DNA of 64,000 nt from assembly GCA_964187785.1 (NCBI GenBank), contig OZ076409.1:5272001-5336000 (forward strand), given 5' to 3'. Positions 1 to 64,000 of the stretch are shown one piece after another (position 1 is the first letter of the stretch; the number at the start of each line of letters is the position of its first letter). This DNA is from Amphiscolops sp. MND2022 (Eukaryota). A program made the translations under genes and the position numbers. A model generated the notes under the pieces. That model had not been told where the DNA came from and made no database searches. It saw nothing but the letters and a program-made list of their open reading frames with translations.

Positions 1-1864
1 CAAATATTTCCAAGGCAAATACTTTTTATACCATTTGAGATTTTGAATTTTAAAAAATAATGAAATTAGGATCAAACCGTCCACAAAAAAATGGGACGAT
101 TTTTTTTCGCTTTCATTTCCTTATGAGGAAAAAGATACTGACTCGGCCGAGTTTTTTTCACTTTTTACCAGGTTTCAAATTTTCACCCAATAGGAGAAGG
201 TTTTGTCACGTAATTCAACGGCAAAAATAAATGCTTTAGGCAAGTTTGGAGGAGAAAATTTCGTGGAACTCATCAGCCACAAACTTGAACAATAAAGCAA
301 ATGGCTCCAGGGAAAACATTTTCATAGAGAAATCATCAGCGTTTTCGATCGTTAGATCATTTTTTGTAAATTTTGTAGTGTACCGATTACGCTCGAGGGC
401 TGAAAAATATTACAGGAATACAGAAAACGAAATTCAAACTTTTCCAGAGGTTGAAACATCATTTTTACCCTTTCACTGACATTTAGTTCGAGTAGAAAGG
501 CTATCATGCCACTGTGTTGTGAAAAATTTACGCAATCCTTGTCCGAACTCGTTTGCAACGTTCTTCAACAAGTGGGGGTGGTTTTCTCTGAAAACGACGA
601 GTTTCGATTCATTTTAATTTTTATCTTCAATTTTGAATTGCAAAGGAGAGATGCAATTTAGCCCCGAAATTGACTTCACGCATTTTCGTGCCGTCCCAAT
701 GTTTGCTTTTTTGGTTATTCGGTATTCATCTTTTTTCCCACCCCTAGATTGTAGTGAAATTAACCCAAGACATTCCGTGGCGTTTTTCGCATTCGTGTAG
801 CCGTCGCACAAAGAACACCTCGTATTGCAGTATTTTTCCGATTGTAGAAAATCTTAACCTTGTCCCAAGATCTTGCATATTCTTACATATTCCCGTTTAC
901 TCTTGAAAGTCTTGATAAGATGTTGTTTATTCTTGCTTCACACAAACCTTCTGAAGTATTTGATGGAAATATTGGTAACAGTCGTATCAAGAGTGTAGAG
1001 TAAATCAATTTTGTTTACAATTACTTTGCTCTTGTTCGCTTTACAAGCTACACCATCATTCTTTGAAATGTTGGTTATTTGACAACCCAATGTACGGAAA
1101 TCCAGTACGTGATAGCTGGGTTGGTAGTTTGAACGTCTCCGACAAATTAGGTACACTGATCAAGCCGTACTTGACGTAGGTTTTTGTTTCTTTTCATTCA
1201 CCTTTGTTATCTTTTCTCTTGAAATTTTGGGCAAGATCTTACAAGATTGTACTTCATCTTGCGCTTTTGATAACCACCTGGCCAAAATTTTCACGAAGGG
1301 TTCACGAAAATGCAAAATTGTTATCAAGAGTTTCAAACAATTTCATACTGGGTTGCGGCTAAATCGTCTTGAGACCGGATCACTGTTTTTTGAGACCGGA
1401 TCCGAAATCGATCATTGATTTGAATTTTTCTCGTTTGTTTTACTTTCATCATGAATGGCTTTTAACGGTTGCCTCCGTCAAAGAACGTCAAGGAAGAGGG
1501 CCAACTTTTTTATTATGGCCATTGGTCTCCATATTTGAATCGTCGTCGATCTAGTTTTCCGTTGCGGTCGATTCTTCTCGTTAATGCTCGGGAAGACATT
1601 TCTACATACTTCACTGGAATGGAGAAGCTTCTCGCGGGTTTTTCTGCCTTCTGCCGGACTTTTTTGCAGATGCTGATGAGTACAGTTGTCTGTGCCAGAA
1701 ACCGTACAGCTTTTCGCCAGCTTTATGTTGCAAACTGGCTTTGCTTTCAGTACAAAAAATCTGGTCGCCATTACATTTGGAACGGAATGTGTCTTCTTCG
1801 TTTGCGACTGCAATCTTGATTGTTTCTTTTTTCTCCATGTGTGTATTTTTCTCCAACCCCGGCG

Positions 1865-2290
1865 TTTTTAGTCGGCGCTTTTCGTAGAAAACGCAGACTG
1901 TAGTAGTGACTTTTCTTGTTTTTTAAGACCAACGAAGTGACAGATTTCATAAGCTTTATAAGCTGACTTGCTGCACTAACACTAACTGCCACTCTACACC
2001 TACTGCCACTTGGCATAGAGGTTAATTAAGATTTTTTGAGGTCTGCCAAGCAGAAGGACGTGGGTTCGAGTCTCGCCATTGGCCAATTTTTTTGTGCATG
2101 TTATTTCGGCTTTGTGATATTTTTTTTTGCGGGTCCCTCCTTCAGTTTTTTGCAAAAGAATGGATGTTAAAAAAATGCCAAAGACCCACCTTTCACATTT
2201 TTCGGCAATATGCGACTTACCAGAGACTTCGAAAAAAAATACGAAAAAAACTTCGGTAAATAATGGTATATTTCTTTACAGATTGTCAAC
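1865..2290 (+). mobile_element. HINE-like 5' end and internal fragments with a tRNA-like head (~2025-2085)
   Basis: TTTTTAGTCGGCGCTTTTC at 1865; B-box GGTTCGAGTC at ~2063; GGGTCCCTCC..GAATGGATGTT. Confidence 0.45.
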
Positions 2291-2917
2291 AAAATTTCTA
2301 ATTTTGTCTCCGAAAATTTCTTCACAAAATCCAAGTCTCGCTAATTCTCTATGCTGACTCAAGTGAAAGGTACTGTAGGGTACCGTACTACCTTCAGACC
2401 ACTGTGTAATCCAATTTGCCTCTTTCTTTCTCTCTTTTTTCCTTCTTCTTTGTTTGTAAGGTTCTATTGGACTCAAAATTTGATTTTCCCTTGTTGGAAT
2501 TCCCGGAACTTTTTGTATGGTCTTCAAAGGTGCCAGCAGTTTTTAATACGTTCTTCTGAATTTCTTACGGAACATTTTTCCCTGTTGTATTCAGTTTTTA
2601 TTAAGCTCCTTGAAAGATTCCTTTAAAATTTGGTGGAAATTTCAAGCCTTGCAGTTCTGCAGGGGTCGTTATGCATCAATTCTAATATTGAATGCAACTG
2701 AGGCGTTGACAATTTTGCCGCCATTTAAATGTAAAATAACTTCAGTCACGTCATTAATTGCAAACTAGTGTCATCTTTACTTGAGACGTGGTTATTAAAT
2801 CAGCCAAATAGATCAAAAAATGAAGTTTGGAAACATTGTGACCGTGTCGGTAACGGAAAGGGGATTTTTCAAACAGTTGTGGAAAACTGATTTTTGTAGG
2901 TTTTATTTAAAAAATAC

Positions 2918-3015
2918 CTTGCATGCAGGCCTGCAGCTTGTAAAAAGTTCGAGCAGTCTCAACTGGGGTGTCCAATACTTCCACATAACTCTCAGCAGCT
3001 TTAATCTGCTTCGTA
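2918..3015 (-). other. Possible exon of an unidentified (perhaps decayed) minus-strand gene
   Basis: TTCTGATTCTAG acceptor, open frame TKQIKAAESYVEVLDTPVETARTFYKLQACMQ, AAG/GTATTT donor. Confidence 0.3.
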
Positions 3016-6000
3016 CTAGAATCAGAATGAATTTTGCCGAATTTTTTAAATCAAAAATCAGTTAGTTTGCATGAGCACAGCGCCATGTCGTAGTTAGGCA
3101 ACAGTTGTAGTTGAGAGTCAAGTCGTAACAAATCCCAATCTCGTCGATTGTTTCCTAGCATGCAGCTAACTTGTTGTTTTTACCAGCCCTACGATGACTG
3201 CAGGCTGGGAATGTTATCAAGAATAGCCACATTGTGGTTCCAGTAAGAACACAACTTTGTGATATATTGCCCAGGCCACATTGTTTTATTTTGCTCAAGC
3301 CTAAAAGGGTACTTTTGGTTGTTGCATTCGGCACTATGAGACGTTCATGAAAAAATTTTCATGGAACCAAAACGTCTTTCGTTTCATTGTTTTTAATGTT
3401 CTCACTCAATTCTAGCCAAATTATCATCGTTTTCGCCGCTTTTTTTGATTTTGTAAGGACGAAGGCAAGAAAGATAATTTATCTTGTCTTTCCATTGTGG
3501 TACTTTATATACATTTTTGCATCAACTAATTTTCATAGACTGTTTCAATATCAAAGGCCACTTTTTGTTTTACAATAGAAGTTACTGATTTTTGTCTGAA
3601 GACGTATTAGCCGAATATACGAAAAATACCACCGAAGTGAAATTGCTACACTTGTTTTGAAATCAGTTTTACAAACTACAGTAGTGTCACAGATTCTAAT
3701 AAGAATATGATAGTTTGCCGTTTTTCAAACTTTTGCCTGTTTCGTCATTTTTGAAAAAAATCCACATCTTGAAAAAAAAACAAACTTTGGTTTATGAAGC
3801 CGAGTTCAGTTAAAACGCAGTCCATAAAAATGTGTTCAGTTATGGAATATTGGGTTATAACCTTCAGTCATAACTCATATAAGCTCTACTAAACTATAAA
3901 TCCATCAATGGAAATCCGCCACTTTTGACACTTTTTGATTTTGTCGGGCAAAATTATTGCATAAGATTATTGCTTTTTCTTGAAAAATTGCGCAATCTTT
4001 TTTTCCACCATTGACAGTTTTTTAATCTTGGTTTTAAAATTGTTGCATTACCTTAGAGTCATTCATCAATCATTAATGGAGCTCATAAAAATGCTTTTAT
4101 GGAGTCAAATTGGGAAAATTACCTACTTTTGAAAATGTCATCAATTTTTTTTATTGCTCATGGCAAATCTAATTTATTTTTCTCCAATTTTATTATCTCT
4201 TGTTGCCATGAGGCCAGTTACCAAAAAGGTATCACGGTGTTTTTCAAGTCTTGAAATTTTCAAATTTGTATCTTGTGATAAAACTGAATCAAAAACACGA
4301 ATTTTTCTGATTTTTCTCTTTTAGTCTGAAAGCGTGCTTTTGTTTTTCATACACTTTGCCGCCTCTCTATTAAGTTGGAAAATTCGATACAGGTGCTTGT
4401 TTACAAATTTCTCAACTTTTCAACTTGGCTCTTTTCTGTTCAAACTTTCATCAGACTTTCATCAGTACCGTTCCGATTTCAATACGAGTAGCCGTTTTTG
4501 TCTCTTTGGTATTCGACGGCGTGATTGTCTTTTTGTCGGGATCGGTGGCGCGATCCTGTAGTCCCAGCTGCTTGGGAAACCTAGGTTGTGGGATCGATTC
4601 CCTCAGTGGGCAAGTGTCGTTTGGTGGGCAATGTTGACCTGGTGTCCACACTGAGCTCTATGTCGACATGGATTCATTGCGCAAGTGGTGTGTGCAGGGC
4701 GGATAATGAGAGGCGACTCGGCCCAGGGAGGAAACTCAGCAGGCAAAAGTCTCCGCACGGAGCGGTGGTTGGTTGGATAGCACCGGCGAATGGGCACCCT
4801 TCGACACCCACTGGGAGAATCGAAACCCAATCTTTTGATCCTCTTTCTGAGTCATCAAACATGTGAGAGAATTCCATGGAAATTATTGATCATGGCCAAA
4901 TCAAAGCCCATAGCTATTTCAAACCATTTTAGAAGTGTTATAAAAACAATTAAAAGGGTTCGATATAATAGAATGAGACCTTCAGAATGAAACCTTCCAT
5001 GTTTTATGAAATTGAAACCATATACGCCAAAGAAAAGGATTTTCTTGAGGCTGAATATATACATCAAGCTGTAAATTATTTGCGGCTTGAATTTTTTGAG
5101 CAATCATTTTGAACATCTGAACGTCCTAGCGCGCAATGTAAACCTTTAAAATTTTTTAAAAACAATACGGAAAACAATGGATGCGTTCAGATGTCGAAAA
5201 CACATTTGAGATTAATTTGGTTGCTTTGAACTTTTGAAAGTTAAAAAATTTATCCTTGTCATCGATTCCATTTTACAAAGCCCTCTTACTTTATCAAAGT
5301 GAATTAACTTTTTCTATAAATTCATCGCTTATAATTTCAGTCACACTTCAGAGATTAGAAAAAACGTGGGTAAGACAAAAGAGAAGAATAAAAAAGCAAA
5401 TTGAATATATTGATGTCAAGTTCAACTGAATCCTTGAAGAGGGCGATTTTCATTCCTTTGGGAGTGACTGATTTCTGTCGTCTACGCAGTTTGACAAAAA
5501 AGTAGAATTTCCCAAATTTATAGAAATCCTCACTAAAATTTCAAATGGAAGTTGAGTCAACCCTTCAAAGTCCAAGAAAGTAGAAATAATAGCGAATGAT
5601 GACAATTTTAAATCAAAACTTTCCCTAAATTTATATCAGTCGACTTATATGGACTCAGGTAAATTTCAGCATTTTAAAAGTCATTAATGTTTCAAAAAAG
5701 GGCTTTTGGTAATTTTTTGCTTCCCCTCTTACAAGACTTGTCGAAACTTGTGAAATTTTTGAAAAAATAATTAGAAATTAGTTGGTGGTTTGCGCTAAGT
5801 ATTGGTAAAATTGATATGGTCCAGTTTTAACTAAAAAAGAACTAATGCATATTCAAACCTACAAACTTTCTAGGCTTTAAATTTCCGCCAAATTTTGAAT
5901 ACTTCTTCAGACATCTTGATAAAAGCCTAATACAACAGACAAATCTGCAGCTTAAAAGGTTCTGTCAGAGTTTCATAAAACCTTGATAAACGTGCGTAGA

Positions 6001-7101
6001 ACCATTCAATAAATAGTATGTAAAAAGTTCAAAAGTTTAGACTATTTCAACTGGGGATATATTTTGGAACCTCGCATTACTCGAACGTTTTTTTTTCAAA
6101 TCTTGTCAATTTTGTGTAAATATTGAAAAATAACCATAGCCTAGATGCTTTCTCTTTGAATTTCAGCAATCTAATCGAAATAAAATTTGAAAAATTGTCT
6201 GAGGAATTTTAAAAAAAATTATTGTTTACTCATCAAGTTAAAATTTACTTTCTATATGTGTCAGAAATCATGTGTCGCAGCTCGTTACTAGTTAATACAG
6301 TTAATACGGGCGTGTGAAAACATCCATTTAAAGACATATATTTATAAATTAATAACAATCTTCTATCGCTGTGTCGGCAGCTTGACCTCGAAATCAACAA
6401 TAACCAATTGTTTTGTTTCCCTGGAAAAACCCGCAATTTTCGCATCCACGGGGTTAAATGGAAGTGACGGCGTGTAAATTGAATCGCAGAGACTCCCCTT
6501 AGAATAAAGTTACCTCCATTTTCACCCACTGGGTGCTAAAATGCAGCCCTCACCTTCAATAAATCAGGCGGGAATAATTGTGAACACATTCCATTAAAGT
6601 GACAAAAAACAGACAAAAATGATGGGAACACATGTGGCTTCAGACATATTGTGCTTTTACGACAGTCTCCATAGATTCATCTTTACTTAGTTTCTCAGAT
6701 TTTTCTGGAGCAAATGCTTTTTTTATCAAAAACTTGTCCTAAAAACAGGAAAAAATTGAAATCAGAAATGTACGAAATGCCAAAAAGTTGCTTAACAACC
6801 GCACTCTTCCGGAAACAAGAAATTATGTTGAAACACTTTATTCAGAATGGTATCCAGAATTTATGATGTGTGCCAAATGTCCTTGAAATGAATTTCACAA
6901 AGTTGATGTCCAAAATTTCCTTGAAGTTCAAAATTGAGTTCATCAGGAAAACTACCAGATCATAACTTGAGTTTTATAATTTTCCGCCCTCTTTTCCACA
7001 ATTAATTCTGTAAAGGGAGGAAAATTATTATCTGTGTAGTGTTTTTTTCCAAATTCTGCCAAATCTCCACTTTGTTACTCCATTTAGTATGTGGATATTT
7101 T

Positions 7102-7175
7102 AGTCACGGTGGTCCAATTGCTTTTGCGTCCTCCTGGCAGAGAAGAGGTCTTTTGTTCGAACCCAGGATGGAGCT
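7102..7175 (+). mobile_element. tRNA-derived SINE-like head (degenerate)
   Basis: AGTCACGGTGGTCCAATTG..GCGTCCTCCTGGCAGAGAAGAGGTC..GTTCGAACCC aligns with the 61635 copy. Confidence 0.5.
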
Positions 7176-7367
7176 CGAATTGGTTGTGGCGGAAAATACC
7201 CCTGTGCTTAGCGGGCGTCTTGTTATTATTTTTGTTCGGCGCTTCATATAATAAAAGTGGCTCTTTTCTTTTCAATCCACAAATTCCTAAATAGTTCTAC
7301 ACGTTTTACAAAACTTAAAGGGGCCAAATGGCCAAATCAACTGAAACGGTTGATCTTTTTTAGCGTA

Positions 7368-7636
7368 ACATACAAGACCGATTAAAGGGTCTTTTCATTT
7401 TTTTCGAGTCTGAGATATTTTTTTCAATGTCTCCAAAGGGCCCCCTTCCAATGTTTTTGATATTTTGCAACAGAATGGATGCTAAAAAATCCCCAAATCC
7501 CCCATTCTTAGCGCACCAGTTCGGTCCAACTTTTGGGTTTTCGGGTACTGTAAAAGAGAATACTTGACACTTTGAGATCCTTTTGCTAGATTTGAGCCTT
7601 AAGTGCGGTGCCGACTTATGTTGTTCCCGGCTCGTT
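7368..7636 (+). mobile_element. HINE/DINE-1-like element, 3' part
   Basis: CAGAATGGATG..GTACTGTAAAAGAGAATACTTGACAC..GTGCCGACTT..CCCGGCTCGTT. Confidence 0.6.
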
Positions 7637-10600
7637 CTGTACTCTATCAACCTGTGCTTTTTTCGAGGACGACTTTGGAATAAAGTGAAAGTTTTTTTGA
7701 CCGTTTCTTTGACAATAAAACAAACAAAATAATCCAAAGTCGATGCCCCGCTTGAGTCTCAAAAGTCTCAAAGGGTATTGCAATTGTTGTCGCTTTTAGG
7801 AAATTTTCTTATACTTCAAAGTCGCAAAAAATACAGAGGGGCAAACTGCGGCCCCGGAAAACACTTCTACTGTCAATCGAATCATCAAAAAATACCAAAA
7901 TTGATGATAAAAATTTCCGAAAAAATGCACAGTGCCGAAAAAAACAAAGATGGGAGCGTTTGACACGTCAAAGGTTTGGAAAGAAAGATATTTAGTCCTA
8001 AGCAAGCTTCGAACCGACAACCGTCTGCATCGGAAGCAGCCGTTCTACATCACTGGCTGCGTTGACAAACTTGCGGCGGGAACAAAAATCTGTTGAAAAG
8101 TGAATAATTTGCATACATCTTGTGCTCTTACGAAAAAATTTCCGAGACACCAGTCACTGCAATAGTCGGGCAGATTTTCTCATCAAATGCGCCGACTAAA
8201 AAATTTCTTTGCAGACCTATAAAAAACATCTATACTTCTTGTCTAAGGAGAAATATATCGGCGGCAGATGAGATGAAAGATGTCGTGTCAATCTTGCAAG
8301 TTTGGCGGCCGAAATCGCAGCTCAGCAATCAAATTACTTTGCTATTTAAGTAAATAATAGCATAAATGCATTGGATTCATTTGATGTCAGAACATCCAAG
8401 CACTCTGTTCTGTCAATTATATCGACATACGGTTTTTACCGCCAGTAATATTTGAATTTGACAAATAGCAAAAAGTCATATTAACCAAGCACTTTTTGAC
8501 TCAAAGCCCAGATGAGAAGTTGATTGAGCAAATTGTTATTCCTATCTCTTGAAAATGACAAAACTATATAATTCGTATTATATACAGAATAAATTGTTAA
8601 TATATTTATATTTTATAATATTATTATTAAATGTATATAGAGCTTATCTGATGTACAATTTAGACAAATCAGAATCGTTCTATATAAATGAAAATTATAT
8701 TTTAAAAAATGAAATTAAAAATGAAAGAAAAAAACAGCTTGAAGCGTCAGCCTTAGTCGGAGGTAATTGTGTTTTTTTACATCTATTGCACATTTTCAGA
8801 CGATGTTTTGCAACAGTTTTGCAGATTTTTAGTATCTTTCAGTTTGCATTTCAGCATCGCGCTTCCTATTTTTTGCAAATTTATGTTTCATATGCGGCGA
8901 AAATGAAAATACTATTTTAAGACATCAACAATCATTTTTAACGCCATTATCTATCTCGCTCACGATCAACAACGGATAGTCAAGCTAAAAAAACTGAAAT
9001 AAATCCTACACAGTAAAAAATCTAATAAATTCTTTTCTTATCTAGTCCTTGAATATCTCGGAAGTACTGTAAGCTGTGTTTTATCTTGCAACCGAGTAGT
9101 TTCAGGCAATTTACAGCATTCAGTATTCCACCCATTCCCTAATGGCGTACAAATGGGATAAATTTATCCCAAAAAATTTTTTTAGCGCATGCAAGTTCAA
9201 CAGCAAATTCTGTTCGCAAATACAGTTCATCTGTCGCAACCTCTACCGAGTTTCTGTCTAGCATACTAGCGAGTTGTTGACAAACAAACTCAAAAGAACT
9301 CATTCATTTCACATTTATTTATGCTGTAGACTTTTTACTAGTACAGTCGCTAGACAGAGAAACCTATTTTAGAAGGTAAATGGTCACTTGGCCTAAAAAC
9401 ATTTGGCTTGAAATCATTTGGCTTAATACATTTGGTCACTTGGCCTTCAATTTCTGACTTTTTCCTACATTTTCTACAGTTTTTGGTTGTTGTCATCGAC
9501 ATGAAGATCAATGACTTGTTCGATGCAATGAGTTTAAACAGCGGCTTAATTACCTTCGGAAAATTCAGGCAATTTCTCTGAAAAATATGGGGAAAATGAT
9601 GATTCGAATTTTGTCGACATTTTCATTTGCAGTTATGCAAGAGTTTCTGGATACAATTTTGCTACAATACTAATTACAATATTTGTTTAGAAAAAAAATC
9701 GATCCAAAAAAACTTCTGTGGAATGAAAGATAAAATGAAGAACAAAAAATGAAATCCGCGACCTGCTACGACCGTAGCTTAAAGCAATGTTATATTCTAA
9801 GGTTATAATAAAACGACGGGTATACTAAAATAAATGTTCAATTCACGCTAAGCTATAAAATAAACCTTCTCTACTGTCTAATTAACGTCTATCTAATTAA
9901 CTAACTGTATCCCCTAAAAACCGATCATCGCCAAACGGTAATTACTGCTAATAGGGGTACATATTTCAAGGACTGTGGAGTTAAGAACAGTTCATTTTCA
10001 GTTTAAACCAGAGCCACTAATGACATGACTTCAGGCTCGTTTTTCCTAGAATTATTCAAAAGGTCATAGTTTTGCTCTTTGCGAGATGCGAAAAGTAATT
10101 ATTCGCCCAAAGTGCTCAAAAACCATTAAACTTGCGGAGTGATTGTTTCCGAAAATTTCCATCTGACTTGATGTAGTGGAGTTTCCTACACTTTTGAAAA
10201 AAAAGTTTCACAGTGCGGTTGATGGCCAAGAATTGAATTCAAATTAACAGGCGTTAATTCTGTTCAATTTTTTTTCGAATACAACAGACATAAGTCACTG
10301 AGTACAAGAAAAAACGTTTAGAAATTCCTTTAGGAGCTGCTTAAACGGTTACAAGACACGCCCGTACTGACAACCCATGGTAACCCACCACTGCCCATCG
10401 GTGGACCACCGGTGGAGGCAATATTTGGATAATCAGTCATAATATCCACCGGTGGTCACTGGTGGAAATTTTTTCAAAGAAATAAATTGTGAATTATGGA
10501 AAATTATTAAAAATTATTATTTCATTATGGAATCAAATTTAAATTCTCAAAAACTTACTTCTGCACTCAAGACGTTCTGCAGCAATTAAGACTATTTTGG

Positions 10601-11599
10601 CACCGCGTGTACGCGAGTCGCGATGTAGGCAATGGTGCAGAACAAATATAGCTAACCCTGGTTGGAACTGCTTGAATTTTTTTACATGTTTTTGTAGTTT
10701 ACCAACCTAATTTTTAATGATTTTATAAAATTCTCAAAGAAAAGTCCATGCAACAAAACTTCACTGATTCGATATAATTTTATCAAGCTGCCTATAGAAT
10801 GCATCCTAAATTTGGCGGCAATTTTGAGCCGCAAAGTTTTATAGGTTTCATTAAGACGCCGTCCTAATTTTGAAAGCAGCTGAGACCGTCATCAATTTTA
10901 CCGCGCTTTCAATGCAAATAAACTTCAGTCACATTATAAGTTTCAAAGTAGCGTCATATTCAGCGTGCTATCTGACTAACGGTGATTACATTAGATATCT
11001 ACTTCAGAAACTTACGCGTAAAAACAAAGTGATCGCGGTGGTGAAGAAGTGGAAATGTTTTGAGTTTTAATTGAAATAGTGGAAGCTGCATTGTAATCCT
11101 ACAAAATGATTCCATGCAGGATCCCGGAATTTTCCATGTTTTGTAAAAAAAATAGCCTGCATGTTTCCATGCAGCATGTGAAAAGTTCAAGCATTCTCGA
11201 CTAGGTATCTAACCACCATCTAATATATACATTTATCATTGGTGATTGAAAAAAGTAACTGAAAATATGTAATTCAATTCTGACGATTGCTGTTTACGCA
11301 GTTCGCGCCATTTTGAAAGAATTAAGGTCAAGAGCACACGCAACCAGAAAGAAGCAGACAGTAAACTGAATACTGCGGATAAGATGTTAGACATAAAATT
11401 AGCAGGTGCTAAATACACCTTTTGTGCAGTTCCTGGATTCCTTTACTTCAGCAAGACGCTACCTTAGATAACCCAAACTGCCAGGCTGAGTCTTGTTGCC
11501 TTATTAGTTTTCTTGGGTACTTGGAGCCCCAACTTGTCAGGTGTGAGGAAACTGCCATGTTATTGTGTTGTTTTGTTGATTGTTGAAAGTGACTTTATA

Positions 11600-11922
11600 G
11601 TTAAGCTCGTGAGCTGCTGTTACAACCAGATGTTATTCCACTTCAACTGGGTTTCCCCGGCAAGTGGAAATCATTTCTCTTTGCATCGTTTTCAGAGGCT
11701 ACCGGTGGATCTGGTTAGGCAAAATGCCCGTTACCTTCAGCGATCAAAAACTTGGACAGTTCAAAGGATATCCACACGAAGTGGTACCCCCTCCCAGCAC
11801 TCTAAGGAGTCAAAATATGCCTATTAGAAAATGCGTGCCCGTCCCGTACACAAAACTCCATCACTCTAGGTTTCTCCCACACTAGTACACAATGTCTAGC
11901 TACACGCCAGCTTGCCGTTATA
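11600..11922 (+). mobile_element. Diverged solo-LTR remnant related to the Gypsy LTR (5' boundary not determined)
   Basis: GCTCGTGAGCTGCTGTT vs GCTCGAGAGCTGTTGTT; CATCGTTTTCAG vs CATCGATTTTCAG; shared small ORF; ends CGCCAGCTTGCCGTTATA vs CGCCAGCGCTTATCGTTACA. Confidence 0.65.
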
Positions 11923-12181
11923 ATATAATGATTATAATGGGATGGCATTTTTTCCTTTCTGGCGGCAAAAAGAAGTCTTTCAAGTCTATTTTGCTATCTG
12001 CCCGGTTGTGTTGGGATTTAATAAACTTGAGAAGATTCCGTGAATACTTTGTTTGGATTTTTATTATTTTTAGCTAAACTATTTATGAAAAATATACAAT
12101 TTAGACACAATACAAACAATCACATTGACTTTTTTATTAAGAATTACAGACGCAAAACATCGTGTACTTAAAATTAGGCTA

Positions 12182-12925
12182 TGTAACGGCAAGCTCTGGT
12201 ACAGCAATATCAACCAACTTTGCAACTTCGACATGTTTAGAAAATTTTGTCAAAAATTCGTTCAAATTTGACGTGGCACTCAAACATGCTCAAGACGAAG
12301 TACCTGCCAGAAAAAGCACCCCAAAAAAGCAGAAATCGCCGCTCGCGACGAACAAGCACCGGAGACGACTAAAGAGACGTCCCCAACGCAGACAGAACAC
12401 GGTATTGTGTCAATCTCTAGGAGATATCCATTACTACAGTAAAGGAAACCAGTGTTCCAGATGTTCGCCTGAGTATCCCTGCGGTATCCTGTGTGGCAAC
12501 TAGCGCTAGCGCTGGGAACCTGAAGTCAATTTTCATCAAATGACTCTGAACTCTTGATTTCTTGTTGTATTTTTCGATGTGGTAAATTAATACGCTCGAG
12601 AGCTGTTGTTTAACATCTGTTTATCCAATTTGGCGATTTTATCAGATTCTCCAATATTACGGTTCAACCTTCATCGATTTTCAGCCCAATTTTTAAAAGC
12701 TAGTTGAGCAGTGGTCTTGAGTCTTGCAAGATGCCTGTTACTTTTAGCAGTTACAGACTAGGACCAGGCCAGAGAGCGTCCTACAAGACGGTTCCCCCAC
12801 CTTGGGACTGGCTCCTTCGGAGGGAAAATGAGCTAGAGCCGCGGAGATCTAGGTCCCAGATTATATTCGCTGTTCTAGTTCCTCCACTCTACGTTGCGGT
12901 TCAAGCGCCAGCGCTTATCGTTACA
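12182..12925 (+). repeat. Gypsy 5' LTR (744 bp)
   Basis: Begins TGTAACGG and ends TCGTTACA (7-bp terminal inverted repeat). Matches 30346-30745 plus 52656-52999 with about four substitutions by eye. Confidence 0.96.
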
Positions 12926-12928
12926 TAG
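12731..12928 (+). CDS. Candidate LTR-encoded 65-aa peptide (MPVTFS...VPPP); second copy at 52805-53014
   Basis: Peptide motif shared with the ORF at 11724-11885, with synonymous codon differences. Confidence 0.5.
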   Translation: MPVTFSSYRLGPGQRASYKTVPPPWDWLLRRENELEPRRSRSQIIFAVLVPPLYVAVQAPALIVT

Positions 12929-12940
12929 AAACTCATTTTT

Positions 12941-12957
12941 TGGCGACCACAGAGGGA
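12941..12957 (+). promoter_or_regulatory. Primer-binding site, probably tRNA-Arg
   Basis: TGGCGACCACAGAGGGA resembles the complement of the 3' end of metazoan tRNA-Arg(TCG), TGGCGACCACGAAGGGA. It lies 15 nt after the LTR. Confidence 0.7.
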
Positions 12958-14166
12958 TCGTCTTGGGAAGCTTTCCCTAGCGGTTTTTAAAAGATCTGGC
13001 CCCCTGGTGTTCAGCGCCAAGCCCGTTTTCGACTCTGGACAGGAGAGAAGAGCAGAGTTTTACCTCTTTTTAGTCGTATTACGTCTTACTGGAACTGGGA
13101 GAGGCGTTGAACCAGAGAAAATGCCGAAGAAAACGTGTTTTCAGGTGCGAAAATGGTATTTTTGGGCATTTTAGAAGGAAATCGCTCTTTATGTGTGATG
13201 TGTTGTATACCCATCAGCGGGTACCTTTTTGCAGGTGTAGAGGACCGTAGCACGTGGCTACGGGTGTCTAACAGGTTTTTTGAGCTATTTTCAGCCATTT
13301 TATGCCATGCAAGAGGGTAACGGATGGATGGTTGACCATACTCCAGCGAGGCGAAGGAGGGGACAAATCTTGTGTTGCCTACTTCCTATTCCCATTTCTC
13401 GTGGAGACGTCCTAGAGGCATGGTTTTTGGTGGACAGCAAGTGCAACGACGACAGACGGTGCTAATGGTCCCACCCGCGTGTTTCTATCTGGTCTAGAAG
13501 TGGAGAAATAACGTGGTGAAGATGCACCCCCTAGAACCAGATGAGTCGCTCAGATGGAGTATGGTTGGCGAAAATTTTGAAAATACACCTCTTTCGATGG
13601 AGAATCGTTGGTGCAGGTCAGTGACGTTCTACCATAAATGTAACGACACCCAACGAAGTGCTTTTCTGCGAAAAAGATAGCACTTGGAGAAAAAACCTCA
13701 TTTTTGCGTTTTTTTGGTGTTTTTCTTGGTTTCGAGCACTAGTGCTCACAGAAGCCAGGAAAGCGTGGTGGAAAGTTTTGACAAAGCAGCTGCAAGGCTC
13801 GAGAAAGCCGGCACGAGGCACGAAAGGCGAAGTTGAAGCCTTTGATTGTGATAAAAGTGCCAATTTGACGCCGAAAAATGTGAAAAAAGTGGAAATTTGG
13901 CCAAAAAGGCACCCAAAATGTGAACGTACACGAGTGTGGAAGTGTAAAATGACAGTGTACGGCACTACCCCAAGTGTAGTTGACCCTCAGGATACTAATT
14001 GTAACTTTTGTAGCGGACTCAGGCAGCCTGGGGCTGATACAGTGCGAAAAACTTGTGATTTTTGGCATTTCAGAGTAGAGAAAGTGCATTAACCAAAAAC
14101 ACCCAGAGCAAAGCTTATTCGAAGAGAGCGGGTTCGAGCGCTCTCATTTTCGATTGTAGCAGCAAA

Positions 14167-14412
14167 AACGACGCATTGTGGTGAAAACCGCATGCAAAAA
14201 TTCCTTCTCAGTGCTGAGAAAAGTTGAAAAACCTTGACTTTTGGCCAGTTTCAGGAGTGCCAGAGTGCATCATTAAAACCTCTAGGGCACTCAGTGTTTT
14301 CGAGACTGGGGAGCCCGCGCGCTCCTATCTTCTGTTCTTATAATACAAACAACGCATTGTGGTGAAAACCGCATGCAAAAATTCCCGTTCAGTGCTGAAA
14401 AAAGTGGAAAAA
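14167..14412. repeat. ~65-bp direct repeat pair in the Gypsy 5' UTR
   Basis: ACGCATTGTGGTGAAAACCGCATGCAAAAATTCC...TCAGTGCTGA at ~14170 and ~14351. Confidence 0.8.
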
Positions 14413-15646
14413 CGCACTGAATTTGGTCAATTTTCCACAAAACCGGACTGTCTCTGAGCTAGGGTCGGGTCATCGATTCCTGGACCCTAGCCAAAAAGTG
14501 GTTACATTTTCGTAACCACCACAAAAATTAACGTTAGTGCCGAAAATTTGGCTAGCGTGTCGCTCACCAAAGTCGAGAAAAGCTCTCTGACGTTTCGACT
14601 TCAGAAAAGCACATAAAAGCCGAAAAATTCCAAAATTACAGGACTGTCAGTGCCTTATACCTAACGGGCACGACCAATTGAGGGTTTATCCCAGTGCTAC
14701 GGATAGTGGGGCAACACGTTAGTCCCATTTTGCCCGCCGTATCACTTTCGGAGGTGATCCTCTTGGTCAATTTGTGAAAAAAGTAGTCAAAAACAGTATT
14801 TTTTCGTGTACAACGTACGTAGTGGGTCGAAACCTCAAATAAGCGCTCGCGCTCCAATTCGACCATATCAGTGGCATTGTAGGTGCCCACAGGCATAAAC
14901 TACCAAGTTTGGTGCCGATCTGTGTGACACTTGTTGAGAAAATAGGAAAAACGTGGCACCCAAAAAGGCGTGCAAAAAGGCAGTTTTTTCTAAATTTTCC
15001 GAGTAACCCGGGCACCTTAGCCGACGGGTGGGGCTATATTGCAGCCCATCATCGTATCCTGTGCTAGTTCTTACGTTGCTGCAGAGAATTTGAGCTTGCT
15101 AGCTCTTTCCACTGGACCGCAATCTTGAAAAAGACGTGAAAAACAGTATATTTCGGTACATAGTGGTACCGCACGTCTGTACCTAGGTGAAACTGTGTAG
15201 AAGGGGCGCAACTCAAAACTGTGTTCATTTTCGTAAACCTACATGTACCTAAGATCTGCTGGCCAATTTTGGGCTGGATACGGCGCTTCCCGTGCATACC
15301 CGAGCCTGTGGAGAGTTATCGTGCGAATTTTGAAAAATCCGAAGATTCCTTGAAATCCTTCCTGTGGGTGACTGGAGACTTTTTGCCCCAAACGAAGTTG
15401 ATTTTCTAGCCCAGTGTGCTTGTGGAAAAACGCTGTGCAAATTTGAACAGCCTACAAGCTCTAGAACGTGTTTCGAAAAGTCTAGAACGCTGGATACCAC
15501 CAAAATTCTTAAGTGCTCACCGGGACGACCAAGGGATCAGCTTCGAATTGAAGACCCTGGTGCGTTCGGCGACCCAATTTGAGTCTTCCGAGTAATCGTG
15601 AGCGGTAACTCGATCGCTATTGATAAACGCGTTGGCCACCGAACCG

Positions 15647-18600
15647 ATGGCGGTGTCCCATACGGGTTCACAATCATGGGTCACGATAGAGGGTTCGTGT
15701 TTTTCAGACGACATGTCTGACGAAGTCACTATCGAACAACAGCGAAAGGAGGAATTGGCCGCTATGCTTCCTCCCTCAGAGAACTCCAGTATTTCTGCAA
15801 ATTCGCGTCGAACTGAGCAGTGGGTCGACGAAACCTGCCACGATAGAGCTAATGAAGTGGAAGAGGGCTGGCCTAATTCGAACATGACCGATGAACTGGC
15901 GGCCGAGGAAGGGTGCTCGCGCGCACCCCCGGCTGGAGAAAGACAACTTGGCTCACAAACTGACATGGAACAGGACCTCACTTATGTGGGAGGCATGAGT
16001 TACGCGCGACAGCGGGGACTCGGGACCACTCGAGGACCTACCCGGGTCTGTGCCTACGGGAAGCACAAGAAGGTACGACCACCTCTACTACAGGTAGGGG
16101 AGCCACGTCAAGAGGCATCCCGTGTCAGGAGTATGACAGGCTCATTGGCCTCATCGCAACGGTCTTCAGTATACAAGGCAGCACTATTGGATGCCCAAGC
16201 CGAAACCCAACGGGCCCTAGCAGGTCTGGCCAGCACTCGTGCTGAATGCAATGAGCAACACCTTGCTATCGTAGAGAACATTAAAGTGATGCAGACGACG
16301 ATGCGCGAAAGCCTGCAGGTCAGTGATCAATTGCGCACCGCGCAGAATGTGCAAAATGCTCGAGTGGACACATTGGGTCACCGGATAGGAGAGATGAATG
16401 ACACGTTGATGTCTCGTGAGCTGCGCGTGGAAACGCAGATCAACGACTTAAGTAATCAGATGCACACGGTACTCAATGCCATTGATGTCATGAGGCGTGA
16501 AAGGTCGCTCCCGCGGCAGCCCAGTACAAGTGGAGGCGTGCGGAATGGAGGCCCAGTCCGTATCTCAGAGCCAACGTGCCCGAGCCAGGTAGTGAAGTCG
16601 GAACTGCCGAGCGTGCTAAAGCCTAGCACTTCCAGGCCGGCGGTGCCTGCGCCCCGGAAGGATGAAGGAGTAGCCGGAAATTTGGTGATGGCCACGCCTG
16701 AAGCAGAGCGCAAGCCTGCACGAGGGCAGATGAGGGGACATCACGACTCAGCAGAATCATCGATGCCTTCTGCAACCCAGTGTACCACTCGAGATCAAGG
16801 CGTGGACCCGATGTCGACCATCTATCTTGATTCCTCGGTTGAAGTCGACCTATCTAACACCAAAGCAACCCTAGGCTCTCAAACCGAGGGAGCAACGTTT
16901 GCAACTGCCCCTATTTCGATGTCAGGACCAGATTCTCTATACTGGACCGCAGACTTGTCAGCCGAACATGGACTGCCCTCGGGCACTCCCTGTGCTAGCA
17001 GCACTCGTAAAAAGGACGAAATCGCTGACCTGTCGATACAAGCCACTCTTGGTAGTCATGACAGGACACGCGAAGGGGAGGCCAACGCCGATGAAGGAGA
17101 AGCCATATCCCCCGAGCAGCTGAGATTCACGGCCGCCATATCAAAGGCGATGTCCAAAGAGTTAGCGCCCTTACTCGCCGGCAGAGACCTGGCTCAGGCG
17201 AGGCCCAATGTATATCGCGGGTCCAAAGACGGATCCATTGATGGGTGGATCCTTATTATGCAGAGATACCTGAAGAGAACACAAACCAAGGTCTCAGCAG
17301 AGGACCAGGCTTGGAGCATCATCGGTCACCTTGAAGGTGAAGCCCGCAACTACATTATCAACAAAGCGGAATCCGAACGTGACACCCCCGAAAAGGTGTT
17401 CGAATTGTTATCCAGCCGCTTTGGCGCTGGAGGAAACCGTATGCAAGTGCGACAAGCTTTCCAGAGCCGCATTCAACAAGAGAAAGAAGACTGGATGCAG
17501 TATTTAGACGCTCTAGAGGGTCTTCGGAGTCAAGGATTCCCACAGGAGGCAATCACCACCAAGCGCTATGAAATTCTCCAGCGCTTCATGGATGGTGTAC
17601 GAGACCCAGCGCTGAGGCGGGAGTTGGCCATAGTGTATGCCTCGGAAGTCTTCCTGACCGAGCCACCTACGGTGGAATCCCTCCGCTTCACCACCCGCCA
17701 ATTGCAGCGCAATCGTCCAAAACCTAACCAATTCCCTCAACCCTATGACCCCAGACTAGCAATGAGGTCTCGACCTCATCCCTTCGCGCCACTACCCCCC
17801 AACAAAATGGTGTTACCACAAGGAGTAATGCCTCCCCCACCTGCGAGTAACGCTCCCCCCAATCCAGTAGCAGTGCAGCCTGCGACACGCCTACCCGTTG
17901 GCGCGTGCTATAATTGCGGTCAAGCTGGGCATTTTGCCCGGGACTGTCCCGCCCGCGATCAAGCTCGCAAACCAGTGGCAGCTCCTGAACCAGAAGGCGT
18001 GAAAGTCACTGCTGAAGACATAACTGATGGCGTGTTGGAGAGCTATCCAAGCATTCATCAGTGTGCGCACTGTGGAGTCTATGACCATGTGGATGTCCCC
18101 TGTGGTGAGCATTCTCAAGCTCCGAGGCCTAATGATGAATTGGCCTACAATCGATGGGCTGAAGTGGAATCCGCTGGTGTGGCCGCCCACACGGTACCCC
18201 TCGAAGATGATCGCGTATTAATGCTACACCCAGCGGAGCCCCCAGCGTTTCACCCCCCACTGACAGTTACATGTGGGACAAAGCAGATTCAGACGTGCTT
18301 GGAGCCCACAACGTTCGATCCACAAGGGAGGACGTTGATCTCGATTCATCTTATGCTGGCAGCCGAGCAGGCGCGCAGACCAACGTTAACCTTGGCGAAA
18401 CTCTGGGTTGAGCTATCTGTCCTCTATAACCGGATGGAATTGCCCCGCCCAAAACACTGGCACGTCCCCGGAGAGTCGGAGACCCTGACTACGTACTCGC
18501 CAGTACCAGTCTGTGCAACGATGGACGGCGTGGACGTGAAGTTCGAGGCCTGTGTGGTGGTAGATGTATTCCCACCCGGCTTATGCTTGGGACCTCAAGA

Positions 18601-21600
18601 GCTGAAATGCTATAATATCAACCACCAAGAACCCACCGGGGAAGCGCGAATAGATGAGCGTGCGTCGCTCGTTGTCCCCTTTGTGGTGCCACATGCGGCA
18701 CCTATCCCACTGCGAGGCCTGGTGGACACTGGTTTTGGAGTATCCATACTAACCTTCTCCGCCTTCAACCGGGTAGCTGCACGGACTGGAGCGGTCCTGA
18801 AACCCTATCAAATTGATTTGTACGCTGCCAATGGGAAGACAATAAAGACTTTCGGGCTGGCTGAGCAGATACGCTTCCAGTTGGGAGGGTATGAACTCGA
18901 AACCAATTTCGTCGTGGTAGATGACGCAATGGGCGTGGAGGACTTTCTATTGGGTCGAAACTTCCTCCGTTCCTACCAAGTCTTGGTAGATCTAACCTCC
19001 ATGAAGATAGTGGTGCGAGCACCAGTGAAGCCCGTCTGGCATCATGCACACACCCAGGTAGGTGATGTTTCGCTAACTACTCCCATTGCTCTGGACAGTG
19101 ACTTAGTCCTACAGCCTTTCGAGCGTACAGTGGCAAAGGCCAAACTTGTCACCAACGCGCTTGAACCATTAATCTTCCAGACCGTGGCGCTTAACGCCTC
19201 GTTGTCTGATCCCTTATTGCAAAATACCATCTTTTTAGAGGACAGCGTGGCCACTGTCAGTGAGACAGGAACACTGTATGTGAGTCTGGTAAACCTCACC
19301 AGCAACCAGCAGCGTGTACGATGTGGTGCCCACCTAGGCACGGTAGTGCCTGTGTCTCTAGTATACCAGGCTGTGCCCCAAAAGCTGGATGCTACTGCGG
19401 AAACTGACCACAAAACTGAAGCCGACAACAGTCGGGCAAATTTTGTTTATAAAGTGTACAGTGAAATGAATCTATCTACTGCTTCTGAGTTAACCTCTTC
19501 ATCTGAATTTGAGTTTTTGTCTTCTACGGATCCAAGTGAAGCGGGGCTTTCGGAGCGCGAGACTCGCAAGCGCACCGATCCCGACCTATTGGCCCCGATG
19601 CCTGGGCCCGATTCTCAATTGCAAGAAGTCAAGAAACTCTGGGGCGCTAGCGCCTGCGAGTCCTTAGACAACATTCTTAACGAGTTTGATGACCTATTCA
19701 TGAAACGCAAGGCGGATATTGGCCGCTGTACCATTGCTAAACACACCATAGAGGTAGAGCCTGAGGCTGTACCGCACCGTGAAGGTGCTCGGAGAATGTC
19801 CCCCGAAAAGGCTGAACGAGCCAACCAGGAGGTTCGGAGCTTATTGGCCTTAGGGATGATACAACCATCACTGTCCCCGTGGGCAAATGGTATCGTAATG
19901 GTAAAAAAGAAAAGCGGGGAGTTACGCTTTTGCTGTGACTTCCGACCGCTGAATGAAGTAACCATTAAGGATGCCTACCCCCTGCCCCGTATCGATGAAA
20001 GCCTGGCGCGACTGGGCAATGCAAAGATCTACACCAGCATAGACCTTGCCTGGGCTTTCTGGCAAATTCCCTTGCGAAAGGCGGACCGCCACAAAACAGC
20101 CTTTGCCTGTGAGTTGGGACTCTTTGAATGGCGAAGAATGCCATTTGGCTTGTGCAATGCATCAGCCACCTTCCAGCGAGCAATAGCGCGAGCGCTGCAA
20201 AAAATAGTCAATCGCAAAGGCAGCATGGTCATGGCATACATCGACGACATAGTTATAGCAACTGAGACTGTGGAAGATCACATGGCGCGTTTGCCCGAGG
20301 TTTTTGAATGCCTCCGCGAAGCTGGCTTCAAGATGCGCGTAGCCAAATGCGACTTCATGAAACCAGAAATCAAATATCTGGGACGCGTGGTCTCAGCAGA
20401 AGGTGTCAAACCGGACCCGAAAGCTGTTGCCAAACTGCGCGATTGGGACATCCCCCGCAACAAAACTGAAATGCAAAGTTTCCTGGGATTCGCTAATTAT
20501 TATCGCGAATTCATCCCGTGGCATGCCAAGCTGGTGGCGCCCCTCCACGCCGTTACGGGACTGAATGCCACGTTTGCATGGGGTCCTGACCAACAAAAAG
20601 CCTTCAACGAAATCAAGACAGCATTGATCGAGGCGACTGCGCTCGCGCAGCCTGATTCCGAAGGAGAGTTTGTGCTGGACACAGATGCCAGCGCTGTTGC
20701 CATTTCCGGTATCCTACATCAATGGCAAGGAGCTCCCGGAGAACGACGCCTACGACCGATCATATACGGCAGCAAGAAACTGACCACCACCCAAGCCAAA
20801 TATGGGGCACCCAAGCTGGAGATGTTTGCTGCCTACTACTTCATCCTCAACTACCACAGCTACCTTTGTCCCCGAAAGTTCACCCTGAGAGTCGACAACC
20901 AAGCCCTATCCTGGTTGAAAACCTACTCCACGGACCAAGCATTGATTGGACGTTGGATCATGACACTGGACAGGTATCACTTTCGCGTGGAACACAGACC
21001 ACGAACACAACACCGCAATGCTGATGGCTTGAGCAAACGAACCAACGATTATCGATGCCGAGAACAGCAGCTTGCGCAGCTGCCAGCTACTGGAGAGCGT
21101 TGGAACTTCCTCTCGGCCGAGGAATTCGACAACCTCCCCATAGCCCCATGGTTCGACCTGCAAGGTCGAATCATTCCAAATCATCCTGACCTACCACCGC
21201 ATCTGCAGAACTTGGAGCCTAAGGCTCCTGACCAGGCACTCCGTGTGCTTCGCCGTGTGCAACGAGCGAACAAGCGAGAACGACAGGCAAAGGCGCTAGC
21301 CGCGCCTTTACCGCCTCAGCCTCCACCCGTACTGCAAAAACACGAAGACTTCTACCCAGACTATCCTGAAGACTGGATAAATGTCACCACTGAGGCCAGC
21401 GAGGATTACCTGCTGCCAACACATGCAGTAAATGTCCCCTCGCGCACCATCTATTCTGTGACGGGAACGAGTAACGCCATGCTACAGAACTCACCTGGTG
21501 GCGTGCGCGAGTCGATCATGGCCCTCAAGGACATCGACACCGAGCTCCATGAACACACACATACCGTGCATGGGATCAAGGACTTGGTTTTAACCCAAAA

Positions 21601-23641
21601 CCGCGATGTCCATGTGCTAGCACTGAAAAAGCTCGTGCAGTGTGAATCCCTAGATAACGACGTGTTTCCCGAGAACGTGCGTGAGTTCGCACGTAATTAC
21701 TTCCGCCAGAAAAAGGATCTCTTGTTCATAAACAAGAATCATGTCCTTTGCGTGCAGTACTCCCCCACCCAACGCCCACTGCACGAACGTCCGTGCATGA
21801 TCATAATGCCTCAGCTATACCAGCACGAGATTCTGTTCCGCGCGCACGACGCAATGGGACACCAAGGTATCTCAAAGGTAGTAGCTCGAATTCAAGAGCG
21901 CCACACCTGGCCCGGCATACGGCGCAGTGTCGGTCGGTACGTCGGCCAATGCCTCACCTGCCAACAAGTACGTGACAAGCCTGGTGACGTACGATTCCAA
22001 TTGAAAAATATTCAGAGTGGCTACTTCAACGAGTTGGTCCAATATGACCACTTAAAAATCTGCCCCTCTGATAACAACAACACTGGCATTTTGGTCATCA
22101 TCGACCATTTCTCTAAATTTGCAGAAGCAGTCCCTTGTAGTCATCATGACTATGACGCAGTGACCACCTCACGATTGCTGCTGCAGAAATGGTTTGCCCG
22201 CCACGGCACCCCCACTCGCATGCAATCAGACAATGCCCCCAACCTTACTGCTGAAGTCTCTAATGAGTTTCTAAAGGCAGCTCACGTCACTAAGGTGACC
22301 TCCACTGCCGGACATCCACGAACTCAAGGCTTGGTGGAACGGCAAAACCGCACCCTCTTAACCTTGTTGCGAGTCTACTGCTCACGTCGCATGCGCGACT
22401 GGGACCAGTGCTTAGATGAAGTGATCGGTGCCTATAATTCCACCAGGCACGCCACTACAGGCTTCTCGCCCTATATGTTAACAAGGGGTGTTGAGAAAGC
22501 AATTCCCCTCACCTTTTTATACCCTGAATTTGCAGCCAAGTCCTTCGATACGCATGAAGCATACGTGGATCATGTGTTGGCTCGCCAACAAGAAATTCAC
22601 GACTTGGTCCGGCGCAACACGCACCAAGCCCAATTGCGCCAAAAACTGAAATATGATCGTGCTATCCGAGCACGAGCTTACCAGCCGGGAGAGCTCGTCT
22701 GGGTTTTTTGCCGCTACGTGCTGCAAAAAGGCTCTCCAAAATTGATGCGCGCCTGGCGTGGCCCGCACAAAATAGTGCAAGTTTTTCAAGAAGGACGTGT
22801 CTACGTATTGGACACAGGCCAAAAGGTTCATTTTGAGCGCCTGAAACCTCATAATAGTGGGCCCCTTGAGCTCGCCACCGCGCAAGCGGACAGCGGCGAA
22901 ATAGTGGTACTCATGGACCCTGACCCTGAACGCTCTGTTGAAGCAGTTGACGACGATAAGTCCCAGCCTTCATATAAAACTGAACAACTACTTTCAGAAG
23001 CATCTGACGTATCCTTGCCTTCGCGCAAGCAACATTGGATGGATACCCGTCTGCGCACAAAGTTACGTGCTGGAGGTTCCCGCATGCACTACCAGCAATT
23101 CGACTACTCAACTTCGGGCACTGACGACGAGTTGTCCGAAGTCATGCTACCGGTACCTCCTGATCCCGTTGACGCCGATCACAGGGAGCCCGAACCCCAA
23201 CTCCCTTCAGACCAATCAATATCACCTGCCCATCATCTGCCTCAACTATTCTCCGACCATGAGCGCGCGAGCTCTCCGTCACCACGGATATCCTCTCCCG
23301 AAAGACAGCCCTCCTTACTGGGCACATCGGCCCCACTACTGACAAATCCATCACTGACGAGTTTCCTCAACAACTATCCCATTTGGCCGGCCGCTCCTTC
23401 CCTTCCTCTGAAATCCGCCACTGAGGATGACGACGCTCAGTCCAATGTCCCTACTCTTCCCACAACATTGCCCGGAGCGGGGACCGCTCCTTCTTTCAAA
23501 AGGGGGAGGGGAGACCACCCAAAACGCGAAAAAGGCTGGTCAGAGCGAAGGCAAGAACGAGGAAGAAAGAAACTACAACAACAATGCCATCGAAAACAGC
23601 AATACCGACCGAGGCTTCCGAGGTCCCCCGATATCAACTGA
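15647..23641 (+). CDS. gag-pol: Gypsy Gag-Pol polyprotein (first ATG 15647; probably continues by 1-nt frameshift at ~23510 to 25002)
   Basis: CCHC knuckle CYNCGQAGHFARDC, protease LVDTG (~18725), RT YIDD (~20237), RNase H LDTDAS, integrase HDAMGH..CLTC and D-D-E core (YDHL, SDNA, VERQN). Confidence 0.96.
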   Translation: MAVSHTGSQSWVTIEGSCFSDDMSDEVTIEQQRKEELAAMLPPSENSSISANSRRTEQWVDETCHDRANEVEEGWPNSNMTDELAAEEGCSRAPPAGERQLGSQTDMEQDLTYVGGMSYARQRGLGTTRGPTRVCAYGKHKKVRPPLLQVGEPRQEASRVRSMTGSLASSQRSSVYKAALLDAQAETQRALAGLASTRAECNEQHLAIVENIKVMQTTMRESLQVSDQLRTAQNVQNARVDTLGHRIGEMNDTLMSRELRVETQINDLSNQMHTVLNAIDVMRRERSLPRQPSTSGGVRNGGPVRISEPTCPSQVVKSELPSVLKPSTSRPAVPAPRKDEGVAGNLVMATPEAERKPARGQMRGHHDSAESSMPSATQCTTRDQGVDPMSTIYLDSSVEVDLSNTKATLGSQTEGATFATAPISMSGPDSLYWTADLSAEHGLPSGTPCASSTRKKDEIADLSIQATLGSHDRTREGEANADEGEAISPEQLRFTAAISKAMSKELAPLLAGRDLAQARPNVYRGSKDGSIDGWILIMQRYLKRTQTKVSAEDQAWSIIGHLEGEARNYIINKAESERDTPEKVFELLSSRFGAGGNRMQVRQAFQSRIQQEKEDWMQYLDALEGLRSQGFPQEAITTKRYEILQRFMDGVRDPALRRELAIVYASEVFLTEPPTVESLRFTTRQLQRNRPKPNQFPQPYDPRLAMRSRPHPFAPLPPNKMVLPQGVMPPPPASNAPPNPVAVQPATRLPVGACYNCGQAGHFARDCPARDQARKPVAAPEPEGVKVTAEDITDGVLESYPSIHQCAHCGVYDHVDVPCGEHSQAPRPNDELAYNRWAEVESAGVAAHTVPLEDDRVLMLHPAEPPAFHPPLTVTCGTKQIQTCLEPTTFDPQGRTLISIHLMLAAEQARRPTLTLAKLWVELSVLYNRMELPRPKHWHVPGESETLTTYSPVPVCATMDGVDVKFEACVVVDVFPPGLCLGPQELKCYNINHQEPTGEARIDERASLVVPFVVPHAAPIPLRGLVDTGFGVSILTFSAFNRVAARTGAVLKPYQIDLYAANGKTIKTFGLAEQIRFQLGGYELETNFVVVDDAMGVEDFLLGRNFLRSYQVLVDLTSMKIVVRAPVKPVWHHAHTQVGDVSLTTPIALDSDLVLQPFERTVAKAKLVTNALEPLIFQTVALNASLSDPLLQNTIFLEDSVATVSETGTLYVSLVNLTSNQQRVRCGAHLGTVVPVSLVYQAVPQKLDATAETDHKTEADNSRANFVYKVYSEMNLSTASELTSSSEFEFLSSTDPSEAGLSERETRKRTDPDLLAPMPGPDSQLQEVKKLWGASACESLDNILNEFDDLFMKRKADIGRCTIAKHTIEVEPEAVPHREGARRMSPEKAERANQEVRSLLALGMIQPSLSPWANGIVMVKKKSGELRFCCDFRPLNEVTIKDAYPLPRIDESLARLGNAKIYTSIDLAWAFWQIPLRKADRHKTAFACELGLFEWRRMPFGLCNASATFQRAIARALQKIVNRKGSMVMAYIDDIVIATETVEDHMARLPEVFECLREAGFKMRVAKCDFMKPEIKYLGRVVSAEGVKPDPKAVAKLRDWDIPRNKTEMQSFLGFANYYREFIPWHAKLVAPLHAVTGLNATFAWGPDQQKAFNEIKTALIEATALAQPDSEGEFVLDTDASAVAISGILHQWQGAPGERRLRPIIYGSKKLTTTQAKYGAPKLEMFAAYYFILNYHSYLCPRKFTLRVDNQALSWLKTYSTDQALIGRWIMTLDRYHFRVEHRPRTQHRNADGLSKRTNDYRCREQQLAQLPATGERWNFLSAEEFDNLPIAPWFDLQGRIIPNHPDLPPHLQNLEPKAPDQALRVLRRVQRANKRERQAKALAAPLPPQPPPVLQKHEDFYPDYPEDWINVTTEASEDYLLPTHAVNVPSRTIYSVTGTSNAMLQNSPGGVRESIMALKDIDTELHEHTHTVHGIKDLVLTQNRDVHVLALKKLVQCESLDNDVFPENVREFARNYFRQKKDLLFINKNHVLCVQYSPTQRPLHERPCMIIMPQLYQHEILFRAHDAMGHQGISKVVARIQERHTWPGIRRSVGRYVGQCLTCQQVRDKPGDVRFQLKNIQSGYFNELVQYDHLKICPSDNNNTGILVIIDHFSKFAEAVPCSHHDYDAVTTSRLLLQKWFARHGTPTRMQSDNAPNLTAEVSNEFLKAAHVTKVTSTAGHPRTQGLVERQNRTLLTLLRVYCSRRMRDWDQCLDEVIGAYNSTRHATTGFSPYMLTRGVEKAIPLTFLYPEFAAKSFDTHEAYVDHVLARQQEIHDLVRRNTHQAQLRQKLKYDRAIRARAYQPGELVWVFCRYVLQKGSPKLMRAWRGPHKIVQVFQEGRVYVLDTGQKVHFERLKPHNSGPLELATAQADSGEIVVLMDPDPERSVEAVDDDKSQPSYKTEQLLSEASDVSLPSRKQHWMDTRLRTKLRAGGSRMHYQQFDYSTSGTDDELSEVMLPVPPDPVDADHREPEPQLPSDQSISPAHHLPQLFSDHERASSPSPRISSPERQPSLLGTSAPLLTNPSLTSFLNNYPIWPAAPSLPLKSATEDDDAQSNVPTLPTTLPGAGTAPSFKRGRGDHPKREKGWSERRQERGRKKLQQQCHRKQQYRPRLPRSPDIN

Positions 23642-25002
23642 GAAGCAGACGGCAGCCACGCTATAAGTGCGGGACCTGTGGGCTGCGAGACTGTGTTTGC
23701 TTGCTAGCCGTCAATGAGAACCAGAGGGTTCCCACTGGAGCCCGGGGAGTCCCTCCAGAGCGGGGAGAAAATCTAGTACATCGCCTTACGGTGAGAGCTG
23801 AAAAAACTTATTCCTCCCTGGAACGACACGGAGACCATCCCATGGATACTATCCTGGAGAAGTTATCACTACCTGGAGTAGCGAAGGCCCCATGTCCTCG
23901 ATTCAAGGAGTGGACTAGCGATGGAAAAGGGTTAGAGTTCACCCTCGCAACGGTGATGCCCCCAGTGCCCAGCAATATTGCTTTTGGCCCCTTCAACTTC
24001 GAGCGGGAGCCTGTGCAAATGGTCCGATGCATCACCGCTGATCTTCTCTGTGACAAATACGGAATTCACGTGGATCCGGGCGGAGTATACAGCCCAGCGC
24101 CGCACTGGTGGTTGCTGGTCACTGCTCCACGAGTGGAGACAATAGTGGAACCATTGCACCTGCTGTCCTGCTTGGAAGGTCTGAGGACCCTCACTACCGC
24201 GGACTTGATACTTTGCTTCCACATCATAGACTGGTATCGTGGCAAAGTAAAATTTGCGTGGTGGTTGGAGCTGATCATCACTTGTTTCCCCAATTATCCT
24301 CGCATTAGATTGCTGGATGAGTGGACTCATACTTTTGAGATTCCGCTTCCTCCGAAAGCCGTTTTGAGCACCCTAGACACATGGGTTAGGGCGGGCAGTG
24401 ATAACCGAGCGATGCCACGCTCGGTATGGCAAGACCTGGCTGCAATCCAGGGGCGTACGCCCCGCGTATGCTTGCCTGCCGACAATGGGCCGGGGAGAGA
24501 GATCATCTACCCGGGAATCCTGCATCCAGCCCCAACAGAACACCTCTCATATGATGTGACTGATTTTCTTCAAGTAAAGGGTGACATAGTGTTGGCGTGT
24601 CCCGCTGACCTAGAGACCAACTCAGCTGCCCTACGGTACGTGCTAGGAGAATGCGGCAAGGAGAATGTATTCTCCTTACGTCCTAAGGTGGGGGAGATTC
24701 TCACCATTCCTCCCGATATCAACCCAAACCCCAATCAGAGTATTCACTTGTTAATAATCAGAGCAAACCAGCGTGCGCCGCTGCTCGCAGACGACTACCT
24801 ACGTTGTTTGACGCACTTGATACAGCGTTTGATGGAGAAGGGATCCACGAGGGTCCACCTACCCATACTGGATCCAGAGCGACCCGCCCTCTCACTGGTA
24901 AACTTATACCATACCCTAACGAATTTGCTGGAGGGTACTGGTATTCACGTGGTGCTGCATAACCGCGTGTATGTGTCCATTCTGAACATAGGGCTGGAAT
25001 AG
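23584..25002 (+). CDS. C-terminal extension of Pol: CxxC motif plus two degenerate macrodomain (TARG1/Poa1-like) repeats
   Basis: Its frame is open back to ~23510, where adding one G gives KRGRGRPPK. Motifs MVRCITADL/WWLLVTAP and IVLACPADL/IHLLIIR/RVHLPIL parallel the macrodomain motifs LAHCISAD/IYYLITK/LAMPRIG. Confidence 0.65.
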   Translation: MPSKTAIPTEASEVPRYQLRSRRQPRYKCGTCGLRDCVCLLAVNENQRVPTGARGVPPERGENLVHRLTVRAEKTYSSLERHGDHPMDTILEKLSLPGVAKAPCPRFKEWTSDGKGLEFTLATVMPPVPSNIAFGPFNFEREPVQMVRCITADLLCDKYGIHVDPGGVYSPAPHWWLLVTAPRVETIVEPLHLLSCLEGLRTLTTADLILCFHIIDWYRGKVKFAWWLELIITCFPNYPRIRLLDEWTHTFEIPLPPKAVLSTLDTWVRAGSDNRAMPRSVWQDLAAIQGRTPRVCLPADNGPGREIIYPGILHPAPTEHLSYDVTDFLQVKGDIVLACPADLETNSAALRYVLGECGKENVFSLRPKVGEILTIPPDINPNPNQSIHLLIIRANQRAPLLADDYLRCLTHLIQRLMEKGSTRVHLPILDPERPALSLVNLYHTLTNLLEGTGIHVVLHNRVYVSILNIGLE

Positions 25003-25246
25003 CCCACCCAAAACATTTTTGTTGCCCCCTTATTCAATTTACCCACCCGATAATCGTTATGCCTGGGAGGAAGTCTCGAACTTTCCCATGAAATAATTAC
25101 ATTGTAACGTAGCGTTAGATAACTTCTATCTTTGTGTTCTAATTAGTTAGTTGAACTACAATTTACACTTGTTGCGGTTCCCCTATGGAACCATCTTTGC
25201 TGCTGAGTGATGAGCCTTAAGCTCTCCCCACAATGCACATGGTAAG

Positions 25247-25267
25247 CCTAACAGTAATCCTTTTTAG
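25247..25267 (+). promoter_or_regulatory. Candidate branch point and splice acceptor for an ORF2 subgenomic mRNA
   Basis: CTAAC...TCCTTTTTAG ends 12 nt before the ORF2 ATG at 25280. Confidence 0.5.
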
Positions 25268-25279
25268 ACCTATGATATT

Positions 25280-28200
25280 ATGGCTTATTACCCCAACAAC
25301 ACGGTACCTATTTCCACGACGGGACCTCACGCCAATAGGACTCAAGAATTGCCTGCGCGAGCGCAGAGGACTAATCAAGTCCAATACGTAGAAGAGCGAT
25401 TGAGGAACGGCCTCTCACCGTTAGCGGTAGCGGGCGTGGCCGCCCTACTCACCCAACTAGACACAATGCAGACGCTGCCTGGCGTATCCGTGTCTCTAGT
25501 GACGGAAGTAGCCGGTTACCGTCGCACCCTAACCTGCCAAAACAATGCGTGGGATGGCCACGATCTGACGCACCAGTTCCTGGATGAACGGTCCACCACA
25601 ATGCTCGGGCCCAGCCAAGGCACGAGATTCGAGCAAGAAGCCTCACTGTGTATGGTGCCTGCCAGCGTAGCAACAATGCCTCCTCCTCAGATGGTCGCAC
25701 TGCCCCCACCAGCGCCAAATCCAGTACCAATGACGCCAACTTATTCCGGTTCGCCTGCCTTTGGGACGTCATATCGAGCGCCACACATGGTACTGCAAAC
25801 CACTACTAATGCACCAGTCTCTGATCGGGAGCCCTCGGGGTCCCGGTTGCCACCCATACCCAACCCTAGAGCTGATGGGAAGGAGTGCCAGCGAACAGGC
25901 CGTAATTGTGGCTTTGCAAGCGGTGGCGAACTATCCCAACTCCACCGATTTCGTCCGTGCCGTGGAGCAGAGAATCCCTGGATTAGCCACGTATCTGCAA
26001 GCTGCTGCTCAGCCCGCGGGCTGTGACCCTCCTCCTCCCCTAGTCGAAACGGCATCTATGGATATGGAAATTGTCGCTGGACCGAGTAACAGCGCAAGCG
26101 CTGCCTCTGGTACACGAGAAGAAGCGGGGAGAAAGCGGCTGACTGAAGAAACTGTCTCAGTTACCCCAGCTGGCTCGGTAACCGAGAGCCCAACTAGTCG
26201 TCCCCCTCCCGACAAGCGCGCTGATGTACCTCGGTCCCAGCTGAAGAGTGTGGTTATCCCTAGGCCCCCGTACCGGGTAGGTCATCTAGGCCGAAGCGCT
26301 CCTCAAATGTCTTTAGCAGACGCGATCGAACAGTATGGAGATCCGGATGCAGGCTCGGAAGTGAGCTCTGTGCCCTCGGGCACCAATCCAATAGATATGT
26401 CCCTGGAGATACCTGAGACGGTGGAGGAAGCCCATCCTTCAGCCTTTCTCCCTCCATCTGACGACGTATCCGGCTCAGTAGTCACCAATGATAGCAAACG
26501 CATTTGGATGGCGGCTGAGCATCTCTACCCCAGTCAATGCGCTATCAAGAAAAGGACCCCTCCAACTGAAACGGAGCAAAAGGAGATCAACCGGACCACG
26601 ATACCGGCGCAAGTCACGCGTTCGCCCAGCCCCCGTGACGCAGACATGTCGGAGCAGGCTTGGGAACAGCGTGCTCGAGAGCAGCTGCCTATGACAACCA
26701 ACGATTACATGGCGCCCCTGCAACACAATATCACTGAGCAATTCCCCGCACGGTATGTGTTGCGAGAAGGTGAGACATGGGAGGCGAACGCCCGTTACGC
26801 TCGCAACCTGAGATCCTTGAAACCCCTATTGAAAGCAGCTCTGCAGCGTGCGCGCTACTGCATGGCAGTTGATTCCACTTGCGGAAGTGACCTCCCTATT
26901 GACAATTTAATGCCTGACGTGCTGGTGCTAACTATGCCCCTGTCTCGCTTCGCTGAGGTCGCTGAGATGGTCGGAGCCATATACGATCCAAACTTAAGAG
27001 GATCACAAAAGGAACCACCCCCACAGCGAGTGATCTTCGCCAATCTCCTGGATCACATGGCTTGCGAAGGATTGCTGCATGACCTGGACGCACTAATGTC
27101 CAATGTCCGACGACTTGGAGACATTGCTGCCCTGGTAAATGAGGTGGTCGGTGCAATGGAACGTGCCGCAGGGATCCTTCGGGGTCGTCTGGGAGCGCTC
27201 GCGCTCTTTGTATCCCCACCGGGATTCATGTATTGGCCACGAAGTCTGCAGCAGTTCGTCTACATTCTGCTGGAGGTGTGCAAGGCGCGCAGAGTCGAAT
27301 TCGCCATCTGTGCACCGAACTTGCGCGTGGACCGAGAGGACCTGCGCCCAGATACCTTATCGTATCCAGCCTTCTTTGCCGCCGTATCTAGAGCGCTTGT
27401 GGCTATAGAACGCTCGGGAAACGCCCAGCTAACCATTGACGATGCTATCCTCTATGATTATGGAATGCGGATGGGCAGACTGGCCTTTGACCTTGACGGG
27501 AACCGCACTGCCCGAGAATCTAATGTAACCGAACGAGAGGCTGTTCGCCGGTACAATTGGCTAGTGCGAAAAGATAAAGAAATCCCAGTGCGCGCAGAAT
27601 TAGCCGATCTGACAAAACAAATTGGTGCATGGCCTGCAGCGCGCACTGTCGAGAGAACAATTCCTCAGATCCACTTCGCCTCGGGAATCGAGCCCGTGAA
27701 GCTGCCTGTAGGGCTGCGATGTATCGTAGCAATAGAAGCAACAAATCTGAAAGCAGAAGTCGACGCCGCAGCCACAACTTATGCTTATTGGTACCAGACT
27801 AGGTTTGCCACTAGAACTCTGGCAGAAGTAGCTCGAGAGCTCAATTGTCCATTGGAAGCCTTCTGTACCAGTCTTGGTCTAGGATGGAACCTAGAGGTAC
27901 TAACTGCTGAGTTCTCGCTGACCTCTACGCAAACGGACAAGCTGTTAGAAACAATTGGAGAGACAACCGTCGGAGAAATACTAGCGCTCGCGCTAACGAT
28001 GGGCCCAACCAAGTTCGTAGCCGGACCACTGGCCTTGTTAGCCGACATGGTAATTGCCTGCGACCTCACCGTGTTCTACAGCTACTTGGTCCTGGCACAA
28101 GGACAACTACGCAGTCTGACCCGTTGGGGACACTTGATGACTTCCAAAGACCAGCAAGACTATTCCGCACAACTGGAGCGCATGCGTGCGTCAATCCAGC

Positions 28201-29588
28201 ACTGGCTATACTCCACCCTGGTGTTCGCCTCCGGCCTATTCGTGGGCGTAGACCAATCTCAACCACTACATAACTCCGACCAGCAGATCTCCCGGGAAAC
28301 GGCAGGATTCCCCATGCCGCAGCAGATTGCAGATCTCACCCTGGCTGAAGTAGAAGACTTTGTGGCAGCAATGGCTCCTGTCTTGGCCCCTATCTTTGGC
28401 GCAGTGGGCGTGTGCCGATGCCCAACAAAACCATTGGCAACAGCCGTCCAAGTGCACATGGTCTCCTTCAGTACCTATCTGCGAGGCCGTCCTTCACTGG
28501 CGTATCCAAGGGTAATACATGCAGTGCTGAGTGGTGAGGTGCCGCATGGGTACACGACCATAAAATCCGAAAGAGAGTTGGAGGAGAACTTGATGGGCTT
28601 GCTGCGCGCGCGCACCAGGAAAGCATGTCCTCTACCCCGAGAGCATGGACCTGTGAACTGGTATTCCGCACCTCTCAGTCTGGAAGGGGTTCCCTTTAGG
28701 TTCCCCTGGAGTCAAGAGTTCGTGAGGAAGGCGATTCGCGCCAGCACTAGTGCTGGTCCACCCGTGGATCCTTTATACTGCTTCAAATGCATCGCCTTCC
28801 CAAACCGCGATTGGAAGGAGCCGTTAGGTTGGCCCAGGGCAAAACCCGTTGGACGCGCCCCAGAGGTGTTCAACCGCCAAATCCAACACTTGGAGTCAGC
28901 CCAGATCCCAGGATGGATTGAAGGCGCTGCTCAGATTAGGCAGAGGAATCTCCAATCCCGCGTCATTCCATTCCCCAGGAAGTCGGCGTGGAAGCCTACG
29001 GGAAAGATGACTATGTCTGGAGATATGTCCATCGTCCAGCATGATGAGATAAATTCCGTGTTGGGCTCAACAGAACGAGCGAGATGGGAAGAGTACTGTC
29101 TGGAGTAGGAGATTGCAAGCTTCCCTAAATGGAAGAGAGCTTGCGAGCTCTGGAGCCAATCTGGATGGATCTCACGCCGTGTAGCACTAGCGGTAGAAGG
29201 TAGAGCAGAGATAGCGAGACAACAGGCGTTCGCGCCTACCATGCTCGCACCAACGATGGTGATGTCCTTGGATCGGCCCATCTCTCAACCGATCACCATT
29301 AACCTTCCAACCCATGACTTGGAGCCAGACCCCGTTGGCCCGTCTTCGTCGCGAACGAGCCCTCAGTCCTCGCAGCAGCAGTCCGGAGAGCACACTGCCG
29401 AATTGACTCCCAATGCAGCACTAGTGCAGCCTATTGCCGAGTTGTCGCTCCCCGAAAGTCCGTCGGACTCTGAAACAGTTGCCACAGAAGTTTCTCCCCG
29501 ACGTCGAGCGTCAGTGTCGACTGATAACCCAGAACAGAACCTAGATGATGCCACTAAAGAGCGGACCCGACGCAGTTCAGCTCAATAA
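25280..29588 (+). pseudogene. Gypsy ORF2 in env position (~1435 aa reconstructed) with an SGNH/GDSL-hydrolase-like domain; one frameshift (~25860) and one in-frame TAG (29106)
   Basis: ORFs 25280-26026 and 25761-29108 join as PPIP/TLELMGR by removing one base. ORF 29241-29588 is in frame after the TAG with no other stop. Motifs MAVDS, VLTMP, RVIFANLLDH and DLRP follow the SGNH block order. Confidence 0.7.
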
Positions 29589-30328
29589 ACCCAGCTGCTA
29601 ATGGGAGCGTTCGCGCTCCCTATACCCTTATAAACTGCCAACAAACAGTGCCTCAAAACTACTCATCCAGAACGGTGCTATAGTACAAAGTGCAATTTTT
29701 GTTCTTAGTTATGGTTATATAGTTAGTGTACCATTAGTGTTGCACTGGGTGTACGGCCAATAGAGTACGCCTACCCCAGTGGCTTGAAAGACCAAGCAGA
29801 AAGAAAAGAAAACTATTGTTCAAAAAACTATCATTTTTGTTGCGCACCGTTCGCGGTGTTTTTGAGTTGTCACAATCAAAAGAAGTCTTATCCCTCTTGA
29901 TTGCGTTTCTTTCTAGTCTAGTGTTCTTCATCAATCTGGTTGTTCACCGTAAGAGCCCCCAAAGCTCTAAAAAAGTTTTTAATCGCCTGAAATGAAATGG
30001 AGACTTGTAGTCTCAAATGGTAAGGAAAAGAAATTTTAGCTGACTTTGGTCGCAAAAAGTTTTTTACACAAGTTGACTGCCCAAACGAATTTTAAACCGG
30101 CTGAAAACTGTAGCTCTCGAGCTGGTGCTAAAACCTCGTTCATGTTTTGTACGAATAGCTAGGCAGTAAGTTCTTTTTTTTTCGTGAAAAAACTGCAAAG
30201 TCGACCAAAATTGTTGCCGAAAAACAAGGACTCGTCCTTGTTCTCCGATGTGTGGATGATGGTTCCCAGCCGTCACTGTGATGCAGTTCCCAGACGATCC
30301 AGACGCCGCTTGCCAGGGACGACAAGCC

Positions 30329-30345
30329 AGGAGCCTGGGGAGTGA
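30329..30345 (+). promoter_or_regulatory. Polypurine tract of the Gypsy element
   Basis: AGGAGCCTGGGGAGTGA immediately precedes the TG of the 3' LTR at 30346. Confidence 0.65.
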
Positions 30346-30745
30346 TGTAACGGCAAGCTCTGGTACAGCAATATCAACCAACTTTGCAACTTCGCCATGA
30401 TTAGAAAATTTTGTCAAAAATTCGTTCAAATTTGACGTGGCACTCAAACATGCTCAAGACGAAGTACCTGCCAGAAAAAGCACCCCAAAAAAGCAGAAAT
30501 CGCCGCTCGCGACGAACAAGCACCGGAGACGACTAAAGAGACGTCCCCAACGCAGACAGAACACGGTATTGTGTCAATCTCTAGGAGATATCCATTACTA
30601 CAGTAAAGGAAACCAGTGTTCCAGATGTTCGCCTGAGTATCCCTGCGGTATCCTGTGTGGCAACTAGCGCTAGCGCTGGGAACCTGAAGTCAATTTTCAT
30701 CAAATGACTCTGAACTCTTGATTTCTTGTTGTATTTTTTGATGTG
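30346..30745 (+). repeat. Gypsy 3' LTR, first 400 bp
   Basis: Near-identical to 12182-12581 and ends in GATGTG (left copy of the Polinton TSD). Confidence 0.95.
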
Positions 30746-30879
30746 AGTAGTGTATATAATCGTATTTGACGCCAGCGCGAAGGGCGCAAGCTGGCTCACT
30801 TCGTTCGCCCCCTTGCTTCGCCATTCGCTTCGCTCATGGCTACTTCGCGCTAACGTCAAATACGATTATATACACTACT
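30746..30879. repeat. Left Polinton terminus (TIR that is itself a fold-back palindrome)
   Basis: The ~36-nt terminal arm recurs inverted at ~30843-30879. Confidence 0.9.
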
Positions 30880-31010
30880 TCTTTACCATCCTTACACCTA
30901 TCGTTAAATACGATTTCTTACACTACTTTGGTAATACTCTACTAACCATGTTTTAGAATAAAGCTGAAATTCTTTTGAACTGCTAAATTTCTATGAATTT
31001 CACTCTGTAA

Positions 31011-31209
31011 ATGTAAATATTGATTTTCAAAAGAAATTTTTTCAGACTGCTAATTAGTTGAGAAGGTAGATGTAAATATTGATTTTCAAAAGAAATTCTT
31101 TCAGACTGCTAATTAGTTGAGAAGGTAGATGTAAATATTGATTTTCAAACGAAATTCTTCCAGACTGCCAATTAGTTTAGAAGGTAGATGTAAATATTGA
31201 TTTTCAAAA
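31011..31209. repeat. 59-bp tandem repeat, ~3.4 copies
   Basis: ATGTAAATATTGATTTTCAAA at 31011, 31070, 31129 and 31188. Confidence 0.9.
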
Positions 31210-31445
31210 CAATTAAAAAGAAACGAGAAAAACTTGAGCACTGAAGTGAATTTAATTACACCAAAAATCAATAAAAACACCCAACATTTTCAAAAATTAT
31301 CTCCACTTCTACTGGGTTTTAAGAGATGGGGTTTTCACCATTGTGATCCTCTCTTCCATACGAGTAAAAAGAGATGTCGATGAGCAAAATCCGCCGAGTA
31401 GTTAACAAAACCCATCACCAAACGCATTCATTTGAAACAAGATAA

Positions 31446-31775
31446 AATCAAAAAATCTAATTTGACCATGCTGGTTATTTGACCATGCTAGTTATTTGAG
31501 CATGTGCGATTTTTGAATTACGCGGGCTCCTAGGTATGGATAAGCGGATAGCAAACCATTGCACGAATCAAAAAATCTAATTTGACCATGCTAGTTATTT
31601 GAGCATGTGCGATTTTTGAATTACGCGGGCTCCTAGGTATGGATAAGCGGATAGCAAACCATTGCACGAATCAAAAAATCTAATTTGACCATGCTAGTTA
31701 TTTGAGCATGTGCGATTTTTGAATTACGCGCGCTCCTAGGTATGGATAGGTGGATAGCAAACCATTGCATGAATC
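31446..31775. repeat. ~103-bp tandem repeat, 3 copies
   Basis: AATCAAAAAATCTAATTTGACCATGC...GCAAACCATTGCA at 31446, 31566 and 31669. Confidence 0.9.
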
Positions 31776-31833
31776 CTCCAAACATTCATTTGTATTATTA
31801 ATTACAACTCAGTCGCCACACTCTCTTATCAAC

Positions 31834-32574
31834 ATGAGTGACAATCTCAAAACGAATATCAACCTTGCCAAAAAAATAAAGAAACTCGGATCCCGTCAGG
31901 AGGCTGTTTTGGCTGGTGTGGCAGACCAACTGACAGAAGAAGAGAAGGCAAATATCACCATTGCTCTAGGCAAAATGGATCAGCTCTCTAACAATATCAA
32001 GATTGAAGATGATAAACCCACAAATCAAACCACATCGGGCGCACCAAATTTTGAAGCCTTCTTCTCAACATTCAGAAACGAGCTTCACGCATATGAGGAA
32101 TCAGACAGAATGGACAGCTTGATGTTTTCATCAGGTGAGTATCTCCAATTCAAGACAAGTCTCTATGACAGCTTTGATCCGATGTACTACAAGCGCTATA
32201 TCTCGCAAATTTACAAATTTGAAGGTCAAGCCAACCGAGTGTTGCTGTTTCTTGCTGCTGACCGAGGTTTCATTTATTCCAAAATGAAAGAAGATTGTCT
32301 CCTGAAAAATATCACATGGAGAGAATATCTCGCTGGACAGAAACTCTCATACACGACGGTGAACAACCATATTCAGTTTTACGATCTGGTGGAACTGTAC
32401 CCGAGAGTGCTCATATCCGGAGCAACCAAAACAGAATGGTTCAAATTCACAAATCAATTCAAAGGGGCGATAAAAGATGACGAAAGCATGAAAACGAGGT
32501 TGGCAGTCAGTTTAAAGGAATTCTTAGAGCAAGATGGCTCTTTTGAAGACGCCTGTGAAAACATTAAAATTTAA
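31834..32574 (+). CDS. Polinton accessory protein, unknown function (246 aa, helical)
   Basis: Long open frame from the first ATG at 31834; higher GC than neighbouring Polinton genes. Confidence 0.75.
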   Translation: MSDNLKTNINLAKKIKKLGSRQEAVLAGVADQLTEEEKANITIALGKMDQLSNNIKIEDDKPTNQTTSGAPNFEAFFSTFRNELHAYEESDRMDSLMFSSGEYLQFKTSLYDSFDPMYYKRYISQIYKFEGQANRVLLFLAADRGFIYSKMKEDCLLKNITWREYLAGQKLSYTTVNNHIQFYDLVELYPRVLISGATKTEWFKFTNQFKGAIKDDESMKTRLAVSLKEFLEQDGSFEDACENIKI

Positions 32575-33374
32575 TATTCCCCTCTATCTGTTTGGTGAGT
32601 TTGAAATGAATTTAGTCTATGGTCACAATGTTTTAGTATCAGTTGAAACGAGACTTATACATTATAGCCTATCTCCACATGTTTAAGTATCCGTTGAACG
32701 GAGATTTATACATTATAGCCTATATCCACATGTTTAAGGATAGGACTTACCATCTTACCATGGTAATAGTCGCAGGTTGGCGGTCATATCATAATATTGT
32801 GTATAATCATGTATAATGTATAAAATACACCGGAAAAAATATATTAAATTTTCAGTTTTTTCTAGAATAACTGTACAGAATTAAATAAATCTACTAAGGT
32901 GGAAGAATACTGATGAAAAAAGACAATCGAATTTTATGTTTTTTGTTCACCAAATAAAAGTTGCCATTTTCAGCACACAATACTGTGTTGCATATAATCA
33001 TTTTATTTGTATCTTTTGACTATTTTCTGTATTATTCGGGAAAACATATAACGACTGACTTTTTGGTTCTGTTGCTGTGGAAGAAAGACACCCCCCTTTA
33101 ATTGGAACATTTGTAATACTCTTTTATCTAGTTACTGAATGTTTTCGTGTGGATTCGAAAAAAGAGTCAGTATTATAGTCGCGTTTCACTTCATGATGTG
33201 CCGGCTCAAAACAAACACGAGACGCCAATATGCTTATAACCAAATAAACGTTGATAATACTATTCAAATTTAAAACATGTAGTCTGTGATTATCAGTGTA
33301 GGTTTACCATTGCGCATGCCTATGTGTCTTGTATTTTTTAGTCATAGACATTTTCATGTCCAATTAAATAAAGA

Positions 33375-33785
33375 ATGAATTTAACATTCAAAGAATTTGT
33401 CAAGAAATATGGATTAAAAAACGAAGCAACTTCTAATGTAAAAATAAAAGGTATACTAGACATAATAAATAGACATATTCATGATTCGTGTAAAGTGTAC
33501 ATGAGAGATGATAAATTTACAACTGATTCAGGAATTGTAAATTTACACCCCTCAGTGGGAACACACTGGGTCATGTTTATTAAGGAATATTACTTCGATT
33601 CATATGGCTGCCCACCTCCAATAAACATACTCAACTATCTTAATATTGGTCAATACTCAGAATATCAAATTCAAAAAAATGATAGCTATTGCGCAGCGTA
33701 TTGTTTATATGTTTTATATCTTACACAAAGTATAGGCTTTAAAAATGCAGTTTTAAGTTTATACTATCAGACATTTTGTCATTAA
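33375..33785 (+). CDS. Adenain-like maturation cysteine protease
   Basis: GTHWV...YFDSYG...QIQ...SYCAAYC (His, Asp, Gln, Cys). Confidence 0.9.
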   Translation: MNLTFKEFVKKYGLKNEATSNVKIKGILDIINRHIHDSCKVYMRDDKFTTDSGIVNLHPSVGTHWVMFIKEYYFDSYGCPPPINILNYLNIGQYSEYQIQKNDSYCAAYCLYVLYLTQSIGFKNAVLSLYYQTFCH

Positions 33786-33788
33786 TAA

Positions 33789-33956
33789 ATGAAGAAAATT
33801 AATACTTATTCAGCTCAGTTTAAAGTCATATATCCAAAAGATCATTCAAAAAATAATAATACGAATGGTATTCCGAATGAGAAAAAATTATCAAAAGATG
33901 GACAAGAATTTATAAATAACATAGCTGCTAGTGGATTTAAACACTTTCATGCATAA
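33789..33956 (+). CDS. Small Polinton ORF (55 aa, MKKINTYS...AASGFKHFHA)
   Basis: TAAATG start; exactly fills the gap between the protease and penton genes. Not in the ORF track. Confidence 0.6.
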   Translation: MKKINTYSAQFKVIYPKDHSKNNNTNGIPNEKKLSKDGQEFINNIAASGFKHFHA

Positions 33957-33959
33957 TAA

Positions 33960-35126
33960 ATGGATCTATCAAACTTTGTAACTTATGATAAAAAGGAATC
34001 TCTTTTGCTGAATATTGCTAAATCTAATCAAGAAATTGTTGAAAATACTCATTCGAAACCACAAGAAACTCTAGAATTTAAAATGACTAAACAAAAAGAA
34101 TCTTTTTCATTCGATGTTCCTCTCTAACTAAATGAAAATTGGATGATGGGAGTAACAAGTTTAGAAGTCTATAATACAGTTTATAATATCACTAATAGCA
34201 ATAACAAACTAGAGATTGTTCTGAATGATCAACAACTCAAAGAACTTAACCTTGACAGTGAATTATTAGTGTCTGTCGAAGATTTATATAAGGCCTATTT
34301 TGTTAAACCCTATAAGTATAATGAATTTATAGAAAAGGTTAATAATCTTATAACTAATAGTTATTCTAAAAAGAAGAAACTTACTAGAGTAGATTTTACC
34401 TATTTAACAAAGATAATTGAATCACTTAATCAAATTAATAAAGAACGCCTCAATCAAGAAAGAATATTTCAAGCATACAAAGACCACCTAAAACTTGAAA
34501 AAATAAATTGGGACGAAATAAATTGGGAGGAAATAAATTTGGATGAAATAAACCAAGAAGAAATAAACCAAATAAATCAAATAAATTTACCCCCCTTTGA
34601 AATTATTGAAAACGATTTCTTTGGAATACAACTAACACCAGGAGTTTATGAACTAGTTGATATAAATAATGCAATTAAACAAAAAATTCATGAAAGTGAT
34701 TATGATTTTAAAATTGATATAATACCCGACACAATATCAATGAAATCAGTTTTAACAACCTCAAACTCTATTCATTTTAACTCCAGACTTAACATTCTTT
34801 TGGGATTTACAAACAAGGATTACCCACCCGGAACTCACACTTCAGAGAAACCAGTTATGATAACGACCACCGATAAAGTTCACCTGAAGTGCGACTGCGT
34901 AGATGGTTCAATTGTTAATGGAATTAGAGAACAAATCCTGTTTAGTTTTAATCTTAGTGCTCGTCCGGGATATAAAATTATAAATAATCCGACTACTGTT
35001 TTGTACAAAAAGATAAACAAAACAAGATTAGACCAGATACAATTTTTTCTTGAAGACTCCAACCACAACCCAGTAGATTTCAACAACGAGACACTCACAT
35101 TCACAATTCAAATCATCAAGATTTAA
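33960..35126 (+). pseudogene. Minor capsid protein (penton) with in-frame TAA at 34125
   Basis: TAAATG start at 33960, in frame with 34143. The C-terminus VHLKCDCVDGSIVNG...PGYKI...VDFNNE is typical of Polinton pentons. Confidence 0.82.
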
Positions 35127-35135
35127 TATAAATAA

Positions 35136-35537
35136 ATGAGCTTCAATAAATTTAAAACTAAGTCTTATTGTGTTGGTGGTAAACACTATTCTGCTACAAC
35201 TAATAGTCGAGGAGATATTTCTCAAAATAAAAAAACTGGCATGCCAGTTAAACTCCTACGTGGTGTGTGTGTAACATGTAAAAGAAATAAATCCCTTATA
35301 GTATCTGATCAAACTATTTCAGCCGAGGGATTGGGTGACTTCTTTAAACATATTGGCAAAGCTGCAAAGAATGTTGGAAAGAAAATACTCAATAATCCTG
35401 GTAGAGCACTAGAACTCGCAGCTAATATTGGTACCGCAGCAGCAAGTAAAAATCCACGAATGATAGCTGCAACTGCTCCTGATATTATAAAATTTGTTCA
35501 TCAAGGAAAAGGCTTATATTTGGGAAAAATTCATTAA
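35136..35537 (+). CDS. Small basic virion-type protein: Zn-ribbon-like N-terminus plus amphipathic helix
   Basis: YCVGGKH...CVTCKR; AEGLGDFFKHIGKAAKNVGKKIL; C-terminal GKGL. Confidence 0.75.
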   Translation: MSFNKFKTKSYCVGGKHYSATTNSRGDISQNKKTGMPVKLLRGVCVTCKRNKSLIVSDQTISAEGLGDFFKHIGKAAKNVGKKILNNPGRALELAANIGTAAASKNPRMIAATAPDIIKFVHQGKGLYLGKIH

Positions 35538-35552
35538 ATTTATGGTTAATAA

Positions 35553-36473
35553 ATGTATTCAATACATAATCGTGATGATTTAGAAAAATTAAAAAAATTG
35601 CAAAAAACAAAATCTTCACTCCACAAAGAAAGATTAAAAGAGAAACTTGGGAAGCAAGACTTTCATTACGATATGGAAGAAGTTTTTGAACCCGTTACTG
35701 AAAACCAGAAACAAAACCAAACTAAACAACAAGAACTTTCTGAAAAGCAAATACAAGCGCTACGTGATTCTACTCAAACTACAACACAAGCAATCGAAAA
35801 TCAGGCAAGAGCAATAGAACACAGTAGTGATATTTTAAATAAAAATTTACAAAAATCTATTAAAGATGCTAATTCCAACCAAGTAGACAGTTCAATTGTT
35901 AAAACAGTTTCCAACCTTCTCAATGACAAAAACAAAAGTCAATTTAGTTTAGAACCTGTTTTAGGAAGTTCAAATTTCTTCACAATTAACCACACTGATC
36001 CTCAACTAGTACAAATCAAAGGTTCAACGATGACTTTCCAGAATGGTAACACATATAATTTAAATGATCCGGATCTTTCATCTTTTATAACTAATGCACA
36101 AATAGATAAAAAAATACAAAACGAGAATCTTATTTATAATTTTTTAAAAGATATGAAATATGAACTTAATTATGGAGATAAAAAATCAAAGAGGTATTAT
36201 TTCATTAAACATTTGATTAATCAATACACATATCAACAATCCCAATCGGGAAGTGGATTAAATCAGTATATCTTCCTCCCATCTGACCCAGATGAGCTTG
36301 TAGATCAACTTAAACTAATCGTGTTAGAAAAAGTAGGAGGAAATGATAATCCTATGCTGAGCGAACAAATCATAGCAATTGCTGATAAACTTTTACAATA
36401 CCAATGCATTACAACAAATCAACATCAAAACATTGTTTCAGCTTTTACTAAAAAGGATCAGTTTGTGGATTAA
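35553..36473 (+). CDS. Polinton conserved (probable core) protein, 306 aa
   Basis: Coiled coil, then GSGL followed by LPSDPDELVDQLKLIVLEKVGGN, a motif common in Polinton ORFs. Confidence 0.75.
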   Translation: MYSIHNRDDLEKLKKLQKTKSSLHKERLKEKLGKQDFHYDMEEVFEPVTENQKQNQTKQQELSEKQIQALRDSTQTTTQAIENQARAIEHSSDILNKNLQKSIKDANSNQVDSSIVKTVSNLLNDKNKSQFSLEPVLGSSNFFTINHTDPQLVQIKGSTMTFQNGNTYNLNDPDLSSFITNAQIDKKIQNENLIYNFLKDMKYELNYGDKKSKRYYFIKHLINQYTYQQSQSGSGLNQYIFLPSDPDELVDQLKLIVLEKVGGNDNPMLSEQIIAIADKLLQYQCITTNQHQNIVSAFTKKDQFVD

Positions 36474-37269
36474 AGATTTTATACTCTGGATTAGATTCAT
36501 TGCACAGTTTATACTTACATCCGTTTTTATCTTCTAGCCTGTTTATTAATAAATAGTTGTATTTTTCTTTCCATGCCTCCCTGCACAAACTTTTAAATTC
36601 ATCATAAGACATATCAAAACCTGCAATATCTCTGTATATATTTTCTACATCTTTCAATGTTTGTTGAAATAAAATTATGATATTACTATTATTGCGTATG
36701 GTGCGTTTAGGCAAATCGAAATATGACTGTGATAAATAATAAACATCTAAATCATTATGTCTTCCCCTAGTAAAAAATGGATCTATTAATTTCTGATTCG
36801 AGTCTAACATATCATCAAATACAACACAACAATTTTGAAAATCTTGTATTGTTCTATCTTCTAGATCGTCTTCCACTGAAACGTCTTCTAGTTGTATGTT
36901 CTCGTATTGTTCCGGAGATGTAGTTATGATTTTTATTTGTTGTTCTGGGTTATCCAAGCGAATTAATTGTAATTTGTTTAATAACAAAAAAGTCTTACCA
37001 CAAAATGAAGGACCAACTATTAATGTTCGATTTAATGCATCAGCCTCAATTGTATTATTTGTATCAGTTTTATGAATGTTTTTTATATGCTTTGACAAAT
37101 ATGTTTTATTGAATTCACGGTTACAAAATTCACACCTCATCTTCCTATTAAAACAACTAATACACTTAATATATACATCACCATTTCTATATTTATAGAA
37201 ATCTTCTTCAGATTTAAAAATATTACACCCTTTACAGATTTTTTTATTACCACAATTTAAACTGTTCAT
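36448..37269 (-). CDS. A32/FtsK-like genome packaging ATPase with N-terminal zinc fingers
   Basis: Walker A GPSFCGKT, Walker B VVFDD, FTRGRH..LSQ; C2H2 finger CEFC..HIKNIH. Confidence 0.93.
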   Translation of the reverse strand: MNSLNCGNKKICKGCNIFKSEEDFYKYRNGDVYIKCISCFNRKMRCEFCNREFNKTYLSKHIKNIHKTDTNNTIEADALNRTLIVGPSFCGKTFLLLNKLQLIRLDNPEQQIKIITTSPEQYENIQLEDVSVEDDLEDRTIQDFQNCCVVFDDMLDSNQKLIDPFFTRGRHNDLDVYYLSQSYFDLPKRTIRNNSNIIILFQQTLKDVENIYRDIAGFDMSYDEFKSLCREAWKEKYNYLLINRLEDKNGCKYKLCNESNPEYKIFNPQTDPF

Positions 37270-37299
37270 TTATTTAGTAAAATTCCGTTGTAAAATGAA

Positions 37300-37505
37300 T
37301 CACTAAGACGATTTTTTGTCACTAAGACCCACCTCTTAGTGAATAAGAAACACTAAGAATCACTAAGAGTCACTAAGACCCACCTCTTAGTGAATAAGAA
37401 ACACTAAGAATCACTAAGAGTCACTAAGACCCACCTCTTAGTGAATAAGAAACACTAAGAATCACTAAGAGTCACTAAGAGTCACTAAGACCCAACACTT
37501 AGTGA
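37300..37505. repeat. 51-bp tandem repeat built from CACTAAGA units
   Basis: Units at 37320, 37371 and 37422, plus a variant at ~37483. Each unit contains the hairpin CACTAAGA-CCCACC-TCTTAGTG. Confidence 0.9.
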
Positions 37506-37540
37506 TAAAAATACCACTTTCAACCATTCTAAATTATTAA

Positions 37541-38392
37541 ATGAACCTGAAACAAAAAATAGCTAAAGAAATATTCTCTCCTGTAGTTAAAAAATTTGAC
37601 CGCATCCAAATACAAACTCACTATAAAGATGAGTGTTGGAGTATTGATCTGATAGACCGATCTAGCTTAGCAAAATACAACAAAAACTACAAGTTTATTT
37701 TTACAATAATTGACAATCATACTAAATTTGCATGGGCGATTCCTCTTAAAGATAAATCAGGAAAAAGTACAACGACTGCATTCAAGAAACTAATAGAAAC
37801 TAGTAAAAGAAAACCTGAAAAAGTGTGGTCGGATAGAGGTAAAGAGTTCTATAATAAAACATTTTTGGATTTTCTTAAACAAAATGAAATACAAATTTAT
37901 TCAACTCACTCAGATTTGAAAGCTGTTTTTGTTGAACGTTTCAATAGAACATTATTAGATCTTATCAAAGAACCGATGTATATTGAAGGTAAAGCTTATT
38001 GGTTGAATCATATTAACAGTGCTTTGGATAAGTATAATAATCGTGTGCATACCACAACCCGCATGACACCGTTTGAAGCTAGTAATAAACCAATAGATCC
38101 ACCTACTTTTGTTAATAAACCGAAACAACCCAAATTTCAAGTGGGAGACTATGTAAGAGTTCCTGATAAAAGGAACATTTATTCAAAAGGCTATACAACA
38201 AATTGGAATAGAGAACTTTTTAAAATACAAAAAATTAATCCAACTAACCCCATAACCTATACTTTATAAGACGAAAACAACGAGCAAATAGCAGGAAAAT
38301 ATTATGAACAAGAACTTTTAAGAAGTGTATTCAACTTTGAATCTAATAACAAAACGTTAGAAAGTATGAATATTTTCCATCAGTTTGAGTAA
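37541..38392 (+). pseudogene. Retroviral-type (rve) integrase with in-frame TAA at 38267
   Basis: WSIDLID, WSDRGKEF and VERFNRT form the DDE core. After the stop the frame continues DENNEQIAGKYYEQEL, the usual Polinton integrase tail, to TAA at 38390. Confidence 0.92.
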
Positions 38393-38412
38393 TTATGCTA
38401 AAATAAATAAGA

Positions 38413-39102
38413 ATGTCATTACATAAGTTTGGTTATAGTGCTGAAAGCCTACAAAAAGACAAGATTGAGAATCTTGAAAAAGAATTGGAGTCACAAACCA
38501 AATTATTCAACTTAAAACTTTATGATTTGTCTAATAATTTAGAAAATTTTAATAACCTACAAGAAGTTATATTTGACAACGGTGAAACAAAGGTATTAGT
38601 CAATGCAAAAACGTTTGTAGACATAAACAAAAATATAGAAGATATAAAAATAAATTTGAAATACTTAGAACAAGATATTAAAAATAAATTATTAGAAAAG
38701 AAGAAAGAAATAATTTTGGATGCTGCCAAGTTGGTAGAAGAACAACAAACCATTTTGCGAAATAGTTTCGAGAGAAACCTTATTTCAGAATTGGAAAAAA
38801 GCAAAAACCAAGCAGTCAAGGATGTTATACAACTACTGTATAGCAAAGGATTGTTTGACTCATTTGAAAATAAGGACGAAATATTCCAGTCGTATTTGAC
38901 CTTCTCAAACCAATACTTGCTTGAAAAATACGGAACAGAAATAAAGACATCAGATGGTGTGTATTATTTATCAGACTTGGACTATTCAACGAGAGAAGAT
39001 ATTGTGAAGTGTTTAAAAAAAGATGAATACAAAGATATAGTTGACCTTAAATATAGAATGAAACTAACCACGAGTGAAATCAATTTCATACTTTTTGACT
39101 AA
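38413..39102 (+). CDS. Coiled-coil protein, unknown function (229 aa)
   Basis: Open frame in the tightly packed gene block. Confidence 0.75.
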   Translation: MSLHKFGYSAESLQKDKIENLEKELESQTKLFNLKLYDLSNNLENFNNLQEVIFDNGETKVLVNAKTFVDINKNIEDIKINLKYLEQDIKNKLLEKKKEIILDAAKLVEEQQTILRNSFERNLISELEKSKNQAVKDVIQLLYSKGLFDSFENKDEIFQSYLTFSNQYLLEKYGTEIKTSDGVYYLSDLDYSTREDIVKCLKKDEYKDIVDLKYRMKLTTSEINFILFD

Positions 39103-39106
39103 ATAA

Positions 39107-39643
39107 ATGAATGAAAAATTATACCCCAGTTTGCAACCACAAGTAGATAGTTTAGAGCAACACCTAAACCTACGATTGAAAGAAATAAATAGTTTCAATA
39201 ATTCAATTCAAAATATAAAAGATATTAAAAATTTTTATAATCATGAAGCCAAAAAGTATAAAAAGAAAAGTAAACAATACAAGCTCATAAATTGTTTAAT
39301 ACAATCTGTTGATGGTGTTTCAATACTAGCTGTATCATCAACATGTGTCACTCTCAGCATTACTGGAGTTGGACTGGTTGTTGTCCCCGTTGCTAGTGGT
39401 ATTGGTGCAGGTTTATGTATAATCAGTAAGCTTCTTGGTGAGTACCTGAAAAGAAAAGAACAACACAATCTTAAGAAATATACCCTTGCTGGTAGAACAC
39501 TACATGATTTCTGTAAACTACATTCAAAATGTTTAGAAGACAATAAAATCGATCTGAATGAATATAACAAACTAAAACAATCTTATGATACATACAAAAC
39601 GAACAAAACTAAACTAAATTCTGAGTTTACTTTTTTAGGCTAA
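39107..39643 (+). CDS. Probable membrane-active protein (helical, with a Gly-rich hydrophobic hairpin), 178 aa
   Basis: VSILAVSSTCVTLSITGVGLVVVPVASGIGAGLCIISKLL between charged helices; TAAATG start. Confidence 0.7.
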   Translation: MNEKLYPSLQPQVDSLEQHLNLRLKEINSFNNSIQNIKDIKNFYNHEAKKYKKKSKQYKLINCLIQSVDGVSILAVSSTCVTLSITGVGLVVVPVASGIGAGLCIISKLLGEYLKRKEQHNLKKYTLAGRTLHDFCKLHSKCLEDNKIDLNEYNKLKQSYDTYKTNKTKLNSEFTFLG

Positions 39644-39701
39644 CATTATTTAGTAAAAACAATATCAGTATAAATTTTAAATCATGATTTTTTGTATATA
39701 A

Positions 39702-40931
39702 ATGGAATTATTTTCTTTGAAAAATAAATATGTTCTCGATAATCCAATTCATAAAATTGATTTTATTAAATACTCGCCTAGTAGTTTAGCTACAATCAAC
39801 AACAATAATTCAAATATTTCCATCATTTTCCCAAGAGAAGATGCTTATATTTGTTTACAAATCTCATACATTAGTCTAGAATTTGAAGTTCTTAAAAACG
39901 ATAACACACGCTACGTAGACAACGACCAAATAAGCTTGGTCAACTTTGGGCCTGTTGCTTTATTTAGTGAAGCTAAACTTGTGACATCATCAGGAAAGCA
40001 TCTTGAGAAAGTTGATAACCTACACCCAGTATGTTTAATGTACAAGCTTTTGACTAGCAACCAACAAACAAGTCAATTGATGTACGGATTTGAAGAATCA
40101 GAAAACACCAGGCGATTAGAATTAACAAACCACAAAACAGAAAAAGGAACCTTTTTTGTTAGAATAAAACTAAAAGACTTGTTTGGATTTGCTGATCAAG
40201 AAAAAATAACTTACGGATTGGGTTATTCTCTGACATTAAAACGTAATAATAATAACGACCCTATCATCAGGGACAACGGTGTAGATGCTGCAAAAATAGA
40301 TATAAAAGATATTGCTTGGCACATTCCACACTATGTACCCAGTATGGAAAACCAGCAGCTTGTCCTTAATCAAATATTAGATAAAGACCCAACCGAGTTG
40401 TATTATATAGAACGAACTGTCTTTAGAAAAGATGTTAACACCAATAATAATTGGACATTTGAATTAGTCAACAGTGGAGAATCGACACCAACATACGTGA
40501 TAGTTGGATTTCAAGCTAGAAATAAAATTGATTCACAAACACATAACAACTCAACATTCGATCGACTTTCGGTTAGTAATGCAGTTTGTAAAATAGGATC
40601 AGAAAAATATCCCGATGATGGAATAGAATGTGACTACGACCGCGACAAATACGATCAAGCTTATTATGAAATCGAAAACTTCTATAACTTACATTCTGAA
40701 TCTAATCTACTCAATCCGTTTATCAGTTTGCACGAACTCCGAACGAGTTACAATTTTTATGTATTTGACCTATCTAAGCAAAAACCACCTATAGCATCTC
40801 AACCTATTAGATTAGAATTTAAATTTAGTGCTGCTTTTGGTGTAGCAGATTATGTAGCTTATGCCCTTGTACTAACACCCAAGTTAATAAGTATTAGTAG
40901 TGACGGACAAAGACACTTTGATCTTTTATAA
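39702..40931 (+). CDS. Major capsid protein (double jelly-roll, hexon-like), 409 aa
   Basis: Beta-rich, with motifs IKLKDLFGF, PTYVIVGFQ, IGSEKYP, FYVFDLSKQ and IRLEFKF, and a size typical of Polinton MCPs. Confidence 0.87.
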   Translation: MELFSLKNKYVLDNPIHKIDFIKYSPSSLATINNNNSNISIIFPREDAYICLQISYISLEFEVLKNDNTRYVDNDQISLVNFGPVALFSEAKLVTSSGKHLEKVDNLHPVCLMYKLLTSNQQTSQLMYGFEESENTRRLELTNHKTEKGTFFVRIKLKDLFGFADQEKITYGLGYSLTLKRNNNNDPIIRDNGVDAAKIDIKDIAWHIPHYVPSMENQQLVLNQILDKDPTELYYIERTVFRKDVNTNNNWTFELVNSGESTPTYVIVGFQARNKIDSQTHNNSTFDRLSVSNAVCKIGSEKYPDDGIECDYDRDKYDQAYYEIENFYNLHSESNLLNPFISLHELRTSYNFYVFDLSKQKPPIASQPIRLEFKFSAAFGVADYVAYALVLTPKLISISSDGQRHFDLL

Positions 40932-41022
40932 GTCATCAATTCATCAATATAAAAACATTAGATGAAAACGAATCTGTAATTAAAAAATTGAAAATTTATT
41001 TGAAATAAATAATATATAATAA

Positions 41023-41757
41023 ATGAAGTACATAAATAATAAATTTTACACTGAAGTTAATAATCCAAAGTACATTATCAATGATGGTAAAATTCTGAGA
41101 GAAACATCTCCTCCCAAGTCATTGAAATCTAAATATGAAGTTATGAATGGTGTTAAATTAGATAAAAAATCAAATATAATTGAATTAGATGACGGATCTC
41201 TTCATATTGTAACGAAATAAATCGATGAAGAAGAATTTTTAAATCCTACCATGTGTAGGAGATGTAATAGAAATGCTCTACTAGAATACGAGTATGAATT
41301 CACTTGTTATGTATGTGAATTCAATGTTATAAAAACTAAAAATCAATTGACAAAAGTTCAAAGAAAAAAGAATATCAATTTTAAAGGGAGATTAACATAT
41401 GCAACTCCGAAAATAATTGGTATTTGTATGGAAGTTAATTCATTAGTTCAAACCAATGATATAGACGTTCTCGCAGCTGTCCTGACATATCTTAAAAAGA
41501 AGAGACTAAATATCTTAGAAGAAATCCTAAACAAGTTTGATGACATGCCTGATGATTTCGAAAAAAATGTCTTCGCTGCATCTGAAGGAATTCACAAAGC
41601 TGGAGATTATGCACTTAGGATGATGAAGTGGTTGGTCTCGGCTAGGTATTATGAAAACATTAACTATTATGACTTGATAGCAACTACTTTAAGATATATG
41701 AAGGGGGAACAGCTCTTTGTGAGGAAAGAAGTTTTCTTGTTTATAAATGAGCGATAG
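41023..41757 (+). pseudogene. Unknown Zn-ribbon protein (~244 codons) with in-frame TAA at 41218
   Basis: ORFs 41023 and 41251 share a frame, separated by one stop; only 41023 has TAAATG. Contains CRRC...CYVC. Confidence 0.65.
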
Positions 41758-41920
41758 TGAAGGTGAAACAATTTATCCTGAAAGTGAGGTTTCCGAGGAT
41801 GAATCTCTACATAGTTCAGATGAAGACTTTATCGATGATTCGGAGAGCGAAGATGAAGACTATATCCCCCCAAAACGGAAGCGGAGAAATATAGAAATTA
41901 TTATAAAAATAGAAAAATGA
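41747..41920 (+). CDS. Small acidic protein with NLS-like tail (57 aa)
   Basis: TAAATG start; MSDSEGET...DDSESEDEDYIPPKRKRRNIEIIIKIEK. Not in the ORF track. Confidence 0.65.
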   Translation: MSDSEGETIYPESEVSEDESLHSSDEDFIDDSESEDEDYIPPKRKRRNIEIIIKIEK

Positions 41921-41951
41921 AAAAACAATTGAATAAAAATTTATATAGTAA

Positions 41952-42257
41952 ATGGATGAAACATATCATAGGAAATATTGTGAAGCTTGTGATAAACAAG
42001 TTCACACATCATCGTTTGCAAAGCATCTGAAGTCTAAAATTCATTTACAGAAAAATGTAGGTGTAATCCCACAAAAACCCAGAGTTCTACTAGCAGTGGA
42101 AGAACAACAAGAACCTAGAGTTCTACCAGCAGTGGAAGAACAACAAGAACCTAGAGTTCTACCAGTAGTGGAAGAACAACAACAACCTCGAGCTCGACCT
42201 ATCCCCCCAAAACGGAATCGGAGAAATATAGAAATTATTATAAAAATAGAAAAATAG
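41952..42257 (+). CDS. Chimeric zinc-finger / repeat / NLS ORF (101 aa)
   Basis: N-terminus resembles the pPolB N-terminus, then three 33-bp repeats, then a C-terminus duplicated from the ORF at 41747. Confidence 0.65.
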   Translation: MDETYHRKYCEACDKQVHTSSFAKHLKSKIHLQKNVGVIPQKPRVLLAVEEQQEPRVLPAVEEQQEPRVLPVVEEQQQPRARPIPPKRNRRNIEIIIKIEK

Positions 42258-42289
42258 AAAAAACAATTGAATAAAAATTTATATAGTAA

Positions 42290-43534
42290 ATGAACACAAC
42301 GAATACCAAATATTGTGAAGTGTGTGATAAACACATTCACACAGCATCCTTCTCGAGACATGAGAAATCTAAAATTCATTTACACAATATTGGCGTTGTA
42401 CCGGGAGACCCTATACAACGAAGGGCGCGATCGGTCCCAACACTAAAACAATTAGCGAGAGCTAAAGTCAATCTCTCAGAAAAAGAGTTGGCAAAACATA
42501 TGATAAATCCATACTACTTCTCTAAAAGATATGAACCTCAATATGATGTTAATCTTGATCAACACCACCCCAAACACTTAAATAGTAAGATAACTGTCAA
42601 ACCTAAATATGATCTCCCTATTGAATTGCTCGATCTGAATAATATCTTCAAAGAAATGTCAGCAATATATGCTAGGCTAATTGAGCAATATAAATTCAAA
42701 TATCAAGTTGTCTTCTCAGTTATTTTCGATAAGGAGACTCGAGATGAGTTAGAACAGTATGTTAGTTTGGAGGTCAATCAGAGTTTAACTTGGAATGATA
42801 TTGAAAAGTATGATCTAGAAGGAAAAACAAATGCATTGATTGAAAATCTGGAGATGAAAGATAGTGGTTGGAGATTCTGTAAAATTGCATCGATGACTAT
42901 ATACTTTTATAAAACTGTTGAACTGAATGGTAGCAGTTATGTTAAAATACCTCTTAGAAGCGCTGCTATTTTAAACATTGAAAATAATGATAAGTACTGT
43001 TTTCTATGGAGCATCTTAGCTCACCTTCATCCTTGTGAGAATTCTCACCCTAATAGAGTTTCAAACTATCGAGAATATTTTAGAGAATTGAAAACAGATG
43101 GATTGGAATTCCCTTTTAAAACATCAGATGTTTCTAAATTTGAAAAGATGAATAATCTAGCTATTAATATATTTGAGTTACAGTTCTATCAAGAGGGGGA
43201 AAAGTGGAAACATAAATTGATTCCTATTGAGGTTAGTGAGAACAATTCAGAAACAGTGATTGATTTGGTGATATATAAAAATCACTATGCCCTCATTAAA
43301 AAACTTCATGTATTCTTAGGAAAAAGGGATTCAAAATTTGTTTGTCGTCGATGTCTAAGTTGCTTTACAAATGAAAACGTTTTGGTGAAACATACTGAAA
43401 GATGTAAGCAACAAGATATCACAGCTATCAGAGTTAGCAAGGATAGTCATTTAATGTGGAAGAAGCACTTTCATAAGATCCCACTATATTTCAGGATCTA
43501 TGGTGATTTCGAATGTAATAATAAAAGAGAATAT
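42290..43534 (+). pseudogene. polB: Protein-primed DNA polymerase B, 5' part (Zn finger, terminal-protein/OTU-like region, start of exonuclease)
   Basis: GSSYVKIP..NIENNDKYCFLWSIL..NHYALIK; IYGDFE (ExoI). Interrupted by the BEL element. Confidence 0.9.
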
Positions 43535-44445
43535 TGTAACGGCTGCTTGCCCTTATCCTGCGCTGAGGCTTGACAAACTTTACGCCGCCCTGATCCGTTG
43601 CTTAGTGCTGTGGACCGTCACTAAACAATTCCTGGTTTTCGTGTTTTAAAGGACTGTATCTTTTAGCTGATGGGTCCGATGTGACCCGTAGGAATCTCCA
43701 GCGATTCCTCTTTGCACTGATTTGGATCCGATGTGATCCTGCACACACTTCCCTCACTGTATCTTCACGCGCTCCGGCTCTCGGACTATGAGAGTAGCTA
43801 CTTAGTCGCTCTGACTCTAGCGAAAAGTTGTGAAGATTGAGAAGTTGATTAATTAGTCTCTTGGTCCTAAGACCCAACTTGACTATAGCTATACAGTGGA
43901 GAAAATCTCTATCTAATAATGGTATAAACGTGGTTTACAATTCTACAGTAAATATAAGTTGAAATATGTGGTATAAATAAATGACATTTGAGTGAATTAT
44001 TAAAGTTATTGGCTATGTAAACAAAGCACATGGTGGTTTTTGCATGTTGATTTGGTGGGCTCTAAAGCATGTTTACACAAGGTAAATATCACTAATTCCA
44101 ACAGAGTTACATTCTAATGTGGTCATATGGGTAAATAACAAAGTTTACATTTTTGGTTCAATGACCTTGATAACTACACATGTGAGGGGTAAAGAAGGTT
44201 ATAATGGGTGAATGACCTTGAAACTTAGCCGGTGTGTTCGTGTTAGGTATCTGCGTATGTGTGCCAAGTTTCATGGCTCTATGACTAAGAGACTTTGAGA
44301 AAACCCATTTGGGGGGGGTTTTCCCCATTTGCAATGTGAGGTTTTTCTTCAAATTTTCATCTAAGTTTTTTGGAGTTTAAGTTTTGTTTCTCAACCAGCA
44401 AGTTCTGAATTGAGTTTCTCTGCCTTCTGATGACTGGCGCCAACA
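43535..44445 (-). repeat. BEL 3' LTR
   Basis: TG...CA ends; differs from 49112-50023 by about two substitutions and one G in a G-run, by eye. Confidence 0.95.
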
Positions 44446-47400
44446 TTGCCGGCCCTGTTTTTCTCCCGAAAAACACTTTCGTAGAACATGGGTGCCAGTT
44501 TCACTACTGGTCTTTTCAGTTTTCCATCTTCAGTTTTCACCAGCGCTGATCTCACTCGCCCATCGCTTCCATGGTAGACTTCCAACACTCTACCCATCTT
44601 GTAGAGTGCTCTTTTTACATTCTCATCCACTATCCAAACCAAATCATTGACTTCTAGTTGTCTAACTTCTTCGTTTTTCCATTTTCCAAAGAATTCAAGT
44701 TGCATCATCATTTCTTCCCGTGATACAGCCGGCCCTATGAAAGGCCCATTTTCCAAGTTTGTTGTTGTTTGTTCTTTTGAAGAACCCATTCGCGTCTCCA
44801 TCAGGGATATTTCGCTTGCAAATTCATCTGCCTTCATATTTGCATGTAGGATGCCATTTGTATTCAACTGAGCGCTTTCGTTCGTTCCATGTAATCGAAT
44901 TAAGATAGGTTCAAACTTCCAAGCTCGTTTCTCGAATAGCTTGCTGTGGCCAGTGTTTAGTTGAGGTGGCACGTTAGGGTTAGCTTGTGCCACTGCATCC
45001 ATTCCCGAGTTTCCATTACCCAACCAGTTGTTACTATTTTCACTGTCGTTTGGAATAATTTTGTCCAGCAGTTTTTCATTCAAGCCAACGTCATGTTTTC
45101 TACCAAATAACACCTTTACGGATTTTGTTTCATTACTTGCGTTCTCTTCAGCCGGTTTGTCTTGTTCCAACAAACCACCAAGGGGTCTTCGATATATCGC
45201 TTTGCCTCGTGGAACTTCATGAAGTTCAATTTGGCACTCATTCACGAATCCAATTTCTCTGTCCAATTGAGAACACCTTTTTCCTTCTTCAAGTGTTAGA
45301 GTGTTGACAGTAACATTCAGTGCTTGCAATTGAGTTGAATACTTCTCTTTGACAAGCTGTTGTACAGATGCGACACCTATATTTTGTTTCAGCAAATCAA
45401 GCGTTACACAATTTTTTTTCGAAGTTTGAAAGTTTGATGTGATTGCGACACGTTCATGTTCGTTCTTTTCTTCTACAATTGAGAAACCCATGTTTTCGTC
45501 TTGTTCGACTATCATATGGTCACTCACAGCTAGGTGCATTTCGTCTTTCCAAATTTGCTTGATTTCCAAGAGGAGGGGTTTAGTACTGACTTCTTGCCAG
45601 TTTCTTTCTACAACGAATATGTTTGGTGAGTTCTCAGAATATTCCTTGGACATTTCGGATACGCTGCAGTGGGAAGTATACGATTCCATGCCCCACCGAG
45701 TTTTCATCTGATCCACCAATGGATCCACATCTGCAAAAACCAAACTTTCAGTGGCGAACTTCGCAGTTTCTTGTTGAGGCAAGGGTCCACTGAGCATCCA
45801 TCCCAACTTCGTCAAAACGGCCCAAGGTTTTGACTTTCCACATTTTCTATACCCAATTGCTCTATGCAAATGATAACAATCTTGGCCCAAGATAACTTTG
45901 ACATCTCCCAAGTTGATGGTAGAATCTTTCAAAACTGACAGGTGAGGATATGTTTCCTTCAATTTCTTGAGGTTGTACGTGCGATTTCCTGCGTTTACGT
46001 TGGGATGACTATAGGCAATGATATCTTCTTTGACTTTTCCTTGTTGATCTCCAATCCTGACCCGCAGTCGTTTGCTACTAATATCTGACGCACCATGAAT
46101 CCCTGCAACATTCAAATCCACTGGCTGTCCCATCAGATTTAGCGCTTTCATCAGGCTCTCGTCCACAAAGGACAGGCTTGCTCCAGAGTCGCACAAAGCG
46201 AACGTTTTCACAGTTTTGCTCCCACTCCCTATCGTTACTGGAATGACTGGAAGCACTCCACTGCTTCTCATTGAGGACAGGTTTGAGACCTCTTCGACAT
46301 TTTCAACACTTTGCTTCTGTTCCTCGTTCTTGTAAGGTCGGTGTAGCAATCGGTGATGAGGTTTTCCGCAACCAATGACGTCGCAGAGTCTACCAGAGCA
46401 ATTTCTCATCTGATGTGCGTCTGACAAGCATTTGAAGCACAGCTTCAGTTCTTTCGCCTTTTGTCCTCTTTCTTCGACGTTCATCTTCTTGAATTTCTCA
46501 CATTTCCATATCGGATGTTTGCCATCTTTCAACGCACACTCTCGCTGGTATTTTGAGTTGTCACTGGCTGTGTCTGGTGCTGATGTTGCAAACGTAGAAC
46601 CTTCGGCCTTTTCCTTGTAGCTCGTTTTTGCGCGATCAGCATTTAGATTCGAATACAATAGCAATTCATCTTGAACATCTGCTATATCATTGAGCCACTC
46701 ACTGAACACAGCGAGTCCAGGTTGATACAGGTTCATTTGCTTGACATAAGTGAGCCACTTCGTTTTCGTGTCGAGTGTTAACTTCCTTGTGGCACTGCCT
46801 AAAACTCCTTCTGAGTTTAGGTCTCCCACGTAGTTGAATTGTGTCAAAACATTCACGCAACTCGACACTATTCTCGCAAACTTGATCAATGCGGCTCCAT
46901 CATAAGGTTTCATCGGAGGGAACGAATAGATTCGCTTCAACTGGGCGTTCACAACCATTTGAGGTTTTCCAAAGTTTCGAACTAGAACGTTCCACGCCAC
47001 ATTGTACATCTCAGCAGTGTAACCCAGACCAGCAATAGCCTCTTTCGCTTTGCCCGTGACCATTGTTTTCAGATGGTTCATTTTTACACTGTCGTCTATG
47101 TTCGCTGCATGGACGGTTGCTTGGAATAGTTGTGACCACTCTGGCCACTCCAATGGGTCACCTGAGAAGTCTGCCAACTTCAATTTTGGCAAGCTGGATC
47201 TGATGAAATAGTCATCTCTCGCATTTGACACTATGTTATGCCCTTGACGAGGCAGATACGGCTTCTGCGTGTTCTCAAGCTGTGGCACTTGAAATGCACC
47301 ACTCGGGATGCCTCCAAACGTAGGCGGTAACCGATTCAGGTCTGCACCGAGAGTCATCGACGGCTTCGATGAGGCGAATTTCACTTCTGGTTGTGCTGTT

Positions 47401-48755
47401 GCTCTTTGACTGCCAACATCTATGACAGTCTTTGTTCTGTCCTTTCCAATATCTCGCACAGCGGTCTCTGTGGACATGACTGGTTTCAATGATGACTTCA
47501 AATCCCTCACCTGCGCGGAGCCTTGTCCTCCATGAGTTGATCGTATTGAAATCACTGGTGCTGAGATGGACGTTTGCTGGTAACCTGGTGGCACGTTAAT
47601 CGGCGATGCCACGTTTTCAGCTTCTTCGGTCTTGTCCATCCAATCTGAGACTTTCGTCAGATTGTCGTCTGGTGACTCGACTGGTGAAATACTTCGCAAG
47701 CTGGTGCCACAACTACTTGAAAATTTCGCCAGTTCTATTTCCTTTTCTGCAATTCTGGCCTTGCGGGCCACCTCACCTTGCAAGTCTGCTATTTCCATTT
47801 CCTTTTGTTTTGTTTCTCTTCCCAGTTTCTCCAGGCGGGATTGCAGTTCTTCTTGCTCCTTCAGAGCTTTTAGCTCCAAGTGTAGAACTCGTCTTGCGCT
47901 TGATGTTTTTGAAATCACAGACGTCTTGTTGCTTTTGGCTCTTTCACTTCGCGAATGTATGCTCAATTCCTCTATTGGCAATGATCTAGCTCCATTTCTT
48001 GGCTCTTGGCTGTCTTCCGCGTTGTGACCATCATGTTCTTTTTGCTCATCGTCTGGTTGCGGCTCCTTTTGTGGCGAAGTGCCATTTTTACTTGATTTGT
48101 CTGCGGCTACGCTTGCGCGAACGTCTGCTAGTCTTTGTTCAGCGTCTTCAAGACTTCGCAAAATGGCTCCTCCTTCTCCTGTCTTCAGCAGATCTTCAAT
48201 TTTCGTTTTAATGTCAGACCGTTTCTGCAGCAATTCTTGACATGCTGCAGCATAATCTTCTTCGTCGACAATTTTGCCATCTGCGATTGAATCTTCCCGC
48301 AACTTTTTGTTGCTATCCATTAGTCTATCAATAGCACGTTTCTTTTCGTCAAGATCCAAGTAATTTAGTATCTGATTTTCGTCTTGCAATGCTGACATCA
48401 GCATTTGTACCCTTCCAACGCTAGAGCTTTGCTGCTGCAACTCAGCCAATCGGCTCTGCATTTCTTTGTTCACTATTGAGAAGATTTCGGGTATCTGCGG
48501 TTGATACTTGACTTTGATCGCATTTTCGACTGCCTTAATGAGCCGATCCCTCCTGTTTATGGCATCTGTTCGTCTTAGCAGTAAATCTGCTATCTGCTTG
48601 TCGTCAACATTGCTAGCTAGGTTCTCATCAATTTCTTTGACAGTCTTGCCGTGTTCAACAGCTGCAGTCCAATAACTCAACGTTTGGGCTTTGTCAGCAG
48701 AGTTCTTCAGAAAGTTTTCGATTTTGTTGATATCGAACCGTTTTGGTTCTGCCAT
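44391..48755 (-). CDS. BEL Gag-protease polyprotein with integrase C-terminal tail but no RT/RNase H/IN core (1454 aa)
   Basis: LPKLKLADFSGDPLEW (BEL gag), three Cys/His knuckles, ALCDSGAS protease, and the terminal GRVLEVYHGSDGRVRSALVKT..RPVVKL. No YxDD motif. Confidence 0.9.
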   Translation of the reverse strand: MAEPKRFDINKIENFLKNSADKAQTLSYWTAAVEHGKTVKEIDENLASNVDDKQIADLLLRRTDAINRRDRLIKAVENAIKVKYQPQIPEIFSIVNKEMQSRLAELQQQSSSVGRVQMLMSALQDENQILNYLDLDEKKRAIDRLMDSNKKLREDSIADGKIVDEEDYAAACQELLQKRSDIKTKIEDLLKTGEGGAILRSLEDAEQRLADVRASVAADKSSKNGTSPQKEPQPDDEQKEHDGHNAEDSQEPRNGARSLPIEELSIHSRSERAKSNKTSVISKTSSARRVLHLELKALKEQEELQSRLEKLGRETKQKEMEIADLQGEVARKARIAEKEIELAKFSSSCGTSLRSISPVESPDDNLTKVSDWMDKTEEAENVASPINVPPGYQQTSISAPVISIRSTHGGQGSAQVRDLKSSLKPVMSTETAVRDIGKDRTKTVIDVGSQRATAQPEVKFASSKPSMTLGADLNRLPPTFGGIPSGAFQVPQLENTQKPYLPRQGHNIVSNARDDYFIRSSLPKLKLADFSGDPLEWPEWSQLFQATVHAANIDDSVKMNHLKTMVTGKAKEAIAGLGYTAEMYNVAWNVLVRNFGKPQMVVNAQLKRIYSFPPMKPYDGAALIKFARIVSSCVNVLTQFNYVGDLNSEGVLGSATRKLTLDTKTKWLTYVKQMNLYQPGLAVFSEWLNDIADVQDELLLYSNLNADRAKTSYKEKAEGSTFATSAPDTASDNSKYQRECALKDGKHPIWKCEKFKKMNVEERGQKAKELKLCFKCLSDAHQMRNCSGRLCDVIGCGKPHHRLLHRPYKNEEQKQSVENVEEVSNLSSMRSSGVLPVIPVTIGSGSKTVKTFALCDSGASLSFVDESLMKALNLMGQPVDLNVAGIHGASDISSKRLRVRIGDQQGKVKEDIIAYSHPNVNAGNRTYNLKKLKETYPHLSVLKDSTINLGDVKVILGQDCYHLHRAIGYRKCGKSKPWAVLTKLGWMLSGPLPQQETAKFATESLVFADVDPLVDQMKTRWGMESYTSHCSVSEMSKEYSENSPNIFVVERNWQEVSTKPLLLEIKQIWKDEMHLAVSDHMIVEQDENMGFSIVEEKNEHERVAITSNFQTSKKNCVTLDLLKQNIGVASVQQLVKEKYSTQLQALNVTVNTLTLEEGKRCSQLDREIGFVNECQIELHEVPRGKAIYRRPLGGLLEQDKPAEENASNETKSVKVLFGRKHDVGLNEKLLDKIIPNDSENSNNWLGNGNSGMDAVAQANPNVPPQLNTGHSKLFEKRAWKFEPILIRLHGTNESAQLNTNGILHANMKADEFASEISLMETRMGSSKEQTTTNLENGPFIGPAVSREEMMMQLEFFGKWKNEEVRQLEVNDLVWIVDENVKRALYKMGRVLEVYHGSDGRVRSALVKTEDGKLKRPVVKLAPMFYESVFREKNRAGNVGASHQKAEKLNSELAG

Positions 48756-48790
48756 CTCTTCTCCTCTTGGTTGAACTCAGTTCCCAAAGT

Positions 48791-48982
48791 CACAATAGCC
48801 CAAACTCCCAGAGACACAAAAGCCCAATCTCCCAGAGACACAATAGCCCAATCTCCCAGAGACACAATAGCCCAATCTCCCAGAGACACAGTTGCCCAAT
48901 CTCCCAGAGACACAGTAGCCCAATCTCCCAGAGACACAGTAGCCCAATCTCCCAGAGACACAGTAGCCCAATCTCCCAGAGA
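48791..48982. repeat. 24-bp minisatellite, 8 copies, in the BEL 5' UTR
   Basis: CACA(A/G)TAGCCCAATCTCCCAGAGA repeated 8 times. Confidence 0.95.
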
Positions 48983-49092
48983 CACAAAATCAGCAACTCC
49001 AAGATCCAGACACTTGTTCTTCTTGGGCAATCTTCTCAGCTGTCCACCAACAAGTCGTCTTCTTCTAGTCCGGGTCGTCCACCAAAGAGTTG

Positions 49093-49109
49093 TCCGGGTC
49101 GGCGGACCA
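49093..49109 (-). promoter_or_regulatory. BEL primer-binding site, tRNA-Tyr-like
   Basis: Minus strand TGGTCCGCCGACCCGGA, 2 nt from the LTR; resembles TGGTCCTTCGAGCCGGA. Confidence 0.65.
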
Positions 49110-49111
49110 AA

Positions 49112-50023
49112 TGTAACGGCTGCTTGCCCTTATCCTGCGCTGAGGCTTGACAAACTTTACGCCGCCCTGATCCGTTGCTTAGTGCTGTGGACCGTCACTA
49201 AACAATTCCTGGTTTTCGTGTTTTAAAGGACTGTATCTTTTAGCTGATGGGTCCGATGTGACCCGTAGGAATCTCCAGCGATTCCTCTTTGCACTGATTT
49301 GGATCCGATGTGATCCTGCACACACTTCCCTCACTGTATCTTCACGCGCTCCGGCTCTCGGACTATGAGAGTAGCTACTTAGTCGCTCTGACTCTAGCGA
49401 AAAGTTGTGAAGATTGAGAAGTTGATTAATTAGTCTCTTGGTCCTAAGACCCAACTTGACTATAGCTATACAGTGGAGAAAATCTCTATCTAATAATGGT
49501 ATAAACGTGGTTTACAATTCTACAGTAAATATAAGTTGAAATATGTGGTATAAATAAATGACATTTGAGTGAATTATTAAAGTTATTGGCTATGTAAACA
49601 AAGCACATGGTGGTTTTAGAATGTTGATTTGGTGGGCTCTAAAGCATGTTTACACAAGGTAAATATCACTAATTCCAACAGAGTTACATTCTAATGTGGT
49701 CATATGGGTAAATAACAAAGTTTACATTTTTGGTTCAATGACCTTGATAACTACACATGTGAGGGGTAAAGAAGGTTATAATGGGTGAATGACCTTGAAA
49801 CTTAGCCGGTGTGTTCGTGTTAGGTATCTGCGTATGTGTGCCAAGTTTCATGGCTCTATGACTAAGAGACTTTGAGAAAACCCATTTGGGGGGGGGTTTT
49901 CCCCATTTGCAATGTGAGGTTTTTCTTCAAATTTTCATCTAAGTTTTTTGGAGTTTAAGTTTTGTTTCTCAACCAGCAAGTTCTGAATTGAGTTTCTCTG
50001 CCTTCTGATGACTGGCGCCAACA
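49112..50023 (-). repeat. BEL 5' LTR
   Basis: Direct repeat of 43535-44445, adjacent to the PBS. Confidence 0.95.
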
Positions 50024-50028
50024 AATAT

Positions 50029-52359
50029 TCTAACATAGGTAATAAAACCACAAACATTTTCAGACAAAATCCAATGTGTAATGGATTTTACATAGTATCT
50101 GAGATGGATAATGTTCTACAGTCTGGATGGCATCTCTCGCCCTTTGGAGAGAATAATGTTGAATGGTTTGTTAATGAAGTCATAAAGATTGAGAATAAGA
50201 TGAATTTCTATTTTAAGAATACAAAGAAAGAGATTATGATGACTCAAGAAGATGAGGAAGATTTTAAGAATAGTACTCATTGTTGGTTCTGTGAACTTCC
50301 CTTAGATGGGAGAGCTGTCAGAGATCATTGTCATCTGACTGGTAGGTATCGAGGGGCTGCACATGAAAAGTGTAATATAAATGTGAAACAGAAACAGAGT
50401 AATTTCATACCATTCGTGTTTCACAACTTCAGTAACTACGACTGTCACTTGTTCTTTAAAACATTGATTGATACAAAATCAGATAATGTTCCCCTTCATG
50501 TCATACCCAAGACAAATGAGGAATATATATCAATTTCATATGGTTGTATTAGATTTATAGATTCATAGAGATTTTTATCAAGTAGTTTAGATGGGTTGGT
50601 TAAAACAGTTGATGAGTTGACAATTCTGAAGAGAGAGTTTCCTGATAATTGGGAGCTGTTGAGTAAGAAGTTGGCGTACCCATATGAATATTTTAAATCT
50701 CTTGATGATTATCAGTTGTCAGTTAAAGATCTTGTAAAAGAGGATTACTTCAGTAGATTGAAAAATGGATATCCTCAAGATAGTGAGATTCAGAGAACAA
50801 ATGAAATCATTGAAACTTTTAAGATTAAAACTGGAAAGGAGTTGACTGAGTTGTATTTGAAAACTGATGTTGTTTTGTTAGCAGATGTGTTTGAGAAGTT
50901 CATAAAGGTATCATTAAACGAATTTAAAATCAATCCGTTATATTGTGTTAGTCTTCCTGGATATACTTGGGAATGTGGATTGAAATATACTGGGATTAAT
51001 TTGCAAACACTTCAAGATAAAGATATGATCTTAATGTTAGAGAATAATATTAGAGGTGGGATTTCATCTGTTATGGGGGATAGATATGTTAAATCAGATG
51101 AAAACAAAAAGATTTTATATATTGATGCTAATAATCTATATGGGTGGGCAATGAGTCAGTATTTGCCATATGATGATATAAAATTTGATGGTAATGTTAA
51201 GTTGGAAGATATATTAGATACACCTGATGATAGTGAGGTTGGGTATTTTGTTGAAGTTGACTTGAAATATCCTGAGGGGATAAGAGAGAAGACTGTGAAC
51301 TTCCCATTCTGTCCAGATAATAAGTTTTCACCTCAAGATAAGTTTACTGAGTATATGAAAAAAATGAAGCAGGATAGTTATGCTAAATGTAAAAAGTTAA
51401 TATGTGATTGGACTGACAAGAAAAAGTATCTGATACATTATCGAATGTTGAAGTTTTATGTGAGACATGGTATGATTGTTGAGAAAGTTCATGAAGTGAT
51501 TTCTTTTAAGCAGAGTAAGTGGTTGGAGAAGTACATTGATTTCAATACTCAGAAAAGAAATAGGACGAAAAATGATTTTGAGAAAGATTTTTACAAACTA
51601 TTAAACAATGCGTTCTATGGAAAGACAATGGAGAATGTGCGAAATAGAACTAAGATCGAGTTCATTAAAAAAGATGAAGAAGAGAAGATGGTGAAGTGGC
51701 AATCTAAGTTGACGTTTAATGGGATCCATAAGTGTTATGAGAAATATGATAGTTTCACGTTTAAGATGAATGAGGTTCTGATGGATAAGCCAATATATCT
51801 TGGATTTAGTGTGTTAGAGTTGAGCAAGTTATTGATGTATGAAACGTACTATGATAAATTTCAACCTTACTTTGGGAAAGAGAATATTCAACTTCACTAT
51901 ACCGACTGTGACAGCATGGTATTAAGTATTAAAACTGAGGATATCATTAACGACTTACAAAATCTCAAAGATTTATTTGATTTCAGCAATTTAAACAGAG
52001 AGCATCAATTGTTTAGTGATGAAAATAAAAAAGTAGTTGGTAAATTTAAAATTGAAACGCCTGGAAGTATTTGGATTGATGAATTTGTTTGTTTGAGAAG
52101 TAAAGCATATTCTTATAGATGTGGAGGTGAAAGTTCTAACAAACTAAAAGGTATCTCAAAATCTCAGAGTAAGAATATTAAATTTGAAGAGTATTACAAC
52201 TGTTTATTTGGGGGTGATTATCAAAGAGAATGTGAAAATTTTGTAATTAGATCTATAGATCATGATATGTTTCTTCAAAAGGTTACAAAGAATTCTTTAT
52301 CTGCATTTGATGAGAAGCGATGTTATTTGAATAATATTGAGAGTATCCCTTGGATGTAA
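50029..52359 (+). pseudogene. polB: Protein-primed DNA polymerase B, 3' part, with in-frame TAG at 50566
   Basis: Removing BEL plus one TSD restores ..NKREYSNIGNK... Contains the EndoVII-like CWFC..RDHCHLTG..AH..CN, HNFSNYD, FIDS*RF, YIDANNLYG, KLLNNAFYGK and YTDCDS. Confidence 0.93.
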
Positions 52360-52462
52360 TGTGAATATCCTTGAGTTTGAGTAATAACTAAATAGTATAG
52401 AAAGGGGGATTTGATATTAACTTGAAGGGTGAGCAATTGAGTGATGGGGCGAAGCGGAGCGG

Positions 52463-52649
52463 AGCAGTGTATATAATCGTATTTGACATTAGCGCGAAGG
52501 TCACCATGAGTGGAGCGAAGCGAAGCGAATGGTGAAGCAAGTGGGGGAGGTTGAAGAGTGAGCAGCTGAGCGAAGCGAGGCTGTGAGCGATGAGGCCGAG
52601 CCACGCTTGCGCCTTCGCGCTGGTGTCAAATACGATTATATACACTACT
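52463..52649. repeat. Right Polinton terminus (TIR, also self-palindromic)
   Basis: AGCAGTGTATATAATCGTATTTGACATTAGCGCGAAGG at 52463 pairs with CCTTCGCGCTGGTGTCAAATACGATTATATACACTACT ending at 52649. Confidence 0.9.
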
Positions 52650-52655
52650 GATGTG

Positions 52656-52999
52656 GTAAATTAATACGCTCGAGAGCTGTTGTTTAACATCTGTTTATCC
52701 AATTTGGCGATTTTATCAGATTCTCCAATATTACGGTTCAACCTTCATCGATTTTCAGCCCAATTTTTAAAGGCTAGTTGAGCAGTGGTCTTGAGTCTTG
52801 CAAGATGCCTGTTACTTTTAGCAGTTACAGACTAGGACCAGGCCAGAGAGCGTCCTACAAGACGGTTCCCCCACCTTGGGACTGGCTCCTTCGGAGGGAA
52901 AATGAGCTAGAGCCGCGGAGATCTAGGTCCCAGATTATATTCGCTGTTCTAGTTCCTCCACTCTACGTTGCGGTTCAAGCGCCAGCGCTTATCGTTACA
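52656..52999 (+). repeat. Gypsy 3' LTR, last 344 bp
   Basis: Resumes at GTAAATTAATACG exactly where the first part stopped; 400+344=744. Confidence 0.95.
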
Positions 53000-53210
53000 C
53001 TACTACAAACTTGAATGTGGCCTTTTGAAGTAAACAATGTGTGTTCGAAACCATTTACAACTTTGGGGGATACGGAAAGTTGTCAATAAATTCGTTTTTG
53101 TACATCAAGAATAATAGAATCATTTTCTAGAAAACAAAAACAGAAAAAATATGTTCTCAGGGAATGATTTTCTCAACTTTCAACAGTTTGCAACTTTCTG
53201 TTTCATGCAG

Positions 53211-53442
53211 TGTGGTGCTTGAGACTTGCTGTCATCCTATTGGTCAATTGCTCAGTGAATACTGCCGCTGGAGGGCGCTTCAAATTCAAACTGGGCATGA
53301 TGTATGCAGGCATGTCTAGCGACTGGAAAGAAGGAATCTCCAATTTGTACGCAGCCCAGCTTGCAGCCCGTGACGTCACGGATAAACTGAACATAGACGT
53401 CAGCATTTTGCCATTCAACGGAAACTGTAGCTCGTATCTCAC
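53211..53442 (+). CDS. Host exon: signal-peptide-like segment plus start of a Venus-flytrap/ANF-receptor ligand-binding domain (receptor guanylate cyclase, class C GPCR or iGluR type)
   Basis: Acceptor TTTCATGCAG (alternative at 53186) and donor GTAAGT at 53443. FKLGMM..AAQLAARDV..ILPFNGNCS matches the family N-terminal pattern. Confidence 0.6.
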
Positions 53443-54279
53443 GTAAGTATTTCGACAACCGTTTTTTTCGAAATTACTCAAAGACTTTCTGCTTTAACCT
53501 GGACAGTGATTTCGTCGTCAAATGGGGACAGCATTTTTTTTCTCAATCAATAAAAATTACGAAACACAAAAAAACATATAGGAAAACGAAAACTTGTCTT
53601 TCTTAATGACAATTTATTGGACTAACTGGGGTTAGTTGTTATTTGTGTCAATATAGTTTTTTCCGAGCCACCTGCATAAAAGTAACTTGGAAAAAAGTAA
53701 ATATTCACAAAAAAACTACATTTCAATAATTTGATTTTTCTCAATAACTGAGCAACTGTTTGCTAAGTTACTGTACCACTCTAGTAGCACTGTAAGCCAC
53801 CATCGAAAACCGATTGAGCTGTGGCCATTATTGGTTCAGAAATGAAGCTTTTGTCAATTTTTCAACTTCTCGGTGTACTGTCGAGATTAAGCCCTTAAAA
53901 ATCTTCGATTGTATCAATCTTTGATTAAAATCATTATTCGGCTGAATTTTCTAAAAACTTATTATTTTCCGTCCATATTTCATATGGGAAAGGAAAATAT
54001 TTGAATCAAACGAGTCTTTTTTTACAAAAGCACCAAATTTATATCCAAGCTAAAGGGTTTCACCCATAAAGTTCAACTGACGTAAAATTAGTATCATGCG
54101 GTATGTATTTGTAGAGATTTTTGAATTTTTGCTGGTTGACCCCAAAGACCCCAGAACGACCCAAAAATGACAAAAAAAACTAAAAACTTCGAAATTTTCC
54201 GAAAAGGAAAAATTTCGTTATCCAAGATGCTTTTTCGAAAAAAATAAATGCAATTTTTCAGTGGAAAAAACCTCAAATT

Positions 54280-56950
54280 GAAACCGAAATTGAAAAAACT
54301 TGGAAAAACTTCAGATCTTTCACGTTTTTATGCAATTTTTGTCAACTTTTTGTTCGACTTGCTAGCTGAGAAAGTTGAAAAGGTTCAACAAAGAGAAAAT
54401 TAGTTGCTCAAGAGGCTCGTCAAAGAGATAAATGAAATTTGTTTTGAAAAAGCGCCTAAAATTCAGTCCCAAAAATTTCAGATTTTAAAAAAAATTTCAT
54501 GCAATTTTTGTCAATTTGTTGGAAAACGTGGTGGCTTAGAATGGTAAAAATGTTCAACAAGGACTAAAATTGTTGTTCGGGTGGCTTCTTTGAAGAGATG
54601 AAATCAGTTTGTTTTGAAAAAACGCCTCCAATTCAGCCTGAATTGGACAAAAATCCAAAAAAATTCAGATTTTTAAAAATTTCATGGAGGTTTTGTCTAT
54701 TTTTCGAAACAATTGGTGGCTTAGAATGTTAAAGTCGGTCAACAAGGAAAAACTGCGTTGTCCTGGAGGCTTCTTTGAAGAGATAAAATCAATTTGTTAC
54801 AAAAAATGCCTCATATTCAGACAAATTAAAAAAAATCCCAAATTATTCAGTTTTTTGAAGTTTTCATGCACTTTTTGTCTATTCACTGAAAAACCTGGTA
54901 GCTTAGACTTTCGAAGATCAACAATTTTGTTCAACAAAGAACAAATTCGTTGTCCAACAGGCTATTGTTTAGAAAAGAAAAATGAAAAAAGGTTCAAAAT
55001 GCGACCAAAATTGGCAAAAATTCCAAAATGTATCAATTTTTCAGGTTTTTATGCAACTTTTTTTCAATTTACAGGCAATTTCATGAATCAGATGTTGAAA
55101 ATGTTCAACAATGAATAAATTCGTTGTCCAATAGTGTTGTTTGAGGGGATAAAAGCAGTTTTGTAAAAAAATGCCACACTGACCCCAAAACATTCAAAAA
55201 ATTCACTTTTTTTATAATTTTCAATTTTCAACGCAATTTTTCTAAAATTTTCAACGTTCTCTCAGATTAGAACTCCAAAACTGTTCAAAAACAACTCAAC
55301 TCGTGGTCAAGTAGGCTTTTTGATGGGATATGTGCCGGTTCCTGATAAAAATGAGCTTAAATTTGACAAAATTTGTCGAAAATGCAAACTTTTCCAGATT
55401 ATCTAGCTTCTTCATGTTATTTGAGTACAATTTTTGAAAATGTTTGTTAGTTAGAAGGTTCAAAACAATCAAAAACGAAAAAATCAGTTATTCAGTTCCC
55501 ATTTTTGATGAGTTAATTGAAGTGTTTTTTATCCGAAATTCTTCAAAGCGACAACCGTGAGTCGGAAAGTAGAATTGAATTGTCAAACGTTTTTGTGCAA
55601 AATCTGTGAACTTTCTAAATGTTTCGAGAGTTGAAAAAATAGAATGGTTCAGCAAAAATGCAGTTGACATCCAGTTGGTTTTTGTGGGAGGTATTTGGTG
55701 ATTTGTTTGGAAAGTGTCTCAATCTGAACAGAAAATTGTGTGAAGTCCCAAACGTTTCCTTTTTTGACAATAAAAGTGATAGTTTATAAAACAAGATGGT
55801 CCTGAAGCTCCTGATGGTTTATCAAGGAATGCACTACTCCTTTTGAAGGAAAATTTTATAGCTTACTAGGTAGAGTATCCTCTCAGAATGACCCAAATGA
55901 ATCGAAAATTCAAACTTTCGTTTATCAGATGAGTGAAAACAGCAAACAAACGCGAGGTCGAGTAGACTTTTTGAAAATCAATTCAACATTCATGGTCGGA
56001 AGGAGCCTCAAAATGACCCCCGAATAATCGAAAAGTCAAAGTTTTCAAAAGTTTCGACGATTTCAACACATTTCATTTCGAAAATTTGAATGTTATTAGA
56101 AATGATTTTTAGAATGTGATTTTAGAATGAACTTAGAACTTTTAAAGATTTAAATAGCGTTGGACAATTGTTCCAAAAAGTTTTTTGATCGAATGCAAGT
56201 TATCAGGGGAAAGATGCCTCAATTTTTTTCCAAAATATCAAACCCAAATCTTTCTAGTTTGTCGTTTTTCCTGCAGTTTTTGTACAATCTTTGAAAGTTT
56301 TTGTGACTAAGAAAATTCAAAGCACTCAAACACGAACAAGCGAGCTTTGCAGTACACTATATGGAAGAGGAAGTTGTAGTATTTTGCTTCAAAATCACTT
56401 CAAAAATGATTCTGATGAGTCGCAAGTGAAACAAAACTCAATTGAACGTTTCTTATGCAAAGTTGTCAATATTTAGAGAAGTTCCATCGTTGGAAGATTG
56501 AAAACTTTTAACAGCCAAAGAATGCGTTTTTCCAGTAGGCCTTCCGAAGGTCAATTGCAATTTCAAGTTAGATAAGAGCCTCAAAATGACCCCAAAAAAA
56601 TGTTGTTTGTCAAATTAGTTAATTTTTAATGAAAGTTATCAAACTTTCGTAATATTCGAAAAGTCTCATTTTTTACATATGCATGCAGAATGTTCAAAAA
56701 AGTGACAATTAATTTTGTATGTCAAAAGTTCGTCAGAACGATGTGAAACAGGTGAAAATTCTTTTTTTTTGTTTTTAAAGTGTTGATGTACTTTTTTGTA
56801 AACCTTTCCAGCAATTTTGTAATTCAAGATCAATTGGACCCGTTATTGAATAAACGTTTTTGAAAAGACATCTACAGTTTCTTAGAAAAGTTCTTCAAAT
56901 GACTGCAAACGTTTCGAAAAAGCAAAATTTTCTAAATTTGTACGTTTTTG
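54280..56950. repeat. Degenerate ~170-190-bp tandem repeat (old satellite)
   Basis: Recurrent TGTTCAACAA..CGTTGTCC..TTGAAGAGATAAA..CCTCAAAATGACCC motifs, clearest at 54380-55350. Confidence 0.6.
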
Positions 56951-58190
56951 GCGACTTGTGTGTAGGTTTTGGTATACACACAAGCCGACAAAAAACAAAT
57001 AGGTGTTTGGTATGTCCTTGAAGTGTTTCCTTCTGAAATGGATGACATTATTCAAAAAGTGTCAAACCTTTTTTTATCATCTATGCGTTTTCATAGTGCA
57101 GGGGCTACTCTTGCCTCTCAAAAAGATGTTATTGCTAGAACAGTTTGGACGGAAAATATCCTGCTGGTCAGCGGGCGTCTTGTTTGTAACATAAATGAGA
57201 AACAATTTTCGAAGTTGTCAAAACTGAAGATTTGAGTGGCATAACAAAGCAATGACTACATGATTGATTTTCCTTTCTCTAAAAGCGAAAAAAGACAATT
57301 TTTTGAAAACTTTTGAAATTTTTTGAAACGACAATGATACGTTACTTCAAAGACAGCATTGGTATAGAAATATTTCTCATCCATTTTCGAGTTCACTTAA
57401 AGGTCTGGTTTTGAGTTTTCTTCCCAATTTTCACCAAGTTTGCCGTGTTCGATTGGAGAGCGGGACAAAACAGACACTTTTCAGAACGGGACCAGACAGT
57501 CCATTTTTAGAATGGGACAAAATAACCGATTGATTGTTTCTTTACACGTCACATAAGCGCATTTATTAGAGATAATCAGCACAAAGAGAATACTAATCAC
57601 AAAACTACAACAGCAGTGTGTTGAAAAAAAGCCACATTGAGTATTTTGTTATATTGGATGTTTAAACTCCCGATTCTGTGACTTTGATTGTTTTCTCAAG
57701 TGTAATTAAATGATTTCATTTCAAAATGATTTTCATTCTGTGTAGAAACAATCTTTTGCAGAAACCTTTGTAGAAAACATCTGATTCTGACTGTAATACG
57801 GTGATATACCGCGTCCGACTGTATTCGGCTTAAGTCAATCATTGAACTGAAGAATATTCACCAGCTGAAACTTTATCATTCTTTTTTGTTTGCATACATT
57901 CTGACAAACTGTGTACATTAGAATATAATCGTCTTAAAAACATTTGAAACAGATTCGCATTAGATTTTTAGTTGATTCAAAATGGATCTCAACAAACGCT
58001 TTCATTTTCGAACTCAAGTAAAATTAAAACACAAACGCTAGTTCAAGTCCAAACACATGATTTCAAATGTTTACAATTACTCTCGGCCCAGCGGGGATCT
58101 AGTTTAGACTAGAAAACAAACGAAACATCCCGAAAATCGATTTTGCAACGTTTTAAAGTTTCATTTATAAACAATTTGAGGAAAATCGCT

Positions 58191-58855
58191 TTTTTAGTCG
58201 GCGCTTTTCTAGAGAAAGAGTCGACTATAGTCATGGTTTTTCGTCAGTGTTTTTTTTCGATACACCTGAAGTGACCAAAATAGTTCTACTCCAAAAGTTT
58301 TACAAAATTTTAGGAAGACGCCAAATTGTACCCGTTCGCCCAAGGAACTGAAACAAAAAGGTTTCACGCGTAACATACAATACCGGACGAGACCAAAGGG
58401 TCCCCTTTCAGTTTTTTCGGTATTGCGCGACTTTTTTTTGGGAACATAAGGACTTTTTTTGGATGTTGAAAAATTCCAAAGTGTCCCCCCTTTCAGTTTT
58501 TTCGGCATTGAGACTTTTTTCGAACAAAAAATTTCACCAAAGGTTCCCTCTTCAATTTTCTGATGTTTTGCGAGAGAATGGATGTTGAAAAATCTCAATC
58601 CCAAAATGTCCCCCTTTCAGTTTTTTGGCATTGAGAACTTTATTCGAAAAAAAATCACTAGAGAGTCCCCTTCAATTTTTTTATCCTTTGCGACACAATG
58701 GATGGAAAATTTAAGGGGTCGCCCCTGGCGGACCAGTTCGGTTCAACGTTTTGGGTTTTTCAGGTACTGTAGAAGAAAATACTTTGACATTTTGAAGTCC
58801 TTTTGCTTTTTTGAGTCTTAGATACGGCGCCGACTTGGGCTGGTCCCGGCTTGTT
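58191..58855 (+). mobile_element. HINE/DINE-1-like non-autonomous element
   Basis: 5' TTTTTAGTCGGCGC with a local palindrome, internal AAGGGTCCCC repeats, 3' GCGCCGACT plus a short stem-loop, T-rich ends. Confidence 0.7.
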
Positions 58856-59723
58856 TGTTAAACTTGTAGGTCAACCAACCATCATAAATGAAAAATATGA
58901 CTGTGAAACGTCTTTAGTGTTCTCACAATATTTTTTGTCGGTATAATATAGGCCAATGAAAAAGTTAACAACTTAACAGCTAACAAGTTCAATTTCAAGA
59001 CATTGTCGATGGATGAAACTTTGTTTTCCATGGAGAAACACTTTATTTTCGGTTTAATATCAGTTATACAAAACTGTTTAGGCGAATAGTGTAGTTTATA
59101 TGTGGTTTGATTGAAATTTATGGATCCATCGCTTCATGAATTCTGTAAAACTTCCAAAATACTCCAATTATGAAGCCATTCAATTTTTTTGAATTGAATT
59201 GCGGAAATTCAAAATACCAGTTCTAAACCAATTTGCTTGGAGAATATGATAGAAAACAAGCAGCAATACCGAAGTGTATACTTTTTATCTGAAGTAATCA
59301 AAGCTAAGCGCAACTTTCAACAATTATTGTTTTAAGTATCGACGAATTTCCCAGAAAGAAAAACGTGAATTAGCTGGAAAAATATATTGAATAAAAACAA
59401 TTTATTTTCCTTTTTGGTAGACCACTACGCATGCGAAGAGGAGAAAAATGCTTCGAAATAACGGGAAAAAATCATGCTGACACAAAGTAACATTTAAAAT
59501 GGTAATTTGAAATTTTGTGCAAGATTTTTGATTTAATCAACTATTTACAAAGTGTACAATAAAGGTTTGAGATCTTTTATGGGTCAATTTCGGAACCCAA
59601 AGGAAAGTGATTTGATATAAACTCCCTATTTGAAATTTAGCGTTGAGTTTCCATGATTCTTTGATACTATTTTCAATGGTTACAGGTCTTCAAATGAAGT
59701 TTACTTTAGTTCAAAATTTGAGA

Positions 59724-60075
59724 AACAAGCCGGGAGTGGAATAAGTCGGCGCCATATCTAAGGCTTAAAACTAGCACAAGGACTTCAAAGTGTCAAGTAT
59801 TCTCTTTGAGTTTTTTTAACATTTCTGTGGCAAAACATCAACAAAATGGAAGGGGGGACCCTTTGGAGACATCAAAAATGTTCTAAAAATGAACTAAAAA
59901 TGAGAATTTTGAACAGTCTCATAGTGCTGAAAACTGTAAAATGGGGGATTTTCAAAGTCCATTCTGTTGCAAAAGTTCAAAAAAAAGTGAAGGGGGCAAC
60001 CTTTGGAAACATCCAAAAAAAGTCTCGCAATGCCGAAAAATTGAAAGGGGGACCTGTTGTATGTTACGCTGAGAA
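59724..60075 (-). mobile_element. HINE/DINE-1-like element, partial, reverse orientation
   Basis: AACAAGCCGGGA..AAGTCGGCGCCATATCTAAGGCT is the reverse complement of the family 3' end. Confidence 0.65.
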
Positions 60076-60728
60076 AAAGGAACAACCTCTGTAACTTATA
60101 CCCCGCGTCAAAAAAAGTCAAATATTTTGAACTGAAATTACTCTGAAACTAATGCATGAAAATTCTCTTTCTTTTTTTACATGCAAGGCAAAACCATGCA
60201 AACGTAATCTGGCGGAAACAGCTCAAATATTTCACGCCGTTTACAACTCTGTATTGCGAATCGTGGAGGAGTAATCCCATATTACGTGGAGGAGTAATCC
60301 CACAATTTTTAACAGTTTCCGGGTGTACTGTTACGGTCGCATGACACAAAATTTCGAGAAAAAAATTATCGGAAACTTTTAGCAAAATCAAACTCCTTCG
60401 GACCACGGTTTCATACATCAGAAGTATTGTTTTGCGAAGAAATCATTCTCTATTTGTAAAAGTACAAACGTTTTGATAAACCTATACAAATGAATTTCCA
60501 ACATTTTTTCCAGCGAAAATGTTTTACTTGATGAGAAGACTTTTACTAGTTTCTTGTAAGATTCGCATTTTGCTGCTGAAAAAGAAGTGCATAAAATTCA
60601 TCGATTTCTTCGGAAAACTGCATCGTCCTTGCAAAAAATTGCGCAGCCTATAACTCAAAAACAGTATAAAACCGTTATGTGGCCACCACTTTTCGGCTTT
60701 AAACCCTAGTTTTTTCAAGAGAAAAAGG

Positions 60729-60729
<1 letters not shown>

Positions 60730-60770
<41 letters not shown>

Positions 60771-60876
60771 AGCTTAATAATGGGAATAACTGATGGGAAA
60801 ACTGCGATAAAAAAGTTTGATTCTAATTTGATTTGTAATCGCAGTTCTCCTATCATCTGTTTTACATATGGCTTTC

Positions 60877-60921
<45 letters not shown>

Positions 60922-60964
60922 AAAGAGGAGAGAGAGAGAAAAAAAAAGAGAGAGAGAGAGATAG

Positions 60965-61000
<36 letters not shown>
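60730..61000. repeat. (CT)n and (GA)n microsatellites in inverted arrangement
   Basis: (CT) run at 60730-60767 and interrupted (GA) run at ~60880-60998. Confidence 0.9.
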
Positions 61001-61002
<2 letters not shown>

Positions 61003-61051
61003 TGGGGGAGAGGAGGAAAGAGAAGAGCGAGTCTTTTTCTTCTGTGAATCC

Positions 61052-61531
61052 TTTTTAGTCGGCGCTTTTCTTAAGAAAAGAGCCCGACTATTACAGTCAC
61101 TCGTTTTTTTTTAAGACAGACTCGAAGCGACGAACGTTAAAATTAACGTTCAACTACTAAATAAGTACTAAACTACTGGACCGCTAAAGGCAAACGGGGA
61201 GCGCATTCATTTACTTTTTAAACGTTACATACAAGCCCGGACGGGACTAAAGTTTCGTACCCCCCCTTCGATTTTTTTTCGGCGCTGTGAGACTTTTTTT
61301 CGAAATTTTTTAATGTCCCCAAAGGGTCCCCCCTTTGAGTTTTTTGATAATTGGCTACAGAATGCGTGTTTATAAATCAAAAAGGGTCCCCCTTTTACAT
61401 TTTTTGGCACTGTGCGACATTTTCCGAAAGAATTTTTTTTTCAAAAATTTCAAGTTTTTCTTCCAAAAAAAAATGTTTTGCGCTTTTTGAGCCTTAGATA
61501 TAGCGCCGACTTGAGACGTTCCCGTCTTGTT
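61052..61531 (+). mobile_element. HINE/DINE-1-like element
   Basis: Same termini as the 58191 copy with a different internal region. Confidence 0.7.
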
Positions 61532-61634
61532 TGTTCAAACTCTGTCAAATCGCCACTTTACGTCAGATATTCTTTTCATTATATTTCCACTTGGATATTG
61601 TTGTTATCAAGTTACTGAAGTATGTGAATTTTTT

Positions 61635-61706
61635 AGTCACCGTAGGCCAGTTGGTAGTGCGTCCGCCTGGCAGACAGGAGGTCGTGGATTCGAACATGGG
61701 CTCGAG
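61635..61706 (+). mobile_element. tRNA-derived SINE-like head
   Basis: A-box-like TAGGCCAGTTGG and B-box-like GATTCGAAC; homologous copy at 7102-7175. Confidence 0.55.
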
Positions 61707-61942
61707 TCTGAAGTATTTTCGGCTTTCCGAGGAAGTAGGTAGTCGATATACTTCACTTTCGCCATACGTTTTTGTTTTTTTTTAAAGATGTATAGTTTCA
61801 AACCCCGCCTTCTCAACTCTATTCTCGCGTGGTCCCGTCAGTTTTTTACACTTTTTTGGCCTCACACCACAACGGCGGCCATTTTTGTTCAATATTTTGG
61901 CTTCGCTAAACGTCACATGTCAGCCCTTTTTGGTCACCTGCC

Positions 61943-62629
61943 TTTTTAGTCGGCGCTTCATGAAGTGAAACGCGACTATTATAGTGACTCTTTTTTTTTC
62001 TATCCACACGAACTGACCAAATAGTTCTACAAAAGTTCTACAAAATATTATTGCACCACAATGCACTATTTGGTCTAGCGAACTGAACCAAAAAGGTTTT
62101 ACCTGTTTTTCCGCGTAACATACCAAACCGGGCGAGACCAAAGAGTCCCCCCTTTCAATTTTTTTCGGCACTGCGAGACATTTTTTTTCGGAATTTTTTT
62201 TTCGAAATTTTTTTCCCCAAAGGGTCCCCCCTGCATTTTTTTGATGTTTTGCGACAGAATGGATGTTGAAAAACCTCAAAGGGTCCCCCCTTTCAGTTTT
62301 TTCGGCATTGTGAGATTTTTTTCCCGAAAATGAAAAAAAATTTTTTCTTCAATTTTTCCATGTTTTGCGACAGAATGGATGTTGAAAAACCTCAAAGGGT
62401 CCCCCTTTCAGTTTTTCGGCATTGTGAGACTTTAGCGCGCCAGGGGCTCGCGCTAGCGAGCCCCGGCGCGCCACTCGGTCCATTTTTTTAGTATGTAATT
62501 TTTTCAAAAAAAATTTTTCGAAAAATTTTCGATTTTCGAGTACTGTAAAAGAATACTTGACACTTGGAAGTCTTTTTGCTATTTTTGAGCCTTGGATATG
62601 GCGCCGACTTGGGCCGGTCCCGGCTTGTT
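61943..62629 (+). mobile_element. HINE/DINE-1-like element
   Basis: Same termini; internal ~115-bp repeats; GC hairpin at 62435-62471. Confidence 0.72.
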
Positions 62630-62899
62630 ATTTTTCAACCAAGAATCACCTATTTTTCTCACGAATCCTGGAAAAATGTCCGTTGATGATTTTTGGCACT
62701 GAGTGATTTACGATTTTTAGTCAGCATTTTCAGAGAAAAAACACAAGTCTAACAGTGGCTAGTTTTTTTCGTCATCTCAACAAGAACGGTTTGTTTTATG
62801 TGGCACTGAGCACTTTTACCATCAGCACTTATTGTTTGATTTTTAACGTATCCAAAGCCTGTAACATGCGATACAAAACCATTGCAAAGCAGAAGGACT

Positions 62900-63800
62900 T
62901 CGTTTCTACCTTTTTTGGCACTATGAGGCTTCTCCCTCCTTTCGGCTTTGTGAGACTTTCTTTTGAAAAGTTTTTGGTATTATGCAACAGAATGGCTGTT
63001 AAAAAATCCCAATTTGTTCCTCTTACATTTTTGACAAAGTGAAACTGTAGAAAATGCTCGTTTTTTGTCTAATATTAGGTTTTCTCAATATATATCCACC
63101 AATACGTTTTTCAATACCAAATATTCAATACGAAAGTATCGGGCTATACCCGAATTTTCGGAAAAAACTGCATTTTTTTCGGTAATATGCGACATTTTTC
63201 TAATTTGTTTTTATCGAAGCCCCCTCGATGTTTATTACAAACGAAAAGTTTTGCGAGTATAGAGAATTCCTAAGCGTTTTCGGCACTAGGGATTTACCGA
63301 GGGCATTTTTCGGAAAATTTTTGTCAGTTTTTAGTCGGCGTCTTTCCTTAAGGAAAAAAGCCCGACTATTACAGTGGGTAGTTTTTTTTCTTTTTCAGCT
63401 GACAATCTCACCCTGAATGGTCCACTTTGTTATAATCTTTTGTTCATTTGTTCAACTGGTGTTCTGAGAAGCAGGAGATCGCGGGTTCGATTCTTGCACT
63501 AAGCCACAAATTTTTTTATGCTTCCAAAAGTAGAGGCGAGACCAAAGTTTCTCAACCGTTGTGCAAAAGACCTAAGCTTTTTTCAGCATTATGAGACTGT
63601 TTTCGAAGAAAAATTTCAATTTTTTCAAAGTTTGTCGTTGTTTCCAGTTGGAGAAAAAGTGGCTTTCGAGTCTTGTGTGTATCATTTCGGGTTTTTTGGC
63701 ACTGTAAAATTGATAAAATTTTAACAATTGTGTCCTTTTGCATTTTTAAAAAAAATTAACTGTTTTGAACCTTGAGCAGGGCGCTGACTTAGACTGTTTT
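62900..63800 (+). mobile_element. Degenerate HINE-like fragments with a tRNA-like head (~63445-63508)
   Basis: TTTTTAGTCGGCG at ~63328; GGTTCGATTC at ~63485; GGCGCTGACTT at ~63780. Confidence 0.45.
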
Positions 63801-64000
63801 CCCCAAACAAAAATCATCGAACCAGTTTCGTCTCTCCATATTGTAAAATTACAATGCAACAAACAAAAAAAACAAACTCGTTTCCTGTTTCCAATTTGGC
63901 CCAATCTTTAACCAATCTAATAACAAATTATCAGCAACACAAATACTTTTGAGACCTGCTCAAATTTCAGACATCACAAAAAATTGACGCTATTATAGCT

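Follow-up and report, generated by a model that had tools for sequence, protein, structure and literature searches.

A Polinton with branched fold-back ends that keep their shape on the 3′-terminal strand while the sequence changes

A Polinton present in the 64,000-nt stretch of Amphiscolops sp. DNA analysed here (hereafter, the window) ends on both sides in a branched fold-back, and its terminal inverted repeat (TIR) is this palindromic unit itself. The two ends have diverged in sequence while conserving their shape, which suggests that each end acts as its own replication start or as a protective cap. Our preferred reading, to which we assign a probability of roughly 0.55 on the sequence data, is that the TIR is selected for the shape of its 3′-end single strand, which would serve as a local single-stranded origin or cap for protein-primed replication.

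Gene content, termini and target site duplication (TSD) all identify the element as a Polinton. It spans positions 30746–52649 (21,904 bp) and is flanked by the 6-bp TSD GATGTG; the empty site, with one GATGTG, was found in the partner long terminal repeat (LTR), at position 12576. Since the host LTRs match at 741 of 745 positions and the LTRs of a nested BEL/Pao element are nearly identical (909 identities, 3 mismatches and 3 gaps), the Polinton insertion must be young. It follows that the differences between the two Polinton ends are older than the insertion and were already present in the mobile element. The region 12182–52999 is nested to three levels: the Polinton lies in one LTR of a Gypsy-type retrotransposon, and the BEL/Pao element (43535–50024, TSD AATAT) lies in the Polinton polB. 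Downstream of gag-pol, the Gypsy element carries two long extra ORFs (23584–25002, 472 aa, and 25809–29108, 1099 aa) that have no Pfam match.

The features of the Polinton are listed in Table 1. The P-loop ATPase is probably the packaging ATPase, as judged from the gene content of Polintons. The capsid cluster nearest to the window capsid is 99% identical to it and has 80 members, which points to an abundant Polinton family. In the window copy, polB is broken by the nested BEL/Pao element and also, one or more times, between positions 50568 and 51025; the polymerase includes an endonuclease VII-like domain (50008–50568) with DH-H and C-N motifs. The ORF at 33375–33785 has no Pfam match, and by its protease-like motifs we take it to be a candidate cysteine protease. 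Tandem repeats are found near the left end (59 bp, three copies, 31007–31212; 103 bp, three copies, 31477–31785) and between the ATPase and integrase genes (51/10 bp, 37318–37495).

Table 1. Features of the Polinton and of its two fold-back ends, in window coordinates
Feature	Position	Strand	Remarks
Left TSD, GATGTG	30740..30745	+	Identical 6-mer at 52650-52655; single copy at empty site
Left fold-back unit	30746..30879		134 nt, Y shape; structured strand is minus, 3′-terminal
Left outer arm	30746..30782	+	37 nt, starts AGTAGT
Left branch B	30786..30816	-	Symmetric 31-nt hairpin, C-GAA-G tip, one tandem G·A motif
Left branch A	30820..30840	-	21-nt hairpin, GCGAAGC tip, one tandem G·A motif
Left inner arm	30843..30879	-	Inverted copy of terminus
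Third, decayed copy of terminal 25-mer	30903..30927	-	Left end only; 4/25 mismatches, 0/1000 shuffles
P-loop ATPase	36448..37269	-	Weak AAA_14 match, below cut-off
rve integrase	37541..38269	+	PF00665, E 8.6e-13
Double-jelly-roll (DJR) major capsid protein	39702..40931	+	PF21738, E 1.4e-19
Protein-primed family B polymerase (pPolB) gene	42290..52359	+	Exo and Pol motifs; homologues carry PF03175
Right fold-back unit	52463..52649		187 nt; structured strand is plus, 3′-terminal
Right inner arm	52463..52499	+	Position 3: AGC instead of AGT
Right branch A	52501..52535	+	+5 nt per side relative to left branch A
Right branch B	52537..52610	+	74 nt; 25 consecutive WC/G·T/tandem G·A pairs below GCGAAGC tip
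Right outer arm	52613..52649	-	Ends ACTACT
Right TSD, GATGTG	52650..52655	+	Matches left TSD

Each end consists of a 37-bp stem crowned by two branch hairpins, A and B, with the same topology left and right. Over these 37 nt the arms are 95% (left) and 92% (right) complementary. A preliminary description of this DNA had noticed that the left unit opens and closes with the same 25-mer in inverted orientation and that a third, decayed copy follows it; both observations were confirmed. Within 3 mismatches the terminal 25-mer has four matches in the window, against 0.00 expected. Inside the right end a third copy gave no significant match (197 of 1000 shuffles were as good), and extended homology there was likewise not significant (201 of 2000 shuffles). 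The right end had been credited with the same design and a longer loop: the motif is indeed found at 52463 (plus strand, 1 mismatch) and at 52625–52649 (minus strand), but there is no plain loop at either end, its place being taken by the two branch hairpins. Folding of both ends, as that description had proposed, gave z-scores of −10.4 (left) and −10.0 (right), with none of 200 shuffles equally stable. The figure of only ~50 nt shared between the ends proved wrong. The 134- and 187-nt units are homologous as wholes, and their full-length alignment contains 127 identities against 6 mismatches and 55 gap positions; the ungapped outer match between them comprises 38 nt.

Full pairing of the branches is limited to the 3′-terminal strand, where it involves tandem G·A pairs, G·T wobbles and mini-hairpin tips of the form C-GAA-G. 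Two stem mismatches recur at left and right, and on this strand both are G·T. Tandem G·A pairs are stable in DNA. Helices closed by a GNA loop were scored by a rule, set after inspection of the sequence, that counts Watson–Crick (WC), G·T and tandem G·A pairs below the loop. The best such helix of the right 3′ strand has 25 pairs (0 of 2000 shuffles) and is the longest of the window on either strand; the left 3′ strand has helices of 9 and 7 pairs, the 9-pair run being reached in 2 of 2000 shuffles. Under the same pairing rule, no GNA-closed helix was found on the 5′ strands of the two ends. GCGAAGC occurs twice in the left and four times in the right end, always on the 3′ strand, and is absent from the 21.5-kb body; this enrichment was matched by 9 of 5000 (left) and 0 of 5000 (right) shuffles. 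Directly inward of the right inner arm, this 3′ strand has further GCGAAGC/GCGGAGC motifs at 52433–52462. According to the accessible part of PMC13037366, d(GCGAAGC) is a nuclease-resistant DNA mini-hairpin known at replication origins, and the related GCGAAAGC is much more stable as DNA than as RNA. Several ends that have no fold-back likewise show a lower free energy of the 3′ strand, so the energy measure alone is not specific.

It is very improbable that the structure works as RNA, whether as the 3′ UTR of the polymerase transcript or as a small RNA. The right unit does follow polB on the same strand at a distance of 100 nt, and G·U and tandem G·A pairs stabilise RNA too. However, the left end has the same design without an adjacent outward gene, and in three other elements described below (L075, L136 and G004:C67) the structured strand lies upstream of polB, in antisense orientation to it. 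Moreover, no Rfam match was found, and mini-hairpins of this class are described as much weaker when made of RNA (PMC13037366, accessible part).

When the 49 aligned WC pairs of the left and right folds are compared, three are altered on both sides to another WC pair and one is broken. The double changes are located at stem position 26 (G-C left, A-T right), in branch A (G-C versus A-T between left and right ends) and at the tip of branch B (A-T versus G-C). Three double changes among seven randomly placed changes have a P of about 1.2e-4, or 1.8e-3 without the branch B tip pair, whose alignment is less certain than that of the others. The broken pair belongs to the stem of the right end; this end has a mismatch 3 nt from the 3′ end. 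The insertions that lengthen the right end are symmetric: branch A grows from 11 to 21 nt by 5 nt on each side, and the arms of branch B from 14/14 to 35/36 nt.

Double changes have to be read with the caveat that arm-to-arm conversion can produce them without selection. On such grounds the fold-back might be a neutral by-product of a snap-back or template switch that duplicated the terminus, its arms being held similar by arm-to-arm conversion, or the copies might be only duplex protein-binding sites. We consider this quite unlikely. The base at position 26 is common to the arms within each end, a decayed third copy is present, and fold-backs are scattered on a quick PolB tree with incomplete labels, all of which a neutral origin would accommodate; it leaves unexplained the non-palindromic, strand-specific G·A/G·T helices and the symmetric insertions, as well as the double changes of the branches and the mismatches retained at both ends. 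There is a negligible chance that the design was created by assembly. The window ends are known from the assembly alone, but their four arms differ in a patterned way, the TSD is clean and the empty site is present, and unrelated assemblies share the design; the one-off rearrangement or artefact that the preliminary description had kept in view fits these data poorly. We conclude that the ends are real and structurally constrained.

Could the two ends simply pair with each other? An end-to-end duplex amounts to about −131 kcal/mol versus −96.6 kcal/mol for both local folds summed. The panhandle can thus still form and is thermodynamically the more stable state, and the local folds would win over it on kinetics only. 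Of the earlier proposal that each end forms its own duplex origin without a panhandle, what stands is that each single-stranded end can self-structure; the panhandle is nevertheless the stronger of the two.

Under the preferred reading, the 3′-terminal strand would become single either by displacement in strand-displacement synthesis or by exposure at excision. Its last 37 nt would pair with the inner copy, and the two mini-hairpin-tipped branches would complete the Y. Folding locally, the Y could immediately restore a duplex copy of the terminal origin and shield the 3′ end. Terminal protein and pPolB would then prime opposite the 3′ end and copy arm, head and body, with no 22-kb panhandle being awaited. 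We infer that the fold forms in vivo and that it functions as a protein-primed origin or as a cap.

Fold-back ends recur in other pPolB elements. The scan covered 191 polymerase-bearing loci, many of them redundant and most without an end, as well as stretches of 16 contigs, whole or partial. Nineteen ends of 12 families were scored uniformly with 40 shuffles each, and a terminal fold-back was defined by at least 15 of the last 20 nt being paired and z ≤ −5. Such ends were found in 6 of 12 families including that of the window, that is, in 5 of 11 other pPolB families. Two of these, L075 and L136, were discovered by the fold-back search itself, each with one end and without a TSD; among the nine families found by other routes, three have a fold-back. 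L075 ends in a Y-shaped fold-back of 137 nt, with a GGA loop and tandem G·A on the 3′ strand, and L136 in one of 129 nt, with a GAA loop and G·T on the 3′ strand. The fold-backs of G004:C67 (159 nt, at both ends) have tandem G·A on the 3′ strand, and those of the G002 C224/C288 family (62 nt) a C-GAAA-G tip, also on the 3′ strand; L003 has a weaker fold-back with no strand preference. No terminal fold-back was found in G002:C47, G005:C217, L013, L020/L044, G003:C2 and G002:C493; where precisely the last two end is uncertain. L020/L044 are the closest relatives with a visible end (55% PolB identity). With 6 of 12 families, including these closest relatives, lacking it, the fold-back is dispensable for the group. 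The quick PolB tree leaves out three short rows and treats L003 and the C224/C288 family as plain. On it, the four elements that bear a fold-back label are spread without clustering (4 changes for these 4 rows).

Sequence patterns recovered few further cases. The exact 22-nt terminal motif had no match in viral, metagenome and genome contigs. A terminal 9-mer fold-back pattern gave five matches in viral contigs, two of them with real stems (L017 and L018, which may or may not be Polintons), while none of the 15 matches to the pattern AGTAG..GAGCGRAGCGA..CTACT has the stem. Viral-contig searches with the capsid alignment and with the L075 PolB revealed no relatives.

Several of the contigs scanned deserve description in their own right. 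G004:C67 holds a complete Polinton (3805–23212, L239/L240) with near-perfect 159-nt hairpins at both ends, bulges in the same orientation and ACACAC termini; it is inserted in an ATT repeat and contains an internal duplication of ~4.7 kb. The 18.5-kb viral contig L018 ends in a 205-nt fold-back (966–1170) with 48-bp arms. In L020, a 200-nt AGTAG...CTACT hairpin (2516–2715) lies ~600 bp past the Polinton-like end; it is probably part of another small element, its flanks being complementary, not duplicated. G002 (L157–L163, L222–L291) is a prokaryote-labelled bin with 98 Polinton polymerase matches, i.e., with many eukaryote-like contigs, and the same holds for several other bins. Five of its polymerase-bearing contigs (C606, C315, C493, C106 and C288) have inverted repeats of 1.7–3.7 kb and are possibly near-palindromic Polinton derivatives.

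The left end had also been regarded as a ready-made mini-element. This idea found no support: the window contains no free-standing 130–190-bp copies with a 6-bp TSD of their own, and all 19 inspected hairpin sites of the G002 analogue continue into an element body.

The comparison with parvovirus hairpins made in the preliminary description was borne out for the Y shape, whereas the flip/flop that it predicts was not seen in the ends examined. The two ends of the window element share one orientation, and so do those of G004:C67. In the multi-copy G002 family, for which 19 of 22 sites were inspected, every complete end points the same way (16 of 16). A fixed orientation of the ends fits protein priming and not hairpin transfer. 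It therefore speaks against parvovirus-like self-priming, in which the folded 3′-OH is extended directly and a nuclease, e.g., an endonuclease VII-like domain, opens the hairpin later. We regard self-priming as rather unlikely, although the geometry of the fold sets a paired 3′-OH on an internal template, the polymerases of the window element, L075, L136 and G004:C67 all have an Endonuclease_7 domain, and the same model was proposed, in the available text of 10.64898/2026.07.28.741278, for the terminal palindromes of Halocafeteria virophages and PLVs. The mismatch close to the right 3′ end argues against it, and no Pfam family of HUH Rep or SF3 helicase was found among 13 scanned Polinton ORFs or pieces of them, several without any match. 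In addition, endonuclease insertions in pPolB were read as homing or intein relics (10.1101/2024.03.18.585575, available part).

A fold-back or cruciform may also mark the ends for excision or integration, with the base of the stem bringing the host/element junction next to the inner junction and offering a cut site to the integrase or to a structure-specific nuclease. The stem terminates exactly at the terminal nucleotide in the window element, L136 and G004:C67, the third copy of the motif suggests repeated protein sites, and the standing model of Polinton transposition, as given in the accessible part of PMC4196379, needs a single-stranded intermediate. A cruciform, however, treats both strands alike, yet the branches pair on the 3′ strand only, and half of the families integrate without a fold-back. 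We consider this explanation unlikely; a role in excision or integration and one as protein-primed origin are compatible and do not exclude each other. For the group at large we would suggest, tentatively and with more doubt than for the window element, that in a sizeable, polyphyletic share of pPolB Polintons a locally folded 3′ strand (GNA mini-hairpins, sheared G·A, G·T) could be the origin for terminal protein and pPolB, convergent with Streptomyces telomeres. A 20-kb “racket” intermediate would then be unnecessary, and the fold may mark the excision point.

For the way in which a Polinton leaves the chromosome and resumes replication as a single strand, there is so far a model that lacks direct support. 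A terminal unit of 134–187 nt whose shape is conserved on one strand is a small, synthesizable substrate for folding, binding and priming. The window element shares with Polintons/Mavericks of the Beta-PolB (“adintovirus”) type the AGTAGT...ACTACT termini, the 6-bp TSD, pPolB, rve integrase and DJR capsid protein. The (AGT)2 terminal motif is that of Polintons in the accessible part of PMC8097293, and the TIR length, in an element of 21.9 kb including the nested insertion, is within the ranges given there (46–1,447 bp) and in the available text of 10.1101/2023.08.22.554363 (100–1,500 bp). Unlike usual Polinton TIRs, that of the window is palindromic and branched, and its copies differ by 55 gap positions yet keep their shape. 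The words “hairpin” and “palindrom” are absent from the accessible parts of PMC8097293, 10.1101/2023.08.22.554363, PMC8363768 and 10.1101/2024.03.18.585575, and “hairpin” from that of PMC8502044. In the literature searched, which did not extend to subscription papers, Repbase and preprint supplements where such ends may be described, pPolB Polintons are nowhere reported to have fold-back ends that are branched and strand-specific.

Among publications on Polintons, Mavericks and virophages that deal with hairpins, palindromes or rackets, one direct precedent was found. In July 2026, terminal palindromes were described as proposed replication hairpins in virophages of Halocafeteria seosinensis and in PLV subtype 4 (10.64898/2026.07.28.741278). 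In the available text of that source, these palindromes lie, as in the window, at the TIR tips beside the TSD; they are near-perfect and short (52 nt in subtype 5; search gap ≤10) and occur preferentially in protist elements without pPolB. The window, in contrast, has branched folds of 134 and 187 nt with strand-specific non-canonical pairing in a pPolB Polinton, and it extends the terminal palindromes of protist virophages and PLVs to this group.

In adenovirus and PRD1, the displaced strand regains a duplex origin by pairing of its inverted repeats in a panhandle. The same is possible in the window element, where the duplex can also form locally, within 134–187 nt; panhandles themselves are reported to lack direct evidence (PMC11886824, accessible part). 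The 3′ strand of Streptomyces telomeres, which are replicated with a terminal protein, forms “rabbit ears” whose G·A-closed GNA loops bind the priming protein (PMC4513846 and PMC5449611, accessible parts). As in the window, the 3′ strand folds its terminal palindrome back onto an inner copy, with two GNA-loop hairpins between them, and both systems are tied to protein-primed synthesis, presumptively so for Polintons. Streptomyces differs in being bacterial, in having an internal origin with patching of the 3′ overhang (Tap/Tpg), and in using the Tap primase versus a family B polymerase; the rabbit-ears form is, according to the same sources, not the one used in its end repair, which counts against the preferred reading. 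The likeness is one of analogy only, with no homology. Autonomous parvoviruses and densoviruses, like the window element, have single strands whose 3′ end folds into a stem topped by two ears. These viruses self-prime and need an HUH Rep and an SF3 helicase. Lacking a match to either in the scanned ORFs and any flip/flop in the ends seen, the Polinton ends resemble parvovirus 3′ ends without membership in that group. The comparison points to convergence among Polinton ends, Streptomyces telomeres and parvovirus ends.
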